A DNA stretch of 64,000 bases from Octopus vulgaris (taxonomy: Eukaryota), in NCBI GenBank assembly GCA_951406725.2, contig OX597835.1, forward strand, positions 45,756,001 through 45,820,000, written 5' to 3'. How positions within the stretch are numbered: position 1 is the stretch's first letter; each line of letters starts with the position of its first letter. The notes beneath the pieces were generated by a model that did no database searches, was not told where the DNA came from, and was given only the letters and a program-made list of their open reading frames with translations. Positions 1 through 64,000 of the stretch are shown here, in pieces. A program made the translations under genes and the position numbers.

Positions 1-1156
<1,156 letters not shown>

Positions 1157-1158
<2 letters not shown>

Positions 1159-1706
1159 GAAAATAACAATGCAATACGAAAGTATTGCTTTCCAGTAAAA
1201 GATAGCCCGTAAGGGTAAAATTATACATATAAAAGTATATAAATGGTACAACGCGGTACCGATATTTACTGGAAAATAGCGATCGTAATAAATACGACGC
1301 TATTGTATAGCTTCACTGCGTATATACTAGCAAAGCCGTGTGTGTGCAACAAACATGAAAAAATTTATCTTACCTCTAGGAGGGACAATGAAAAATGAAA
1401 AACCTAGAAACGGATAATGCAGGACCGGTTTCAGACTCTTCAAATACGTTTGACAACGTAGATTTGATTTGTCCTCATCAGCTGCATATACCTAGACAAA
1501 ATTTCAAATGTTGCCACACCTATGCCAGTACACTCGTCTGAACGCCAAAACGTTAACAGAACGAGAACAGTGAAGAAGTCTCAATGAAAATAATAATGCA
1601 ATACGAAAGTATTGCTTTCCAGTAAAAGATAGACCGTAAGGGTAAAATTATACATATAAAAGTAAATAAATGGTACAACGGGCTATCTTTTACTGGAAAG
1701 CAATAC
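1157..1706 (-). mobile_element. Non-coding PLE-like/retrozyme-like module: partial tandem (427 bp period), short 5' inverted segment, hammerhead
   Basis: 1157-1252 repeats at 1584-1680; 1679-1706 is the reverse complement of 1182-1209; minus-strand 3' end abuts (TA)n; hammerhead lies between the repeats. Confidence 0.75.
1417..1487 (-). ncRNA. Type I hammerhead ribozyme, canonical core
   Basis: Minus strand ATGCAG-CTGATGA-GGAC..(extended hairpin)..GTCT-GAAA-CCGG-TC-CTGCAT: 6 bp stem I, palindromic stem III, GUC cleavage triplet. Confidence 0.85.
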
Positions 1707-1789
1707 AAACAAAGAAAAAAGACAGAAGAAAGCAAAGGACCACTGATGAGATCACAGAAGCAATTACTCAGCTTTCTTGCGACTGCATT

Positions 1790-2215
1790 CCACAAAGGTG
1801 ATCTTCTCTTCGAGGCCATAAGGTGTCCAATCTCTCAACAGAGGCTGGTAATGTATAAAGCTAACGTGAAGAACAACTTGTTAAGTATTCATACTGTAGA
1901 GCTTCCTACTGATCGAAAGCGATGCTGTCCTGGACCGTATCTAGAAATCGTGTGTCGAATGAATGACTCTGAACCACAGACATACTTCAGCCTCTGCTCC
2001 ACTAACCCGCAATCTCCTTTGCCTGTCTATATTTCATCACAAGGATGGCCTCTGTACCATACTCTCCGATTTATTTTGCCGAATCACACACTTATTACGT
2101 TCAATTACATTCTGGAGATGCTTACAAACCTTGCAGACGTTGATCAGCAAAATTGAAGGCAACAAACTATTCAAACAGTCATGGTTACTATCCTTTCTTC
2201 AAGACTTATCCAGTG
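1790..2215 (+). mobile_element. Possible highly decayed RTE-like 3' fragment
   Basis: Weak resemblance to the RTE R..L.VS...RVSNE.L motif around 1920-1970; fragmented. Confidence 0.3.
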
Positions 2216-2226
2216 ACTACGTATAT

Positions 2227-2276
<50 letters not shown>

Positions 2277-2278
<2 letters not shown>

Positions 2279-2434
2279 TCTTTTACTCTTTTACTTGTTA
2301 CAGTCATTTGACTGCGGCCATGCTGGAGCACCGCCTTTTTAGTCGAGCAACTCGACCCCGGGACTTATTCTTTGTAAGCCCAGTACTTATTCTATCGGTC
2401 ACTTTTTGCCGAACCGCTAAGTTACGGGGACATG

Positions 2435-2491
<57 letters not shown>

Positions 2492-2647
2492 TCTTTTACT
2501 CTTTTTACTTGTTTCAGTCATTTGACTGCGGCCATGCTGGAGCACCGCCTTTTTAGTCGAGCAACTCGACCCCGGGAGCTATTCTTTGTAAGCCCAGTAC
2601 TTATTCTATCGGTCACTTTTTGCCGAACCGCTAAGTTACGGGGACAT
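2277..2647 (-). repeat. Two tandem 3' fragments of the CORE-type SINE, separated by (TA)n
   Basis: 2277-2430 and 2489-2645 near-identical, both truncated at GTTACGGGGAC and followed by ATGTATT(TA)n. Confidence 0.9.
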
Positions 2648-2648
2648 G

Positions 2649-2691
<43 letters not shown>

Positions 2692-2693
<2 letters not shown>

Positions 2694-3101
2694 TTTTTAC
2701 TCTTTTACTTGTTTCAGTCATTTGACTGCGGCCATGCTGGAGCACCGCCTTTAGTCGAGCAAATCGACCCCGGGACTTATTCTTTGTAAGCCCAGTACTT
2801 ATTCTATAGGTCTCTTTTGCCGAACCGCTAAGTGACGGGGATGTAAACACACCAGCATCGGTTGTCAAGCAATGCTAGGGGGACAAACACAGACACACAA
2901 ACATATACACACACACTTATATATATATATACATATATACGACAGGCTTCTTTCAGTTTCCGTCTACCAAATCCACTCACAAGGCATTGGTCGGCTCGGG
3001 GCTATAGCAGAAGACACTTGCCCAAGATGCCACGCAGTGGGACTGAACCCGGAACCATGTGGTTGGTTAGCAAGCTACTTACCACACAGCCACTCCTGCG
3101 C
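2692..3101 (-). mobile_element. tRNA-derived CORE-type SINE (octopus OR-like), full length
   Basis: Minus strand GGCGCAGGAGTGGCTGTGTGGTAAG..GGTTCAGTCCC (A/B boxes), CORE-like CTTGGGCAAGTGTCTT, (GTAAAAGA)n tail; matches 39974-40389 and 63724-64000. Confidence 0.9.
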
Positions 3102-3752
3102 CTATATATATACATACATATATAATCTCCAGCATCCACATACAAACCAAACACGCACTAGCCTGTATATACGGATATACACACGCTCTTTGAGCATCTG
3201 TCTGTGTGTTGTGAGTTGATTAGTCACCATATGTAGAACACAATCCAATTAAAGTATATATGGCTTATCCAATAATGATGTGACGATACGACTAACAATA
3301 TTCGTGGTGGTGGGGTGCGGTGGGGGTGTCGTTGGCAGCTGCGGTGGTGGCAGTGGTGGTGGTGGTGGTGGTGGTGGAATGATGATGACCGTGATGATGA
3401 TGACGAAAACGGTGTATATGATATTCAATATCCTTTATGGAAATCATTGTCTGTGCCTTAAGTAGAAATATATGACGTGCTTTCGCATAATGTCCGAGAT
3501 TCACACCCACGAGTGCAAACACAAACGTACACGCACAAGCACAACGCACGCACACATACAAACCGGCACTATTAGAATTACTGCAACTGATACACACACA
3601 ACATTATATAAAGCCATGAAACACGCAATTAAGCACACAGATATAAGCACATATGCATATAGACATACAAACACAAATGATTATAAAACCAATGAGCCAA
3701 TGAAACTGCATATTCATATTTGTATTAGGAAATGTGAATATATATACTTTTA

Positions 3753-3823
<71 letters not shown>

Positions 3824-3846
3824 TAATAATAATAATAATAATAATA
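3753..3846. repeat. (TAA)n microsatellite
   Basis: Directly visible. Confidence 0.97.
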
Positions 3847-3847
3847 A

Positions 3848-5180
3848 GGATCTGCCGGTTTGAGAAACGCCAACGTTTAACTCCAACCCCAAAAAGTTCT
3901 ACCAAGAGCTTGGCAAAAATAAAATAGACAACAATGCAACACTACCAGCTCCAGGGGAAGAATTTTGGAAAGAAATATGGTCGGTGAAGGCACACCTCAG
4001 AAAAGAGCTATCAAAACAACGAACTTAGCACCTGAACAACTTTGGACCCCTATGACAACTGAAGAGGTCATCTAGGCACTGCAAGAACTAAGAAACTGGA
4101 AGGCACTCGGGCACGATAACATCCCCAACTTCTGGTTAAAATATCTGGCAGCAACACACAAAAAGCTGGATGAAAAATTTAATGACATGCCAGCAGAACC
4201 GGAGACAATGCATGAATGGCTCGCGAAAGGGAAAACTATCCTAATTCCCAAATCAACTGAAACGGCAAACCAACAAAATTAAAGACCAATAACTTATCTC
4301 CCTACAATTTACAAAGCCTTTGCTGCAATAATATCGCAGTGATTGAGCAAGCATCTGGAAGAAAACAACCTGTTTCTAGAAGAATAGAAGAGATGCTGCA
4401 AGGGCTCATACGGCTGTAAAGATCAACTAATGATCAATAAAGCCATAACTGAAGACAGTCGTAGAAAGAAGAATGACCTACGTATGGCCTGGATAGACTC
4501 CAAACAAAAGAGGGACTGATAAAAACCAAAACCATCCCCATTAGAAGAAGAATATTCCAGGGAGACACGTTCTCTCCACTCCTTTTCTACTTGGCACTGA
4601 CACCTCTATCTGACATGCTAAATAGAACTGGATGCGGGTACAATTGTTACGGCAAAACACTCAGCCTCCTCTTATATATGGATGACCTAAAACTATACGC
4701 TATATATGATAAACAGCTGGAAAAATTACCACAGACAGTACATGGATTTACTAAAGAAATAAATATGAAACTTCGCTTAGAAAAATGTGCCTAAGCAAAC
4801 TTGAAAAGCGGAAAACTAGTTAAGAGTAGCAACATCTCACTAGAGAAAGCAAATGAAATCAGAGAATTAAACCAACGCCAGACATACAAATATTTAGGAA
4901 TCAATGAACTCGATACGATACAACACACATTTGAAAGAAAAAATGAAAAAAATACTATAGACGAGTTAGATTAATACTGAAAAAAGAGCTCAGTGCGAAA
5001 ATCAAGATAAGGTATCAACACTGTAGCCGTCCCATTTATAAGTTACAGCTACAATATCATTAACTGTATACTAAAAGAACTAACCAAAATAGACACGAAA
5101 ACATGAGGATTTAGGATGCACTAACCAAATTCTGATATAGAATGTTCATATTTATAACGTATAGAATGTGGTAGAGGCCT
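3848..5180 (+). mobile_element. R4/Dong-like LINE, decayed RT region
   Basis: Translates to NWKALGHDNIPNFWLK, GKTILIPK, GCKDQLMINKAI, IFQGDTFSPLLF, LLYMDDLKLY; stops and frameshifts; starts at (TAA)n. Confidence 0.9.
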
Positions 5181-5905
5181 TAAATGACTCGCTTTGAAGT
5201 TTTGCATTCGGTACAATTTGTTTATTTTAGTAGTTTTGACTGCAAAAGTCCCTCCTAGCGTGCGGTACCTATGAATAATAGTACCCTCTATATAATATAG
5301 ATAAGTATTTTCAAAGTTGAAAAAATTTACAGATTTTTTCTCTTACGAGGTTTTTCACGCTAACTACTGATAATTTCTTATAAAGATTTTATCCTTATTT
5401 TTGAATTTATATTTTTCACCGGAATAGTTCAATACTGAATTTTTGTTCCGAGTAGGCAAGTTGTTACCGAAATGCATTGCGAAAAAGCCCGACATGTTCA
5501 TAGATATGTAAAAATATACATTCGTACATGCTGCGGTGAATTCTACGGTTGGTTGTTGGGTATGTGATGTTGTGTTTTTTCTTATATGTCTTGAGTTCGT
5601 TGCACGGAAGAGCATAGAATGCATATTCTGCATTGATTGCGAAATCACAGGTGATATGTAACTAAATTCTGTTTTTAAATGACTCGCTTTGAAGTTTTGC
5701 ATTCGGTACAATTTATTTATTTTAGTAGTTTTGACTGCAAAAGTCCCTCCTAGCGTGCGGTACCTATGAATAATAGTACCCTCTATATAATATAAATAAG
5801 TATTTTCAAAGTTGGAAAAAATTTACAGATTTTTTTCTCTTACGAGGTTTTTCACGCTGACTACTGATAATTTCTTATAAATATTTTATCCTTATTTTTA
5901 AATAT
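5181..5905 (+). mobile_element. Non-coding partial-tandem module (495 bp period) with hammerhead
   Basis: 5181-5405 nearly identical to 5676-5902; 3' end runs into (TA)n; truncates the preceding R4/Dong fragment. Confidence 0.75.
5599..5662 (+). ncRNA. Type I hammerhead-like fold, U4G core variant
   Basis: GTTGCA-CGGAAGA-GCA..TGC-GAAA-TCAC ag GTGA-TA-TGTAAC; all three stems form. Confidence 0.65.
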
Positions 5906-5925
5906 GATATATATACATATTTAAA

Positions 5926-6081
<156 letters not shown>

Positions 6082-6668
6082 CCATATATATATACCACAC
6101 ACATATACATACTCATACACACACACGCTTACACACATGCACATATGCAGACTTAGAAAAGCAGGGATTGAATAGTCCAGGGGAATACTTTATAAGCCCT
6201 CTACAGAAATCAGACTTCCCTTATTATATTGTGTTGTAAATGGTACAGTAATCCACTTGGAGGGTAAATTCACTTTCTGGCACCAGTCCAGTTTGTATAT
6301 CCGAAGTGTAAAAAATAGCAGTTTAGTGTAAATTCTGTACATGGTCATAAATTATAATAGTGAAACACAAAAAATGGAGATTTATGCGTGAAAGAGATAG
6401 CTTTGTACGAAAGAGAATGATATAACTTAAAATTCTACAATGCATTATTTATGCATATTTATTTGATCAAATATGACATTAATTAAATATTCAGGAATGA
6501 TGCATATTGAAGTCTGTTATTTTGTTTGAAACGTATGTAGCTAATTAAATCATGAATTAATTTCCAATTTTTTTTGTGTCTTGTCTATATAGATATGCAC
6601 ATTCACAACTACGTGTAGTGCATAATTTTGAGAATTAAATAAATAAATAAGTAAATATATATATATAT

Positions 6669-6805
6669 ACAACTGCAACGTGGAAGGTGTTTATAAGCTA
6701 TTTAAGAAACCGTTAGATTCGCTTCCACATATAAATGTAATTTTTCAGAATATTTTCGTCGCTTTGAAACTGCGATCTGTTCACTGCCAAAATTCCGTGC
6801 TGCAC
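6669..6805 (-). mobile_element. Diverged copy of the G3-C8 hammerhead module family
   Basis: Homologous to 47733-47880 and 56331-56615; minus strand retains GTGAACA-G-atcgc..gcgac-GAAA-ATAT-TC; follows a short (TA)n. Confidence 0.75.
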
Positions 6806-7023
6806 ATAATTTTGCCTGGAGGGTATATCAGCAGAAACGTTGTGTTAACAACAAACAAGATGAGGACAAATATCCATCAAATATAATAATGTAAATTATG
6901 TAAATAACGTACATACTTCCTCATCTCTCAAATATTGAACTGTAAACGTATTAATATTTAGAAGCATAGATTTAAATCTATAGGTAATAAATGTACGTCA
7001 GTTTTAAGCGTTATATTATTATT

Positions 7024-7165
7024 ATATGTTTGGCTTTTCATTTGTATTTGTACAAGTTGACTCCAAGTATCATCCAGAGACCTCAAGAGAGAAGTTAAAA
7101 GATCAAGTCGGTATACCATAGGATACCATATTTTTCGTTTAGCCCTGAGAACCCTGAATCACTTT
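7024..7165 (-). mobile_element. R4/Dong-like 3' end fragment
   Basis: Similar to the 3' termini at 15253 and 21197 (TTTGTACAAGTTG..CAGAGACCTCAAGAGA). Confidence 0.6.
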
Positions 7166-7280
7166 TTCATCCGTCTCTGCGTTCTGAATTCAAATTCCGC
7201 CACGGTCGACATTGACATTCAGTCTTTCGGAGTCGATAAATTAAAACATTGAGATTGATGTAATCGACTTGACCCATCCG
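7166..7280 (-). mobile_element. Meta/MESC-type SINE fragment
   Basis: TTCTGAATTCAAATTCCGCCACGGTCGAC..TTTCGGAGTCGATAAA resembles the 38.2 kb family body; orientation and ends approximate. Confidence 0.5.
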
Positions 7281-7539
7281 TTTGATGAGGCTACAGACAG
7301 AGACTTTCCTTTTTTGCCAAACCATCATCAACTTTTTCAAGTTTAAGTTGAAAAGGAAGTTGATGGTGGAGAGAGAAGTGTTGCCTTGTAGCAAGTTTGT
7401 TGAAAGGTGGGTAAATGTTGGAAGAATGGCCAGTGGGAAAGGACCAATTCTAAACGTGCACCTGTAAAAAAAGAGAAGGGTTCTTGCCATGTTGTCCATG
7501 TTGTTCCACGAGCACCTTAAAGCGCCTCCCCTATTGGGA

Positions 7540-7801
7540 TAAGCAGCTGTAGTCGATGAAACATGTGGTAGTAGTACGAATTATTGTCGGAGCCCTGGGA
7601 ACAGCGAAGGAAAGTCTTGAGAAGAACATGGAATAAATAGGGGCTGCAATATGGGTGGAACCCTTACTGAAAATAGCACTGCCTGGAACTGCTCGTATAC
7701 ACCGGATGCTCCTCGAAAAATAAGGGGGTGTTACATTAATTCGCTGGAAGTGAACAGCTGGCACCGTAGTACATCTCCAGTGTTAGAAGCTGTGCAAAGA
7801 C
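7540..7801 (+). mobile_element. R4/Dong-like REL endonuclease C-terminus and 3' UTR
   Basis: VVVRIIVGALGT..LKIALPGTARI motif; ends in (TAA)n. Confidence 0.75.
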
Positions 7802-8260
<459 letters not shown>

Positions 8261-8262
8261 TA

Positions 8263-9171
8263 GGCTAGAAGTCCACTCATCAGTGGCTTCGGAGCTCAGG
8301 GCTAAAGGCAGAGAGTTAAGAAGTTGTTTCCGCTGGTCAAGATCAAAGTTTATTGATCCAAAATTACCTCACCAGTTTGATGAAAATGGATTAGACCAAA
8401 AGTGCCGATATTGCAACGAAGCGATTAAAAAACATTGGATCACCTAATCTCTGGATGTAAAGTTTTAGCACCCATAATGTATAAATCAAGATATATACAG
8501 AGTTGACCAATAGCTACACTAGTTAATATGTCGGCTTCACAAATCAAAACTGTTGACAAGTTGTATGATGACCGACACCAAGTTGTTAGAGAGGGAGAAA
8601 ATATAACGATTCTGTGGGGCACTCTAATACGTAATACAGAACGATCAAAGTTAATTTACCGGACATTGTTATGAAAGACTAAAACAATAAACTTCGTATA
8701 TTGATCGATTTTAGCATTCCTTATAATCACAATATTTCGGCAAAAATATTTAACGAGCTCATAAAATATAAAGATTTCCGTATTGAAATCGAAAACATGT
8801 CATATCTCAAGACATTTACAATTCCAATGGTTGTAGGAGCATTGGGAATAATCAAAAAAGGAACTGAACATTATTTTAGATTGACACATGTTTTACCTTT
8901 CCTGCAAGAAATGTAAAGATTGTTTTAACTGGTATTTCACACGAATTGAGAAGAGCATTGTCGGTGACAGAACGATTTCTAACTGTGTGATTGAATATTT
9001 TAATTGTTTTAAATTTTTCATTTCTTTACATAACAGCATTTCATTTTGGAACTGAACATTTGAGGTGCTTAATCTAATAGCCTATCAATGTATATATTGC
9101 GTTTCTTTGCCCAAGGAGTCGGGAAGACACTGGACATGAAATGGAAACAAAGATGAAAGAAAAAGAAAATC

Positions 9172-9172
<1 letters not shown>
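8263..9172 (+). mobile_element. R4/Dong-like fragment (CCHC finger, REL endonuclease, 3' UTR)
   Basis: KCRYCNE, IDFSIPYNHNI..KYKDFRIEI..TIPMVVGALG; bounded by TAA-type repeats. Confidence 0.85.
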
Positions 9173-9246
<74 letters not shown>

Positions 9247-9269
9247 TATACTTATTATTATTATTAAGA

Positions 9270-9709
9270 AAATACTTGTATACTGAGATATATAAATGTT
9301 CCCACTGATAAGAATATATGTCTCAAGGAATTTGACAAACTAATTAAATAAAAGGACCTGGAAATTAAAATACAACGCATGTTGTATATTAAAGCGAGAA
9401 CTGTTAATGCTATTGTAAGTACCCTAGGTATGATAAAAGAAAATATTAGAAATATCTAGAAACATATATTAGAAACATCCCAGGAGAACCTTGTCTCAGA
9501 GAAATCCAAAAGATTGTGCTGACAAATGCTGCCCACATCCATAGTAAAGGCCTTTCCATTTAAATGTCTGTGATGTATTAAATGAAGATATTTCACTACT
9601 TCCCTCCCCAAGCTTTCAGTAATACTGTAACATCCGTTATCCTTCACTCACCCCAAGACACTCGGTTTGTTTTGGCAAGCGACAGTAAGAAACATGCAGA
9701 TTAAAATGA

Positions 9710-9712
<3 letters not shown>
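9270..9712 (+). mobile_element. R4/Dong-like REL 3' fragment
   Basis: VPTDKN..KDLEIKIQRM..IVSTLGMIK; ends in (TAA)n. Confidence 0.75.
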
Positions 9713-9790
<78 letters not shown>

Positions 9791-9791
9791 T

Positions 9792-9940
9792 AGGCACTAC
9801 CCACATCCTACGCAGAACACTTTCCATACAATAACCATCAGAGCATCACAACAAATCACAGCACATACCCAAGGCACACAGAGCTGCGCTCGGTAGTGAA
9901 GTGAAAGCACGCTATAAAAATAAAAATAAAACTACTGAAT
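9792..9940 (+). mobile_element. R4/Dong-like extreme 3' end
   Basis: GTTHILRRTLSIQ-stop plus short 3' UTR between (TAA)n tracts. Confidence 0.7.
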
Positions 9941-9971
9941 AATAATAATAATAATAATGATGATGATGATG

Positions 9972-10060
<89 letters not shown>

Positions 10061-10062
<2 letters not shown>

Positions 10063-11242
10063 GTAGGTGATAGCATCACCTTGGTATGGAGCAGGAGTTA
10101 TAAGAGAGGGGTGATGAGAATGGATAAGATGAACACAAAAATGTCGAAAGTACACGGAAACTTCCACCTTAAGAGTGACATGGATAGACGGTACTTGTCC
10201 AGAAGAAAGGGTGGGAGAGATGATTTTATCGGTTGCCAGTACTGTATTGAAGTAAAGGAAAACAGCTTACGGGGGTATATGACAAATGTCATGGAGCCAC
10301 TTTTGAAATACACGAAAAAGGCCGGTGTGATCAAAACTGAAAAATTGTGTAATGAAAGAATAGTTCAAATAATTTAACCAAAAAGAAAAACTGAAATAGG
10401 GAAGGCATGGAAAGAAAAATGTAAACTCAGTTTGCAAGTGATGTGAACGCGAAGATACGAAGACCTTTGGCTATGGATGAGGAGGATTGACCTGAAGATA
10501 GAGACAGAAGCACTCATATGTGCAGCTCGAGATCAAGCGTTAAGGGCCAACTATGTGAAATGCGGAATAGACAACATTACCGCGATAGCGACAAATGCAG
10601 AAAGTGTGGGGAGAAGGATGAATCAGTATTCCACATTGTTAGCAAATGCCCGAAATTGGCACAACGTGAATACAAGAAACGCCATGACAATTTGGTAATA
10701 AGGATCCTTTGGGAACTCTGGAAATCACGGTCTACAAAGAGCAAAGACGTGGTATGAGCAAATTCCAGGAGTCGCTGAGAAAGAGAATTTCAAAATCCTG
10801 TGGGATTCAATGATCGAGTGCGATTACCGGACCAGACATCGTAAACCGGACATTGTTGTGGTGAATTAAAAAAAAAACACATATGATAATCGACATAGAA
10901 TTCCCCAGTGTTAACAAGATCAATGTGAAAGAGAAGAAAAATAGACAACTCTAACGATTTGAAGTAGGAAATACGAAGGTTGTGGTCAATGAGGAGAGTA
11001 AATGTGATACCAATAGTAATTGGTGCACTTGGAAATATCAGTACTCAACTAACAGAATGGCTGAAAAAGATCGGTGCAAGTGTGAAGGTAGAACACCAAC
11101 AATCATCATTGCTTGGAACTGCAAGAATTCTTTGTACGGTTCTTGAAGCATGATCAGGAAATAAGTAGCACCATAGTGTGCTGGCTGTGGACAGCTGACA
11201 CATTCCATCATACCCAGCAAAATAAGCAGAGAGTTTGCATCA

Positions 11243-11243
<1 letters not shown>
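10061..11243 (+). mobile_element. R4/Dong-like fragment (post-RT, CCHC finger, REL)
   Basis: HLKSDMDRRYLSRRKGGR, ETEALICAARDQAL, KCRKCGEKDESVFHIVSKCPKLAQREYKKRHD, PIVIGALG; flanked by (TAA)n. Confidence 0.9.
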
Positions 11244-11317
<74 letters not shown>

Positions 11318-11334
11318 CCTATAGACATTTATGA

Positions 11335-12800
11335 CTTTGAGCATAAAATGACAAGAGATCTAATTTTAGACTTAATAATTATGAATACGTTGGTAATATC
11401 AATATTAAGGAAAACGTTTTTATAAATAAGAGCAAGATTAAATAAATGAAGATTACCTGGTATAATGCACAATTCGCATCTTACATAGCAACTAACATTC
11501 CTCGGAAATTCTTTGCTGTTCTGGATAAATATTTCCCACGTGGAAGAAAGTACAGGAAATTATTTAATCGCCAGAGAGTAAAGTTGTTTTTTTTTATTCC
11601 ACGACCAGGCAGATAGTGTAAGTTGTGAAATTGAATCTAATGATAATTTCCCTGTAGCAGTTTAAGTAAAAGTAATTTCGACTGTGAAATTGATGGTACC
11701 TTTCAGATAAAATCTAGTAATAATATTTATTATGATGTTAATAATCCCGCTTTAACACCCACCTCTGAGAAGGGGATTAGTACTAATTCCTTTACCCACG
11801 AGAACAGCATACGAATGAATAAATATCATTGTAATTTCAAAGATCAAAATTATCCGTGCGTTAGAAAATCAGTGTTTAAAGAAGAATATCGTGCATCAAT
11901 GGATGCTCATTAATTGGGGTCGTACGTATTATTGCAAAGGTTCTTCTGCTATAATTTGCAAACCTAGATTTAAGTCTAGTATAAAATGTAATTCTACGAA
12001 CTTTAGTAAATGCAGTTGAGATTTAACATACAGAAACATTAACTATACTAGCAAGTGGTCCCTTATTATTTATGCACCAAGACTGTTAATTTTTAAAATA
12101 ATGTTTGCATTTAGGAATTGCATTACATAAATACTTCGAAATTAGAATTTTTAAGTTATTTAAATAATTTTACATTGAAATGTCCTCATAAAAATTGAAA
12201 AAGATATTTAAATATTTCAATAGTAAATAACCCATTAATTATGAATGCTTTTCCAATAATCTAATACTCTTATTGTTTCTAAAACATTTCTTAGCATATT
12301 TAATAGATAACTAATTGATGTGATATAGAATTTTTGTTAATTTTTTCTCCTCCCGTTATCTAGTGACGTCATCAACAGCCAAATAAATATAATTGCTTAT
12401 TCTATAATCTAATATGCTTAATTTTTATAAAACATTTTTAGCATATTTCATAGATAGGCAACTAATTGACGTGACGTAGGATTTCAATATTGTTTTTTCT
12501 CTCGTTATCTACTGACCTCACCAAAAGTTAAATACTAAATTGGCTTTTTTTAGAATATTGTATTTCTTCTTAAAGTTCTTTATGTTCGTGTGCGGGAGAT
12601 ATTTTCTTACTTCACTTTGAATTTAGCCCACTTTGAATTGATTTGATAACGTTGTGCTAGCATATATTTGCGGATATATGAAGTTACAATATGCCTGCAT
12701 TTTTGTTTATAAATACGCTGGCACAATATAAAGGGCCGTCAGGAATGCATACTGTAATCATGAATTAAAGATATGATTTTCTCCATTCTTATTCTTGCTT
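11335..12800 (+). mobile_element. Decayed Penelope-like element (Naiad-like) 3' part
   Basis: 11450-11585 reads KITWYNAQFASYIATNIPRKFFAVLDKYFPRGRKYRKLFNRQRVK, resembling the PLE linker WFNPP..TNIG..F..L..KHFP..KIFNR..VK; ~150 bp internal repeat 12283-12400/12432-12548; ends in (TA)n. Confidence 0.6.
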
Positions 12801-12881
12801 TATATATATATATATATATGAGACATATTTGTATCCAGAAGACCGAACGTGGCAGGTAAGGCTATATGTATGTATGTATGT

Positions 12882-12930
<49 letters not shown>

Positions 12931-12954
12931 GAGAGAGAAAGAGAGCGAGATAAC

Positions 12955-12985
<31 letters not shown>

Positions 12986-13070
12986 ATAGATAGATGTAAA
13001 AAATGTAAGTGTCGAGCACAAGGAACGAGTGTCCGACATCGTATTGTTGGATGATGATTCTTTATTTGTG

Positions 13071-13114
13071 TATTAAGGATACCATTGGTTTCATGCTAAG
13101 AGAATGCCTTAATA
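13071..13114 (-). ncRNA. Hammerhead remnant lacking the CUGANGA box
   Basis: Minus strand TATTAAGG..AGCAT-GAAA-CCAATGG-TA-TCCTTAATA: stem I, GAAA and near-palindromic stem III present, core box absent. Confidence 0.4.
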
Positions 13115-13187
13115 TCTATGTGATTGGCTGGAAAAGTTAAGATATTTTCTTAACAGGAAAGCAATGATAGCCTTAATAGGAGGAAAA

Positions 13188-13230
<43 letters not shown>

Positions 13231-13251
13231 CGTGTGTGTGTGTCTGTTGGC

Positions 13252-13252
<1 letters not shown>

Positions 13253-13345
<93 letters not shown>
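13253..13345. repeat. (GATA)n microsatellite
   Basis: Directly visible. Confidence 0.97.
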
Positions 13346-13367
13346 GTAGGTAGATATACACATATAT

Positions 13368-13544
13368 GATAGATCGTTAGCCACTACACACATTTTCCCT
13401 CCTTGTTTCTCTCGTTGTTTTTTTTTCGTGTACCTTTTTGTAGAAAAGCGTAGGCTCGAAACGTAAAATACTTTTTCTATTCCTGAGCGTTATACTAATA
13501 CATGTGTTTGTTTTGTACACCACCTGTCTTCGTAAACTTTCCCT
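13368..13544 (+). mobile_element. PLE 3' terminal repeat with minimal hammerhead variant
   Basis: Homologous to 29858-30048; TTT-TTGTAGA-A-AAGC gtag GCTC-GAAA-CG-TA-AAA at 13435-13468; between (GATA)n and (TA)n. Confidence 0.7.
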
Positions 13545-13563
13545 ATATATATATATATATATG

Positions 13564-13644
<81 letters not shown>

Positions 13645-14050
13645 TATATATATACACCCAAATACACACAGACGCATGCAGACACAAACACACACATACA
13701 TACACACAATCGTGTGGATATACTGGGATTTCATGCGAATTCCTTTCTTCATATCGAAACTCGTATCGAATGAGGAGCAAACGCCACGTTGATTTCATGT
13801 TCTTCATTAGTCATCGGTTATTACTCATATTCTTCAATTTAATCGATAACTCCACAACCCACCCGGCACACAACATTTCAATGTATAGCTATATCCATTT
13901 ATCTTCTATTTACAAATATCGAACGGGTCTATATTACCTTTCATCCTCGCTAGTTCAACGTAATAACTATCAGTCAAGTACTGGATCGATATAATTGACT
14001 TGCACACACACACCCATAAAATCTATCCTCTTACGCCCATAACAGAAACA

Positions 14051-14097
<47 letters not shown>

Positions 14098-14110
14098 GTT
14101 ATTATTATTA

Positions 14111-14300
14111 AGGCGGTGCACTGGCAGAATCGTTAGCACGTTGGACGAAATATTTAGTGGTGCTTTGGCCATCGCTCCATTCTGAGTTCAAATTACTCCG
14201 AGGTCGACTTTGCCTTTCATCCTGTCAGGATCGATAAAATACGTACCAGTTGAATATTGGGGTCGATGTAATTGAATCATCCCCTCCTCCCAAATCGGTG
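14111..14300 (+). mobile_element. tRNA-derived Meta/MESC-type SINE
   Basis: GGCGGTG..CTGGCAGAATCGTTAGCA head; GTCGACTTTGCCTTTCATCC..TCGATAAAAT..GTACCAG central domain. Confidence 0.8.
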
Positions 14301-14363
14301 CCGTTATTGTTGTTGTTGTTAGTGTTGTTGTTGTTGTTCTTCTTCTTCTTCTTCTTCTTCTTC

Positions 14364-14463
<100 letters not shown>

Positions 14464-15190
14464 AGTTACCATCATCATCACCCTCATTACCATTACTGTT
14501 GTAGTTGAGGAAGTTCATTTGAGTCACTCACACGAGTTTTGAATACTTGGATTTTTGCGCCTTCGGAAGGTATGGATAACAGATATTATATCAATACCTG
14601 CATAGAAGGGGACGCTTTTGGTTTAGACACTAATTATTATTATCATTTTTCAATTTCGATGTATTATATTCATTGCCTTTGTGGTTTCTCGCTCTTGAGA
14701 TTTTAGAAACGATCATCTCATCCTAAACATTAATTCGCATCTCAGGAGTCTTCAAGCGTGACGTAAATCTCAATTAAAATTCAGTTTGGCGAATGGAAGT
14801 TAAATGCATTATAACAAATGAAAAAAATATTCACCAGGAAGAAAAAATGCAATAAGGTCATTTATCAATGGATACAAAGTTTTTTTTTTTTTCTTTTAAA
14901 TTTTTGGCATAACATTAAATACGTAAGAAAACTGTTTCAATATTAAGCCTTGAGCATGTTCCCAAAGAAAACCCAATCCAGAAACCCCAATCCAGAAGCC
15001 CTAAATCACCAAAATAATTGAGTTCTGCCAAATGCATGTTTCTGTTAAGACTGAGATAAAATTTCGTAACTTTTGTACAAGTCGACTTTATTTTCATCGC
15101 TTCGAGATCGATAACATACTGGATCAATATATTCGACTAACACCATCCAACCAAATATCAGACCTTGTGCCTTTAGTAAATACCATCATC

Positions 15191-15221
<31 letters not shown>

Positions 15222-15252
15222 GTGTCACCATCACTATTATTATTATTATTAT

Positions 15253-15450
15253 TCTATGTTTGACTTTTGCTTTATATTTGTACAAGTTGGCTCCAAGTCT
15301 CACCCAGAGACCTCAAGAGACAACAGGGTTGGAAGTTCATGTTGTTATGCCTAGTGTGCCATATATTTGGGGGGTGGGGATGTTGTACAAATGAATGTCT
15401 AAAAAAAGTTGTTTTTTTTTTTAAACCGAAAATTATGTTTGTTTTAAACC

Positions 15451-15522
<72 letters not shown>

Positions 15523-15830
15523 GTTTGACTTTTGCTTTATATTTGTACAAGTTGGATCCAAGTCTCACCCAGAAACCTCAAGTGGCAACATTTTGGACGT
15601 TCGTATTGTTGTTATGCCTAGTGTGCCATATATTTTGTTTTGTATTTAGTGTTGTACTAATGAATGCCTAAAAAAAAAAACAATGAAAGTTATGTTTGTT
15701 TTAAAACTTGAGGTTACATAGAAAGTATCTTGCGTAGGATATGAGCAGTTCCCATGAGCACTATCTTTTGAATTTCTGCCATTTTGGGGTTTCCTTGTAT
15801 CTGATTTAGGTAGCGATCAACCCCTTTTAA
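15253..15830 (-). mobile_element. Two successive R4/Dong-like 3' ends separated by (TTA)n
   Basis: 15253-15450 and 15520-15830 match 21197-21618; minus strand GNPKMAEIQKIVLMGTAHILRKILSM. Confidence 0.85.
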
Positions 15831-16329
15831 TATTATAATTATTATTGTTGTCGCTGTGGAGTAGATTGGATATGTTTTCGAACGCTCCAAGTAAGTTCAG
15901 TTCAAAACATTTGTTTGCACCAGTTTGGAGCAATTGTTTCGCGTTACATTTTGTTCCAAGTTGTTAATACAAACGTAGGGATCTGTCACTGGTTTTTCAC
16001 TCTTTGTTTGGTCCCTCGTGGAGCAAAATTCGACCCACCATATGAGTTAAGTGGGAGTTTAACAAGAAGATGGCGGTGGCATCTTGAAAGAATTAAGGAA
16101 GAAATGTCCCTCACGCAGATCTAGTGGCTGCTGAAGGTTTCCTTCCCCTTCCCTCCGTTACTGGCAACAATTTAGGACGTGTGTGTGTGTGGAGGGGGGG
16201 TAGAAAAGTGAAGGTGAAATAATACTAAGTCCATTTCGAAATAACAACATTGGCAAAAGCGACATTAGCATCGGGAGCAGGAATAGGAGCGGTGGCAGCA
16301 GTGACGGCAGCGGTAGTGGCGGCGGGAGG

Positions 16330-19010
16330 GAGCATTTTTAGTAGAGAGGGCACCAGCTGCCGTCAAGAATTTGGACCTAGAGATCTCCATTTCCAGCGAA
16401 TTCGAGGGCCACCTCCCAGTAGTGTCAGGCGTCAACGAAGAGCCCTCGACTACAACAAGACGACCAAACTTTTTTTTTCCAAGGTCTGTGGTCTCCCGCC
16501 CCTAAGCCCTAGACCATCACCTAATCACCCTTACCCGTCTTGTTGCTTAACAAAGAAAACAACAACAACATCAACAGCGGTGGTCCCTGAGACAGTAGTA
16601 GCAGAGATAGCGTTTTCGTTAATAATGCAAGGGATTTTAACTGACAAATATTGCTAATATTTCAGCTCTCCTACAGCCGGATTGGATGAAAATAGCGGTG
16701 ACGGTGGTACTGAGAGTGGCCACGGTGGAAGCGGCCACAAATCCACCGCCACCACCAACATCAACAACAATAGTAGCCGCGTCAGCAGCAGCAGTAACTA
16801 CAACAACAAGAGCAGCGTCAACGACAACAAAAACAATAACAAAAATAAATTGTTTGCTTCTGTAGCGAACACAAAGAGAGAAATGTGTGCCACTAATCCG
16901 TGATAATACCCGTGAACCACTGAATGCGAAAGACAATAAATTTAAGAGGGATAAGACTGCAGGTCTCGTAATAATAGAAGCAAAAATAGAAGGCAGTACA
17001 TTTCAGATGCGTATCACGAAAATAGCTTCAATCAATAATGTTGAGGAGGCCCTCGGAGAAATTTTAATAGATATGGCCAATATAGAGAGAGGGAAGCAGT
17101 TTGCCAACATAGAGGTCATCTTTAAAAGTGAGGACCTCGCGAGAAGACATGCAGGGTCACCCCTAGGACGACCACAAAAAGAACGACCAAAATTAGAATA
17201 AATGGCATTCCACCGAGTGTAAATGGTTAGTGGATTAGCGCCTATGTGGTGCAGGAGCCAGAGTCACCCCTGGGGGTAAATAGGAGGAGCAAGAAGACTT
17301 AGTTTGGGATCAACTTGAAAATATTGATCCATGTGAAACCAGGATACATCGAGAGGATCCAGGACAACGGGGTGGAACTGCGTGTCGTTGTAGAAGAGAG
17401 GAAGCCCTGATGAGATATTTGTGGGGCTACAAGCCACCCGAGAGACTTCTGCATCCAAAAGAATGGAACAGATCTTTTAGTAAAACAGTAACCTCCTCTC
17501 CAACCACATGGGAGATACATGAACTCCATAGTATGGTGAAAAACCACCAGGGGTATCTGTCAAGCCAGCTACTGCAGACCCTCTCTCTCACGCATACACA
17601 CATACCAACACGCTGACACTGCAACAAACGCATTCACACTACCCGAGACAGATCGTACAGACGCTAGTCCCTCCTCATCCCATAGTGGAGATGGGGAAGA
17701 ACCTTACAAACACCCAAAACGTAAAAGACAAAGGAAATAAAACACAGACGAACAACAAAGACACCTGAAATCACAGAAACACTCCGCACATCGAACATAG
17801 ATACAACACAACTAATACCAGCACAACGATCCCCAAATATGTTGGCTCTCATATCCAGTAACAAAAAGATTGAGAAAGAGAGTGCAATCTACGACACCAT
17901 CGCCCTTAGGGTTCCGGATCAATTAATGTTAATTCAGCTACCCCTCAAATCATGCAAAGAGATTCTGGGGGATTTCCCGCATAACGTGGGAAGGCCAAAC
18001 GTCCGCGCCACGAAGAGTCTTTTAGCTGGTTTCCCTGAGGAACCAGATCTGGAGCCTGGGTCACCAGGTTGCCAACAGCTCCGGGAGTGTAAGAAATCCC
18101 ACTTTTTATTCCTCAAACCTTTAGAGCCGTTATGGCGATTATCAGAGTGGGATGCATAAATGTTTGCGGCCTACGAATAACCTGGAAGCAAAGTTACTCG
18201 CTCAATGACCTGAGATCGCTAGGTTTGGATGTGATAGCAGCCAATGGGACCAGGATTGCCGACACACGTGACCTTGCACACATTTTCGAAGATTATGAGA
18301 TCTACGCATTTCTTAGTCGGCGTGGAGTGGGAGGCGGGGTGGCAGTGCTGGTTAGAAAAGGCCAGGATCTCGAAGTTCGAACGAACTTCCTTGACCCGAA
18401 GTGTAAGTTGGTGGTCCTGGGCATGAGCGACAGTCAAGATGGTGCCTTTTGACTAGTCGCTGTTTACGCCTCCACGGGGGCAGGGCAGCCATATTTCTTC
18501 TGACGTTTGGAGGTTTTCTTTGGGGCTTTACGTTCTTTAATATTAGTGGGTGACTGGAAGGTCATGTTGGACGCACGCTTGGACAGGGTGGGGCTAGACG
18601 ATAGGAGATGGGGGAGTAAAAACCTCAGAAATATGCTCAGCCGCTGACAGGTACCGACTAAATTCCCCGAATGTACCATATCTATATAGAGTATTGTGTA
18701 GAACTGTAGATAGAAGTTGTCTACGTTTCAAAGTCGTCGACTACACGGACCATGAATTTGTGATCTGTACGGTCGACATGGACATGATCTATCGAGAGGG
18801 CCCCGGATACAGAACTTGTCCTTCTCGGCGCGCCAAGTTTTCAGAGCAAGGTAGTCCATCGAGAGTTGTCAGGCGCAATCATCAACCGTCATTCGTTGAT
18901 AATCCTGAAAAGGTCTATTAGAGTTAGAGGCGGTATGTTTTAGTAAGGAAACAGCGCTAGAGGAATCCAGGATAGAGGGTGAGTTATTTAGAAAAAGCGC
19001 CAATGAAGAT
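16330..19010 (+). mobile_element. Decayed L1/Tx1-like LINE, 5' half (ORF1 and APE)
   Basis: ORF1 remnants 16682-17460 with decayed knuckle (VVVEERKP..ICGATSH..FC); ORF2 from 18132 RVGCINVCGL..GGGVAVL..LVAVYA..ILVGDW is an L1-type APE; many stops; 5' boundary approximate. Confidence 0.75.
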
Positions 19011-19014
19011 ACCC

Positions 19015-21075
19015 AAACACTTTATCGTTGTGGCGCTTGTATACTTTCTTGCAAGGCTCTCACATTCACTTACCATGTGGGTCGTATTTTCCACGCTATT
19101 TCCACAGAATCTTCATTTCTGTGTGTCAGACGTTTTATAGATGTTATACTTCTCTGAATTGGTAGCGAGAGCCTCATCGTGTGCAGCAATGATCAGGCTT
19201 TCGGTGGTACGCTTCAAATCTCTCCTCTCACGCCATACCCAGGGTACTGTATTATCATTTACGCCTTTTCTATTCCTTTCAAACTCCATGCATTCTCATT
19301 TCAAGACGGTCTTCTTTCCTCTTCTCGTGAGTTGTTTCGTTAAACTCTTCTTTGCCCATCATTTCATTTGCATTCACACTCATATCTTTCGCAGCATATT
19401 GCTGCAGGTTTTAATCACTATTTATCAAAAACTCGACAAGCGTTCACCTTTCACTCCTTATACAATGGTCTATACTTATTAGTCTTCTGCCAACAATCTT
19501 TGTTTTAATATACAGTATGTTTACGTTTGCTTTAGGGTGTAGCATCCAATGCAGCGTCATCAACTTTCTCGTTTTTGTATCCAGTGTTGATATTTCATCC
19601 TTAGTTCAAATGAGGATAGACGCACTATATCTGACCACCACAACTGCCCAGATATTCATTGCGGTAATCAAAGGTTTGGCAATCAGGTTGGATTTCACCC
19701 TGTTTTTGATATGTCTCGCTGATCATTTCCATATGAAGAATGTCCTCCAGCTCCAAAATCCCTAAATATATATACACGCAACCGTCGGGTTCACACATGG
19801 TCCTCTCCTGATGGTAACCGCAGTTCTCTGTAGGCTGATTCCTTCTGGACTGTTTTGGTTAAGGAATCTATCCGTTTTTCAAATTTCCCAAACAATTTCA
19901 AGTCATCCATAAACAGAAGTTGGTTCAATGATAGGCCTTTCTTTCCACATCGGTAACCTATCTTAACTTTCCTAAGTTAGGGGTATTAGTGCTATTACAA
20001 ATATTACAAACTCCTGCAGGCATTCAACGATCCAACGATGCAGTATCGTATCATATGCCTTCTTAAAGTCAGTCGAAATCATAGCCATCTTTGTATATTT
20101 TTTTTTTTACAAAACCTCAAAACCCTTTTATCAATGACCAGGTGATCCCTGAGAACTCTTTTTCCATCCTTTTTGTTCCCTTGGTAGTATTTCTTCCTGT
20201 GCCAGGAAAGTATATGTCTTTGCCGCACATATTCCAGTGAGCTTCTTCTTGATTATGTTTAGGCATGCTATGGGACGTTAGTTTCCCACAATATTCCCCT
20301 TTCTTCTATCATTCATTATAAGTGTTCTCCTCCCAGGCACCACCCACGCGTGGACTGTACCTTTATGGATACACTCATTCAATTAGGCTGCACTCTTTCA
20401 AGTACCAAGTGCCATATCTTCAGCCAAAAGTCATGAATCCCATCTGGTCCGGCAGTTTCCAGTTAGGCATTTGGCCCACTTGTTCTTTCACGTCAACTGT
20501 GCTTATGACAATATATCTTTGTTCCTTTCCTCCTTGTAATTCTCTCTTGATAGTTCCTATCCATATTGCTTCCCTCTTATGCCCCACATCATTTCCCCAT
20601 AATCCGCTCCAGAACTCCTTGGCTTGATTTGCATCAGGAGCAACGTTTTCCCCATTGGCTCCTTCTAACATTCGGTAGAATTGCTTCGGGTTATTTTGAA
20701 CAATCTGTTTTCCTCGAACTGCTTATTTCTGTTTACAAATCTTCTGATCTGGCTTTTTGGCATGAACCTCTATTTCAACAGCTCTATTATTGCATCAAAA
20801 CCGTTCAACCATATTTTATATTTATTTTTTATTTTTTCTCTATCAGTCTTTCTCCCATTTTTCCAGTTTCCTTTTAACCATTGCTCAATTTTCCCTAGAT
20901 CTTGCCTTTCCCGCGCAATGTCCCTTTCAATGCCTCATTTCCACCATGGTTCTTTTGCTCCACCATTTTTTGTTCTCTTAAGTTGTAATTTCTACACAAC
21001 AAGTCGCGCTCGGGAGAAGATTCCTCCATCTGGATGTCTCTCCCACCAAAAGTTCAGATTTTGTGCCTACTGTAG
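19015..21075 (-). mobile_element. R4/Dong-like LINE, ~2 kb decayed internal fragment
   Basis: Minus strand EPWWK..IERDI, AKEFWSGLWG, MPNWK, LLFMDDLKLF; CCHC region near 19030; starts at (TAA)n. Confidence 0.85.
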
Positions 21076-21076
21076 A

Positions 21077-21693
<617 letters not shown>

Positions 21694-22082
21694 GCAGTCA
21701 GGCAGTCGTCGTGACAAGACGTACTTTTTATAGCTCCCGTCAGTAACTAACCAAAGAAGCATTTTTCAACTCAATTTAACTCAACTCAACTCAAGCTAAC
21801 ATAATCTCTCCTTGTCTTTAATCTCAAGACTTTTGAACTCTACAATCCTACTATACTACTCTTTTACTACCATCGGAGGATAAATTTATACAAATCTATA
21901 TACAACCTGAAGAAAGAGGAACAACCCAAAACTAAATACTAAACCCAAGACTAGTTCTAAAACTAGTCCCGTGAGTACAATTCTTTTTTTCTTGGTCTGT
22001 ATCAAACACACCGCTCATCCCGATTGTACTAATTAGATTGTACTAATTACACTGAACTCTCACACACACAAGCCACGAATTT

Positions 22083-22172
22083 CCGAGTATATCGACACAA
22101 ACTTTCCAACGGTGTATTCACTATTTACCGAGTATATCGACACAAACTTTTCAACAGTGTGTTCACTATTTT
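22083..22172 (+). repeat. 45 bp tandem duplication in the LINE 5' UTR
   Basis: CCGAGTATATCGACACAAACTTT.CAAC.GTGT.TTCACTATTT occurs twice. Confidence 0.9.
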
Positions 22173-22262
22173 ACATCAAGCCATCAATAATTGGTGTACA
22201 CATACATAGACACGCATACACATACATACATATATATATTACACAACACTACCCCACTGAAT

Positions 22263-23539
22263 ATGGCCAATAATTTTCAAAAACGCCGCTGGGTTGAAAA
22301 TGAAATTACTGCAATGATTAACGCTTGGTTCATCCATCACAACGAAGCTAATGTTTATAGCAAAATAACTGAGGATTTAACGAAAAAATCCTTTCACAGA
22401 TCTGTAAAACAGATAGAAAATAAATTAAAAGAAATTGTTAGGATATTCCCTATTTTTCACGCGCACATGGCTACACTAAAAGCCATTCTTGCCAACGAAT
22501 TCAGTACAACAAATGACCAAATCCCAACAGGTCAGTGGTCACTTCAACAGCAACAATCAACTGACCTACTTCCATTGACAACAGCACCTGATGAACCAAG
22601 TCAAGTCTCACCTTCGCTACAGCAACAAAAACAACAACAACAACAACAACACTCTAATACTACCACTAGTCAAGTTCCAATGCTGCTACAACTCCCCACT
22701 ACTGCCACAATAGGAAAATCACTACTACATCCGCGTAAAACTATCTGCCACTACTACTCTCAAGGCAGCTGCAGATTTGACCACATACTGGCAAGCCAGA
22801 ACCCACCATTACAAAATCAACAAGCTGCTTCTAACACCACCACCACCACCACCACTACAACTACTGCCAAAATAGAAAAACCACTACTACAACCAAATAA
22901 AACCCCTGCCGTTACTATTCTAAAGGCACTTGTAGATTTGGCCCCAGCGGCACAAACAAAAATGGACGCTGTGCTTTTCCCCACCCGACCTTATGTCGTA
23001 GACTTGCTATGGGCACCTGTCCATACGGTATAACAGGAAAAAATTGCCCCCACCTCCACCCCAAATACTGTCCTAAATACAGAATCTATGGTTCTGACCC
23101 TAAATACGGATGCATAAGAGGCAATGGATGCACCTTATTCCATCCTAAACTGTGCCAAACTTCTGTCTCACAAAGGATGTGCCTGAACCCAAAATGCAAC
23201 AACCACCATCTGAAGGGCACAAAACGATCACAGAATAGATATGAACAGGAACAGAGGAAATCTAGGACAACAACAAGAACAAAATACAACCACGTTTCCC
23301 CTCCTACAATCAAACTACGTAGACAGAACCAGGAAAAAACACCAAATAACGCCAACTTGAAATATGTATCCTCTGACCAAGTGGCAAACCAAACAAGTAA
23401 CTCTTTTTTACTGACATACCTGGAAAATATGAAGGCCGACCTAAGCCAGGAGATCCAGCGAGCCATCACCAACCATCTATGCAAATCACAAGGACCACTC
23501 ACCCATTACCAACTTCCCTTACCTCGACATTCCTGTTAA
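22263..23539 (+). pseudogene. LINE ORF1: N-terminal Myb/SANT-like domain, Q/T-rich linker, CCCH zinc-finger array; frameshift near 22900
   Basis: RRWVENEITAMINAW..YSKITEDL..RSVKQIENKLKEI; a frame change at AAATAAAACCCC restores CRYYSKGTCRFG..CAFPH, which joins ORF 23009-23539 with three more CCCH units. Confidence 0.75.
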
Positions 23540-23576
23540 ATGTACGTGGCATCAACCCATCAATTATTGCCCAAAA

Positions 23577-26477
23577 ATGGAAGATCCCATATATAGAGAG
23601 TTGGCTTGCCGAAATGGCACATTGCTTCCTTTCTTTATCCTTACCGAGACTCACCTGAACAACACCCATATGGACGCAGAGGTGAAAATAAAAGATTTCA
23701 CCATTGTTCGTGCGGATCGCACAGACCGAAATAAGGGAGGGACAGCCATCTTTATCCATGACTCCTTTTCACTTGATGTCAAGGACGCATTTTCCAATGG
23801 CTACTGTGAATCGGTATCAGTATACAACAAAGCCAAGGACATAACCATTGTTGGTCTTTACAGGCCTCCCCAGGCACCTCTAAAGTACTTTGAAGAGTGC
23901 CTTAGCAAAGTCAAGTCCTTCCTTCGGAAGTACCACTCCGGAAACATAATAGTGATGGGTGATTTTAACCTCCCTCATGTGAACTGGCCCACAAATACTC
24001 CGAAGTTAGGCAAGTGCTCTACATCAGATAGGGCAGCAGCAGAACTGCTCTTTAATCTGATGGATGAGTATTTCCTGACTCAGCTAGTGCTTGAACCAAC
24101 GAGACAGAATAAAACGATCTTGGATCTGGTACTGACCAATCACTCTAGCTACGTTCACAGCATTTCAGTCGAAAAAACTCTCCTCTCAGACCACGACATG
24201 GTACTCTGCAATCTTAATTCCCGACGTATAAAAACCAAACCAGCCAATCCCACTCCATGGCACCCATTTGACAACATAAATTTCCACAAAGCGGACTGGG
24301 GAACAATCAGAAAGGATCTGTCTTCCATCGACTGGTCTTTTACTCTTAATTCCCCTCATATTGAGACCGCGTGGCAGCACTTTGAAACCATTGTCACCGA
24401 CACATGCTCTAAACACGCTCCCAAGAAATCTACTAACACAAACAGGAACCGGCTCCCTAAAAAGAAAAAAACACTCATCAGGCGCATCAAAAGACTCAAC
24501 AAAAAAATCAACCTATTAAAATATTCCCACACGCAACATCCACATTCAACAACAATGAAAAGACTAGAGCTGGAAAAACTTCATCTGCAGACTAACATGA
24601 AAACCTCCATTGAAAATCAAAGAGCTGTGGAGGAACAATGGGTAATCAAAAACATCAAACAGAACCCAAAAGTGTTCTATTCTTATGCAAATAAGCATAT
24701 AACCACTGTCTCACCTATTGGGCCATTGATTGATGAAAACGGCATTATCCAACACGATGCTAAAGAAATGGCAGAAATACTGCAGAAACAATATTGCTCT
24801 GTCTTCAGTGTTCCCACTGATATTGATGTGAGGGAAACGAACGAAGCTGACTCCCAACACAAAATCGCAGACATAACCTTCACTGCCACCGACATCGTAG
24901 CAGCAATAAATGAGGTCAAACATTACTCTGCTGTAGGCCCTGATAGATTTCCCGCCAGTCTCCTGAAGGAATGTAGATATCAACTTGCAGTCCCTCTGAC
25001 CAACCTCTGGAGAAACTCGTTAGACGCAGGTTATATACCGAAAAAGTTTCTATCCCAGTCGGTCATCCCGGTTTTCAAACAGGGAAACAGATCCCTCGCA
25101 GTCAACTATCGCCCAATCTCACTCACCTCCCACATCATTAAGGTGTTTGAAAGAGTGTTAAGATCAAGGATAGCTGACTTCCTGGAGACCCACAAACTCC
25201 TAAATTCAAATCAGCATGGCTTTCGCTGTGGCAGGGACTGTCTAACACAGCTCTTACACCACATTGAAGATGTACTCAAAGCCTTGGGAACAGGTTCGAA
25301 CTCTGACGTCATATACCTTGACTTCAGTAAAGCGTTCGACAGGGTAGACCATAACATCCTACTCTCAAAATTGGCAAATGTTGGAATCCGTGGAAAAGTT
25401 CTACACTGGATTCAGTATTTCCTAGCGAATAGAACACAACATGTTGTAGTTGATGGAGTCCACTCAAACGGTGTTCCCCAGGGAACTGTTTTGGGTGTTT
25501 TGGGTCCGCTACTCTTCATAATTTATGTAAACGACCTTTCCAGTGTCGTACATCACTGCAAAGTGAAAATATTCGCTGATGACACTAAGCTCCAGCAAAT
25601 CGTCAATGAAGAAGCAGACCGAACTCAACTCCAGTCTGACCTATATGCTGTGAGTCAATGGGCAGACAGAAACAAAATGCAACTGAATGAGGGAAAATTT
25701 GAGCTGATGCATTTTGGAAGAAATTCCTCACTAAAACAACCATACTCTCTTCCTTCAGGGGAACCGCTCACAGCCTCTAACAATATCAGAGACCTGGGTG
25801 TAATTGTTGATGACGATCTCAGTTGGAGTGCACACATCAACAAGAAGGTCGATACAGCTCGTAGGATGAGTTCCTGGATCTTAAGGACTTTCCGGTCCAG
25901 AGAACAAGGTGTCATCATACCACTTTTTTCATCCTTTGTACGGCCACACCTTGAATACTGCTGCCCACTGTGGTCTCCTCACACAAGACAAAACATCTCC
26001 AGAATTGAGTCACCCCAGAGGGCTCTCACTAAACAAATTGAAGGCATGGCTGCTCTCGATTATTGGGATCGCCTTAAAGCCTTGAAACTTTACTCCCTCC
26101 AGCGTCGCCGTGAGCGGTACATCATTTGTACGATGTGGAAAATATACCGCCAACTTTGCCCAAACGACCTAAACATTAGCTTCAAGGTTCATCCGAGACT
26201 TGGACCACGGGCTATACGTCCCCTGCCAAATTCAAGATCACAACATACGTGTACACTGCAACATAATTTCTTTTCCTCAACAGGCCCTGCCCTATTTAAC
26301 ATTGTCCCGAGGGAGATCAAAGAGGAAAAGGATCCCATCAACTTCAAACAGAGTCTGGATAGATTCTTTCAAAGAATACCAGATAAGCCACCCATAATTG
26401 GATACAACTCACCCAACAAGAACTCACTACTTGAACAAAACTGGATACAACTCACCCAACAAGAACTCACTACTTGA
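23577..26477 (+). CDS. LINE ORF2: APE endonuclease and reverse transcriptase (probably defective)
   Basis: 966 aa ORF with LTETHL, GDFN, LDLVLTN, SDH, NYRPISLTS, YLDFSKAFDRV, GVPQG, FADD, RPHLEY; the N-terminal LLNVRG motif lies upstream in another frame. Confidence 0.92.
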   Translation: MEDPIYRELACRNGTLLPFFILTETHLNNTHMDAEVKIKDFTIVRADRTDRNKGGTAIFIHDSFSLDVKDAFSNGYCESVSVYNKAKDITIVGLYRPPQAPLKYFEECLSKVKSFLRKYHSGNIIVMGDFNLPHVNWPTNTPKLGKCSTSDRAAAELLFNLMDEYFLTQLVLEPTRQNKTILDLVLTNHSSYVHSISVEKTLLSDHDMVLCNLNSRRIKTKPANPTPWHPFDNINFHKADWGTIRKDLSSIDWSFTLNSPHIETAWQHFETIVTDTCSKHAPKKSTNTNRNRLPKKKKTLIRRIKRLNKKINLLKYSHTQHPHSTTMKRLELEKLHLQTNMKTSIENQRAVEEQWVIKNIKQNPKVFYSYANKHITTVSPIGPLIDENGIIQHDAKEMAEILQKQYCSVFSVPTDIDVRETNEADSQHKIADITFTATDIVAAINEVKHYSAVGPDRFPASLLKECRYQLAVPLTNLWRNSLDAGYIPKKFLSQSVIPVFKQGNRSLAVNYRPISLTSHIIKVFERVLRSRIADFLETHKLLNSNQHGFRCGRDCLTQLLHHIEDVLKALGTGSNSDVIYLDFSKAFDRVDHNILLSKLANVGIRGKVLHWIQYFLANRTQHVVVDGVHSNGVPQGTVLGVLGPLLFIIYVNDLSSVVHHCKVKIFADDTKLQQIVNEEADRTQLQSDLYAVSQWADRNKMQLNEGKFELMHFGRNSSLKQPYSLPSGEPLTASNNIRDLGVIVDDDLSWSAHINKKVDTARRMSSWILRTFRSREQGVIIPLFSSFVRPHLEYCCPLWSPHTRQNISRIESPQRALTKQIEGMAALDYWDRLKALKLYSLQRRRERYIICTMWKIYRQLCPNDLNISFKVHPRLGPRAIRPLPNSRSQHTCTLQHNFFSSTGPALFNIVPREIKEEKDPINFKQSLDRFFQRIPDKPPIIGYNSPNKNSLLEQNWIQLTQQELTT

Positions 26478-26629
26478 ACAAAACTTGACTTAAACAGGAT
26501 TCGAATAATCCTATCAGGTGGTGCTATTAAGTTAGACATGGCCTGGACCAATCTCTGGTCGAAACATATCTAAGTTTTATCTAAGTTTTATTATTATTAT
26601 TATCATTATTATCATCATCATCATCATTA

Positions 26630-26947
26630 TTTTCTTCCCTTCTTTCTTCAAATTTTCTTCCGTTTCTCGCCGAGTATTTTCCGTACACCTAGGGCAGAGA
26701 AGCTCATTATATGCATTCCCAGATCACACGGGCAAATTCACAGGTAAAATATGTATCTAAAATCTTAACAAATAAATAAATACATGAATGGATGTTGTTT
26801 TCACAGCGATAATGCTCTTCTCAGTACATGAGCCGTTCCAGTTAACATGATTTTTTGCATGGTATTATTTTCAAATAGGTTTCAGCATCTTTTTTTATCA
26901 TTCCAAGAGATCCTATAATCGCTGGTACTGTAGTCGCCTTGAGATGC
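26630..26947 (-). mobile_element. R4/Dong-like 3' end fragment
   Basis: Minus strand TTVPAIIGSLGMIK..IMLTGTAHVLRRALSL. Confidence 0.75.
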
Positions 26948-26948
26948 C

Positions 26949-27212
<264 letters not shown>

Positions 27213-28130
27213 GATCAGAGTGATATAGTGCTGGTAGGACTGTGTGATTTGGTGGAAGGCAATGCTACCAATCTATCTCACCACCACCAACTCCCTCTTC
27301 ATTTCATTTTCCTTTTATCTTATTTACTTTGAAAGTTCGTTGGTGACATTGGCGGTGTTAGCGTCGTTGTTATACTTGTTGTTCTTGTTGTTCTCTTTTT
27401 TTTTGTTTAGTTTAATCTTAAATAGTTTTCGAATCATCTTCTGATGTAGATGTTAATGTTAACCTAACTCTCCTGAGTCTATCTATTGATGTTTACTTTC
27501 TAATCTGAGAAAATTCCTGCGATTGATTTTCCCCCTTTTTCTTTCGTTTTTATATTTATCTACTTCGTTATTTCTCCTTCTTTCTTCTTCACACTTCTTC
27601 ACGTGTTTCTGACAGTATTTCTTTTTGCCCGGTTTTCTTCTTTCTTTATATATTTCAGGCTCTTATTTATTTCGCTCTTTGCACCTTTCTTTTATTCTTC
27701 CACTTTGAATCTTAATCGGCACAGAAGTAGGTGATACGCAGGACAAGGGGCTAAAATGCTTTACTTTGGTAAGCAGATCGAAGTTTCAAATCGAACCAGA
27801 ATTAAATACGCTTCTACTCATTAGATTAACTGGATTATAAAATTATTTTATTCAACCATGTTTCTATAAAATAAAATTACAAATAATCTCTTAGGATAGC
27901 TAAAGATATTTTCTTATACAAAGGTCCCCATTTAGTACAAATTGCAACCGTAAACGTTAAATTCACCGCAAAGCTAATCGAAAATATAATTGAATTTTGC
28001 ATCACACCCTGTTGGTACCAGATTTGAAACCACAGCACGAGAAAATTATCTCATGGAATCACCTACGATTTTATGAGGCTACTCAATCGTCGGCTAAAAT
28101 CTATTTTGTAATGCAATATAAATATATATA

Positions 28131-28650
28131 GCAGGAAATTACAAAAAACAAAAAAAAACAAGAATAAAACAAATGATGAAGACGGATGTGTAAACAACAA
28201 ACAGATGTATTAATTTAACGCCCGGGAAGTGATAAAGTCTTTTAGGCTACGAGTCTACGCTCCTCAACTGAAAGGAACACAGAAATAACCAGGGAAAGAA
28301 AATTAAAAAGTGGTTTAGGACCTAGCGATCAATCATAGCGAATGCTAGACAGAGGTCGTCAGACTGAAGTGCTAGGAAGAAGGGGAGATAAAAAACGACT
28401 GGTGATCCCAAAACGTATGTGTGCGTGCGTGTGTATGCGAGAACGTGTATAGGCATGTGGAAGGGGGCTGGTGACCTTGACGTGTGCGTGTGTGCATGAG
28501 TAGGTGTGCGGACGAGGGTTTGGGTGTATGGAAGTGGTGTGTCGCGTATGTGTATGCGTGAGGATGTTGTTGTTGGTGTGTGTGTGAATGTGTGTCAGTA
28601 AGTGTGATCATGTGTGTATGTGCACATACGTGCAAATACTTATGCATCTG
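28131..28650 (-). mobile_element. PLE 3' UTR/terminal repeat, inverted relative to 28985-30048
   Basis: Reverse complement aligns by eye with ~29600-30048 (GTTTTGGGATCACCA..TATCTCCCCTTCTTC..). Confidence 0.75.
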
Positions 28651-28804
28651 TGCGTATGTGTTATTTTGCTTTTCATGTGTACGCATATATAGAAAGCAAT
28701 TTCATATCACTATTTCTAAAGACCATTTTAATGTGTTTTTACGAAGAAAATTTTCGGGTTACTCGGAATCACCTAACAAGTCAGTCATTGTAAATGCTTT
28801 CCTC

Positions 28805-28843
<39 letters not shown>

Positions 28844-28984
28844 ACATATGTGCATCATATGTGTGTGTGTTCATATATATTGGTATCTGGGACGGTCAAC
28901 TGCAAGACTTAAACAGAAATATAGAATCTCTAACAAAGTGTGTCACTGTGGACAATCTATCAGCAATTAATTACAGACGCTTCT

Positions 28985-30048
28985 CCTACTGCTCTCCTAC
29001 TCTCTCTGCCTTTTTTCTATACATCAAGCAAATGGGTCGTCGCTTGGCTCACCGGTTTACGGAACACCATCGAACCCTCCGACTCGGCAATGACACCCTA
29101 GTCTCGCACCATTTCCACTCTACCGGTCATTCTTTGCAACACCTGCCTGTATTCAGATTGTCCTTGCACAGGGACCATACGGACTCCCGTTTTCGACAAG
29201 AACAGGGATTAATCTCTCTTCGCTCCTATGCGCCACATGGGCTCAACTCTCCTCTCCTCTTCATCTACTTCCTCCCACCCACTCTCCTCTCTTGCTCCGA
29301 ATCCTACTTCTACTCTTCACTCCTATTCTCCTTCTCTCTTCTCTTCACTACTACCCACCTTCCTCTCTCCTATCATCGTCACCCCTCCCTCGTAACCCCA
29401 CCCGTACACAATGCAAACCCCACCTTCCCTATCCATTCTATCCCACCCCCACTCCTACATACCCCATCTCTACCCCCACCCTTAGCTTAACACACATACT
29501 CCCACCTCTTCCCCCACCCTAAACCCCATCCACACCCCACCCTTGCTTTCCCCACTCTCGCCTCTACTACATCCTAACACCACCACCCCACCCCACACAC
29601 CACCAGCCATACACCACCATACCACACAACACCACATCACACCACCAGGCACAAATTAGCACTGACCACTTTGCAGCCCCTAACCATCATGTACATACCT
29701 ACACATACAAATACGCACGCGTCAAGCCCTCTTCCACACGCAGATAATGCTCTATGATACACACGCACGCGCACCTTAGTTTTGGGATCACCACTACTTT
29801 ATTATCTCCCCTTCTTCTAAGCCCTCCTGTGTGTCTCCTTCTGTCCGGTATTCGCCATGATAGATCACTAGCCACTACACATTCTTTATTTTCTGTCCTT
29901 GTTTCTTTCTATGTTCCTTTCTGTGGAATACCGTAGGCTCGAAACGTTAAATACTTTTTCAATTCCCGAGCTTTAAACTAATACATCTGTTTGCTGTCTA
30001 CACCACCTGTCTTTGTCTTTTGTTTTTTTTTGGTGAATTCTCCCCTAT
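28985..30048 (+). mobile_element. Penelope-like element 3' part: GIY-YIG endonuclease remnant, C/A-rich UTR, terminal repeat with hammerhead variant
   Basis: YIKQMGRRLAHRFTEH..VSHHFHSTGHS..RFRQEQGLI..APHGLN is the PLE GIY-YIG signature; hammerhead-like TTT-CTGTGGA..GCTC-GAAA-CG-TT-AAA at 29918-29951. Confidence 0.85.
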
Positions 30049-30130
30049 ATACATACATACATTTTTTCTCTCTAGTTTCAGCTCATATATATATATATAT
30101 ACTTTATTTAAAGCAGCAGAAAATTCAACA

Positions 30131-30176
30131 AAATCTGTTACTCTGAGTTTCTCGTTGCCGTTCATCAGACAGTTTT
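30131..30176 (-). ncRNA. Minimal type I hammerhead
   Basis: Minus strand CTGT-CTGATGA-ACG gcaa CGA-GAAA-CTCAGAG-TA-ACAG; one mismatch at the base of stem II; about 30 nt from (TA)n. Confidence 0.7.
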
Positions 30177-30860
30177 TGCTAGAATGGAACCGATATATCA
30201 ATTCAATCTAGACTCTTACAAACGCTACACCTTTAAAAAGAAATGGACTTGTTTGATTGGCCCTTTAGAAAAAACGGTCAATCTTCGATCGATAAACAAA
30301 AAGGTCAAAAATATATGTATATATATATATAAAAACTTGTAAAAATTATAAAATTCGAGGAAAAAACCTTACATTGAATAAAATACATAATGACATTAAT
30401 GAAGAAAGTATAATTAAAGCTTAGAAATTAAACCTATTATAAATATTACACTGCAATACATATTTAAGTTAAAGCGTACATATCATAGTTTTTATTTATT
30501 TTAGCAAAACATCGCACACGGCTCATCATACTAATGATATATACACGACTTTTTTCCATGTGGTTTCATTCAACCTAATTAATTGAAAGGCATTGGTCGT
30601 CTCAGAGCTTTAGTGAAAAGCCCTAGCTCACGTTGCCGCGCAATGGGATTCAAGTCAATACAATATAGTTAAAAATCGCCCTCCCTACTCGTACAGCCAT
30701 AGAACCATGCCTGAATTTCTTGCAAAACCTAAATTAATGCAGTGGTAGAGCTTCTACAACACACAAACAAACAAGCACACACTCATAGATAGATGGTCGT
30801 GGCACTCCCATTTCTAGCGTGATGGATAACCACTTAGTGGCTTTTCCGCAGTGTATAACT

Positions 30861-30918
<58 letters not shown>

Positions 30919-30920
<2 letters not shown>

Positions 30921-31306
30921 GTGGCACCCGTCGGTTACGACAACGTGGGGGTTCCTGTCGATCCGATCAATGGAACAGCCTGCTCGAGATATTAACGTGC
31001 GAGTAGCTCAGCACTCCACAGTCACGTGTACCCTTAACGCAGTTCTCGGGGAGATTCAACGTAACACAGTGTGTGACAAGGCTGTCCCTTTGAAATACAG
31101 GTACAAGAGATAAAGGAAGAAAGAGCGAGAGAAAGTTGTGGTAAAAGAGTATAGCAGGGTTCGCCACCAACCCCTGCCGGAGACTCGTGGAGCTTTAAGT
31201 GTTTCCACTCAATAAACACTCACAATACCCGGTTTGGGACTCGAAGTGATTCATGATCCTATGACCGCGAGTCCGTTGCCCTAGCCACTGGGCCATTGCA
31301 CCTCCA
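30919..31306 (-). mobile_element. tRNA(Arg)-like SINE with RTE-like tail
   Basis: Minus strand GGAGGTGCAATGGCCCAGTGGCTAGGGCAACGGACTCGCGGTC head, B-box-like TTCGAGTCCC; tail ends in (TA)n. Confidence 0.8.
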
Positions 31307-32435
31307 CACAGATAGATATATATAAATACATCTATGTATTTATGCACCGGGTGGGTCATTTCTCACGAAGGAAGATTCGAAATCTGATAACACCTTTATT
31401 TTCTGTTTTCTTGCTACAATATCAGAGCATCATATACATTATACATAGCAAAATAAATGCACGTTAGGTGCGAAAATATCTGTAAAAAATTAAGTAAAAG
31501 CAATTAAAAGAATTATTATTATCATCTCAGACCCTTCCATGACTTTTTATATGTATGTGTGCTTGTATGCGTTAGAGTGTGTGTGTGTGTGCGATTACAT
31601 TTTGGTTTGTGTACGATTGTATATATATATATGTACACATGCGCGCGTGTACGTGTGCATACGTGTGGGTGTGTGTGTGTGTGTATCTTGTCTTTCGCTA
31701 TTCCACATGTACCTCATTCTCCCCGCTTTCTTCCATTTACCTCATTCTCAATACTTCCTTCCTTTTAACATTCTGAGCTATTTTCTTATTCTTTTATCTC
31801 TTTTCAAGATATCTTTCTTCTTATTTTCTATCTTTTAAAATTCTTTATATTTCATTTATTCCCTTTCTGTATTCTTCACCTATTTTTTTTTTATTTCCTG
31901 CATATTTTACTTCTGGCCTTACTTATAGTTTCCCCCTTTAATTCCTTCTTTCTTTTTTTCTTTCTTTCTTCCTTCCTTTCTTTCTTTGTACCTGCTTTTA
32001 TACTATGTATTTTCAAAGTTGTATCTGTCAAACGCTCCCGTCTTTCGTCTTCTCTCTTCCCCGCATCCTTCCTTTTCTTTAATTTACTTTATTTTTTTTC
32101 CTTCCTTGACACCTTTGTAACATTTTCTTCCATCAATCTTAAACTACCTCCATGATGTCTTTCATGATCATTTCCCAACTTCCCCTACGTTTCCGTTTCT
32201 CTTCGTCTTCCTCTTCCTCCAAATACAAATCTTCTCTTACTCTTTATTTCTTTTTTTTTTTCTTCCCCCCCCACCCCGTGACCATTCACATCTATTACAA
32301 TATATTCTCGTTTCATCCCGGGCCGAACCCTCCTGTTTCTTTTTTTTCCTTTTTTCCCCCCATAGATTTCCTTCTATCCATCCTTCTGTAAATCTTACTT
32401 CACAGACATTTTTCTTATTATTTTTTTGGAGCGAA

Positions 32436-32890
32436 GGCAATGAGCTGGCATAATCGTTAAGCGACGGAGATGTTCAGTGGCATTTCATATAAGACTTAGG
32501 TTCAAATAGCACTGAGAGGTCAACTATCATTTTTTGTGGAGTCTATTAAAAAATAAAGCACAAGTCAAGTATTGGACCCTTTGTAATCGTGTCTTCTCCC
32601 TCCATCTCCTAAAGTTGCTGGTCATATGTCAAATATTGAAAGCAAGATTTTGTTCAGACCGAATTCGAAGGAATGGCATATTTGTTAGCGTGTCCAATTA
32701 GAAAAATGCATAGCACTTATTCCGGGTCATTATGTTTTCTTTAGATTAAATTACGCTGAAGACGATTTCACCTTTCACCTTTTTCGAGTCGCGAAAATAA
32801 AGTGCCATTTAAGCACGACGTCGGGGACACCAGCTGAACCCCTTCCCCAAAAAATAAATGCTATCCTTGCCCCAAAACCTGAAGCCATTA
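32436..32890 (+). mobile_element. Two old, diverged Meta/MESC-type SINE copies
   Basis: GGCAATGAGCTGGCATAATCGTTA head at 32436; ..CCTTTCACCTTTTTCGAGTCG..AAATAAAGTGCC near 32770. Confidence 0.55.
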
Positions 32891-32938
32891 CACATTACGG
32901 GTTGACAAATTCGATAGGGCACCGAGCAAGAGAGTTAG

Positions 32939-33186
32939 TGGTGGCGCGTGGCTTAGTAGTTAGGGCGTTGGGTTCATGGTCGTAAGATTGTGGTTTCGAT
33001 TCCTGGACTGGGCGACCCGATGTCTTCTTGAGCAAAATACTTCATTTCACATTGCTGTAGTCCAATTAACTGGCAAAAATGAGCTCATCCTGCGGCGGAC
33101 CGGCGTCCCGCTCAGGTGGGGAGTATATACATCGTGGAAACCGGGAAAACCAACCCTATGGGACTGCATGTTGCGGGAAGGAATTT
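32939..33186 (+). mobile_element. tRNA-derived SINE (separate family)
   Basis: GGTGGCGCGTGGCTTAGTAGTTAGGG A box, GGTTTCGATTCC B box, TTGAGCAAAATACTT, CCTGCG..GGAC..CGTCCCG..GAAACCGGG tail. Confidence 0.75.
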
Positions 33187-33599
33187 AAAGGAAACTAAAA
33201 AATATTTGCAGTTTTGTTTTTATTTTTTTTTGCAGATTTTTACACTACAATTTCAAATCCTGAAGAAGACAAATTTGCCCCTCATTATTTCAAGGTTTAA
33301 GAAAATAAAGTACCAGTCAAGTACTAGAATCAAATGATATCGCCTGCCACTCCGCTTCCTCAAAATTATTGGCAATGCACCTACATCAGAAACTGATATC
33401 ATTTTCGCATCCACACAATTCCTGAAACATTGGACATAACCCTGTTGCAGCATTACTAACAGATCTTTACGTTCTGAGTTCAAACACAACCCAGGTCCTT
33501 TTTGCCTTTCATCTTTCCCAGGGTGATACATGAAATACTTCTTAAGAGCTAGATCGATATAATCGACAGTTCCACCCCCCCCCCCCCAGCAAATTTTAG

Positions 33600-34470
33600 C
33601 CTTGTACCAATATAAATATTAATTCTTCATTTGCCATCATTCCATTCGCGGTTTATTCTTCTTTACTTTTCCATATTTAGGTTCTTAATATTTCCCATCT
33701 TCCTTCTGATCTTCTCGGCAATTTTCTGCGGTTTTTTTCCTCTCTCACCATTTTTTTTTTTACCTTAATTTTCATTCTGCACACGTTCTTTTCAACCCGT
33801 CTTTCTTCCTATTTTCTTTTACCTGTGTTTAATTCTGGGCTCTTTCTTGCTGTTGCTTCCATCTGTCGTTCGTATCTTCTCTCTTATTTTCATCTTTATA
33901 TTTTTCTCCTAACTCTTTCTTTCTTTCTATCTTTTTTTCTTTCGCTCTTTCTTTTTCCTTTCTTTCTTTCGCTCTTTCTTTTTCTCGTTCTTTCTTCCAC
34001 TCTTTCTTTTTTGCATAGCATCACTTTTCCACTCAATATTTCCACTAAATTTCTTTCGCTAACTGATCTTAATCTTTATGCATTCATCTTAACCTTTTCC
34101 TTCATTCTTTCTTTTCCCTCCCGCAATTCTTCATTATATCTTTATTTATTTATTTATTTATTCCTTCATTTATGCATTTCCCCCTGATATTTTTAGTTCC
34201 TCAACGTTCTTCCTTCCCTTCTTTCTTCCTTTCTCCTTTCCATCTTAACATTCTCTCGTTCTTTATTACATACCTAGCATCTTCTTTGTATTTCGTATTT
34301 CCTTCACTTTCCCTCATTCCTTCACCTTTCATTCGCTCCCTTCTACACATTCTCTCCCTCCCTCTTTCTCTCCCTTTCTGACTAACCTCTCCTTCTGCTC
34401 TACCCATCTCCCCTGTTTCTCTCTCTCTCTCCCCCCCCCCCCCCTCTCTCTCTCTCTCTCTCTGTCTTTT
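33600..34470. repeat. Long pyrimidine-rich low-complexity tract ending in (CT)n/poly-C
   Basis: Directly visible; a similar tract lies at 31700-32420. Confidence 0.8.
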
Positions 34471-37355
34471 CCATCACACATTAGCGTCCTGCCACACAGA
34501 TCTTGTTCCTCGACCTCTCTGTCTACAGACGCGTGATATCACATAATTATCGGTAAAAGATCTGACATGGTTAACCATAAGCCATAACGGCTGAAGTAAC
34601 TGAAGACAAAACAAAACACAGAGACACACAGACTGACAAACAAAAATGGCGAGATAGATAGATAGACAGATAGAGATAGAGAGAGAGAGGGAGAGAAAGA
34701 AAGGTGAGAGAGTAAGTGATAGTGAAAAAATGTATATGTAGCCGAGTGGTGGAACTATTTTTCATTTTTATACTACATTATGTGTTTGCCGTTTCGTTGA
34801 ATTTTATTTATGTTATTTTATCAAAAGATGGAATTTTAAAAAATACCAAAAAATACAACTTTTTTTTTATTATTAGTTCTTATCTGCTTTCGATATTTTG
34901 TTTATGCGATATAATATTTTACTTTTTTTTTTTTTACCTATTTCTTTCATTTTCTGTGTGAATTCTTTTAAAATACTGAACGAAGTTCAAACCATAATGG
35001 TGCGTGAAAAAACTCAGAGAGGGCCAAAATGACAATACCAGAAAAAAAATAAGCACTCCCGAAGAGAGAGAATTTTTTATTGTAGTAAGAATATATTTTC
35101 TTTGCTTTTTTATATGCATTATTTATTATTTGTATTGATTTTTGTAGGAAATAATAGAAACTGCGTCAGATATTTGGGTCCGACAATGTATAGTCTTTCA
35201 GATCAAGCCCAGGCTATTTAAAGGATACTTTATTCTATCGATCTAAGAAACATGAAATAAAACTATAATCTCATCAGAACATAATCGTACGTCTTTAAAT
35301 CTCTCAAAGATGATTGCTTTTATTCTCTGCAAATCCTTTAAATGAATTACCCAGATATTTTAAATTCTGTAGAGTCAGCAGTTTTTATTTATTTAATTTT
35401 TTTTGGTGTGTGTGTGTGTGTGTGGAGACTTAGTCGGGTATAATCTATTAAATCAGCTAATCCCAGTGCTTGATATGGTATTAATATTTTTTATCGATAG
35501 CCAGACATGTGAAAGATAAAATTCACTTTGAAACGCTACAGTTAGAAAATAAAGCAAGGAATTTCGTTCACGCCTCCACCGATACTACCAATATATAGTA
35601 CCCGTGGTTCCTTCATTGATTTCACTGCACACATTTTAAGGAGTTACCTAAAACACATTACGTTGATTAGTTTTGTTTTTTTATCATACTGACAATAAGA
35701 TGCAAGGTGATCATTTTAGGGGTTCAACTCCGAGACCAGAATGTGGAAAATTCGCAACATCACTAGAATGCTGGTTTCAATACCTTGCAGAATCTTCCGA
35801 CTCTTGGTGCTCCGATTTTAATTACTGCTCAATTAACATTACCTTAAAAACATTTCTACTAAAACATGCTACTCTTTGTCCCTTATTGTTTCAGTTTCAT
35901 TCTCTGACGGACAATATACATGTAAAAATAACATTCGAGTTCAAAACAGGGTTATTTTTCTCTGAAACAATAACATTAAAATGCCCATCATGACATGCAG
36001 AGGAATAGCATAAATAAGGTGTAAAATTGATTGCAGGAGAATAATTTATAAGTGTATAGGTTTGAATGATGTACATAATCGATATAGTTATTCACAGTAA
36101 AATTTATCCCAACTTGGGATTCGAATTTACGATTTCCCTTTGTGTTTTTTTTAATTTTCTCTCTAATAGTCACTGACAAGTAAAAATGCATTTTGAACAT
36201 AGTTTCATGTCTAAAACATCAATCAAACTCCTTAAATCCAGATAGATATTCTATAAATATAATTTCCAGGCTAGATTCTCACTCACAGGATTTACCTAGT
36301 AATATATATTACGAGAATGAATGTGAATTAAAGTGAACTATCAACTTTTTTAAGTCACCATTGATGCACTAAATGCTAAGGTAGTATTTAAAAATAGCCA
36401 ATGAAACTTTGGACAACATATTCAATAGATATACAAAGAAGAAACTGGCTTGTCACTAAAGAACTAAACGCTTTTCGTTGCAGGCAGTTCCGGAATTAAC
36501 AACAGTAATACAACACATCAACTTACTATATAAAAGATCTCCACACACTTTACAAATATAACAGCATTAGAAAATTGAAGGCTTAAGCAAGATTTCAGTG
36601 ACAAGAAAGAAATGACAGTTGTAATATTCAATGCCTTAAGTTAAACACTAAACATGAGTTGGTGTTTCTCCTTTTTTTTTTCTTTTCATGCAGATGGCGT
36701 CGCTAAAGTATTTGCGCAATAAAACACTGTACTGATTCAATAATCTGTATCATTTTCCTGTCAAAATTTGTTATGTCCTGAGACATTAATATTCCGTCTG
36801 TGAGAACAGTCAAGATTGGCAATATATTACAGCGCATTACTAAATATTTTAGGATATTCTGACTTTGCTGCCGTTGTTGATATTGTTTAGCATCAGATCA
36901 GCCAAGTTTCCGCTGATTTACATATAAAGTTTGTGCAGGCATTATTTTACTCTGCGTCTTTACTAGTCATGTATGTTAACAATTGGCCTCTTGCTTTTGT
37001 TCTTATTTGACAGTGATGGGATATGATGTGATTTCTAGGACATTTAGCTGCTTTTACTAAGGGATCAATGAAGTACTTATAGAGGATTTTATCATATGCA
37101 ATTCTGGAAGAAAATTTTAAATATCTTCTTCAGTTCAGCGGTTCTCGTATCACTCGAGTTACCAACGACCCTCGGCTCCAGAACATGGCCCCCAAAATTT
37201 CACAAGCAAAGGGAGATGTACTTGTATAACGATACTTATATTTGTGTGTGAGCATGTACACATACATACACGAATACACACACGCACGCACACACACACA
37301 AGCACATGCACACACATATGCTGCACGTATGCGCATGTTAAACTCTCTCTGTCTC

Positions 37356-37395
<40 letters not shown>

Positions 37396-37549
37396 GTATA
37401 ATACATACATACATACATTATATATATATCTTCCTAGTTCGTAGTCGATGACATAAATTACACGTTGAATGGATGGAATACTTGCTTAAAGATAAAACTA
37501 AAAAGTATTAAATTTTCCCTTGTTAAAAATAGAATTGTATGCCAATCCT

Positions 37550-37582
<33 letters not shown>

Positions 37583-37586
<4 letters not shown>

Positions 37587-37927
37587 TAAATATTAGGGAA
37601 TAAATCCAAATTTACAGGGAAAAAATCAGATTTAGGATTAAATCCAATTTTATAGTAAAATATTATAAAATATTATTAGAGACAAAACCACTATTTTGCA
37701 AAACAAACAAGGAAAGACTTAATCAATACATAAAATTTTAATAAATAGTCAAAAAATATTCTTAAGACTCTTGGTTCCACAAAATATCATATATATTTCA
37801 TATATATTTTGTGGAACCAAGAGTCTTAAGAATATTTTTTGACTATTTATTAAAATTTTATGTATTGATTAAGTCTTTCCTTGTTTGTTTTGCAAAATAG
37901 TGGTTTTGTCTCTAATAATATTTTATA
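37583..37927 (-). mobile_element. Fold-back PLE-like module with perfect 124 bp inverted arms
   Basis: 37664-37787 is the reverse complement of 37804-37927; unpaired tail 37583-37663 is homologous to the reverse complement of 55745-55826; (TA)n on both sides. Confidence 0.85.
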
Positions 37928-38247
37928 TATATATATATATAATGAAAGTCGTTTCCAGTAACAATCGAAGAATACTTAATTCGTTGGTCACTCATGTGTC
38001 TGTGAGATTGCGGTGATTGATGCAAACAAATTAGTTTCGCTTCACAGATATTTGGAGTTTATTGCTCTTAACTCTGAATCGATGCAAAGAATGAATATAG
38101 ACGACAGAGTGCGTTGAAATGTCGTGACTCGATATAAAATCTTTTCAGGGTATGACAATATACATTTTAACGATATCATTCCAGAAAGCATTTCATATAT
38201 ATTTTGTGGAACCAAGAGTCTTAAGAATATTGTTTTTTTTTTATGTA

Positions 38248-39225
38248 AGGCTGTGAGCTGGCAGAAACGTTTACACCCCGGGGGAAATGCTTAGCGCTAT
38301 TTCGTCTGTCTTTACGTTCTGAGTTCAAATTCCGCCGAGGTCGACTTTGCCTTTCATCCTTTCGGGGTCGATAAATTAAGTACCAATTACGCACTGGGGT
38401 CGATGTAATCGACCTAATCCGTTTGTCTGTCCTTGTTTGTCTTGTCTGTGTTTAGCCCCTTGTAGGTAGTAAAGAAATAGGTATTTCGTCTGCCGTTACG
38501 TTCTGAGATCAAATTTTGCCGATGTTGAATTTGCCTTTCGGTGTCGATAAATTATGTACCAATTGTGTACTGGGGTCGATCTAATCGACTGGCCCCTTCC
38601 CAAAACTTTCGGGCTTTGTGCCTAGAGTAGAAAAAGAATTTTTATAAAAAGGCAGTGATCTGGCAGGAATGTTAGCACGCCGAGCGAAATGCTTAGCCGT
38701 ATTTCGTCTGCCATTACCTTCTGAGTTCAAATTCCGCTGAGGTCGACTTTGCCTTTCATCCTTTCGGGGTCGATAAATTAAGTACCAGTTACGCACTGGA
38801 GTCGATATAATCGACTTAATCCGTTTGTCTGTCCTTGTTTGTCCTCTCCTTGTTTAGCCCCTTGTGGGTAGTAAAGAAATAGGTATTTCGTCTGCCGCTA
38901 CCTTCTGAGCTCAATTTCTGCCGATGTCGACCTTGCCTTTCATCCTTTCGGGGTCGATTAAATAAGTACCAGTTACGCACTTGGGTCGATATAATAGACT
39001 TAATCCGTTTGTCTGTCCTTGTTTGTCCTCTCCTTGTTTAGCCCCTTGTGGGTAGTAAAGAAATAGGTATTTCGTCTGCCGCTACCTAATGAGCTCAATT
39101 TCTGCCGATGTCGAATTTGCCTTTCGGTGTCGATAACTTATGTACCATTTGCGTACTGGGGTCGATCTAATTGACTGGCCCGCTCCACAAAAATTTCTGG
39201 CCTTGTGCCTAGAGTAGAAAAGAAT
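38248..39225 (+). mobile_element. Tandem/composite array of Meta/MESC-type SINE units
   Basis: Heads at 38248 and 38651; TATTTCGTCTG..GTCGA body unit repeated five times with two alternative tails. Confidence 0.9.
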
Positions 39226-39973
39226 TTCATTTTTATACAAATCAAGTCGGTTGTTGAAACTCCTTAAAACTTTAGCAAGATATCCTTAAGTCACATCTTC
39301 TTATGTGCAGTAGAAATTTGTAAGCAACATCAACGCAAAATGAAGTAAAACAGTTAAGGTACCAAAGAGAAAAATGCAATTCTAAACATTACATTATTGT
39401 AATTCCTTACACCCAATAAAGAAGAAACTCAAAAATATTGCCAATAGCTCCAATAAGATAATGAGATTTCTATCATTTATGCCCTTCATGAAACGAAAGT
39501 AGTCTATATGAAAAGGCATTTATACAAGATGTGCAGTTGGTTAGAACCCAGCACCTCAATATTACAGAAGTGATGGTTTAACAGCACAGCCACAACAGTA
39601 CACATATAAGGGGAATTTTTGTGCACGCTGGAGTCTGAGGGTACATTTTTAGAAATTTTCAGTTTCGGAAAGAATTATTGTTGAGGAAATATTTAATGCA
39701 GATTTTATATATTCATATACAGAAATGTTCACAACAGCAGCAGCCATATTTTTCAAACACGGAGTAAATGCTTCTCAATTCCTTCTGAACTCTTTCTATC
39801 GCTTTTATTTCAGCTCTAACGTCGTTGGTTTAATGTCAGTTACCTTGTATTTACAATGACGTGGACTACAGATGAGGGTCTATGCAAATGAGTTAGAACA
39901 AATTTTGGTTTCATATTATTGGGCAATAAAGGCAAAAAATAAATAGCAGTAATAATAATAATAATAATAATGG

Positions 39974-40536
<563 letters not shown>

Positions 40537-40539
40537 AAA

Positions 40540-41109
40540 AGAATCCTCTTATACCCTGATGCAATACCAGGCAGTGGCTCTCGTGGCTTCTTATCATAAC
40601 TGATTGGATGTGGTATCATGTGTATTGTTTTGACTTGGTAAAAAATATGGACTAACAGTAAATATTCTGCTCAATAGCACAGATTTGCTTGTCAGTTGTT
40701 TGAACCTAACCAGTTGAGCATGTCCCTTAGTGGCTGACGATATGTGCATCTCTGATCATGAGCAGAAGCAGTGGGGGAGCATCATAGCCATGTGTTGAAA
40801 GGAATTCTTTGGGTTTTGGATAATTCACCTCTGGAAATATGGGTGTTTTGTTCATCATCCTTAAACAACCAATATATTCAGGGACTTTTGAGCAGGATGG
40901 GCTGCTCGACCAGAAGAAAATTCTAACTGGGCCCCCACCTACAAGGTCATGCGATGTTAATCTTGATATGAGATCATCATATCGCGCACATATGGTTGTG
41001 ATGCATGTGCCTAGTGTACCCTTATCTGACGGGTAGTCATGATGGATATACTGGGTTTCGTATATTTTACCCCATTGACACTTTGATGGTATGCACTACT
41101 CTCTCACTC

Positions 41110-41110
<1 letters not shown>
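40540..41110 (-). mobile_element. Interspersed repeat bounded by trinucleotide arrays, possibly the 5' end of an R4/Dong-like element
   Basis: Sharp boundaries at microsatellites; minus-strand start has nested stems; no intact ORF, so family assignment is inference. Confidence 0.4.
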
Positions 41111-41167
<57 letters not shown>

Positions 41168-41168
<1 letters not shown>

Positions 41169-41372
41169 TGGTTTCAAATTGTGCCAGAAGTGCAGCAATT
41201 TTGGGGGAGGGCATGAGTTGATTTCAGTGACCACAGTATTCAACTTGTACTTATTTTATCGACCTCGAAGGATGAAAGGTAAAGTCGACCGCGGCAGAAT
41301 TTAAACTCAGAATGTAGCGACAGGCGAAATACCGCTAAATATTGCATCCGGCGCGCAAACCCGTCTGCCAAC
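41168..41372 (-). mobile_element. Meta/MESC-type SINE
   Basis: Reverse complement of the 43944 family (CGACCTCGAAGGATGAAAGGTAAAGTCGACC..). Confidence 0.8.
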
Positions 41373-43943
41373 TCAAAATGAAGATCAATTGAACAGTCAG
41401 CGAATTTGAATGGCACAAGAAAACCATCACCAAATATAAGAATATTTGTTTTAACACACGATTCCACACCAAAAACATGCAAAACAATTACTTAAACGCG
41501 CGCGCACACACACACACACAAACACACACATATACACGCGTGTGTGTGTTTATGTGTATGCATTTATACGGTTTCGTTTGTGTATATGGTCTATTCATGT
41601 AATTTTACTGGATTTAATTTCTTGCAGCGGTCAATGGCTTGTAATTCTATATTCATTTTATTAGATACTGAATGTTTTACAATTCTCTTAAGGTTCTTGA
41701 CAAGATACATACGACCATTAACAATAATTAAACTAACATGTGATAAAATGTTCTTTTCTTAACAATTAAATGGAGACTGGGTTATAAAATGGAGACAGTT
41801 GTCTGGCATTCATAGCTTGTCAACCCCTCCTATCTCCTTATCACAATGTGTCGAAGAGGAGGTAGCCAGTTGGGCAGCAGTTGTGGCTAATGATTTGATC
41901 AAATGGAGTATTAAACATACCACGAATTATACATGGCAGAATGAGCGAGACTCTGGCTAAATAAATCTTTGATAATTCATCCTCATTCTTTGTCTCCACT
42001 CCCCCCCTCTCTGTATACACACACACACAAGGTCTTCTCATAGTTACCGATCAACCCAGAAATACGCTTGCTGAAAATACTACACAGTGACCACGAACTC
42101 TCGATCACGTGGTTGAAAAGCAATTTTCTTAATCATACAAACTTCTCAAAGTCCATTATATCAATAATTTCTTTGCTATGAAAAGCAAAATAATAGATTT
42201 GTCGAATGTTGCGATTATTTCCAACAAGTGCGTAAAGTGATGCCTGCTAAATTTTTTTCATCACTGAGCTAGGAATTCAAGTGTTGAAATAAATATAACA
42301 CTTCTCGGAGAAAGCGAATAAAATTGTCTGAAGTAGTTTGTTTGTGACAGATGATTAAGTTCAGTCTGTAGCAGTAAATTTATCGAAAATTTACGTCACC
42401 CTCGTTACAATTCTGTTGTGTGTAGAGACCAGATTTAATATTGTATGGCACTTTTTATATCTGTAAAGCTGAAATTAGAAGACAACGATGATCTGAACAC
42501 CGGAACATTTGTTCTATTTCTGGAGGCAAGTTGTTGCCATATAGATATATATCTCACCGTTGTTTATCTTTTTTGTCTTCAATCAAAGATACATGCGATG
42601 ACGTCGTTTCCAGCCATGACTATCCTGTCTTTTGTATATTTAGGACCACATTATGCAACATTGCTTAAAACGGCGGGTTGAAGCTGAGATACTTTGGAGA
42701 CTATTCCTAAACGATGAAGCCATCTCCTGCATTAATTTGCAATCAGCCACTGTAAGTATATGAATAAATAACTTTCAAAGAAGATTAGAGTTTGCTTTCT
42801 AAATCTCTCAATAGGGATACCCTGCCTGTATCTATCTCTTTTCCACTGGAAATTTGTTCAGTTCCACAATATCCATTCCAGTGGCTTCTTGTAACGAATA
42901 ACAGCTTTTGATACAAAAACTGTTAAATCAACTTTATCCTTAAAGCAAACAAACAAACGACCAAACTAAGAAGATCAATTCTGCCCAAGAATAGTTTTCT
43001 TTGGACAAAATATTTATTACGGAATTTGGATGATTTTCTAAAACTGATCTTCCATTCATGATACCTTCGTAGATGTGCATATTCTGTGAAAAGTTCTTGA
43101 TTATTTTTCGTCAAACTCTTATTTTGAACAATGAAAAATTCATTCATTCATGCATGACGTTGGTGTCATTTCTTTAATAATATTATAAAGAAAACGTATC
43201 CTTCTGTTTTTACTGTTTTGTTTTTCAGTTTACAAATCATGACTGTACCAACCCTTAACATGAGTATAATTATCTTTTGATCACCAAATTTATTTCTGTA
43301 TAAAATCGTTGAATAGTTCAGAGAAAGAATGTTAATCATATGCTGATACTTGCGTCATCTCACAAGAAAAAAAAAAGAGACAAAAAAATCAATAACACAT
43401 AACATATATGAACATTTTCTAAAATAAAGTTTCGTCTCTTTAATGAAGAATTCACAAATGCCAGGAGCGATTCCGGATATCATCCATCTCATTACGAATA
43501 AAGCGAATACTGAATGGATAATTCTTTTAAGACGTATCGAATAGTTTTCGAAGAGATAAAGAAATAAAGTATTGCTATGTGACATCAGATGGAATCTGTG
43601 AAGAGAGATTTGGCAGTGATGTTTGTACATGTTGGACATCATTGACGCTAAATAAACCCCCAAACTACGCTTTCAATGAATATTTGATTTTGCACTCTGT
43701 TAATTATTCCACTGTTCGTTAATGGCCGTTCTTGAGTGAGAAATCATAATTCAATATTTCATAAATACTTGATACTTTTTCGGTACCAATCGTATCAAAT
43801 ACCATGCTAAGGTTGCGATAGTTTCGATCTACTTGAGGTCTGAAGCGCCGTACGGGTAAAGTTGTTCAAAGAAACTCGAAAACAAATATACAAGGAAAAG
43901 AATAACAGTTTAAAACTGCAAAAGTGCCACAAGTTATAAATAA

Positions 43944-44175
43944 GGCGGTGAGCTGGCAGACACGTTAGCGCGCCAGGCGGAATGCTTAGCGGTATTTCGT
44001 CTGTCGTTACGTTCTGAGTTCAAATTCCGCCGAGGTAGACTTTGCCTTTCATCCTTTCGGGGTCGATTAAATAAAAGTAACAGTTTCGCACTGGGGTCGA
44101 TGTAATCGACTTAATCTCTTTGTCTGTCCTTGTTTGTCCTCTCTATGTTTAGCCCCTTGTGGGCAATAAAGAAAT
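43944..44175 (+). mobile_element. Meta/MESC-type SINE, full length
   Basis: GGCGGTGAGCTGGCAGA head, GAGTTCAAATTCC B box, central domain and tail as in the 38.2 kb array. Confidence 0.9.
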
Positions 44176-44303
44176 ATATAAATAATGTCTTATAGGCAGT
44201 GGTTAAGGACCATGCTTAAAATTACTTCGTATAACAACGTAGTTTGGGGTTTATTCACACTGCATGGTGCCGAAGTTAACTATCATACACACGCACACGC
44301 ATA

Positions 44304-44352
<49 letters not shown>

Positions 44353-44959
44353 TCTCTCTATAGTCTGTGTCTTTCTCTTTCCTTACCTCTGATTCTTCCC
44401 CTACTCTCTCACATTTCTCTGTGTTTCTTACTTTGCACCATTGTTGTCCCTTTCTTTCTCTCTCTCTCTTTGATTCCTTGCCCCTACCTTTTTTTTCTCT
44501 CTCTTCTTCCCTCCTGTCACGTGACTGCTGTTCAACTGGTCTTTTTGCCTTTGACCGCTGCCATGTTAACACTGTTGTCTCCGTCTGCCGCAAAGGCATT
44601 TTTTCAAAATACGCCAGCCAAGATAAGTTTAATTGTCTGAAGTCGTAAGACTCCCGTTGTCTTGTTATTACTATTCTTGTTTTTTATTTTTTGTTTCTTG
44701 TATTTATATTTGTGTGGCATCGTCCGGTTTTCTGTCTTTGTTTCGTATACATTCGATCCTTTTTCCAAGAAATCTAATGCTCGCAGCTTAGTTTTTCCTT
44801 GGGGCTGGCCGGATCGGAGTGATATCAGGATTAATCAGCCGAAATTGCTAAGATGATCCGGTCCCTGACTGAAGATTAGAGGCTTCGAATGACCTGTCTT
44901 TTTTTGTGTCTTCTCTCTGTGTAGTTTGCGTTCTTGCCCCATTTTATATATAAGTTTTA

Positions 44960-45002
<43 letters not shown>

Positions 45003-45005
<3 letters not shown>

Positions 45006-45605
45006 TGGAGAAATCGACAGATAGACATCAATATATTAACATAACTCTGGTTTCGGGTAACATCAAATTCGTATAACCAACAATTGTTTCTATATTCAAT
45101 TAATTCAAACTACAAATAATTAAATTAAAGACGCATTTTGAATATAGTAAATCGAACATTTCATCAGGGTTAGAAATCGACACAAAACGAATCATATCCC
45201 AATGGGTTGAGGGATCAATAGCAGATTCAGCATATCGAGGTTCATTCTGTTAAGCGTGCTTATGATTGTTAATCCATTGGAATGCGATTATTTTTTGTAC
45301 CTGGTTCTAACCCTGATTAAATATTCTGTTTAGTATATTCAAAATGCATCTTTAATCTAATTATTTGTAATTCGAATTAATTGAATATAGAAACAATTTT
45401 AGGTTATAGGAAATTGATATTGTACGAAATTGGGGTTATGTTAATAAGCTGATGTCTATCTGGCGATTTCTACGTTTGCTTTTCTTATACAAAAATGATA
45501 ATATACCCACTTGAATCGATAAGAAGCTAATATCCTTTCAGCCTTTCATCGATACTCCGTATTAACCAGCAAACTTGGCTGCTAACCCCCCTTTAAGATG
45601 AATAT
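45003..45605 (+). mobile_element. Older fold-back module with diverged ~205 bp inverted arms and a 3' tail
   Basis: ~45003-45211 is the imperfect reverse complement of ~45269-45476; unpaired tail to ~45605; TA-rich tracts on both sides. Confidence 0.75.
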
Positions 45606-45867
45606 ATCCGCATAACAATAAGTACGTGTATATGTGTGTGTGTTTATATACATAAGTATGTATATATATATATATATACATACATACATACACACACACA
45701 TATATAGTATGTATGCACCATTATATATGTATATGTATATGTATATATATATGTGTGTGTATATTTATATACTATGTACGCATGTATATATATATGTATG
45801 TATGTATGTATATATATCCTTATATGTTTATATATGTATGAGAGGAACTCAGCCACTTGCCCCCATC

Positions 45868-45985
45868 AAACCTAACGATCGAAAGGAAATCAATCACTTT
45901 GCGTCCGTGAGACCCAGACCTAACGCTCCATGAGGCCCAACGATCGAAAGGAATGTAACCACTCTCCCTCCGTGAGACCTAACGT
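45868..45985 (+). repeat. Short imperfect tandem repeat (~65 bp unit)
   Basis: AACGATCGAAAGGAA..CACT..TCCGTGAGACC occurs twice. Confidence 0.7.
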
Positions 45986-46021
45986 TCAAGGTTGGCTTTC
46001 GCATGTGCCACCAGCACGGGT

Positions 46022-46087
<66 letters not shown>

Positions 46088-47680
46088 GTATACATATAAT
46101 ACAGTATGTATGCATTTTTATATGTATGCATGTATGTATGAATGTGTTCGTGTGTGTTTATGTATGTATGTATGTTTGTATGTATGTGTGTATGTATGTA
46201 TATGGACTATAGTTTTGCGACGTATTTGAAATTCTAAAGGTAATTTCCCTGCAGTTACCGTGGAGGAAAACCAAATTCTCGCTAATTTTAAAAGACGTAA
46301 AACCACCATATCTGCTCAGTATCTTTACTTACCGATCTCCGAGACACGCTTCCAGCTTCATATCCTTCTTCAGTAGTTATTGAACAAAAATTCTTCTCCA
46401 AGATAACTACAGTGAATAACCTTGAGGAGCTGACATATGTCACAACCCTATTTTAACTACTCTGAAGCTTGTTTATTCTACACGCTGATACCATTTTATT
46501 TATTCCGTACAAGAAGATGCATATGCAATCCAATCAGTGATATTTACTGTTATTTCTTTTCGCTATCGTATACTGAGAAAGAATCAAGAGACAGAATATG
46601 CGTTTGTGACTACTGAAGCAGGAGATATTGTGCAGATATCGTGTTTTTATACGTATTATCATAGGCAAAGATTTTCCCTGTCTATAACATCAAGATATTT
46701 GGCTTTAGAACTTGAAATATGCTGCAAAGACTCACACATACGCACACACACATATCTTTAACTGATTGAGATATCTATCTAAGTAGGCTGGCATGTATGC
46801 ATATTTGTATGTTTTGTATGCATGTATGTATATATGTATGTGTATGCGTTTCATTAATTACGTGACTGTATTCAAGCTGTATATATTCTATGATTAACAT
46901 ATTCTCTTAGCATTTGGCTGTGAGTTTGGAACTCAGGAGTTTCTAATTATGCATCCGATATTTCGAAATCTTCACAGTCTTATTATGAAGAGCTAGATTG
47001 CATTTCCTGTTCGTGATGCTTCTCATATTTTGATTGAAACGTGTAAACACCCCCGCCCAAAACCTTTTGGACATTTAACATCATATATTAACACGCACGT
47101 GTTAGCACATTAACCACACACACACGCACACGCGCATACGCACACACACACATATATATATATCTGTGTGTACGTATACATATATATATATATCGATGCT
47201 AGGTAGTGATGTACATAAACAAAATTAGGTTTCATTAACACTCACACGGAGATAAGCATACATATAAATACAAAAATATTTGCATAGAGCATTAACAAAT
47301 ATAGAATACAAAGAACAGAATGCATGATTTCTTAATACGACAGCTTCTTCCGAAAGATCGGACTTAAGTAATAATCTAAATCTTTATAATTTGCAGAGGG
47401 AATCTGAAAAAAAACTTCTTTGATATTGCAACCAGTACATATTACATTCAGTACGGATTCCTTCATATGTTCTCAATACTAATCATATATAACTCTCATG
47501 CTGGAGCACCACCTTTTGTGTGTGTGTGTGTGTGTGTGTATGTGTGTGAATATATCACTATATATATATGTGTATGCCTGTATTTGTTGAGTTACGAACT
47601 GGAGAACATTTTTGGCTGACAAAACAGAGTATAAACATATATATATGTGTGTGTGTGTGTGTGTATAAATATACATATAC

Positions 47681-47734
<54 letters not shown>

Positions 47735-47816
47735 CAATTGCAGCGTGGAAGGTGTTTGTAACCCATTTAAGAAACACACAAAAAGCCGTTCGATTCACTT
47801 CAACATTTAAGTTTAA

Positions 47817-47866
47817 TTTGTCAAAATATTTTCGTCGCTAAAATCCGCGACCTGTTCACTGACAAA
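47817..47866 (-). ncRNA. Type I hammerhead, G3-C8 variant
   Basis: Minus strand TTTGTCA-GTGAACA-G-GTCGC..GCGAC-GAAA-ATAT-TT-TGACAAA. Confidence 0.72.
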
Positions 47867-47888
47867 AATCCGTGCTGCATCTCGGATT

Positions 47889-47938
47889 TTTGTCAGTGAA
47901 TAGGTCGCGGATTTTAGCGACGAAAATATTTTGACAAA
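47889..47938 (+). ncRNA. Type I hammerhead, G3-U8 variant (mirror copy)
   Basis: TTTGTCA-GTGAATA-G-GTCGC..GCGAC-GAAA-ATAT-TT-TGACAAA. Confidence 0.65.
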
Positions 47939-48094
47939 TTAAACTTAAATGTTGAAGTGAATCGAACGGCTTTTTGTGTGTTTCTTAAATGGGTTACAAA
48001 CACCTTCCACGCTGCAATTGTTTTCGTTTCAGCACACGATCTCAGATCAAGTCACTTGCTATGCGAGTACACCTCCGAAATATATATATATATA

Positions 48095-49660
48095 TAATAA
48101 GGATTCAGATAGAATCGGAAACTTGAACTGATTTGGAGAGACCTGTGTTTACTGAACAAATGTAAATGCATATATAAAGCCAGTGAAGCATAGGGTCGGA
48201 GTTTAGGATTCGTTACCTAAGACTAAAGAACTACGTCGTGCCGACAGAGATACAGAATAGAGGGGTGTTCTCTGGATATAGGTTGAATTTTGGGCGGAGG
48301 TACGAAGGCAATCAAATTTTAAGGTCTCTTAAGGAATTGTAGTGTTATGTGCGAGTGATTTATGTGGTTAAGTGGAAAGATGTAGGTTATATTGAATGGT
48401 GGACACCACTTGAAATATGAGGACGGGTTTGCCAGGAGAGGAAATACCTGGTAGTAATGCCACTGCACTACTTGTCATTAAGGAGTTGAAAGAAAGAAGG
48501 GCTTATGTAATAGACTATACTAGTACTACTAGTACCGAGTTAAAGGAAATACCAGATCGGATATAAAAAAAACAGCAATAGGAAATTGTCTAATGAATAA
48601 TAGTTTTGAATGCTATATAAGTGTTGTTCTTATGAATTAATTAGATAGCATAATGTGTGAATGAGGTAATGCAACTCTGGACAATAGTCGCGCCTAAGAG
48701 GTTTGGATAGCGTGCTCCAGCTATCATTTAAGATGTGCAGCACAAATAACTGTATCTTGGTATAAGGATTATTTACTTAGTGGAATCGGAAAAGAACTGG
48801 ACTAGTTGTGCAGGCTGCAACCTGTAGGTTAGATATTTTACCTATTGTTAATACATAATACTAAGTACACCACAAATAGAATGGTTAAGTCCTTCAAAAG
48901 AGCATAGCATGCAAATATAGTAAGGGTGGTTAGGAAGTAATGGTAAAGAAGAACGAGACTAGACGGACTTATACAATTAAGCAGATCAATCGGCTTTTAG
49001 GCCAACAATAGAGGGAGTAAATTTGACTTACCCTAGGTTAGGAGCTATTATAGAGGTTGTTTAATGTCCTTAATTATGTAAAACTGACCTTATGTAGACA
49101 GGAAAGACAAAAGTCTAGTTTATATTTTATTAAATTTTCGATGTCCCAACTCAAATCAAATTTGACATTGTCGTCCTTCAGTTCCCAAATCTTTGTTGCT
49201 GGAGAAGTTGTGCCTGTGCTATGTCTTAATTTAAAGGAAGAATAGTTGTTACGCATGGGCTGCTTGAGATTTTAAGAGCAGCCAATATAAGTATAAGTAT
49301 TGGTCTCCGTCACAACATTACATTTGTAAACTACATTTATTGTTAGCCATCGACCAGAAAGTGGACATGAGATTTTGTCTAAACAATTGCACCCAATATT
49401 TTCCAAGACTTGAAATTTATTATCACTGGTACACGATCCTACGTTATTATGGCGTAATAGTTCAAGCTCGCGAGAGTTATCGGTGTTTGTAGGGTTGTTA
49501 CCGGGGTTTATATCACTAGGATCATGACTATTATAATTAGTTGCCGAGCCCAGTGTCGGAGAAAGTTGATGCTGAGAATTGCCGAAAGGGATTTGGCTTT
49601 CAGATGGTGGCACTAGAGGGATGTGAATGTGTGCTGTAAGGGGAGGATTTTCAGCACAAG
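48095..49660 (-). mobile_element. Decayed Penelope-like element (Naiad-like): Cys knuckle, GIY-YIG and long 3' UTR
   Basis: ORF 49272-49613 CNCLDKISCPLSGRWLTINVVYKCNV..TYIG; ORF 49074-49256 RNNYSSF..KIWELKD..LSWDI..C..CL; 3' end at (TA)n. Confidence 0.85.
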
Positions 49661-50127
49661 TGTAAGATAGATAGATTCATATATACATATACCTATATAT
49701 GCAAGTGTGCGTGTGTGTGGCTATATATGATGTGGATAATTAGATTTGTGCTTGTATCAGTATTATAAGTTGACATGGTGAATTAATTAATTATGTATAT
49801 ATAATGTTGTCAGAACGTATGCAAGCTTACGCAGGTATTTTCAGAGATAATCTAAGTACATATGTATAGAGATAGCAAACGTGAATATATCATCGCATTA
49901 TTCTATTGTTTATTCTGTTTGTAGGCCTGTCAAACCGCCTGCATTTTTACTTAATGAATGTAGTGCAGTTTACTGAAATTGTGTGAACTGTGGAAAATGT
50001 ACAGCGGCCAATCAAATAACCGTACACGCCTGTACGTACTTACACACGCACACGCATGCACAAACACAGACACACACACAGAGACATGTAGATATATATG
50101 TCTCTCTCTATATATATATATATTTAT

Positions 50128-50167
<40 letters not shown>

Positions 50168-50173
50168 ATATAT

Positions 50174-50214
<41 letters not shown>

Positions 50215-50229
50215 CATACATACATACAT

Positions 50230-50262
<33 letters not shown>

Positions 50263-50282
50263 GGTATATATATATATATATA

Positions 50283-50624
50283 AATTAATAGGGGTAGAAA
50301 TTGATATTAATCAATTAAAAACAGTGGCCTAGCATATTAAAAAAATCCGAAGATTAAAATATTTTTGCATACAAAATTTAAAGGACTGACCACTAAAAGT
50401 GGACGGTCAACATGCTAGATATAGACGTCAAATCACTATTTTCCACAAAGTATATGTTCTCAAAAAAAAAAAACACAGCACAAACCAAACCTTATTTTTA
50501 ATGCTTTGGTTTGTGCTGAGTTTTTTTTTATTTGAGAACATATTCTTTGTGGAAAATAGCGATTTGACGTCTATATCTAGCATGTTGAACGCCCACTTTT
50601 AGTGGTCAGTCCTTTAAATTTTGT
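50283..50624 (-). mobile_element. Fold-back module, ~120 bp inverted arms plus an 88 nt tail
   Basis: 50371-50489 vs 50505-50624 with a few mismatches; (TA)n on both sides; no hammerhead visible. Confidence 0.8.
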
Positions 50625-51449
50625 GTGTATATATATATATATATACACACATACACACCTAATGTTATATACATGTAATATATCCGTATGTGTGCACATT
50701 ATATAAGTGAAATTCCTGGAATGATTTAATGACTACTGGAGGTGTCATAGAAAAGAGAACAATGAACGCAAAAGCTAATAAGATGATAAAAATGTTGCTT
50801 AACGAAATTGTTATTGCTTAAAAATTATATTGGGTTATGCTACACTTAATGCTTAACTCTGTATAAAGGAAGTAGCTGCTAATACATAAAGTGTGCGATA
50901 TGATCCGTAATACATAATATTGTGAAAACTCAGGTGTAATTTCATATTATTGCTGTTTAAATTACTTGTTTATTACGAACTTTCTTAATATACTTTAATA
51001 GTGATATTTAGACAATGATTCCTTGACGTTTCTAAATTCAACGGAAATTTTCTGTAGATGAGCATATTTAGATATAATTATTCTTAGAAATATTATGGAA
51101 TGTACTTTGATTATACCATTTTGCTTTCTGTGTAGCGTTTTTTCCTTGTGGTTCTTCTATGTTCCGAGCTGTTTTCTACGTCATAGAAATCCGTCACTAA
51201 TGAGCGTAAATTGATTTCATTTTAAACTAAATTTCAATGCATTCTTCGGATGTTTATGTAAGGGGAGGTATTTTTATAGGCTATCGTTTACAATTTATTG
51301 AGAGAAATTAATATATAGTGGGACCGACTGATTGGATGTTAGTATTTTTAGTAAAACCTCTAAAATGGACAGTTTTGTTTTTCGACGTGTTAAAACTCTT
51401 TTTCTTGTAGTTTGAAGTTACATAAATAGAAATTTCATTATTTCTGTAG

Positions 51450-51592
51450 CGTCCTTTCAAATTCTGCCGAGGTCGACCTTGCCTTTCATCCTTTTGAGGT
51501 CGACTAAATAAGTACCAGTTACACACTGGTGTCCATGTAATGGACTAGCCCTTCGCCCAAAATTTAAAACCCTGTGCCTTTAGTAGAAATGA
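51450..51592 (+). mobile_element. Meta/MESC-type SINE 3' half
   Basis: TTCAAATTCTGCCGAGGTCGACCTTGCCTTTCATCC..AAGTACCAG. Confidence 0.8.
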
Positions 51593-53144
51593 TTATTTCG
51601 GTAGTGTCTTATTTCAACATGAAGCAATTAAATCTTTTAGCTTGTGAGGTCACATTTTCTTACGAAGAAGATTTTTTCCTCTGTATAGTTATAGTTCAGT
51701 GTGAATCCACATATAAACTATAACCAGATTTATGCAATATATTGCAGAATGTTTTTGTCTGCGTGTCATTTATTTATCTTCTTATAATGTGCATCAGTCT
51801 AAAATGATAGGTATATTGGAAATAGAATCCGTTGACAATAGAATCCGTTAACATATATCTAATATTTCATGGTTTCTTTTACAGTTAGTATTAATATGAG
51901 TCAAAATATTCCTATTCCAGTTTAGTGTGTTTTTGACTGTGTTAATACAAGAATTACATAGAAATCCCTGGTAGCTGTTTATATATTTCACAGATTTTCT
52001 AAGATACTCCGAAAGAATGAGTTTTCTCATCTAGTAAGTGTTTCGATTACAATATTTTGGTAAGGTTCTGGGAATTCTTTTAAATTTGATATTGATGATG
52101 GGAATAATCATACTTTCTTTAAATTGTTGAAGAAGCATGTTTTGAAGTCTACAGCTATTAGTTTTAAATCCTTATGTGAGACTCTGGTTATATTTTTAAT
52201 ATTCCCGTAGCAAGTAGCAAGGAGCACTAAATTCTTTGTTCATTAAAGTGTCTTCTGTGGGGAATTTTGAGTTTTATTTTTACCACAGTAACAGCGTTGA
52301 TTTTAATAAAGAGTATATAGGAAGTTCTGCAAGTTTCCTCTTCGGTAAGTTATGATTTATAAAATGCCTGGTGCATAGGTGTTTAAACTTCATTATAAAG
52401 CGAATTGTATTCTACACTAATATTTAGAAAAAGAATGATCAAACTCGTAGCACTTAAATTAATAAATAATGATACGTTTTCCGACGAACACCTCATTATT
52501 TCATATCCTCTAAATGTAAACTTTATATTAGATATCGTCAATACTAAATGTTTGCATTTACGGAACTATCTTTCGCTTCTTGCCTGTTTGACTACTGTAT
52601 AAAGTACCGATTATTTCTCATTATCAACACTTTATCTTTTAGATATAGTCATCTTCAAGTAGACAGCTAATATAAAATCACACATTTATACTGATACACC
52701 TGTTATTTCACTCGCCAATTATTTCACTGAAACAGTCAAACACCTATCTCTCTGGTGTATTTATTAATTACTATACAAACCTGAGATTTGTATTTAAGCA
52801 TTTAAGATAAATCGCATTTTCACTAGCAATTCTAAAATTAATCTTCAGTACAGCTTAAACTATAATTCGTTTTTCTCACCCTGACTTCTGTGCATTATCT
52901 TTTTATTTTGTAATCCAACACTTATCTTGGTTGACCCAATCGTCGCTGTGAAACCAATCTCTGCTTCAATTCTACACACAGTGTTACATTCGTATATGCG
53001 AGCAAGCTTTCACGCCTACGCACACATAGCAACATTGCACTTTCGAGAGATTCTATCTAATGATGATGCTATAGCTGTTCAAGCGTTTTTCCTATCAATT
53101 CGCATTTCCATTATACATACATACATATTTATATATATATATAT

Positions 53145-53193
<49 letters not shown>

Positions 53194-53221
53194 TATAGAT
53201 ATAGATATAGATATGTATATA

Positions 53222-53294
<73 letters not shown>

Positions 53295-54630
53295 ACATAT
53301 ATATATATACTAAATACACACACACATATATATATAAATGGTGTCACCGGTATAAAAACTCACCTTCAGGACTAAAAGTTCTCTGTCAATTATTCAATGA
53401 TTACTGTACCTTATCAACTTATGCATACACATGCACCCCCAGCGATAAAGAGAAACAAAGCAAACACACCACCGGTGAGCAAAAAATACCGTATATATAT
53501 AGATATATATAAAGAGAGAGAGTGAGAGAGAGTGAGAGAGATATCTTAACATTCCCACCTAACTAGAGATTCATCTGCCCTTACACACCTAAGTTTCCCC
53601 CACACTTTCTAATTTTGTACGGTAAAACAATAAAACTCCAGCACTTGATAAACGTATTCTCTAAGACAAATTCCAGTGTACAAAATGTTAACTTATATAT
53701 CCCGAAATATTTACTCGTATTATCTTTCATATCTTCCAATAAACATTCGTGTATCTTAACTCGTTATGAACCAAATTTCCCTTTAGCATAACTACATTTG
53801 TTCTTGAATGCTTTTATCTATATTTCTTCAATTCTTACTAAACTGACATTTGTTACATTGCAACTAACGAGGAAGAAAAAAAATTCAGATTAATCTCTGA
53901 ACTTTATTATATTTTGATTTCATAAAATATACATCTACATTGTACATTATCTTAGATATATTCCTTGTACGTTCTACATTTATTTACACATCAACATTTA
54001 CAAAACAACTCTTCGCAAATATAAAACTATCACAATTGAAATATTAATACTATTACAGGTACGCCACTAATTATTATCTGAGTACTATTAATACTGAGCA
54101 TTATAGAGTAATTACCATACAAAGCAAACATATGTACATACACATATATATAATTTTAAAAACTGGAGACAATAAGTGGGAGTACGTTTGGACTATTATT
54201 TTTATAATCCCAACAATTAATTTCACGCAACATAGTTTCCCATGTGTGCAGGTAACTGATTATGCAACTGTTTCAATGCATTATGAGATCTAGTTGTGTT
54301 TCCTCAGGTGATATATAAATATTGTCTCTGTAAGTTTAAAACCTCAGCTTCAAGGACATTCCCTCCGACTATCGTGGCCTGAGTTTAGTGGTAGTTACTA
54401 ATATCATCAGAGTGTATTACTGCTGAAATGCCGTTGGTAAACTACTTTGAATGTGCGGATGTTGTGGGATGGTGATTCTGGTATTGTTAAACTGTTTACC
54501 GTTTTCATGGGATTGGCATTTTGTTTCTTTGTACTGAAGATTTGTTCATCTTGGTTGGTTACACATGCGTTTTTCTAAGCTGATCTTTAAGATTCAACGC
54601 TTGAACAAATACACACAGACACAGACATGC

Positions 54631-54922
<292 letters not shown>

Positions 54923-55221
54923 GAGTAAAAAATTAATTTAATATTAAATTTTACCAAGTAGTTTCGGTATGAAAAAGAAACATATTCGGTAAAAACTTAT
55001 TCGAGAAGTTATTTTTTTATATATAATTATAACAATAATTAAGGGTTTAGTAATAAGTTGCTTCACCACATACCGAAAATTTAGAAATACCAGCCCCAAA
55101 AACGTTATTTCTTTTCACTATAATATATGATTCCCCAGATATCAATATCCTTAACTCACATAGGTAAAAAGAAGGAAAACAATGAAATCATATAGCCGAT
55201 CGAAGACCGTAATTATTGTCA

Positions 55222-55292
<71 letters not shown>

Positions 55293-55422
55293 TATATTAA
55301 ATTAGAGATAAAACCACTATTAGGCAAATCATACAATGAAAAGCTTAAGCCAATACATAAGATTAATTAAGTTATATTATTTTAAATATATATCAAAATT
55401 ATTAAAAAAAGATAATTAGTAT

Positions 55423-55489
55423 AACACTACGATCGTTTCATGGCTGTCCAATTCTTAAAATTTCGAGTTACAGTCATTCTTCAGGTGAT
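55423..55489 (-). ncRNA. Type I hammerhead, canonical core (left arm)
   Basis: Mirror of 55551-55612 with a longer stem II loop. Confidence 0.78.
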
Positions 55490-55550
55490 TGAAATATTTA
55501 ACTTAGCGAGGTTTAATCAATGAATAAACCTCGCTAAGTTAAATATTTCA

Positions 55551-55612
55551 ATCACCTGAAGAATGACTGTAACTCGAATTGAATTGGACAGCCATGAAAC
55601 GATCGTAGTGTT
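55551..55612 (+). ncRNA. Type I hammerhead, canonical core
   Basis: ATCAC-CTGAAGA-ATGACTGT..ACAGCCAT-GAAA-CGATCG-TA-GTGTT; palindromic stem III, GUA triplet. Confidence 0.8.
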
Positions 55613-55822
55613 ATACTAATTATCTTTTTTTAATAATTTTGATATATATTTAAAATAATATAACTTAATTAATTTTATGTATTGGCTTAAGCTTTTCATT
55701 GTATGATTTGCCTAATAGTGGTTTTATCTCTAATTTAATATAATATAATATTTTACTATAAAATTGGATTCAATCCTAAATCTGATTTTCCCCTGTAAGT
55801 TTGGATTTATTCCCTAATATTT

Positions 55823-55894
<72 letters not shown>

Positions 55895-55907
55895 GCGTGT
55901 GTATATA

Positions 55908-55951
<44 letters not shown>

Positions 55952-55983
55952 CACACACGCATATATATATATATATATATATA

Positions 55984-56330
55984 TAAAACTTAGATGAAAA
56001 CTTAGATATGTTTCGACCAAAGATTGGTCCAGGCCATGTCTAACTTAATAGCACCACCTGATAGGATTATCTAAATCCTATTGAAGCCAAGTTTTGTTTA
56101 TGGTCCATTCAAGTAGTGAGTTCTTGTTGGGTGAGTTGTATCCAATTATGGGTGGCTTATCTGGTATTCCTTGAAGGAATCTATCCAGACTCCGTTTAAA
56201 GTTGATGGGATCATTTTCCTCTTTGATATCTTTCGGGACAATGTTAAATAGAGCAGGGCCTGTTGAGGAAAAGAAATTATGTTGCAGTGTACATGTATGC
56301 TGTGATCTTAAATTGGGCAGGAGACGTATA
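55984..56330 (-). mobile_element. 5'-truncated 3' end of the CR1-group LINE
   Basis: IRLLPNLRSQHTCTLQHNFFSSTGPALFNIVP..NKNSLLEW matches the ORF2 C-terminus at 26210-26435; same 3' UTR and tail. Confidence 0.93.
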
Positions 56331-56615
56331 TACAATTGTAGTGTGGAGGATATTTAAAAGCCATTCAAGAACACACAGAAACCGTTAGTTTCACATCAAC
56401 CTCCCTTTGCAAATACCCCAAGGGCACTGAAGTGGTGTCTAAAGCCAGCTGGAGACGACGATCTCCTGGGGCTGTATAGCTACAGTAACACCCCCTCCTC
56501 TATTTGGTTAGCCATATTAAGATGGCTTCTTTACTTTACATTTAATTTTCATTTGTGTCAAAATATTTTCGTAGCTTTCAAACAGTGACCTGTTCACTGA
56601 CAAAATTGGCGCTGC
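56331..56615 (-). mobile_element. Copy of the G3-C8 hammerhead module, interrupted by a ~140 bp insertion
   Basis: Homologous to 47733-47875; minus-strand fold TGTCA-GTGAACA-G..GAAA-ATAT-TT-TGACA at 56556-56602; foreign segment 56401-56539 ending in TTTACTTTAC. Confidence 0.75.
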
Positions 56616-57088
56616 TTCTGACAGAGTGACAGTTACTTTATAAGATATATATATGTATGCATGTATGTATATATGTATGTGTGCAAGTATACATGTATGT
56701 ATGTATATGTATACGTGCGCATGCATGCCTATACGCATGTACGTGAGTATGTATGTACGTACGCATGTATCTGAGCGTTTACGCTTGTATGTAGACTAGT
56801 CTGCGTGTGTGCATATGTGTATGTACATGTAAATGTATGCTTATGTAGTGATATGTGTGTCTGTTCAAGTTGTGTATATAACTGTCTCTCCGTCGAAGTT
56901 TGTATATATATATGTTCCTTTCATCGCCGTCTAAGAGTGAATAGATACAATGTCTTAGATACATACAAGCAGATATAAACATACCTATACATATGTAGAA
57001 GCACACACAAAAATCTACGCATAATCTTACAGTATATTCACAGACAGCGGCGAACCCGAACACTTTTTTGTATTTTACATAGACATAG

Positions 57089-57126
<38 letters not shown>

Positions 57127-57154
57127 ACACACATATATAAATATATATATATAT

Positions 57155-57470
57155 ATGCATGATGGCCGTCCACTGGTGACCGAGGAATACCATTGCCGAC
57201 CTTCAGGAACATTATGCGCTCTAGGACTAACTTATATTTTGCATTTGCGGCTCCGTTGGTGGCTAACGAACCCTGCTCTTGACAAGCATACACGTCTGCA
57301 AACATTGCAGACCAAGCTTTCCCCATTCACTATACGAGCCGTGCACTTTCGCGCAGCTCGCTTAAGTTCTTCATGCTGGATACGTGCTCACTCAAACGTG
57401 TCGATCCCCTCCTTAACCTGCTTCCTCCATCTGTAGCGATGACAGGCATTGTTCTCCCAGTCATTGTCTC
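57155..57470 (-). mobile_element. RTE LINE 3' end
   Basis: Minus strand encodes C.VCRRVCLSRAGFVSHQRS, the RTE C-terminal C2H2-like motif, then a short UTR ending at (TA)n. Confidence 0.75.
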
Positions 57471-57866
57471 GTAAATGATGTCCTATCTGAATCTCAGTGT
57501 GGCTTCCGATCTGGTAGAGGGACAATGGATATGATTTTCACAGCAAGACAGATGCAGGAGAAGTGCTATGAGCAGAATATGGATCTTGTCCAGGTATTCA
57601 TTGATTTAACTAAGGCTTTTGATACTGCAAATAGGACCTTTCTATGGAAAATACTTGGCAAACTTGGATGTCCGGATCACTTTGTATCTATAATTAAATC
57701 ATTTCATGATGGGATGGAGGCTTGGGTAAATGTTGGTGGTGCCATGGCGGGACCCATTCCTGTAGAGAATGGTGTCAAGCAGGGTGACATCCTTGCCCCA
57801 ACTCCTTTTCTTTGTACTTTGCTGATGCTCTTACTAAGGTTAGCTCTCTGGGAATACATGTCAGAT
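57470..57866 (+). mobile_element. RTE LINE RT fragment (inverted relative to the 3' end)
   Basis: ESQCGFRSGRGTMDMIFTARQMQEKCYEQ..FIDLTKAFD..GVKQGDILAP. Confidence 0.92.
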
Positions 57867-58189
57867 ATATATGCATATATATATACATACATATACATAC
57901 ATATATGTACATGCATATACATACTAATACACATATACACATACATACACAGATGCTAAAATACACAAACATCTACACATACGCACATATATATATCAAT
58001 CTGGGTACATTCATATAACTGCTTATAATTACATATATTTCTATATCACGCATCTCAACATGTATATATGAATTTCTACATTTCAGTGAGAGAAAGGAGT
58101 GATTATATAGGCTTCTTATTCCCATTCTTTTCCAAATTAACTCCTTGTATTGACCTCTACTATTTCTCTGTATGTAGCCATATCACATC

Positions 58190-58237
58190 GTCTCTAATGA
58201 AAGGATACCCTTAACGTCTCAGAAACAGCTGTAAGAC
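58190..58237 (+). ncRNA. Decayed type I hammerhead (G5A)
   Basis: GTCT-CTAATGA-..-GAAA-CAGCTG-TA-AGAC; palindromic stem III, weak stem II. Confidence 0.55.
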
Positions 58238-58525
58238 TAACTTTCTCTTTATAAATGTCCTGAAAATTCTGCACATCATTGGCTTTGTTGTCTCATTTTA
58301 TTTAACACACACACATACATACACACACGCACACATATATGTATATATTTATATATTTATGTGTGTGTATGAGTGTATTTGCGTATGATTATATAGGTGT
58401 ATTTATGAATATATATATATATATAAATAAACATTATGAATTTACAAATATATACATGTATGTATGCATATCCATATATGTGTATATATGTATATATGTA
58501 TATATGTATATACATATATACATAT

Positions 58526-58591
<66 letters not shown>

Positions 58592-58889
58592 TTACATGCA
58601 TATATAAATATATGTGGAGAGCGAAAGAGAGAATCCCAGGATTACACAGAGGGAAGAATATTGAGATTGGGAGATTAGGAGAGGATTGAAAACCGAGAAC
58701 CGAGAAGTGAGAGTAGGACTAATGCATTTGCGGTTATAACAGTTGCTGGCAGCAAAAATGTAACGATGTCAACGTCAAAGCAGCAAGGCAGCCTCTGTCG
58801 AGTGCACATCCTGTTTCCCGCTGTGTCTCTATAATCTTACCACCACCACCATCAACACCAACGCCAACAACAACACAACCAAGGAAACG

Positions 58890-58945
<56 letters not shown>

Positions 58946-59735
58946 TCTTTCTTCTCTATCTGTTTCCTCTCATATTGTCGTCTCTCGTGGCATGCTTGAA
59001 CGACAAATACTTTTTACTTGATTAGTGCAGAGAACACTTTCAAAGCTGATATCCCCAACACGGCACCGTCACCATCACTACCACCACCACCACCACCTGT
59101 CGTATTGGCAACGTCTCTCTTCGTTAGCACTTTCCATTTGCATTTCGCCTTAACACCAATCTCTGTGAATAAATCAAAGACGAAGCACTAACAGATCGCA
59201 GCAGGTAGCACAATACACATGCGCGTATGCAGATTTTAAATGGTTAATTTTCTCTTCGTTTCTGATGGAATTGAAGGAATTTAAGTGTGTATGTTTTATT
59301 GCACCAATGTAGGTGTGCATATGCGTATGTATATATGTCTGTATGTGTGTGTGTGACTTTTTATTTGTCTGTATGTGTGTGTATTTGTGAGTATGTGAAG
59401 TTTCCTGGGTATATGAGGTAAACGTGTTTCTGTGTGTGTTTTTCACGAAGTGTATATATAAAGGCTGTATATGAAGATACATATGCAAATGTGCTTTTAA
59501 CTGAATTTTGTGTCATAAACTCTGACGCACATTCTTTCCTACTTCGTTAGTACATATATATATATATATATATATATAAATACACACACATACATATATA
59601 TGTGTGTATATATATGAATGTATGCATGTGTGTGTGTCAGTGTATACGCATATAGGTTTATACATGTTTATTGATATTAACACATGCATATTAATATATA
59701 CGCGAATGCATACTTAAGTGCATATATATATATAG

Positions 59736-59820
<85 letters not shown>

Positions 59821-60100
59821 CAGATAGATAGATAGATGGATATAAGTGTGTGTGCGTGTGTTTGTGTCGATTTATAGATGCATTTATTTCTTCGTGCTTT
59901 AAAGAAGGATGATATTGATTACTGACTTTGGTACCAAAAATGACTCTTCGGACGAAGACTGGAAGACCGAGAGATCCAAAAACCTCCCACCTATCCAACA
60001 CTTTCGTATGAGGAATTCATCAAATATGTTAAGTCCTTCTCTTCATATAGAAACACACACACACACACACAAAGCGGCGTGCACGTACCTAAACATACTC

Positions 60101-60133
<33 letters not shown>

Positions 60134-60136
<3 letters not shown>

Positions 60137-60287
60137 TGATCTTTCCTTCTCCTTTGTTTCCGACGAAGAGCTCCGCTCGAAATGTTAAACCCTCCTTCTT
60201 CCCTTCTTTCCTGAGCGTCCAATAATACTTTATTTGTTCAACGTCCTCACGTTGCTGTGTTTTTTTGTGTTTTCTTGTTTGGATTAA

Positions 60288-60288
<1 letters not shown>
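60134..60288 (+). mobile_element. PLE terminal-repeat fragment with minimal hammerhead variant (U4C)
   Basis: GTTT-CCGACGA-A-GAGC tcc GCTC-GAAA-TG-TT-AAAC at 60156-60190; downstream TTCCTGAGCGT shared with 13368-13544; (TA)n on both sides. Confidence 0.7.
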
Positions 60289-60352
<64 letters not shown>

Positions 60353-60490
60353 ATCCGAGTGCTAGTTATCGCACGGCAATCTCGCAATTGGGTATTATAT
60401 ATGGGCCACGGTAACAAGTGGTTTGCTCTTGATTTATACGGCAAATAAGAAAACGGAGAGGATATAAAATCGACCCGCACATCCATTTAT

Positions 60491-60849
60491 TGAAAGATAC
60501 AGAAATAATTAATTATCAAACGCAGAATAATGTTAACAGATTAGCAGGAACACGATAAAATTTCTATACTTTTGCTTAAAAATTTTTCAGCGGCTATCAA
60601 TGAAACTACAACTCACAGTGCTTTACTTTTAAGCTAAACTGCCCTCTGACAAATTGATCTGAAATTTTTGATCTTATAAACCTAGTTTTATAAGACGCTG
60701 ATGTTAAATTCAAATTAAAGTAAACGAATAACGTTTGCTTTTTAGAAGCGTTCAGATGTAATGAAAAATACAGAAATAATGAATTCTCAAACGCAGAATA
60801 ATGCTAACAGAAAAGCAGGAACAAAATAAAATGTCCATATATTTCCTTA
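60491..60849. repeat. Partial tandem repeat, ~88 bp unit with 271 bp period, next to (TA)n
   Basis: TGAAA.ATACAGAAATAAT.AATT.TCAAACGCAGAATAATG.TAACAGA at 60491 and 60762. Confidence 0.8.
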
Positions 60850-60868
60850 TATATATATATATATATAT

Positions 60869-60900
<32 letters not shown>

Positions 60901-61283
60901 ACACATTCATACATACAGTTAGATCTTTCGCTATTTCGCTTTGTCATAAGTGATACTAAGAACACGAAATGGAGCTCGATATAAATACATGCTCTTCAGA
61001 AAACAAAAAACGTTAATCGTTAGCCGAGTGTGAGTGTGTGTGTGTATGTGAGTGTGTTAACAAAAAAGTTATGTAAGAGGTACTATTAGCCTACAGCTGT
61101 TTCTTCATTGAAATGCAATGCGCTCATAGTTGTCTGTGTGTTTGTTTGTTTGTGTGTGTGTCTGTTTGTATTTATTTATGTGTGGGGGGTGACCATACAG
61201 CCTTATGGCATTTTCAGAAATGAAGACTAATTTTGTTTGGGAAAGCAGTTAATGTCTACGGAAAATATCAATGTCGAAAAATA

Positions 61284-61318
<35 letters not shown>

Positions 61319-61796
61319 AAGCCTAATATAGAGTTTGAAGGCTAAAAATTACCTTCAGAAATATGTAGTTTTTTGTATATATGTGTAGACAGTTACGCAT
61401 ATGTCGAACCCCTGTAAACATAACAATTCATACGCACATATGTATATCCATATCAATTCAGATTGCAAATAAGTCTCACTACAAGAACCAAGTTAGAGCA
61501 AAGTGAATGGAAGTAGAAAGTGATAGAACCGTTTTATCCTATTTAGGTTCTTATGGGTCAGTCATATGTACATAGTCTATTGTTATACATTTTCATGCGA
61601 AGGCGTAAAAGTTTCTTTGCATTGCGGTTCCAACATAAGTGTATCTGCATACACAAAATTGTTTAAATCCGCATATTTCTGGGAGTGATTTTTTGCCCTT
61701 CAGAAACATTACTCTATATATCGTGACCTCGCACACATACTTACATACAAATGAATACACACACACACACACACACACGTATGCATAATGTATATG

Positions 61797-61847
<51 letters not shown>

Positions 61848-61859
61848 ATATATATATAT

Positions 61860-61906
<47 letters not shown>

Positions 61907-63160
61907 CATAGATAGATAGATACATAGATAGATGGATAGATAGATAGATGGATAGATAGATGGATAGATAGATAGATAGATATAAATATATACTTACTTA
62001 TATATCTATGTGTGTGTATACACATATGTATGTACATATATATACTTGTGCACGTGTGTGTATGTATGTATGCGTGTGTGCGTATATATGTATGTTTGTA
62101 TGCCTGTATGTCTATAATACTTACACGTTTAGTGTTTGCAGATATGTATATATACATATACCTGCACATATAATTTTGTAGATAATTTGCATATATATTT
62201 CTATATACTCAAACAACATTCTAATATATGTTCACATGCACACAAACTGACTCTAGCATACACACACACACATACATACAAATATCCAGCGGGTCTCTTC
62301 CAACCGCTTTCATTCTCCAACATCTAATCGACCTGTGGTGATGGTCACAGCGTTTACAACAAGTGTAATACGCAGTGGTATTGATCGCAAAGTGGAAATG
62401 TTTCCATGTCCAAACTCTTGCTGTACAATGTCGTCACACAGCAATACCTCGATGTACGTATTTATTACGCTGGTAGATATTATTTTAACATGCAGTAGAG
62501 GAAACAGCGAGGAACATAACTTGAAAGAGAACGAAAGCATGTAAGAAGAAATAATACACACATATATTACAGCGTAATTATCTATGAAGCCTCCATTTTA
62601 TGTACAGGAAGTTAACACGAAACCTGGTATACAAAATTTCTTAAATATTAACCTGTTGTACATGTAAGAATTATTGCAATATATAAGAAGGTAACTCTAT
62701 CGAATATATCAAAGATAAAATAGAATGATATAAACGAAGAAATATAGATATACAATCAAATATGCATGTATGTGTGTATGTTCACTATAGCTCTATATTT
62801 GTATATATATATATATATATATAGATATATATATATATATATATGTACATATGTGTATATATATACATATATATAAATGTGTGTGTGTGTGTATTTATAT
62901 TTCTAAACATATATATGTATATATATATATATATCTATATATATATATATATATATGTATGTATATATACATATATAGTGTGTGCGTGTGTTTGCGTGTG
63001 TATGTAGATATATGAATATATAAGTGTATACATATAAACAGACACGCGCACACACAATGTACGAGCGTATACAAATATATACATAATTCACGCTGTTGTT
63101 TCAGTAATATTCTTTAATGCCATATTTCCATAGACAGGAGAGAGAGAGAGAGAAATAAAT

Positions 63161-63193
<33 letters not shown>

Positions 63194-63723
63194 GAGAAAG
63201 CCCACCTACAACATCCTACAATCTTTTTGAATATGAAATAACGAATATATCGAAGTCCCTGAAGCAAATCGTAAAAAGGTATTTATTGAAATGCATATTG
63301 TGATATTATATACGTATTTCAATATATGGCTTGATTAATTTTTCGTATATCTTTTCTCGTTGGCTAGTCTGATATATTACCGCATATATCACCACTCTTG
63401 AATCTGTTGGTGAGGTTTCTAGTTCTACTGAGGCCATTCCTTAAATGTCTTGGACAGAAAACTGAAAGTCTCGGTTGTTCTTTGCATTTGTTTTACAGTT
63501 TCATTGACTACGGGTCCTCCACTGGCTTATAAAACCAACAAGTGATTTGCTCATCTGTTGCTGAGGCATCGTTTCTTTTCCTGCGTTGCAATAATCAACT
63601 GTTCGTTTTCTACGTCACGTTGTGCGTCTAGATCGGCTGAAAATGTTCATACCTATAATAGATCGAATAATAGTTTAGCTGCTTGAAATTATTTACGAAT
63701 GTCGGTTGAAGCGTTCACATATA

Positions 63724-64000
63724 GGCGCAGGAGTGGTTGTGTGGTAAGTAGCTTGCTAACCAGCAACATGGTTCTGGGTTCAGTCCCACTGCGTGGCATC
63801 TTGGGCAAGTGTCTTCTGCTATAGCCTCGGGCCGACCAATGCCTTTGTGAGTGGACTTGGTAGACGGAAACTGAAAGAAGCCTGTCGTATATATGTATAT
63901 ATATATGTATGTGTGTGTGTGTGTGTTTGTGTGTCTGTGTCTGTCCCCCCCTAGCATTGCTTGACAACCGATGCAGGTGTGTTTACGTCCCCGTCACTTA
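63724..64000 (+). mobile_element. CORE-type SINE, cut by the window end
   Basis: Same family as 39974-40389. Confidence 0.92.

Follow-up and report, generated by a model that had tools for sequence, protein, structure and literature searches.

A 1.47-unit copy of a repeated 495-bp element in Octopus vulgaris, likely a non-autonomous Penelope-like retrozyme with a decayed hammerhead core

Analysis of a 64-kb window of the Octopus vulgaris genome, by which we mean the whole 64,000-nucleotide stretch studied, leads us to conclude with high confidence that positions 5180-5905 hold 1.47 units of a repeated element, 495 bp long and non-coding, whose family carries the hammerhead core CUGAAGA. The element likely belongs to the non-autonomous Penelope-like retrozymes. 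In the window copy core position 4 is a G, a change that likely reflects decay and would impair cleavage.

A direct repeat of ~225 bp at 495 bp spacing had been proposed in an initial sequence-only reading and this repeat is real, with 5180-5406 (227 bp) and 5675-5903 (229 bp) aligning at an offset of 495 over 229 columns with 96.9% identity, and differing by five substitutions and two one-base indels. Three parts can be distinguished on the plus strand: the 5′ copy of the repeat (5180..5406), which begins 18 nt past the phase of the predicted cut, a non-coding single-copy part (5407..5674) and the 3′ copy (5675..5905), whose end is an AT-rich site where other family copies end too. One hammerhead motif, held in the single-copy part, thus lies between two partial repeats. 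The GC content of the unit is 33%, its 152-aa minus-strand ORF has no Pfam match, and blastn found no further copy of the unit within the 64-kb window. Beyond the 3′ copy the sequence passes into a TA-rich junction and a (TA)n microsatellite (5906..6076, no strand assigned) that is likely the insertion target of the element. No target-site duplication is visible at 5180-5905, the left flank being an RT element and the right flank (TA)n.

The motif itself, at 5599..5662 on the plus strand, has the shape of a type I hammerhead, with three helices around a core, an open-ended helix I and a predicted cut at 5656/5657 after AUA. Stem I (5599-5604/5657-5662) comprises 6 bp including one G.U; the core has C3 at 5605, a G in position 4 at 5606 and G5 A6 A7 G8 A9 at 5607-5611; stem II (5612-5614/5638-5640) contains the G10.1-C11.1 pair and is followed by GAAA (5641-5644) and by a near-palindromic helix III (5644-5655), with U16.1 of the A15.1-U16.1 pair at 5655 and A17 at 5656. 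The three-way junction described from sequence alone, with its CGGAAGA core, GTTGCA/TGTAAC stem I and GAAA, is therefore confirmed, while two of its hairpins require slight revision. For stem II the GCA/TGC helix stands, but the AGAAT/ATTCT cap (-4.1) gives way to a better pairing of 5618-5623 with 5629-5634 (-12.1, whole fold). Stem III drawn as ATCAC/GTGAT would leave a loop of 2 nt, the monomer forming 4 bp with a CAGG loop. The helix III segment 5644-5655 is more stable as a self-dimer (-11.2 kcal/mol, vs 0.0 kcal/mol for the monomer), and in pairing with itself it resembles the metazoan type I hammerheads that have been described as acting as dimers (PMC4209133). With G12 A13 A14, A15.1-U16.1, H17 and G10.1-C11.1 all present, the departure from the consensus C3 U4 G5 A6 N G8 A9 lies in the G at 5606, and we class this copy as a decayed motif, without ribozyme status.

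When the 64 kb were scanned on both strands under strict type I rules, 5599-5662 was the sole match. Of 1000 dinucleotide-shuffled versions of 5181-5675, none reached a score of 9 as compared with 12.5 observed, the scan thresholds having been chosen after the motif had been seen. Computed folding gives a weaker picture. The hammerhead fold of 5599-5663 is the MFE structure, yet it is no more stable than those of shuffled sequences (z = -0.54), that of 5599-5662 is equal in energy to an alternative, and the probabilities of key hammerhead pairs, 0.2-0.4 for the isolated motif, drop to ~0 in contexts of 170-260 nt. The Rfam hammerhead models had no match on 5450-5800 at E<=10, and an Rfam search of the whole window at E<=1 had no hammerhead among the best 150 of 191 matches, which were mostly microRNA models over simple repeats.

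Upstream, and outside the 495-bp element, is a decayed, 5′-truncated non-LTR RT element (3848..5182, plus strand) that begins right after (TAA)n, contains many stops and frameshifts, and has a Pfam RVT_1 match on 4477-4791 (E=2.7e-10). From the (TAA)n junction, together with motifs that we take to be R4/Dong-like, it is likely an R4/Dong-like element. Molluscs are among the animals in which (TAA)n is the target of Dong elements (PMC7998251). It overlaps the 5′ repeat copy by 3 nt (TTA, 5180-5182), and contigs of other copies of this element leave the window sequence after 5182, so that the retrozyme replaces its 3′ part. The missing part is not in the window, where a search for it gave four matches at 2-3 mismatches vs 5.3 expected by chance.

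In order to view the element as a family we used contigs of four public runs carrying three organism labels (X1, X3, X6 and X5, the last a presumed RNA run), aligned to 5130-5690 at 80% likeness, with X1 covered to about 80%. The numbers of aligned contigs were 1667 (X1), 1311 (X3), 976 (X6) and 161 (X5), most of those in the three large runs being 90-99% alike, and variant copies are numerous in all four runs; part of the unit was also contained in 20 of the 24 runs listed, under four organism labels. Depths quoted below are summed contig depths, which are no measure of copy number, and rare variants drop out of contigs. Collections of viral contigs and of metagenome contigs gave no match to the element.

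Among the loose contig ends listed, those behind 5412 consist of (AT)n in 10 contigs of X3 and four of X5, as do those behind 5303 in five contigs of X5, from which it follows that other copies end at the same or at a second AT-rich site beside a microsatellite. Six contigs in each of X3 and X6 have loose ends before 5180 (median 11-12 letters, agreement 0.83 and 0.77), consisting of the letters of 5660-5674 with microsatellite-like letters ahead of them. Here the longest one or two contigs give a weak hint that some family copies start a few bases past the cut. Of the 15 joints listed, 10 are strand switches inside the unit, each in a single contig and some of them maybe artefacts at 80% likeness; such switches are as expected from the inverted 5′-truncated copies described for Penelope-like insertions. 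A diverged subfamily was also noted, in contigs over 5624-5690 and 5195-5220, that matches the element over the ribozyme's 3′ half and through the repeat that follows. It raises the depth at 5624-5661 in X3, X6 and X5 and dominates it in X5; its loop II is different, with a loose end before 5636 in four contigs of X6 (agreement 0.77). This subfamily may represent a sister retrozyme, or else an autonomous partner's terminal repeat.

By comparison with known systems the family most likely belongs with the non-LTR retrozymes, or non-autonomous Penelope-like elements, the window copy being a decayed member of the monomer class. Retrozymes have been defined, and their linear and circular RNAs described in mussel, coral and axolotl, by Cervera and de la Pena (2020, PMC7229834), and the 495-bp element has in common with those metazoan non-LTR retrozymes a short, non-coding unit of low GC content (<50%) with one type I hammerhead, a short near-palindromic helix III and many variant copies. 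At 495 bp it is longer than the 150-450 bp of PMC7229834 but within the 51-972 bp of a more recent account (bioRxiv 10.64898/2026.07.22.740005), in which retrozymes are derivatives of Penelope-like elements (PLEs), occur as monomer copies and are homologous to pLTRs. The window locus differs from the retrozymes of PMC7229834 in having 1.47 units with a single mutated ribozyme, not the two ribozymes that define an active retrozyme, which places it in the monomer class. PLEs with pLTR hammerheads (Neptune, Poseidon/Penelope; PMC4209133, PMC11167929) and the (TA)n-targeting Naiads (10.1101/2021.04.23.441226) provide a second set of likenesses: the same partial-tandem, pLTR-like organisation, a type I hammerhead, insertion at AT-rich or microsatellite sequence, internal 3′ ends that recur and no visible target duplication, although Naiads are reported to be without hammerheads. 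Unlike PLEs, the 495-bp element has no RT or GIY-YIG ORF and its ribozyme lies outside the duplicated part. No GIY-YIG domain was found among 41 selected ORFs of the window, nor was an autonomous partner found there. The family is apparently undescribed so far, no description being found among the open-access papers listed for octopus hammerhead ribozymes and for cephalopod retrozymes.

These likenesses also bear on a rival reading, in which the unit is the pLTR region of an autonomous Penelope-like element, present as a truncated partial tandem and not as an independently mobile retrozyme RNA. PLEs typically form partial tandems and target microsatellites (10.1101/2021.04.23.441226), retrozymes are homologous to pLTRs (bioRxiv 10.64898/2026.07.22.740005), and the diverged subfamily has the downstream repeat as well as the ribozyme's 3′ half in common with the unit. 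We nevertheless regard this reading as unlikely. The ORF-less unit closes on itself at 495 bp, both in the window and in the contigs that join 5674 to 5180 (two in X1, one in X3), joints which establish continuity of the unit and not arrays; in addition just 0-1% of contigs, most of them short, continue into unlike sequence in the three large runs. No listed contig spans the aligned stretch and no array with two ribozymes was seen among the contigs, which are mostly short.

The window includes a sister module at 1157..1706 on the minus strand (1.29 copies of a 427-bp unit, with (TA)n directly at its 3′ end), which had been described from sequence alone as having the same architecture but unrelated sequence. 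Both points hold, with blastn detecting no similarity between the modules. A relaxed scan of the window returned two matches, 5599-5662 and a type I hammerhead at 1487-1417 on the minus strand with an intact CUGAUGA core and a minimal CCGG helix III. The second of these also matches the Rfam model Hammerhead_HH9 (26.2 bits, E=1.4e-4), short of that model's gathering score of 52. This module appears the better candidate for an active ribozyme. A long hairpin is present in its duplicated part (about 1182-1275 and 1609-1706). We considered whether 1.5-unit inserts can form only around an inactive internal ribozyme and rejected this, as U4 accounts for almost the whole depth of the family and the core of the sister module is intact.

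The sister module is also of importance in considering whether the partial duplication arose at the DNA level, through local duplication, unequal crossing-over or satellite-like amplification, with the ribozyme playing no part in spread. In vitro, insertion by the PLE PAc proceeds normally with ribozyme mutants, so that cleavage is not required (PMC11167929), eight of nine Xenopus dimers are without cleavage (bioRxiv 10.64898/2026.07.22.740005), and the hammerhead fold in the present case is weak in silico. A process of this kind is nonetheless improbable in view of the dispersed single insertions, the 3′ ends that recur at AT-rich sites and are then followed by (AT)n, a core that is almost invariant across three organism labels, and the identical geometry of an unrelated module.

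The near-invariance of the core is most clearly seen at position 4. The sequence-only reading had left two options for the G at 5606, a natural core variant or a single inactivating mutation in a retrozyme-like element, and had named a CUGA consensus as the outcome that would exclude the first. This is what the family shows: T at 5606 accounts for 64122 of 64221 in summed depth in X1 (99.85%, 28 contigs), 45040 of 45163 in X3 (99.73%, 37 contigs), 4426 of 4426 in X6 (100%, 18 contigs) and 100.1 of 100.1 in X5 (100%, four contigs), leaving a non-T depth of 99 in X1 and 123 in X3 (0.15-0.27%) and of 0 in X6 and X5. There is no other variant among those listed for 5605-5611, and the majority core of the family, the diverged subfamily apart, is the canonical CUGAAGA. 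The variant is thus refuted and the single mutation supported, with G4, on these contigs, appearing private to the window copy or to a tiny lineage.

No special explanation is needed for such a change. Among the variants listed, the single-copy part of the window copy has at least 7-11 sites unlike nearly all family contigs, at least 7 of its 268 sites differing from >=97% of the depth in X1 and at least 11 of 268 from >=85%, a divergence of 2.6-4.1% at which the expected chance of one or more changes among 11 core bases is 25-37%; G4 is therefore explicable by drift alone. The change may be younger than the insertion, or may already have been present in an uncommon source copy. Both repeat copies carry the same letters, rare among family contigs, at 5305 and 5398, so that some of the 'private' differences are older than the insertion and the template was already unusual. 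G4 would likely impair cleavage in the window copy; the literature searched yielded no data on U4G kinetics and the expected effect is based on the general conservation of the core. Two further variants fall in the stems. In X1 a T>C change at 5659 (12268 of 18468 in depth) turns the G.U of stem I into G-C, the C being in the minority in X3, X6 and X5 because the diverged subfamily adds depth there, and a G>A change at 5612 (G10.1; 35% of depth in X3, 60% in X6) weakens stem II unless 5640 changes too.

That the G at 5606 is a sequencing or assembly error, or that the resemblance to a hammerhead is fortuitous, is very unlikely. The four runs are not known to include the source individual, the window letters at 5492, 5496 and 5557 are absent from X1, and Rfam gives no hammerhead match to the motif, but chance is excluded by the shuffles and by the family letter that completes a canonical core, the level of private differences matches the 3% between the repeat copies, as ageing predicts, and an error at 5606 alone would leave the verdict unchanged. 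Natural variants of the core do occur, namely U3-A8, U4C, A6C and U15.1-A16.1, several of which are reported as active in assays (PMC3088659, PMC7151607), and the window copy is like these in that a single position deviates from CUGANGA while the rest of the topology is complete, but unlike them in that the deviation is limited to this copy of a canonical family; a term search of PMC3088659 gave no occurrence of U4G. We consider it scarcely credible that G4 is a functional core variant of a small active subfamily, for which one could cite the non-T residual in X1 and X3, the unusual template and the precedent of U4C in a viroid (PMC3088659), given that the residual, whose letters are not given, is about what one to three ordinary contigs contribute to depth (30-90) and is zero in two runs, that drift is expected to yield a core change in 25-37% of copies so diverged, and that the core has no compensating change. 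Had U4G been fixed in the family, it would have added a new natural variant of the hammerhead; the family data remove that prospect.

The window as a whole is AT-rich and rich in microsatellites, and several other repeats were noted. The 1010-aa open frame of a LINE-like element at 22191-26477 (plus strand) contains APE endonuclease and RT, while the frame ahead of it gives a weak Myb/SANT-like match below the cut-off, and a short RT fragment at 57417-57959 (plus strand; RVT_1, E=1.8e-13) leads into a TA-rich microsatellite. A SINE-like repeat occurs at 2221-3107, 39974-40382 and 63719-64000, with one end in tandem triplicate at ~214-bp spacing and (TA)n spacers; the repeat, its 2289-3103 part included, presumably resembles octopus SINEs. 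Partial tandems with offsets of 184, 218, 401 and 586 are found in a dispersed family at 38238-39227, 43934-44176, 41197-41375, 51456-51564 and 14091-14383, and neither the strict nor the relaxed scan detected a hammerhead in this family.

A plausible route to the observed structure can be proposed for a non-autonomous Penelope-like retrozyme. Intact copies would be transcribed and the transcripts would cleave themselves after AUA, a step in which pairing of two molecules through the palindromic helix III probably assists. The product would be RNA of unit length, linear or circular. In trans, a Penelope-type RT/GIY-YIG protein would nick (TA)n DNA, and reverse transcription would start internally at an AT-rich site, in a phase of about 5405-5412; internal initiation in vitro and AT-rich targets are reported for PAc (PMC11167929). 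Copying would then proceed back through the ribozyme junction, by way of a circle, a template jump or an uncut multimer, and stop near the next cut site, with one ribozyme between two partial repeats as the outcome. More-than-unit copying that leaves a partial tandem with one ribozyme has been proposed previously in connection with dimeric type I hammerheads (PMC4209133). The window copy would subsequently have drifted neutrally.

The geometry of the family, with some copies apparently starting ~3-18 nt from the cut and with ends at fixed AT-rich sites beside (TA)n, suggests a more specific, and tentative, possibility, that it is the genomic footprint of ribozyme-cut RNA used as template. The start-near-cut pattern is not general, as the 5′ copy in the sister module 1157-1706 starts 143-150 nt past the cut phase. 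A role of the hammerhead in defining the template was proposed in 2014 and was unsupported in vitro in 2024. If the footprint were to hold across hundreds of copies it would constitute in vivo evidence that cleavage defines the template of Penelope-type more-than-unit reverse transcription, and the dispersed copies of this family, with their mappable ends, offer material for testing whether cleavage sets the ends of Penelope-type templates.

Follow-up and report, generated by a model that had tools for sequence, protein, structure and literature searches.

The palindrome at 47733-48080 of the window, by which we mean the whole 64,000-nt stretch of Octopus vulgaris DNA analysed here, carries in each arm a motif resembling a hammerhead ribozyme, and in one of them G and C stand where C3 and G8 are expected (G and U in the other). 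It raises the question of whether this double change marks a natural ribozyme family kept under selection for self-cleavage, as an earlier note on this DNA had proposed. The reading we favour, with a probability of roughly 0.6, is that the locus is one copy of a high-copy non-coding repeat, a putative non-autonomous derivative of the pLTR of a Penelope-like retroelement, with G3-C8 throughout the family and a predicted weak self-cleavage. The Penelope-type origin together with family-wide G3-C8 is on its own highly probable, and given these two, it is rather likely that cleavage has been retained.

Structure of the palindromic locus

The window is AT-rich animal DNA laden with microsatellites. 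The parts of the palindrome and of its immediate surroundings are the following.

47686..47732, no strand assigned: left (TA)n target
47733..47883, minus strand: tail-less repeat unit, up to the family's fixed 5' end at 47883, its 3' end abutting (TA)n
47817..47866, minus strand: minimal type I hammerhead motif with a G3-C8 core, by fold and descriptor
47866-47860/47823-47817, minus strand: stem I of this motif, with the core at 47859-47853 and the extra G at 47852
47851-47847/47838-47834, minus strand: stem II, with GAA at 47833-47831
47830-47825, minus strand: palindromic stem III, with U17 at 47824 and the predicted cut 3' of U17
47884..48022, plus strand: second unit, inverted and head-to-head with the first, its 5' end about 12 nt shorter
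47889..47938, plus strand: mirror copy of the hammerhead motif; G3-U8, from T at 47901, is the sole difference between the arms
48023..48080, plus strand: optional 3' extension (the tail), about 57 nt, on the plus-strand arm only
48081..48097, no strand assigned: right (TA)n target

The 140-bp arms (47733-47872 and 47883-48022) are paired with a single mismatch, 47854/47901, which is hammerhead position 8, as the earlier note had reported. The core reads GUGAACA on the minus strand at 47859-47853, 6784-6778 and 56597-56591, and GUGAAUA on the plus strand at 47896-47902, so that the note's three loci and its mirror arm were all recovered. Both arms have a stem I of 7 bp, an extra G after A9, a stem II of 5 bp, GAA, a palindromic AAUAUU and U17, arranged in each arm from the centre outward. 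The 5' boundary at 47883 agrees with loose ends and joints in sequencing-run contigs.

Read-through RNA of either strand is predicted to form a hairpin of -254 kcal/mol, and the sense motif always lies downstream of its own complement. Since there is one sense hammerhead per strand, placed behind its own complement, this locus cannot supply the dimer; the palindrome would trap the ribozyme in the read-through RNA, and the locus is likely to be silent as a ribozyme. Both arms share at 47993 a letter found in only about 5% or less of the family depth, from which we infer that they came from one template, and the rare family letters common to both arms make it most likely that U8 appeared at the time of insertion or later. 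The mismatch, which the earlier note had pointed out, is thus probably a private decay of this locus. The palindrome itself appears to be ordinary Penelope insertion geometry with nothing special about it, and a special meaning for it or for its mismatch is not supported: another, unrelated family is also arranged head to head in the window, at 55283-55826 (C3-G8) and at 37588-37932.

Fold, descriptor and model searches

The 50-nt motif of the palindrome folded with a z score of -3.4, which 1 of 200 shuffles equalled. A descriptor that allowed any letter at 3 and at 8 and required at least 5 bp in each of stems I and II gave two matches in the window, namely the two arms, and 0.083 matches per shuffle in 60 dinucleotide shuffles, none of the shuffle matches having a Watson-Crick 3-8 pair or a palindromic stem III. 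Stems I and II close the core into a three-way junction in both arms; in the two older copies described below they have decayed. The residues U4 G5 A6 N7, A9, G12 A13 A14, the A15.1-U16.1 pair and H17 are found in all four units of the window and are invariant except at N17. The literal C3 and G8 of the hammerhead consensus are absent, with G3 and C8 in their place and U8 in the mirror arm; position 3 pairs with position 8 in Watson-Crick fashion, as G3-C8, in three of the four window units and in the consensus of all four sequencing runs, and as a G3-U8 wobble in one arm.

The extra nucleotide between 9 and 10.1, the G10.1-C11.1 pair and a palindromic stem III that needs a dimer are all present in the palindrome motif, and the predicted energy of a double hammerhead is close to that of two monomers (-28.8 versus -28.2 kcal/mol). 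An extra G is harmful in a viroid hammerhead. In the predicted fold G3 pairs with U17, and a G3-U17 or G3-C17 pair may lengthen stem I.

An Rfam search of a 91-nt stretch at an E value of 10 or less returned no hammerhead for the G3-C8 motif, and none was returned for the motif alone, which bears out the earlier claim that CUGA-based searches would miss it. For the whole window, no hammerhead was among the matches listed (150 of 191). A covariance model built from 14 coral-type Neptune hammerheads gave nothing significant in the G3-C8 motif; it missed even the canonical motif at 1481 and is therefore uninformative. DNA patterns open at positions 3, 7 and 8 gave 0 matches in viral, prokaryote and metagenome contigs.

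Older copies and conservation of the core

BLAST of the element against the window found two older loci.

6669..6804, minus strand: older single copy of 78% identity with C17, ending in (TA)n; it keeps the G3-C8 core, while its stems are decayed
56332..56619, minus strand: single older copy, split in two, that keeps the G3-C8 core and has a decayed stem II

The copy at 6.7 kb has two stem I mismatches and A10.1-C11.1, fails the descriptor and has no hammerhead fold (z = +1.6). The copy at 56.6 kb consists of 56332-56400 (79%) and 56538-56619 (81%), separated by a GC-richer insertion of 137 bp at 56401-56537; it has two stem II mismatches and a 2-nt stem I insertion, and it likewise fails the descriptor and has no hammerhead fold (z = -0.7). 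The 7-bp stem I and 5-bp stem II that the earlier note had ascribed to the family are thus found in both palindrome arms, but not in these older copies, where the stems have decayed.

In a comparison with the left arm that covers these two copies, which were noticed partly through the core (one was picked partly for it), the core and stem III showed 0 differences in 32 positions, the 2-nt insertion being ignored in the stem I count of the 56.6-kb copy. The flanks of the 6.7-kb copy showed 15 in 89 (Fisher p = 0.011 against the core), and the 11 catalytic letters alone against the same flanks gave p = 0.039. When the less well aligned flank of the 56.6-kb copy was included, the flanks showed 28 differences in 127 positions (p = 0.001), and loop II showed 8 in 16. 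These counts are moderate evidence that the core has been conserved beyond its flanks and loop II. The earlier note had named a core no more conserved than its flanks as part of the outcome that would speak against its proposal, and the counts from the two copies point the other way.

The repeat family in sequencing runs

Contigs from 4 of the 24 listed runs, under three organism labels, were aligned to the right arm, tail and flank. The numbers aligned per run were 14,380, 1,186, 6,531 and 4,192 (4,192 to 14,380 per DNA-like run); run X11 may be of RNA. In one of them, run X1, the summed depth reached 3.7 million in comparison to 29.9 on the unique flank, where summed depth is not copy number and division by 31 corrects for word overlap. 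The depth divided by 31, together with three loci in 64 kb, suggests a repeat family of thousands of copies.

Loose ends before 47916, the point where loop II of the reference departs from the family and the run consensus loop II differs, carried G3 and C8 as consensus in 4 of 4 runs (104, 16, 71 and 64 contigs, with an agreement of 0.73 to 0.81). G3-C8 is thus, on the aligned contigs, a property of the family and not an accident of one copy. Variable places at a level of at least 4% numbered 21 in 47934-48065 and none in 47878-47933, a contrast that mapping bias may affect. The variant listing holds no C row at 47901 despite the C8 consensus of the loose ends; this position lies 9 nt from the alignment break at loop II and the smallest listed end distance is 10, so the absent row is likely an edge filter, and a common U8 subfamily may be another source.

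The repeat unit is non-coding, about 150-200 bp long and set in (TA)n. Its fixed 5' end adjoins (TA)n, as 24 loose ends and a number of joints at 47883 indicate. The 3' end takes two positions some 57 nt apart, near 48021-48023 and 48077-48081, each followed by TA-rich variable sequence. The tail is optional family-wide, as seen from the depth over it and from joints that lead from 48021/48023 directly to the TA run. No reverse transcriptase (RT) or GIY-YIG open reading frame stood beside the repeat in the run contigs, where the loose ends are TA-rich variable flanks, and an autonomous element with this hammerhead did not turn up there or in the window. Head-to-tail tandem arrays of G3-C8 units were absent from the window, and run joints that lead from a TA run back to the 5' end fit either tandem units or plain TA flanks. 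Two other interpretations of the tail were rejected. Its final part is open in all three frames, but coding is made doubtful by a 1-nt deletion at 47971 that many copies share and by the loss of 11 nt from the 6.7-kb copy. Among the 15 of 25 joints listed, none had the matching ends expected of an intron that closes within the tail.

No C3-G8 relative was seen within the family, either among the window copies or in the run contigs, and 3-8 covariation can therefore be seen only against other families. The stems gave no clear compensatory pair in the few whole copies, where loop II varies and the stems persist; one compensatory candidate in stem II came from a single contig, and CpG decay gives the same change. 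Of the swap that the earlier note had proposed for the family, the family-wide G3-C8 holds in 4 of 4 runs, while covariation of the stems or of the 3-8 pair inside the family was not seen.

Neighbouring elements

Two further hammerhead-bearing short elements, both C3-G8, lie in (TA)n within the window. The head-to-head element at 55283-55826, unrelated to the palindrome and set in (TA)n, has a one-sided tail of about 80 nt. Its hammerheads at 55484 (minus) and 55556 (plus) are canonical C3-G8 with an 8-nt palindromic stem III and A10.1-U11.1, and its arms differ mainly in loop II. A relative of this 55.3-kb family (82-88%) at 37588-37932 is likewise arranged head to head in (TA)n, as a perfect palindrome of 124 bp with a tail on one side, and has no hammerhead part. 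At 1159-1706, after (TA)n, there is a retrozyme-like partial tandem with a unit of about 425 bp and a 29-nt inverted stub, and a canonical type I hammerhead at 1403-1495 (minus) matches Rfam HH9 (E = 4.8e-5).

The remnant of an endonuclease lies 0.9 kb from the palindrome and is given as context only.

48975..49400, minus strand: decayed Neptune-type GIY-YIG endonuclease remnant with 3 in-frame stops

A full HMMER search gave this remnant, which has an upstream Cys motif, 802 relatives at an E value of 0.001 or less, the best named one being an Octopus sinensis protein of 44% identity, XP_029636861.1, which carries the mistaken name 'myelin gene regulatory factor-like A'. A word-index protein search and Pfam gave no match, no relatives were found in viral contigs, and its 3' region showed no similarity to the repeat at the DNA level. 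The remnant is older than the palindrome, and (TA)n lies between them. A decayed frame at 28777-29490 (plus) contains words that we take to resemble the C-terminus of a GIY-YIG endonuclease, possibly another Penelope remnant; it had no Pfam match. An apparently intact LINE occupies 22191-26477 (plus), with pieces of a CCCH-finger ORF1 and a 1010-aa open APE plus RT frame, and an inverted 94% copy of its 3' end at 56108-56330 adjoins the third G3-C8 copy. The RT fragment of another LINE is at 57417-57959 (plus; Pfam RVT_1, E = 1.8e-13).

Proposed mechanism and alternative explanations

Under the favoured reading, an autonomous Penelope-like RT-endonuclease, probably of Neptune type, would nick (TA)n, and the uncut RNA of a master copy would be reverse-transcribed from one of two internal start sites, which would yield tail-less and tailed copies; by analogy with known Penelope elements, the tail would be the distance between the two sites. 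Priming on both target strands would place two cDNAs head to head, giving a palindrome with a one-sided tail. The G3-C8 pair would keep the geometry that places the 2'-OH of residue 8, the palindromic AAUAUU would pair two monomers as stem III, and the cut after U17 would be made only when two units pair in this way or a protein assists. Selection would then act on master copies and not on the palindromic locus. A bolder version is that the family crossed a two-transversion valley, fixed G3-C8 together with U17, and self-cleaves in vivo as a dimer or with protein assistance, in thousands to perhaps 100,000 copies; we hold this version tentatively, at somewhat under even odds.

Two of the alternatives would make the hammerhead likeness a coincidence. 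The near-perfect 140-bp inverted repeat and its TA target could be taken for a MITE or foldback DNA element, but two of the three loci are single units without inversion, the arms are asymmetric (in the one-sided tail and in a 5' truncation), the inversion joints in the runs lie at scattered positions, each in a single contig, and a hammerhead fold is rare by chance (0.083 per shuffle), so that this reading is largely refuted and we consider it barely credible. Similarly improbable, to a slightly lesser degree, is a tRNA-derived SINE on the other strand with a chance hammerhead look-alike. The antisense strand of the palindromic copy does hold words that resemble the consensus of the A box and of the B box. 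Many unclassified SINEs occur in octopus according to the portion of PMC13282606 consulted, but the repeat has neither a tRNA match nor a tRNA-like head, its B-box-like word is interrupted at 47964 in roughly half the family depth and is also broken in the two older copies, and an optional tail is a Penelope feature.

The remaining alternative accepts the same Penelope-derived repeat and holds that its hammerhead no longer cuts, the fold serving the mobilising protein as a signal for binding or folding, or being simply the legacy of few founding master copies. We regard it as unlikely, yet substantial enough to be weighed at length. As far as the consulted parts of the cited papers go, hammerhead mutations leave insertion in vitro undiminished in one Penelope system, in which uncut RNA is the main template (Frangieh et al. 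2024, PMC11167929), Naiad elements do well although they have no canonical hammerheads (Craig et al. 2021, PMC8557442), and a minimal hammerhead cleaves badly even when it has C3-G8 (Cervera and De la Pena 2014, PMC4209133). Every octopus copy seen begins 5' of the motif and upstream of the predicted cut. The extra G, U17 and a possible G3-N17 pairing are unfavourable; the extra G is rare (1 of 56 motifs), and the pairing may resemble the trap described for C17 in the part of PMC3884650 at hand. There is, in addition, no clear compensatory change in the stems and no C3-G8 sister family. On the other side, two transversions fall exactly on the 3-8 pair with complementarity restored, as is expected under selection on an active fold, and the remaining core letters are intact while loop II changes freely. 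The earlier note's claim of selection on ribozyme function is supported in part, by core conservation and by the partial rescue from an engineered C3G/G8C change (PMC11167929, in the part consulted), but not by 3-8 covariation within the family, of which none was seen. On balance the favoured reading, a Penelope-derived repeat that still cuts weakly, is retained.

Novelty and significance

The octopus motif is real and high-copy: a natural G3-C8 form, of predicted activity, of a ribozyme class already described, in an element of a familiar kind. It is probably unreported, although the literature consulted does not establish absence from print. That literature gave engineered cases of G3-C8 only: no natural one appears in the consulted parts of PMC6765202, PMC6155905, PMC7229834, PMC10085705, PMC6466107, PMC8490949, PMC6962438 and bioRxiv 10.64898/2026.07.22.740005, and hammerheads are unmentioned in the examined part of the Octopus vulgaris repeat annotation (PMC13282606), also by term search.

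Hammerhead censuses based on CUGA descriptors or on Rfam undercount. If the bolder version is true, an animal genome would hold an abundant natural G3-C8 hammerhead, part of a class that neither of these sees, and Penelope hammerheads would be under selection for catalysis although insertion uses uncut RNA, which bears on the open question of why poorly cutting hammerheads persist in Penelope-like elements when cutting is dispensable in one in vitro system. With both 3-8 partners changed yet complementary, the family is a natural version of the standard rescue experiment, and its thousands of copies would allow a strong test of selection on the catalytic fold. The surprise is limited, as the swap is predicted by structure and shown by mutagenesis, and a natural parallel, U3-A8, has been published.

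Comparison with known hammerheads and elements

To see how common G3-C8 is near Neptune-type endonucleases, we used as a control set 79 metagenome loci around such endonucleases (from the best 80 of 560 confirmed), 250 kb in all. The open descriptor found 20 motifs in 19 loci, several of them near-duplicates, and all 20 were C3-G8, so that G3-C8 is not the norm in that sample. In loci L010, L014, L032-L035, L040, L046, L057, L058, L068, L071, L073 and L079 the hammerheads lie directly 3' of the endonuclease. They depart from the usual minimal consensus in that stem III is a palindrome of 10 nt, position 17 is mostly A and the extra nucleotide is missing.

The closest published type, in the consulted parts of PMC4209133, is the minimal type I hammerhead of Penelope terminal repeats, which is defined by one additional nucleotide between 9 and 10.1, a G10.1-C11.1 pair and a stem III that is palindromic, and is found as dispersed copies and opposite-strand pairs 100-700 bp apart with weak, dimer-dependent cleavage. 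The octopus motif is alike in being type I with the extra nucleotide, G10.1-C11.1, a short palindromic stem III and U17, and its repeat likewise occurs as dispersed single copies and opposite-strand pairs; it differs in G3-C8, in having G as the extra nucleotide, and in having no ORF-bearing element linked to it so far. By our own count, among the 56 motifs of Fig. S3 of that paper 53 are C3-G8, 2 are U3-A8 and 1 is U3-G8, with G3 in none, and U17 occurs in 24 and G as the extra nucleotide in 1. The same paper describes a natural U3-A8 family in the Cercyon elements of Schistosoma, and Perreault et al. 2011 (PMC3088659, part consulted) give U3-A8 as the only natural compensated 3-8 change. U3-A8 keeps a pyrimidine at 3 and a purine at 8 and takes two transitions, in comparison to the inverted G3-C8 of octopus, which takes two transversions. 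G3-C8 is known as an engineered rescue from a review (PMC8495972), and G17 suits it better than C17 does (Kalweit and Hammann 2013, PMC3884650), both as far as the parts consulted go. The U17 of the octopus family avoids the G3-C17 pair and still permits a wobble; as G3-U17 is possible and U17 is common anyway, the argument from U17 is weak.

Non-LTR retrozymes, as treated in the consulted parts of Cervera and De la Pena 2020 (PMC7229834) and Li et al. 2026 (bioRxiv 10.64898/2026.07.22.740005), which propose pLTRs as their origin, resemble the octopus repeat in being short and non-coding, with a type I hammerhead and dispersed monomers. What defines retrozymes is their tandem arrays, their circular RNAs and hammerheads that are for the most part canonical; the octopus repeat is known from assembled contigs. 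The inverted 5'-truncated partner, one-sided tail and (TA)n targets described for Penelope elements in PMC8557442 (part consulted) have their counterparts at the octopus repeat, where an optional 3' tail, an inverted 5'-truncated partner and microsatellite targets are all present.

The most direct comparison is with PAc, a Poseidon element of Anolis carolinensis, for which the consulted part of PMC11167929 reports a protein that cuts and extends both target strands, reverse transcription from two internal start sites that delimit the tail, and a protein-assisted hammerhead in which C3G or G8C alone is dead and C3G/G8C is partly active. PAc and the octopus repeat have in common an optional tail, AT-rich targets and a hammerhead that precedes the 3' ends of insertions by about 100-150 nt. 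They differ in that the PAc swap is engineered, its element autonomous and its tail 30-40 bp long, while in octopus the swap is natural, the unit non-coding and the tail about 57 nt; the partly active PAc double mutant has the same 3-8 identity as the octopus motif.
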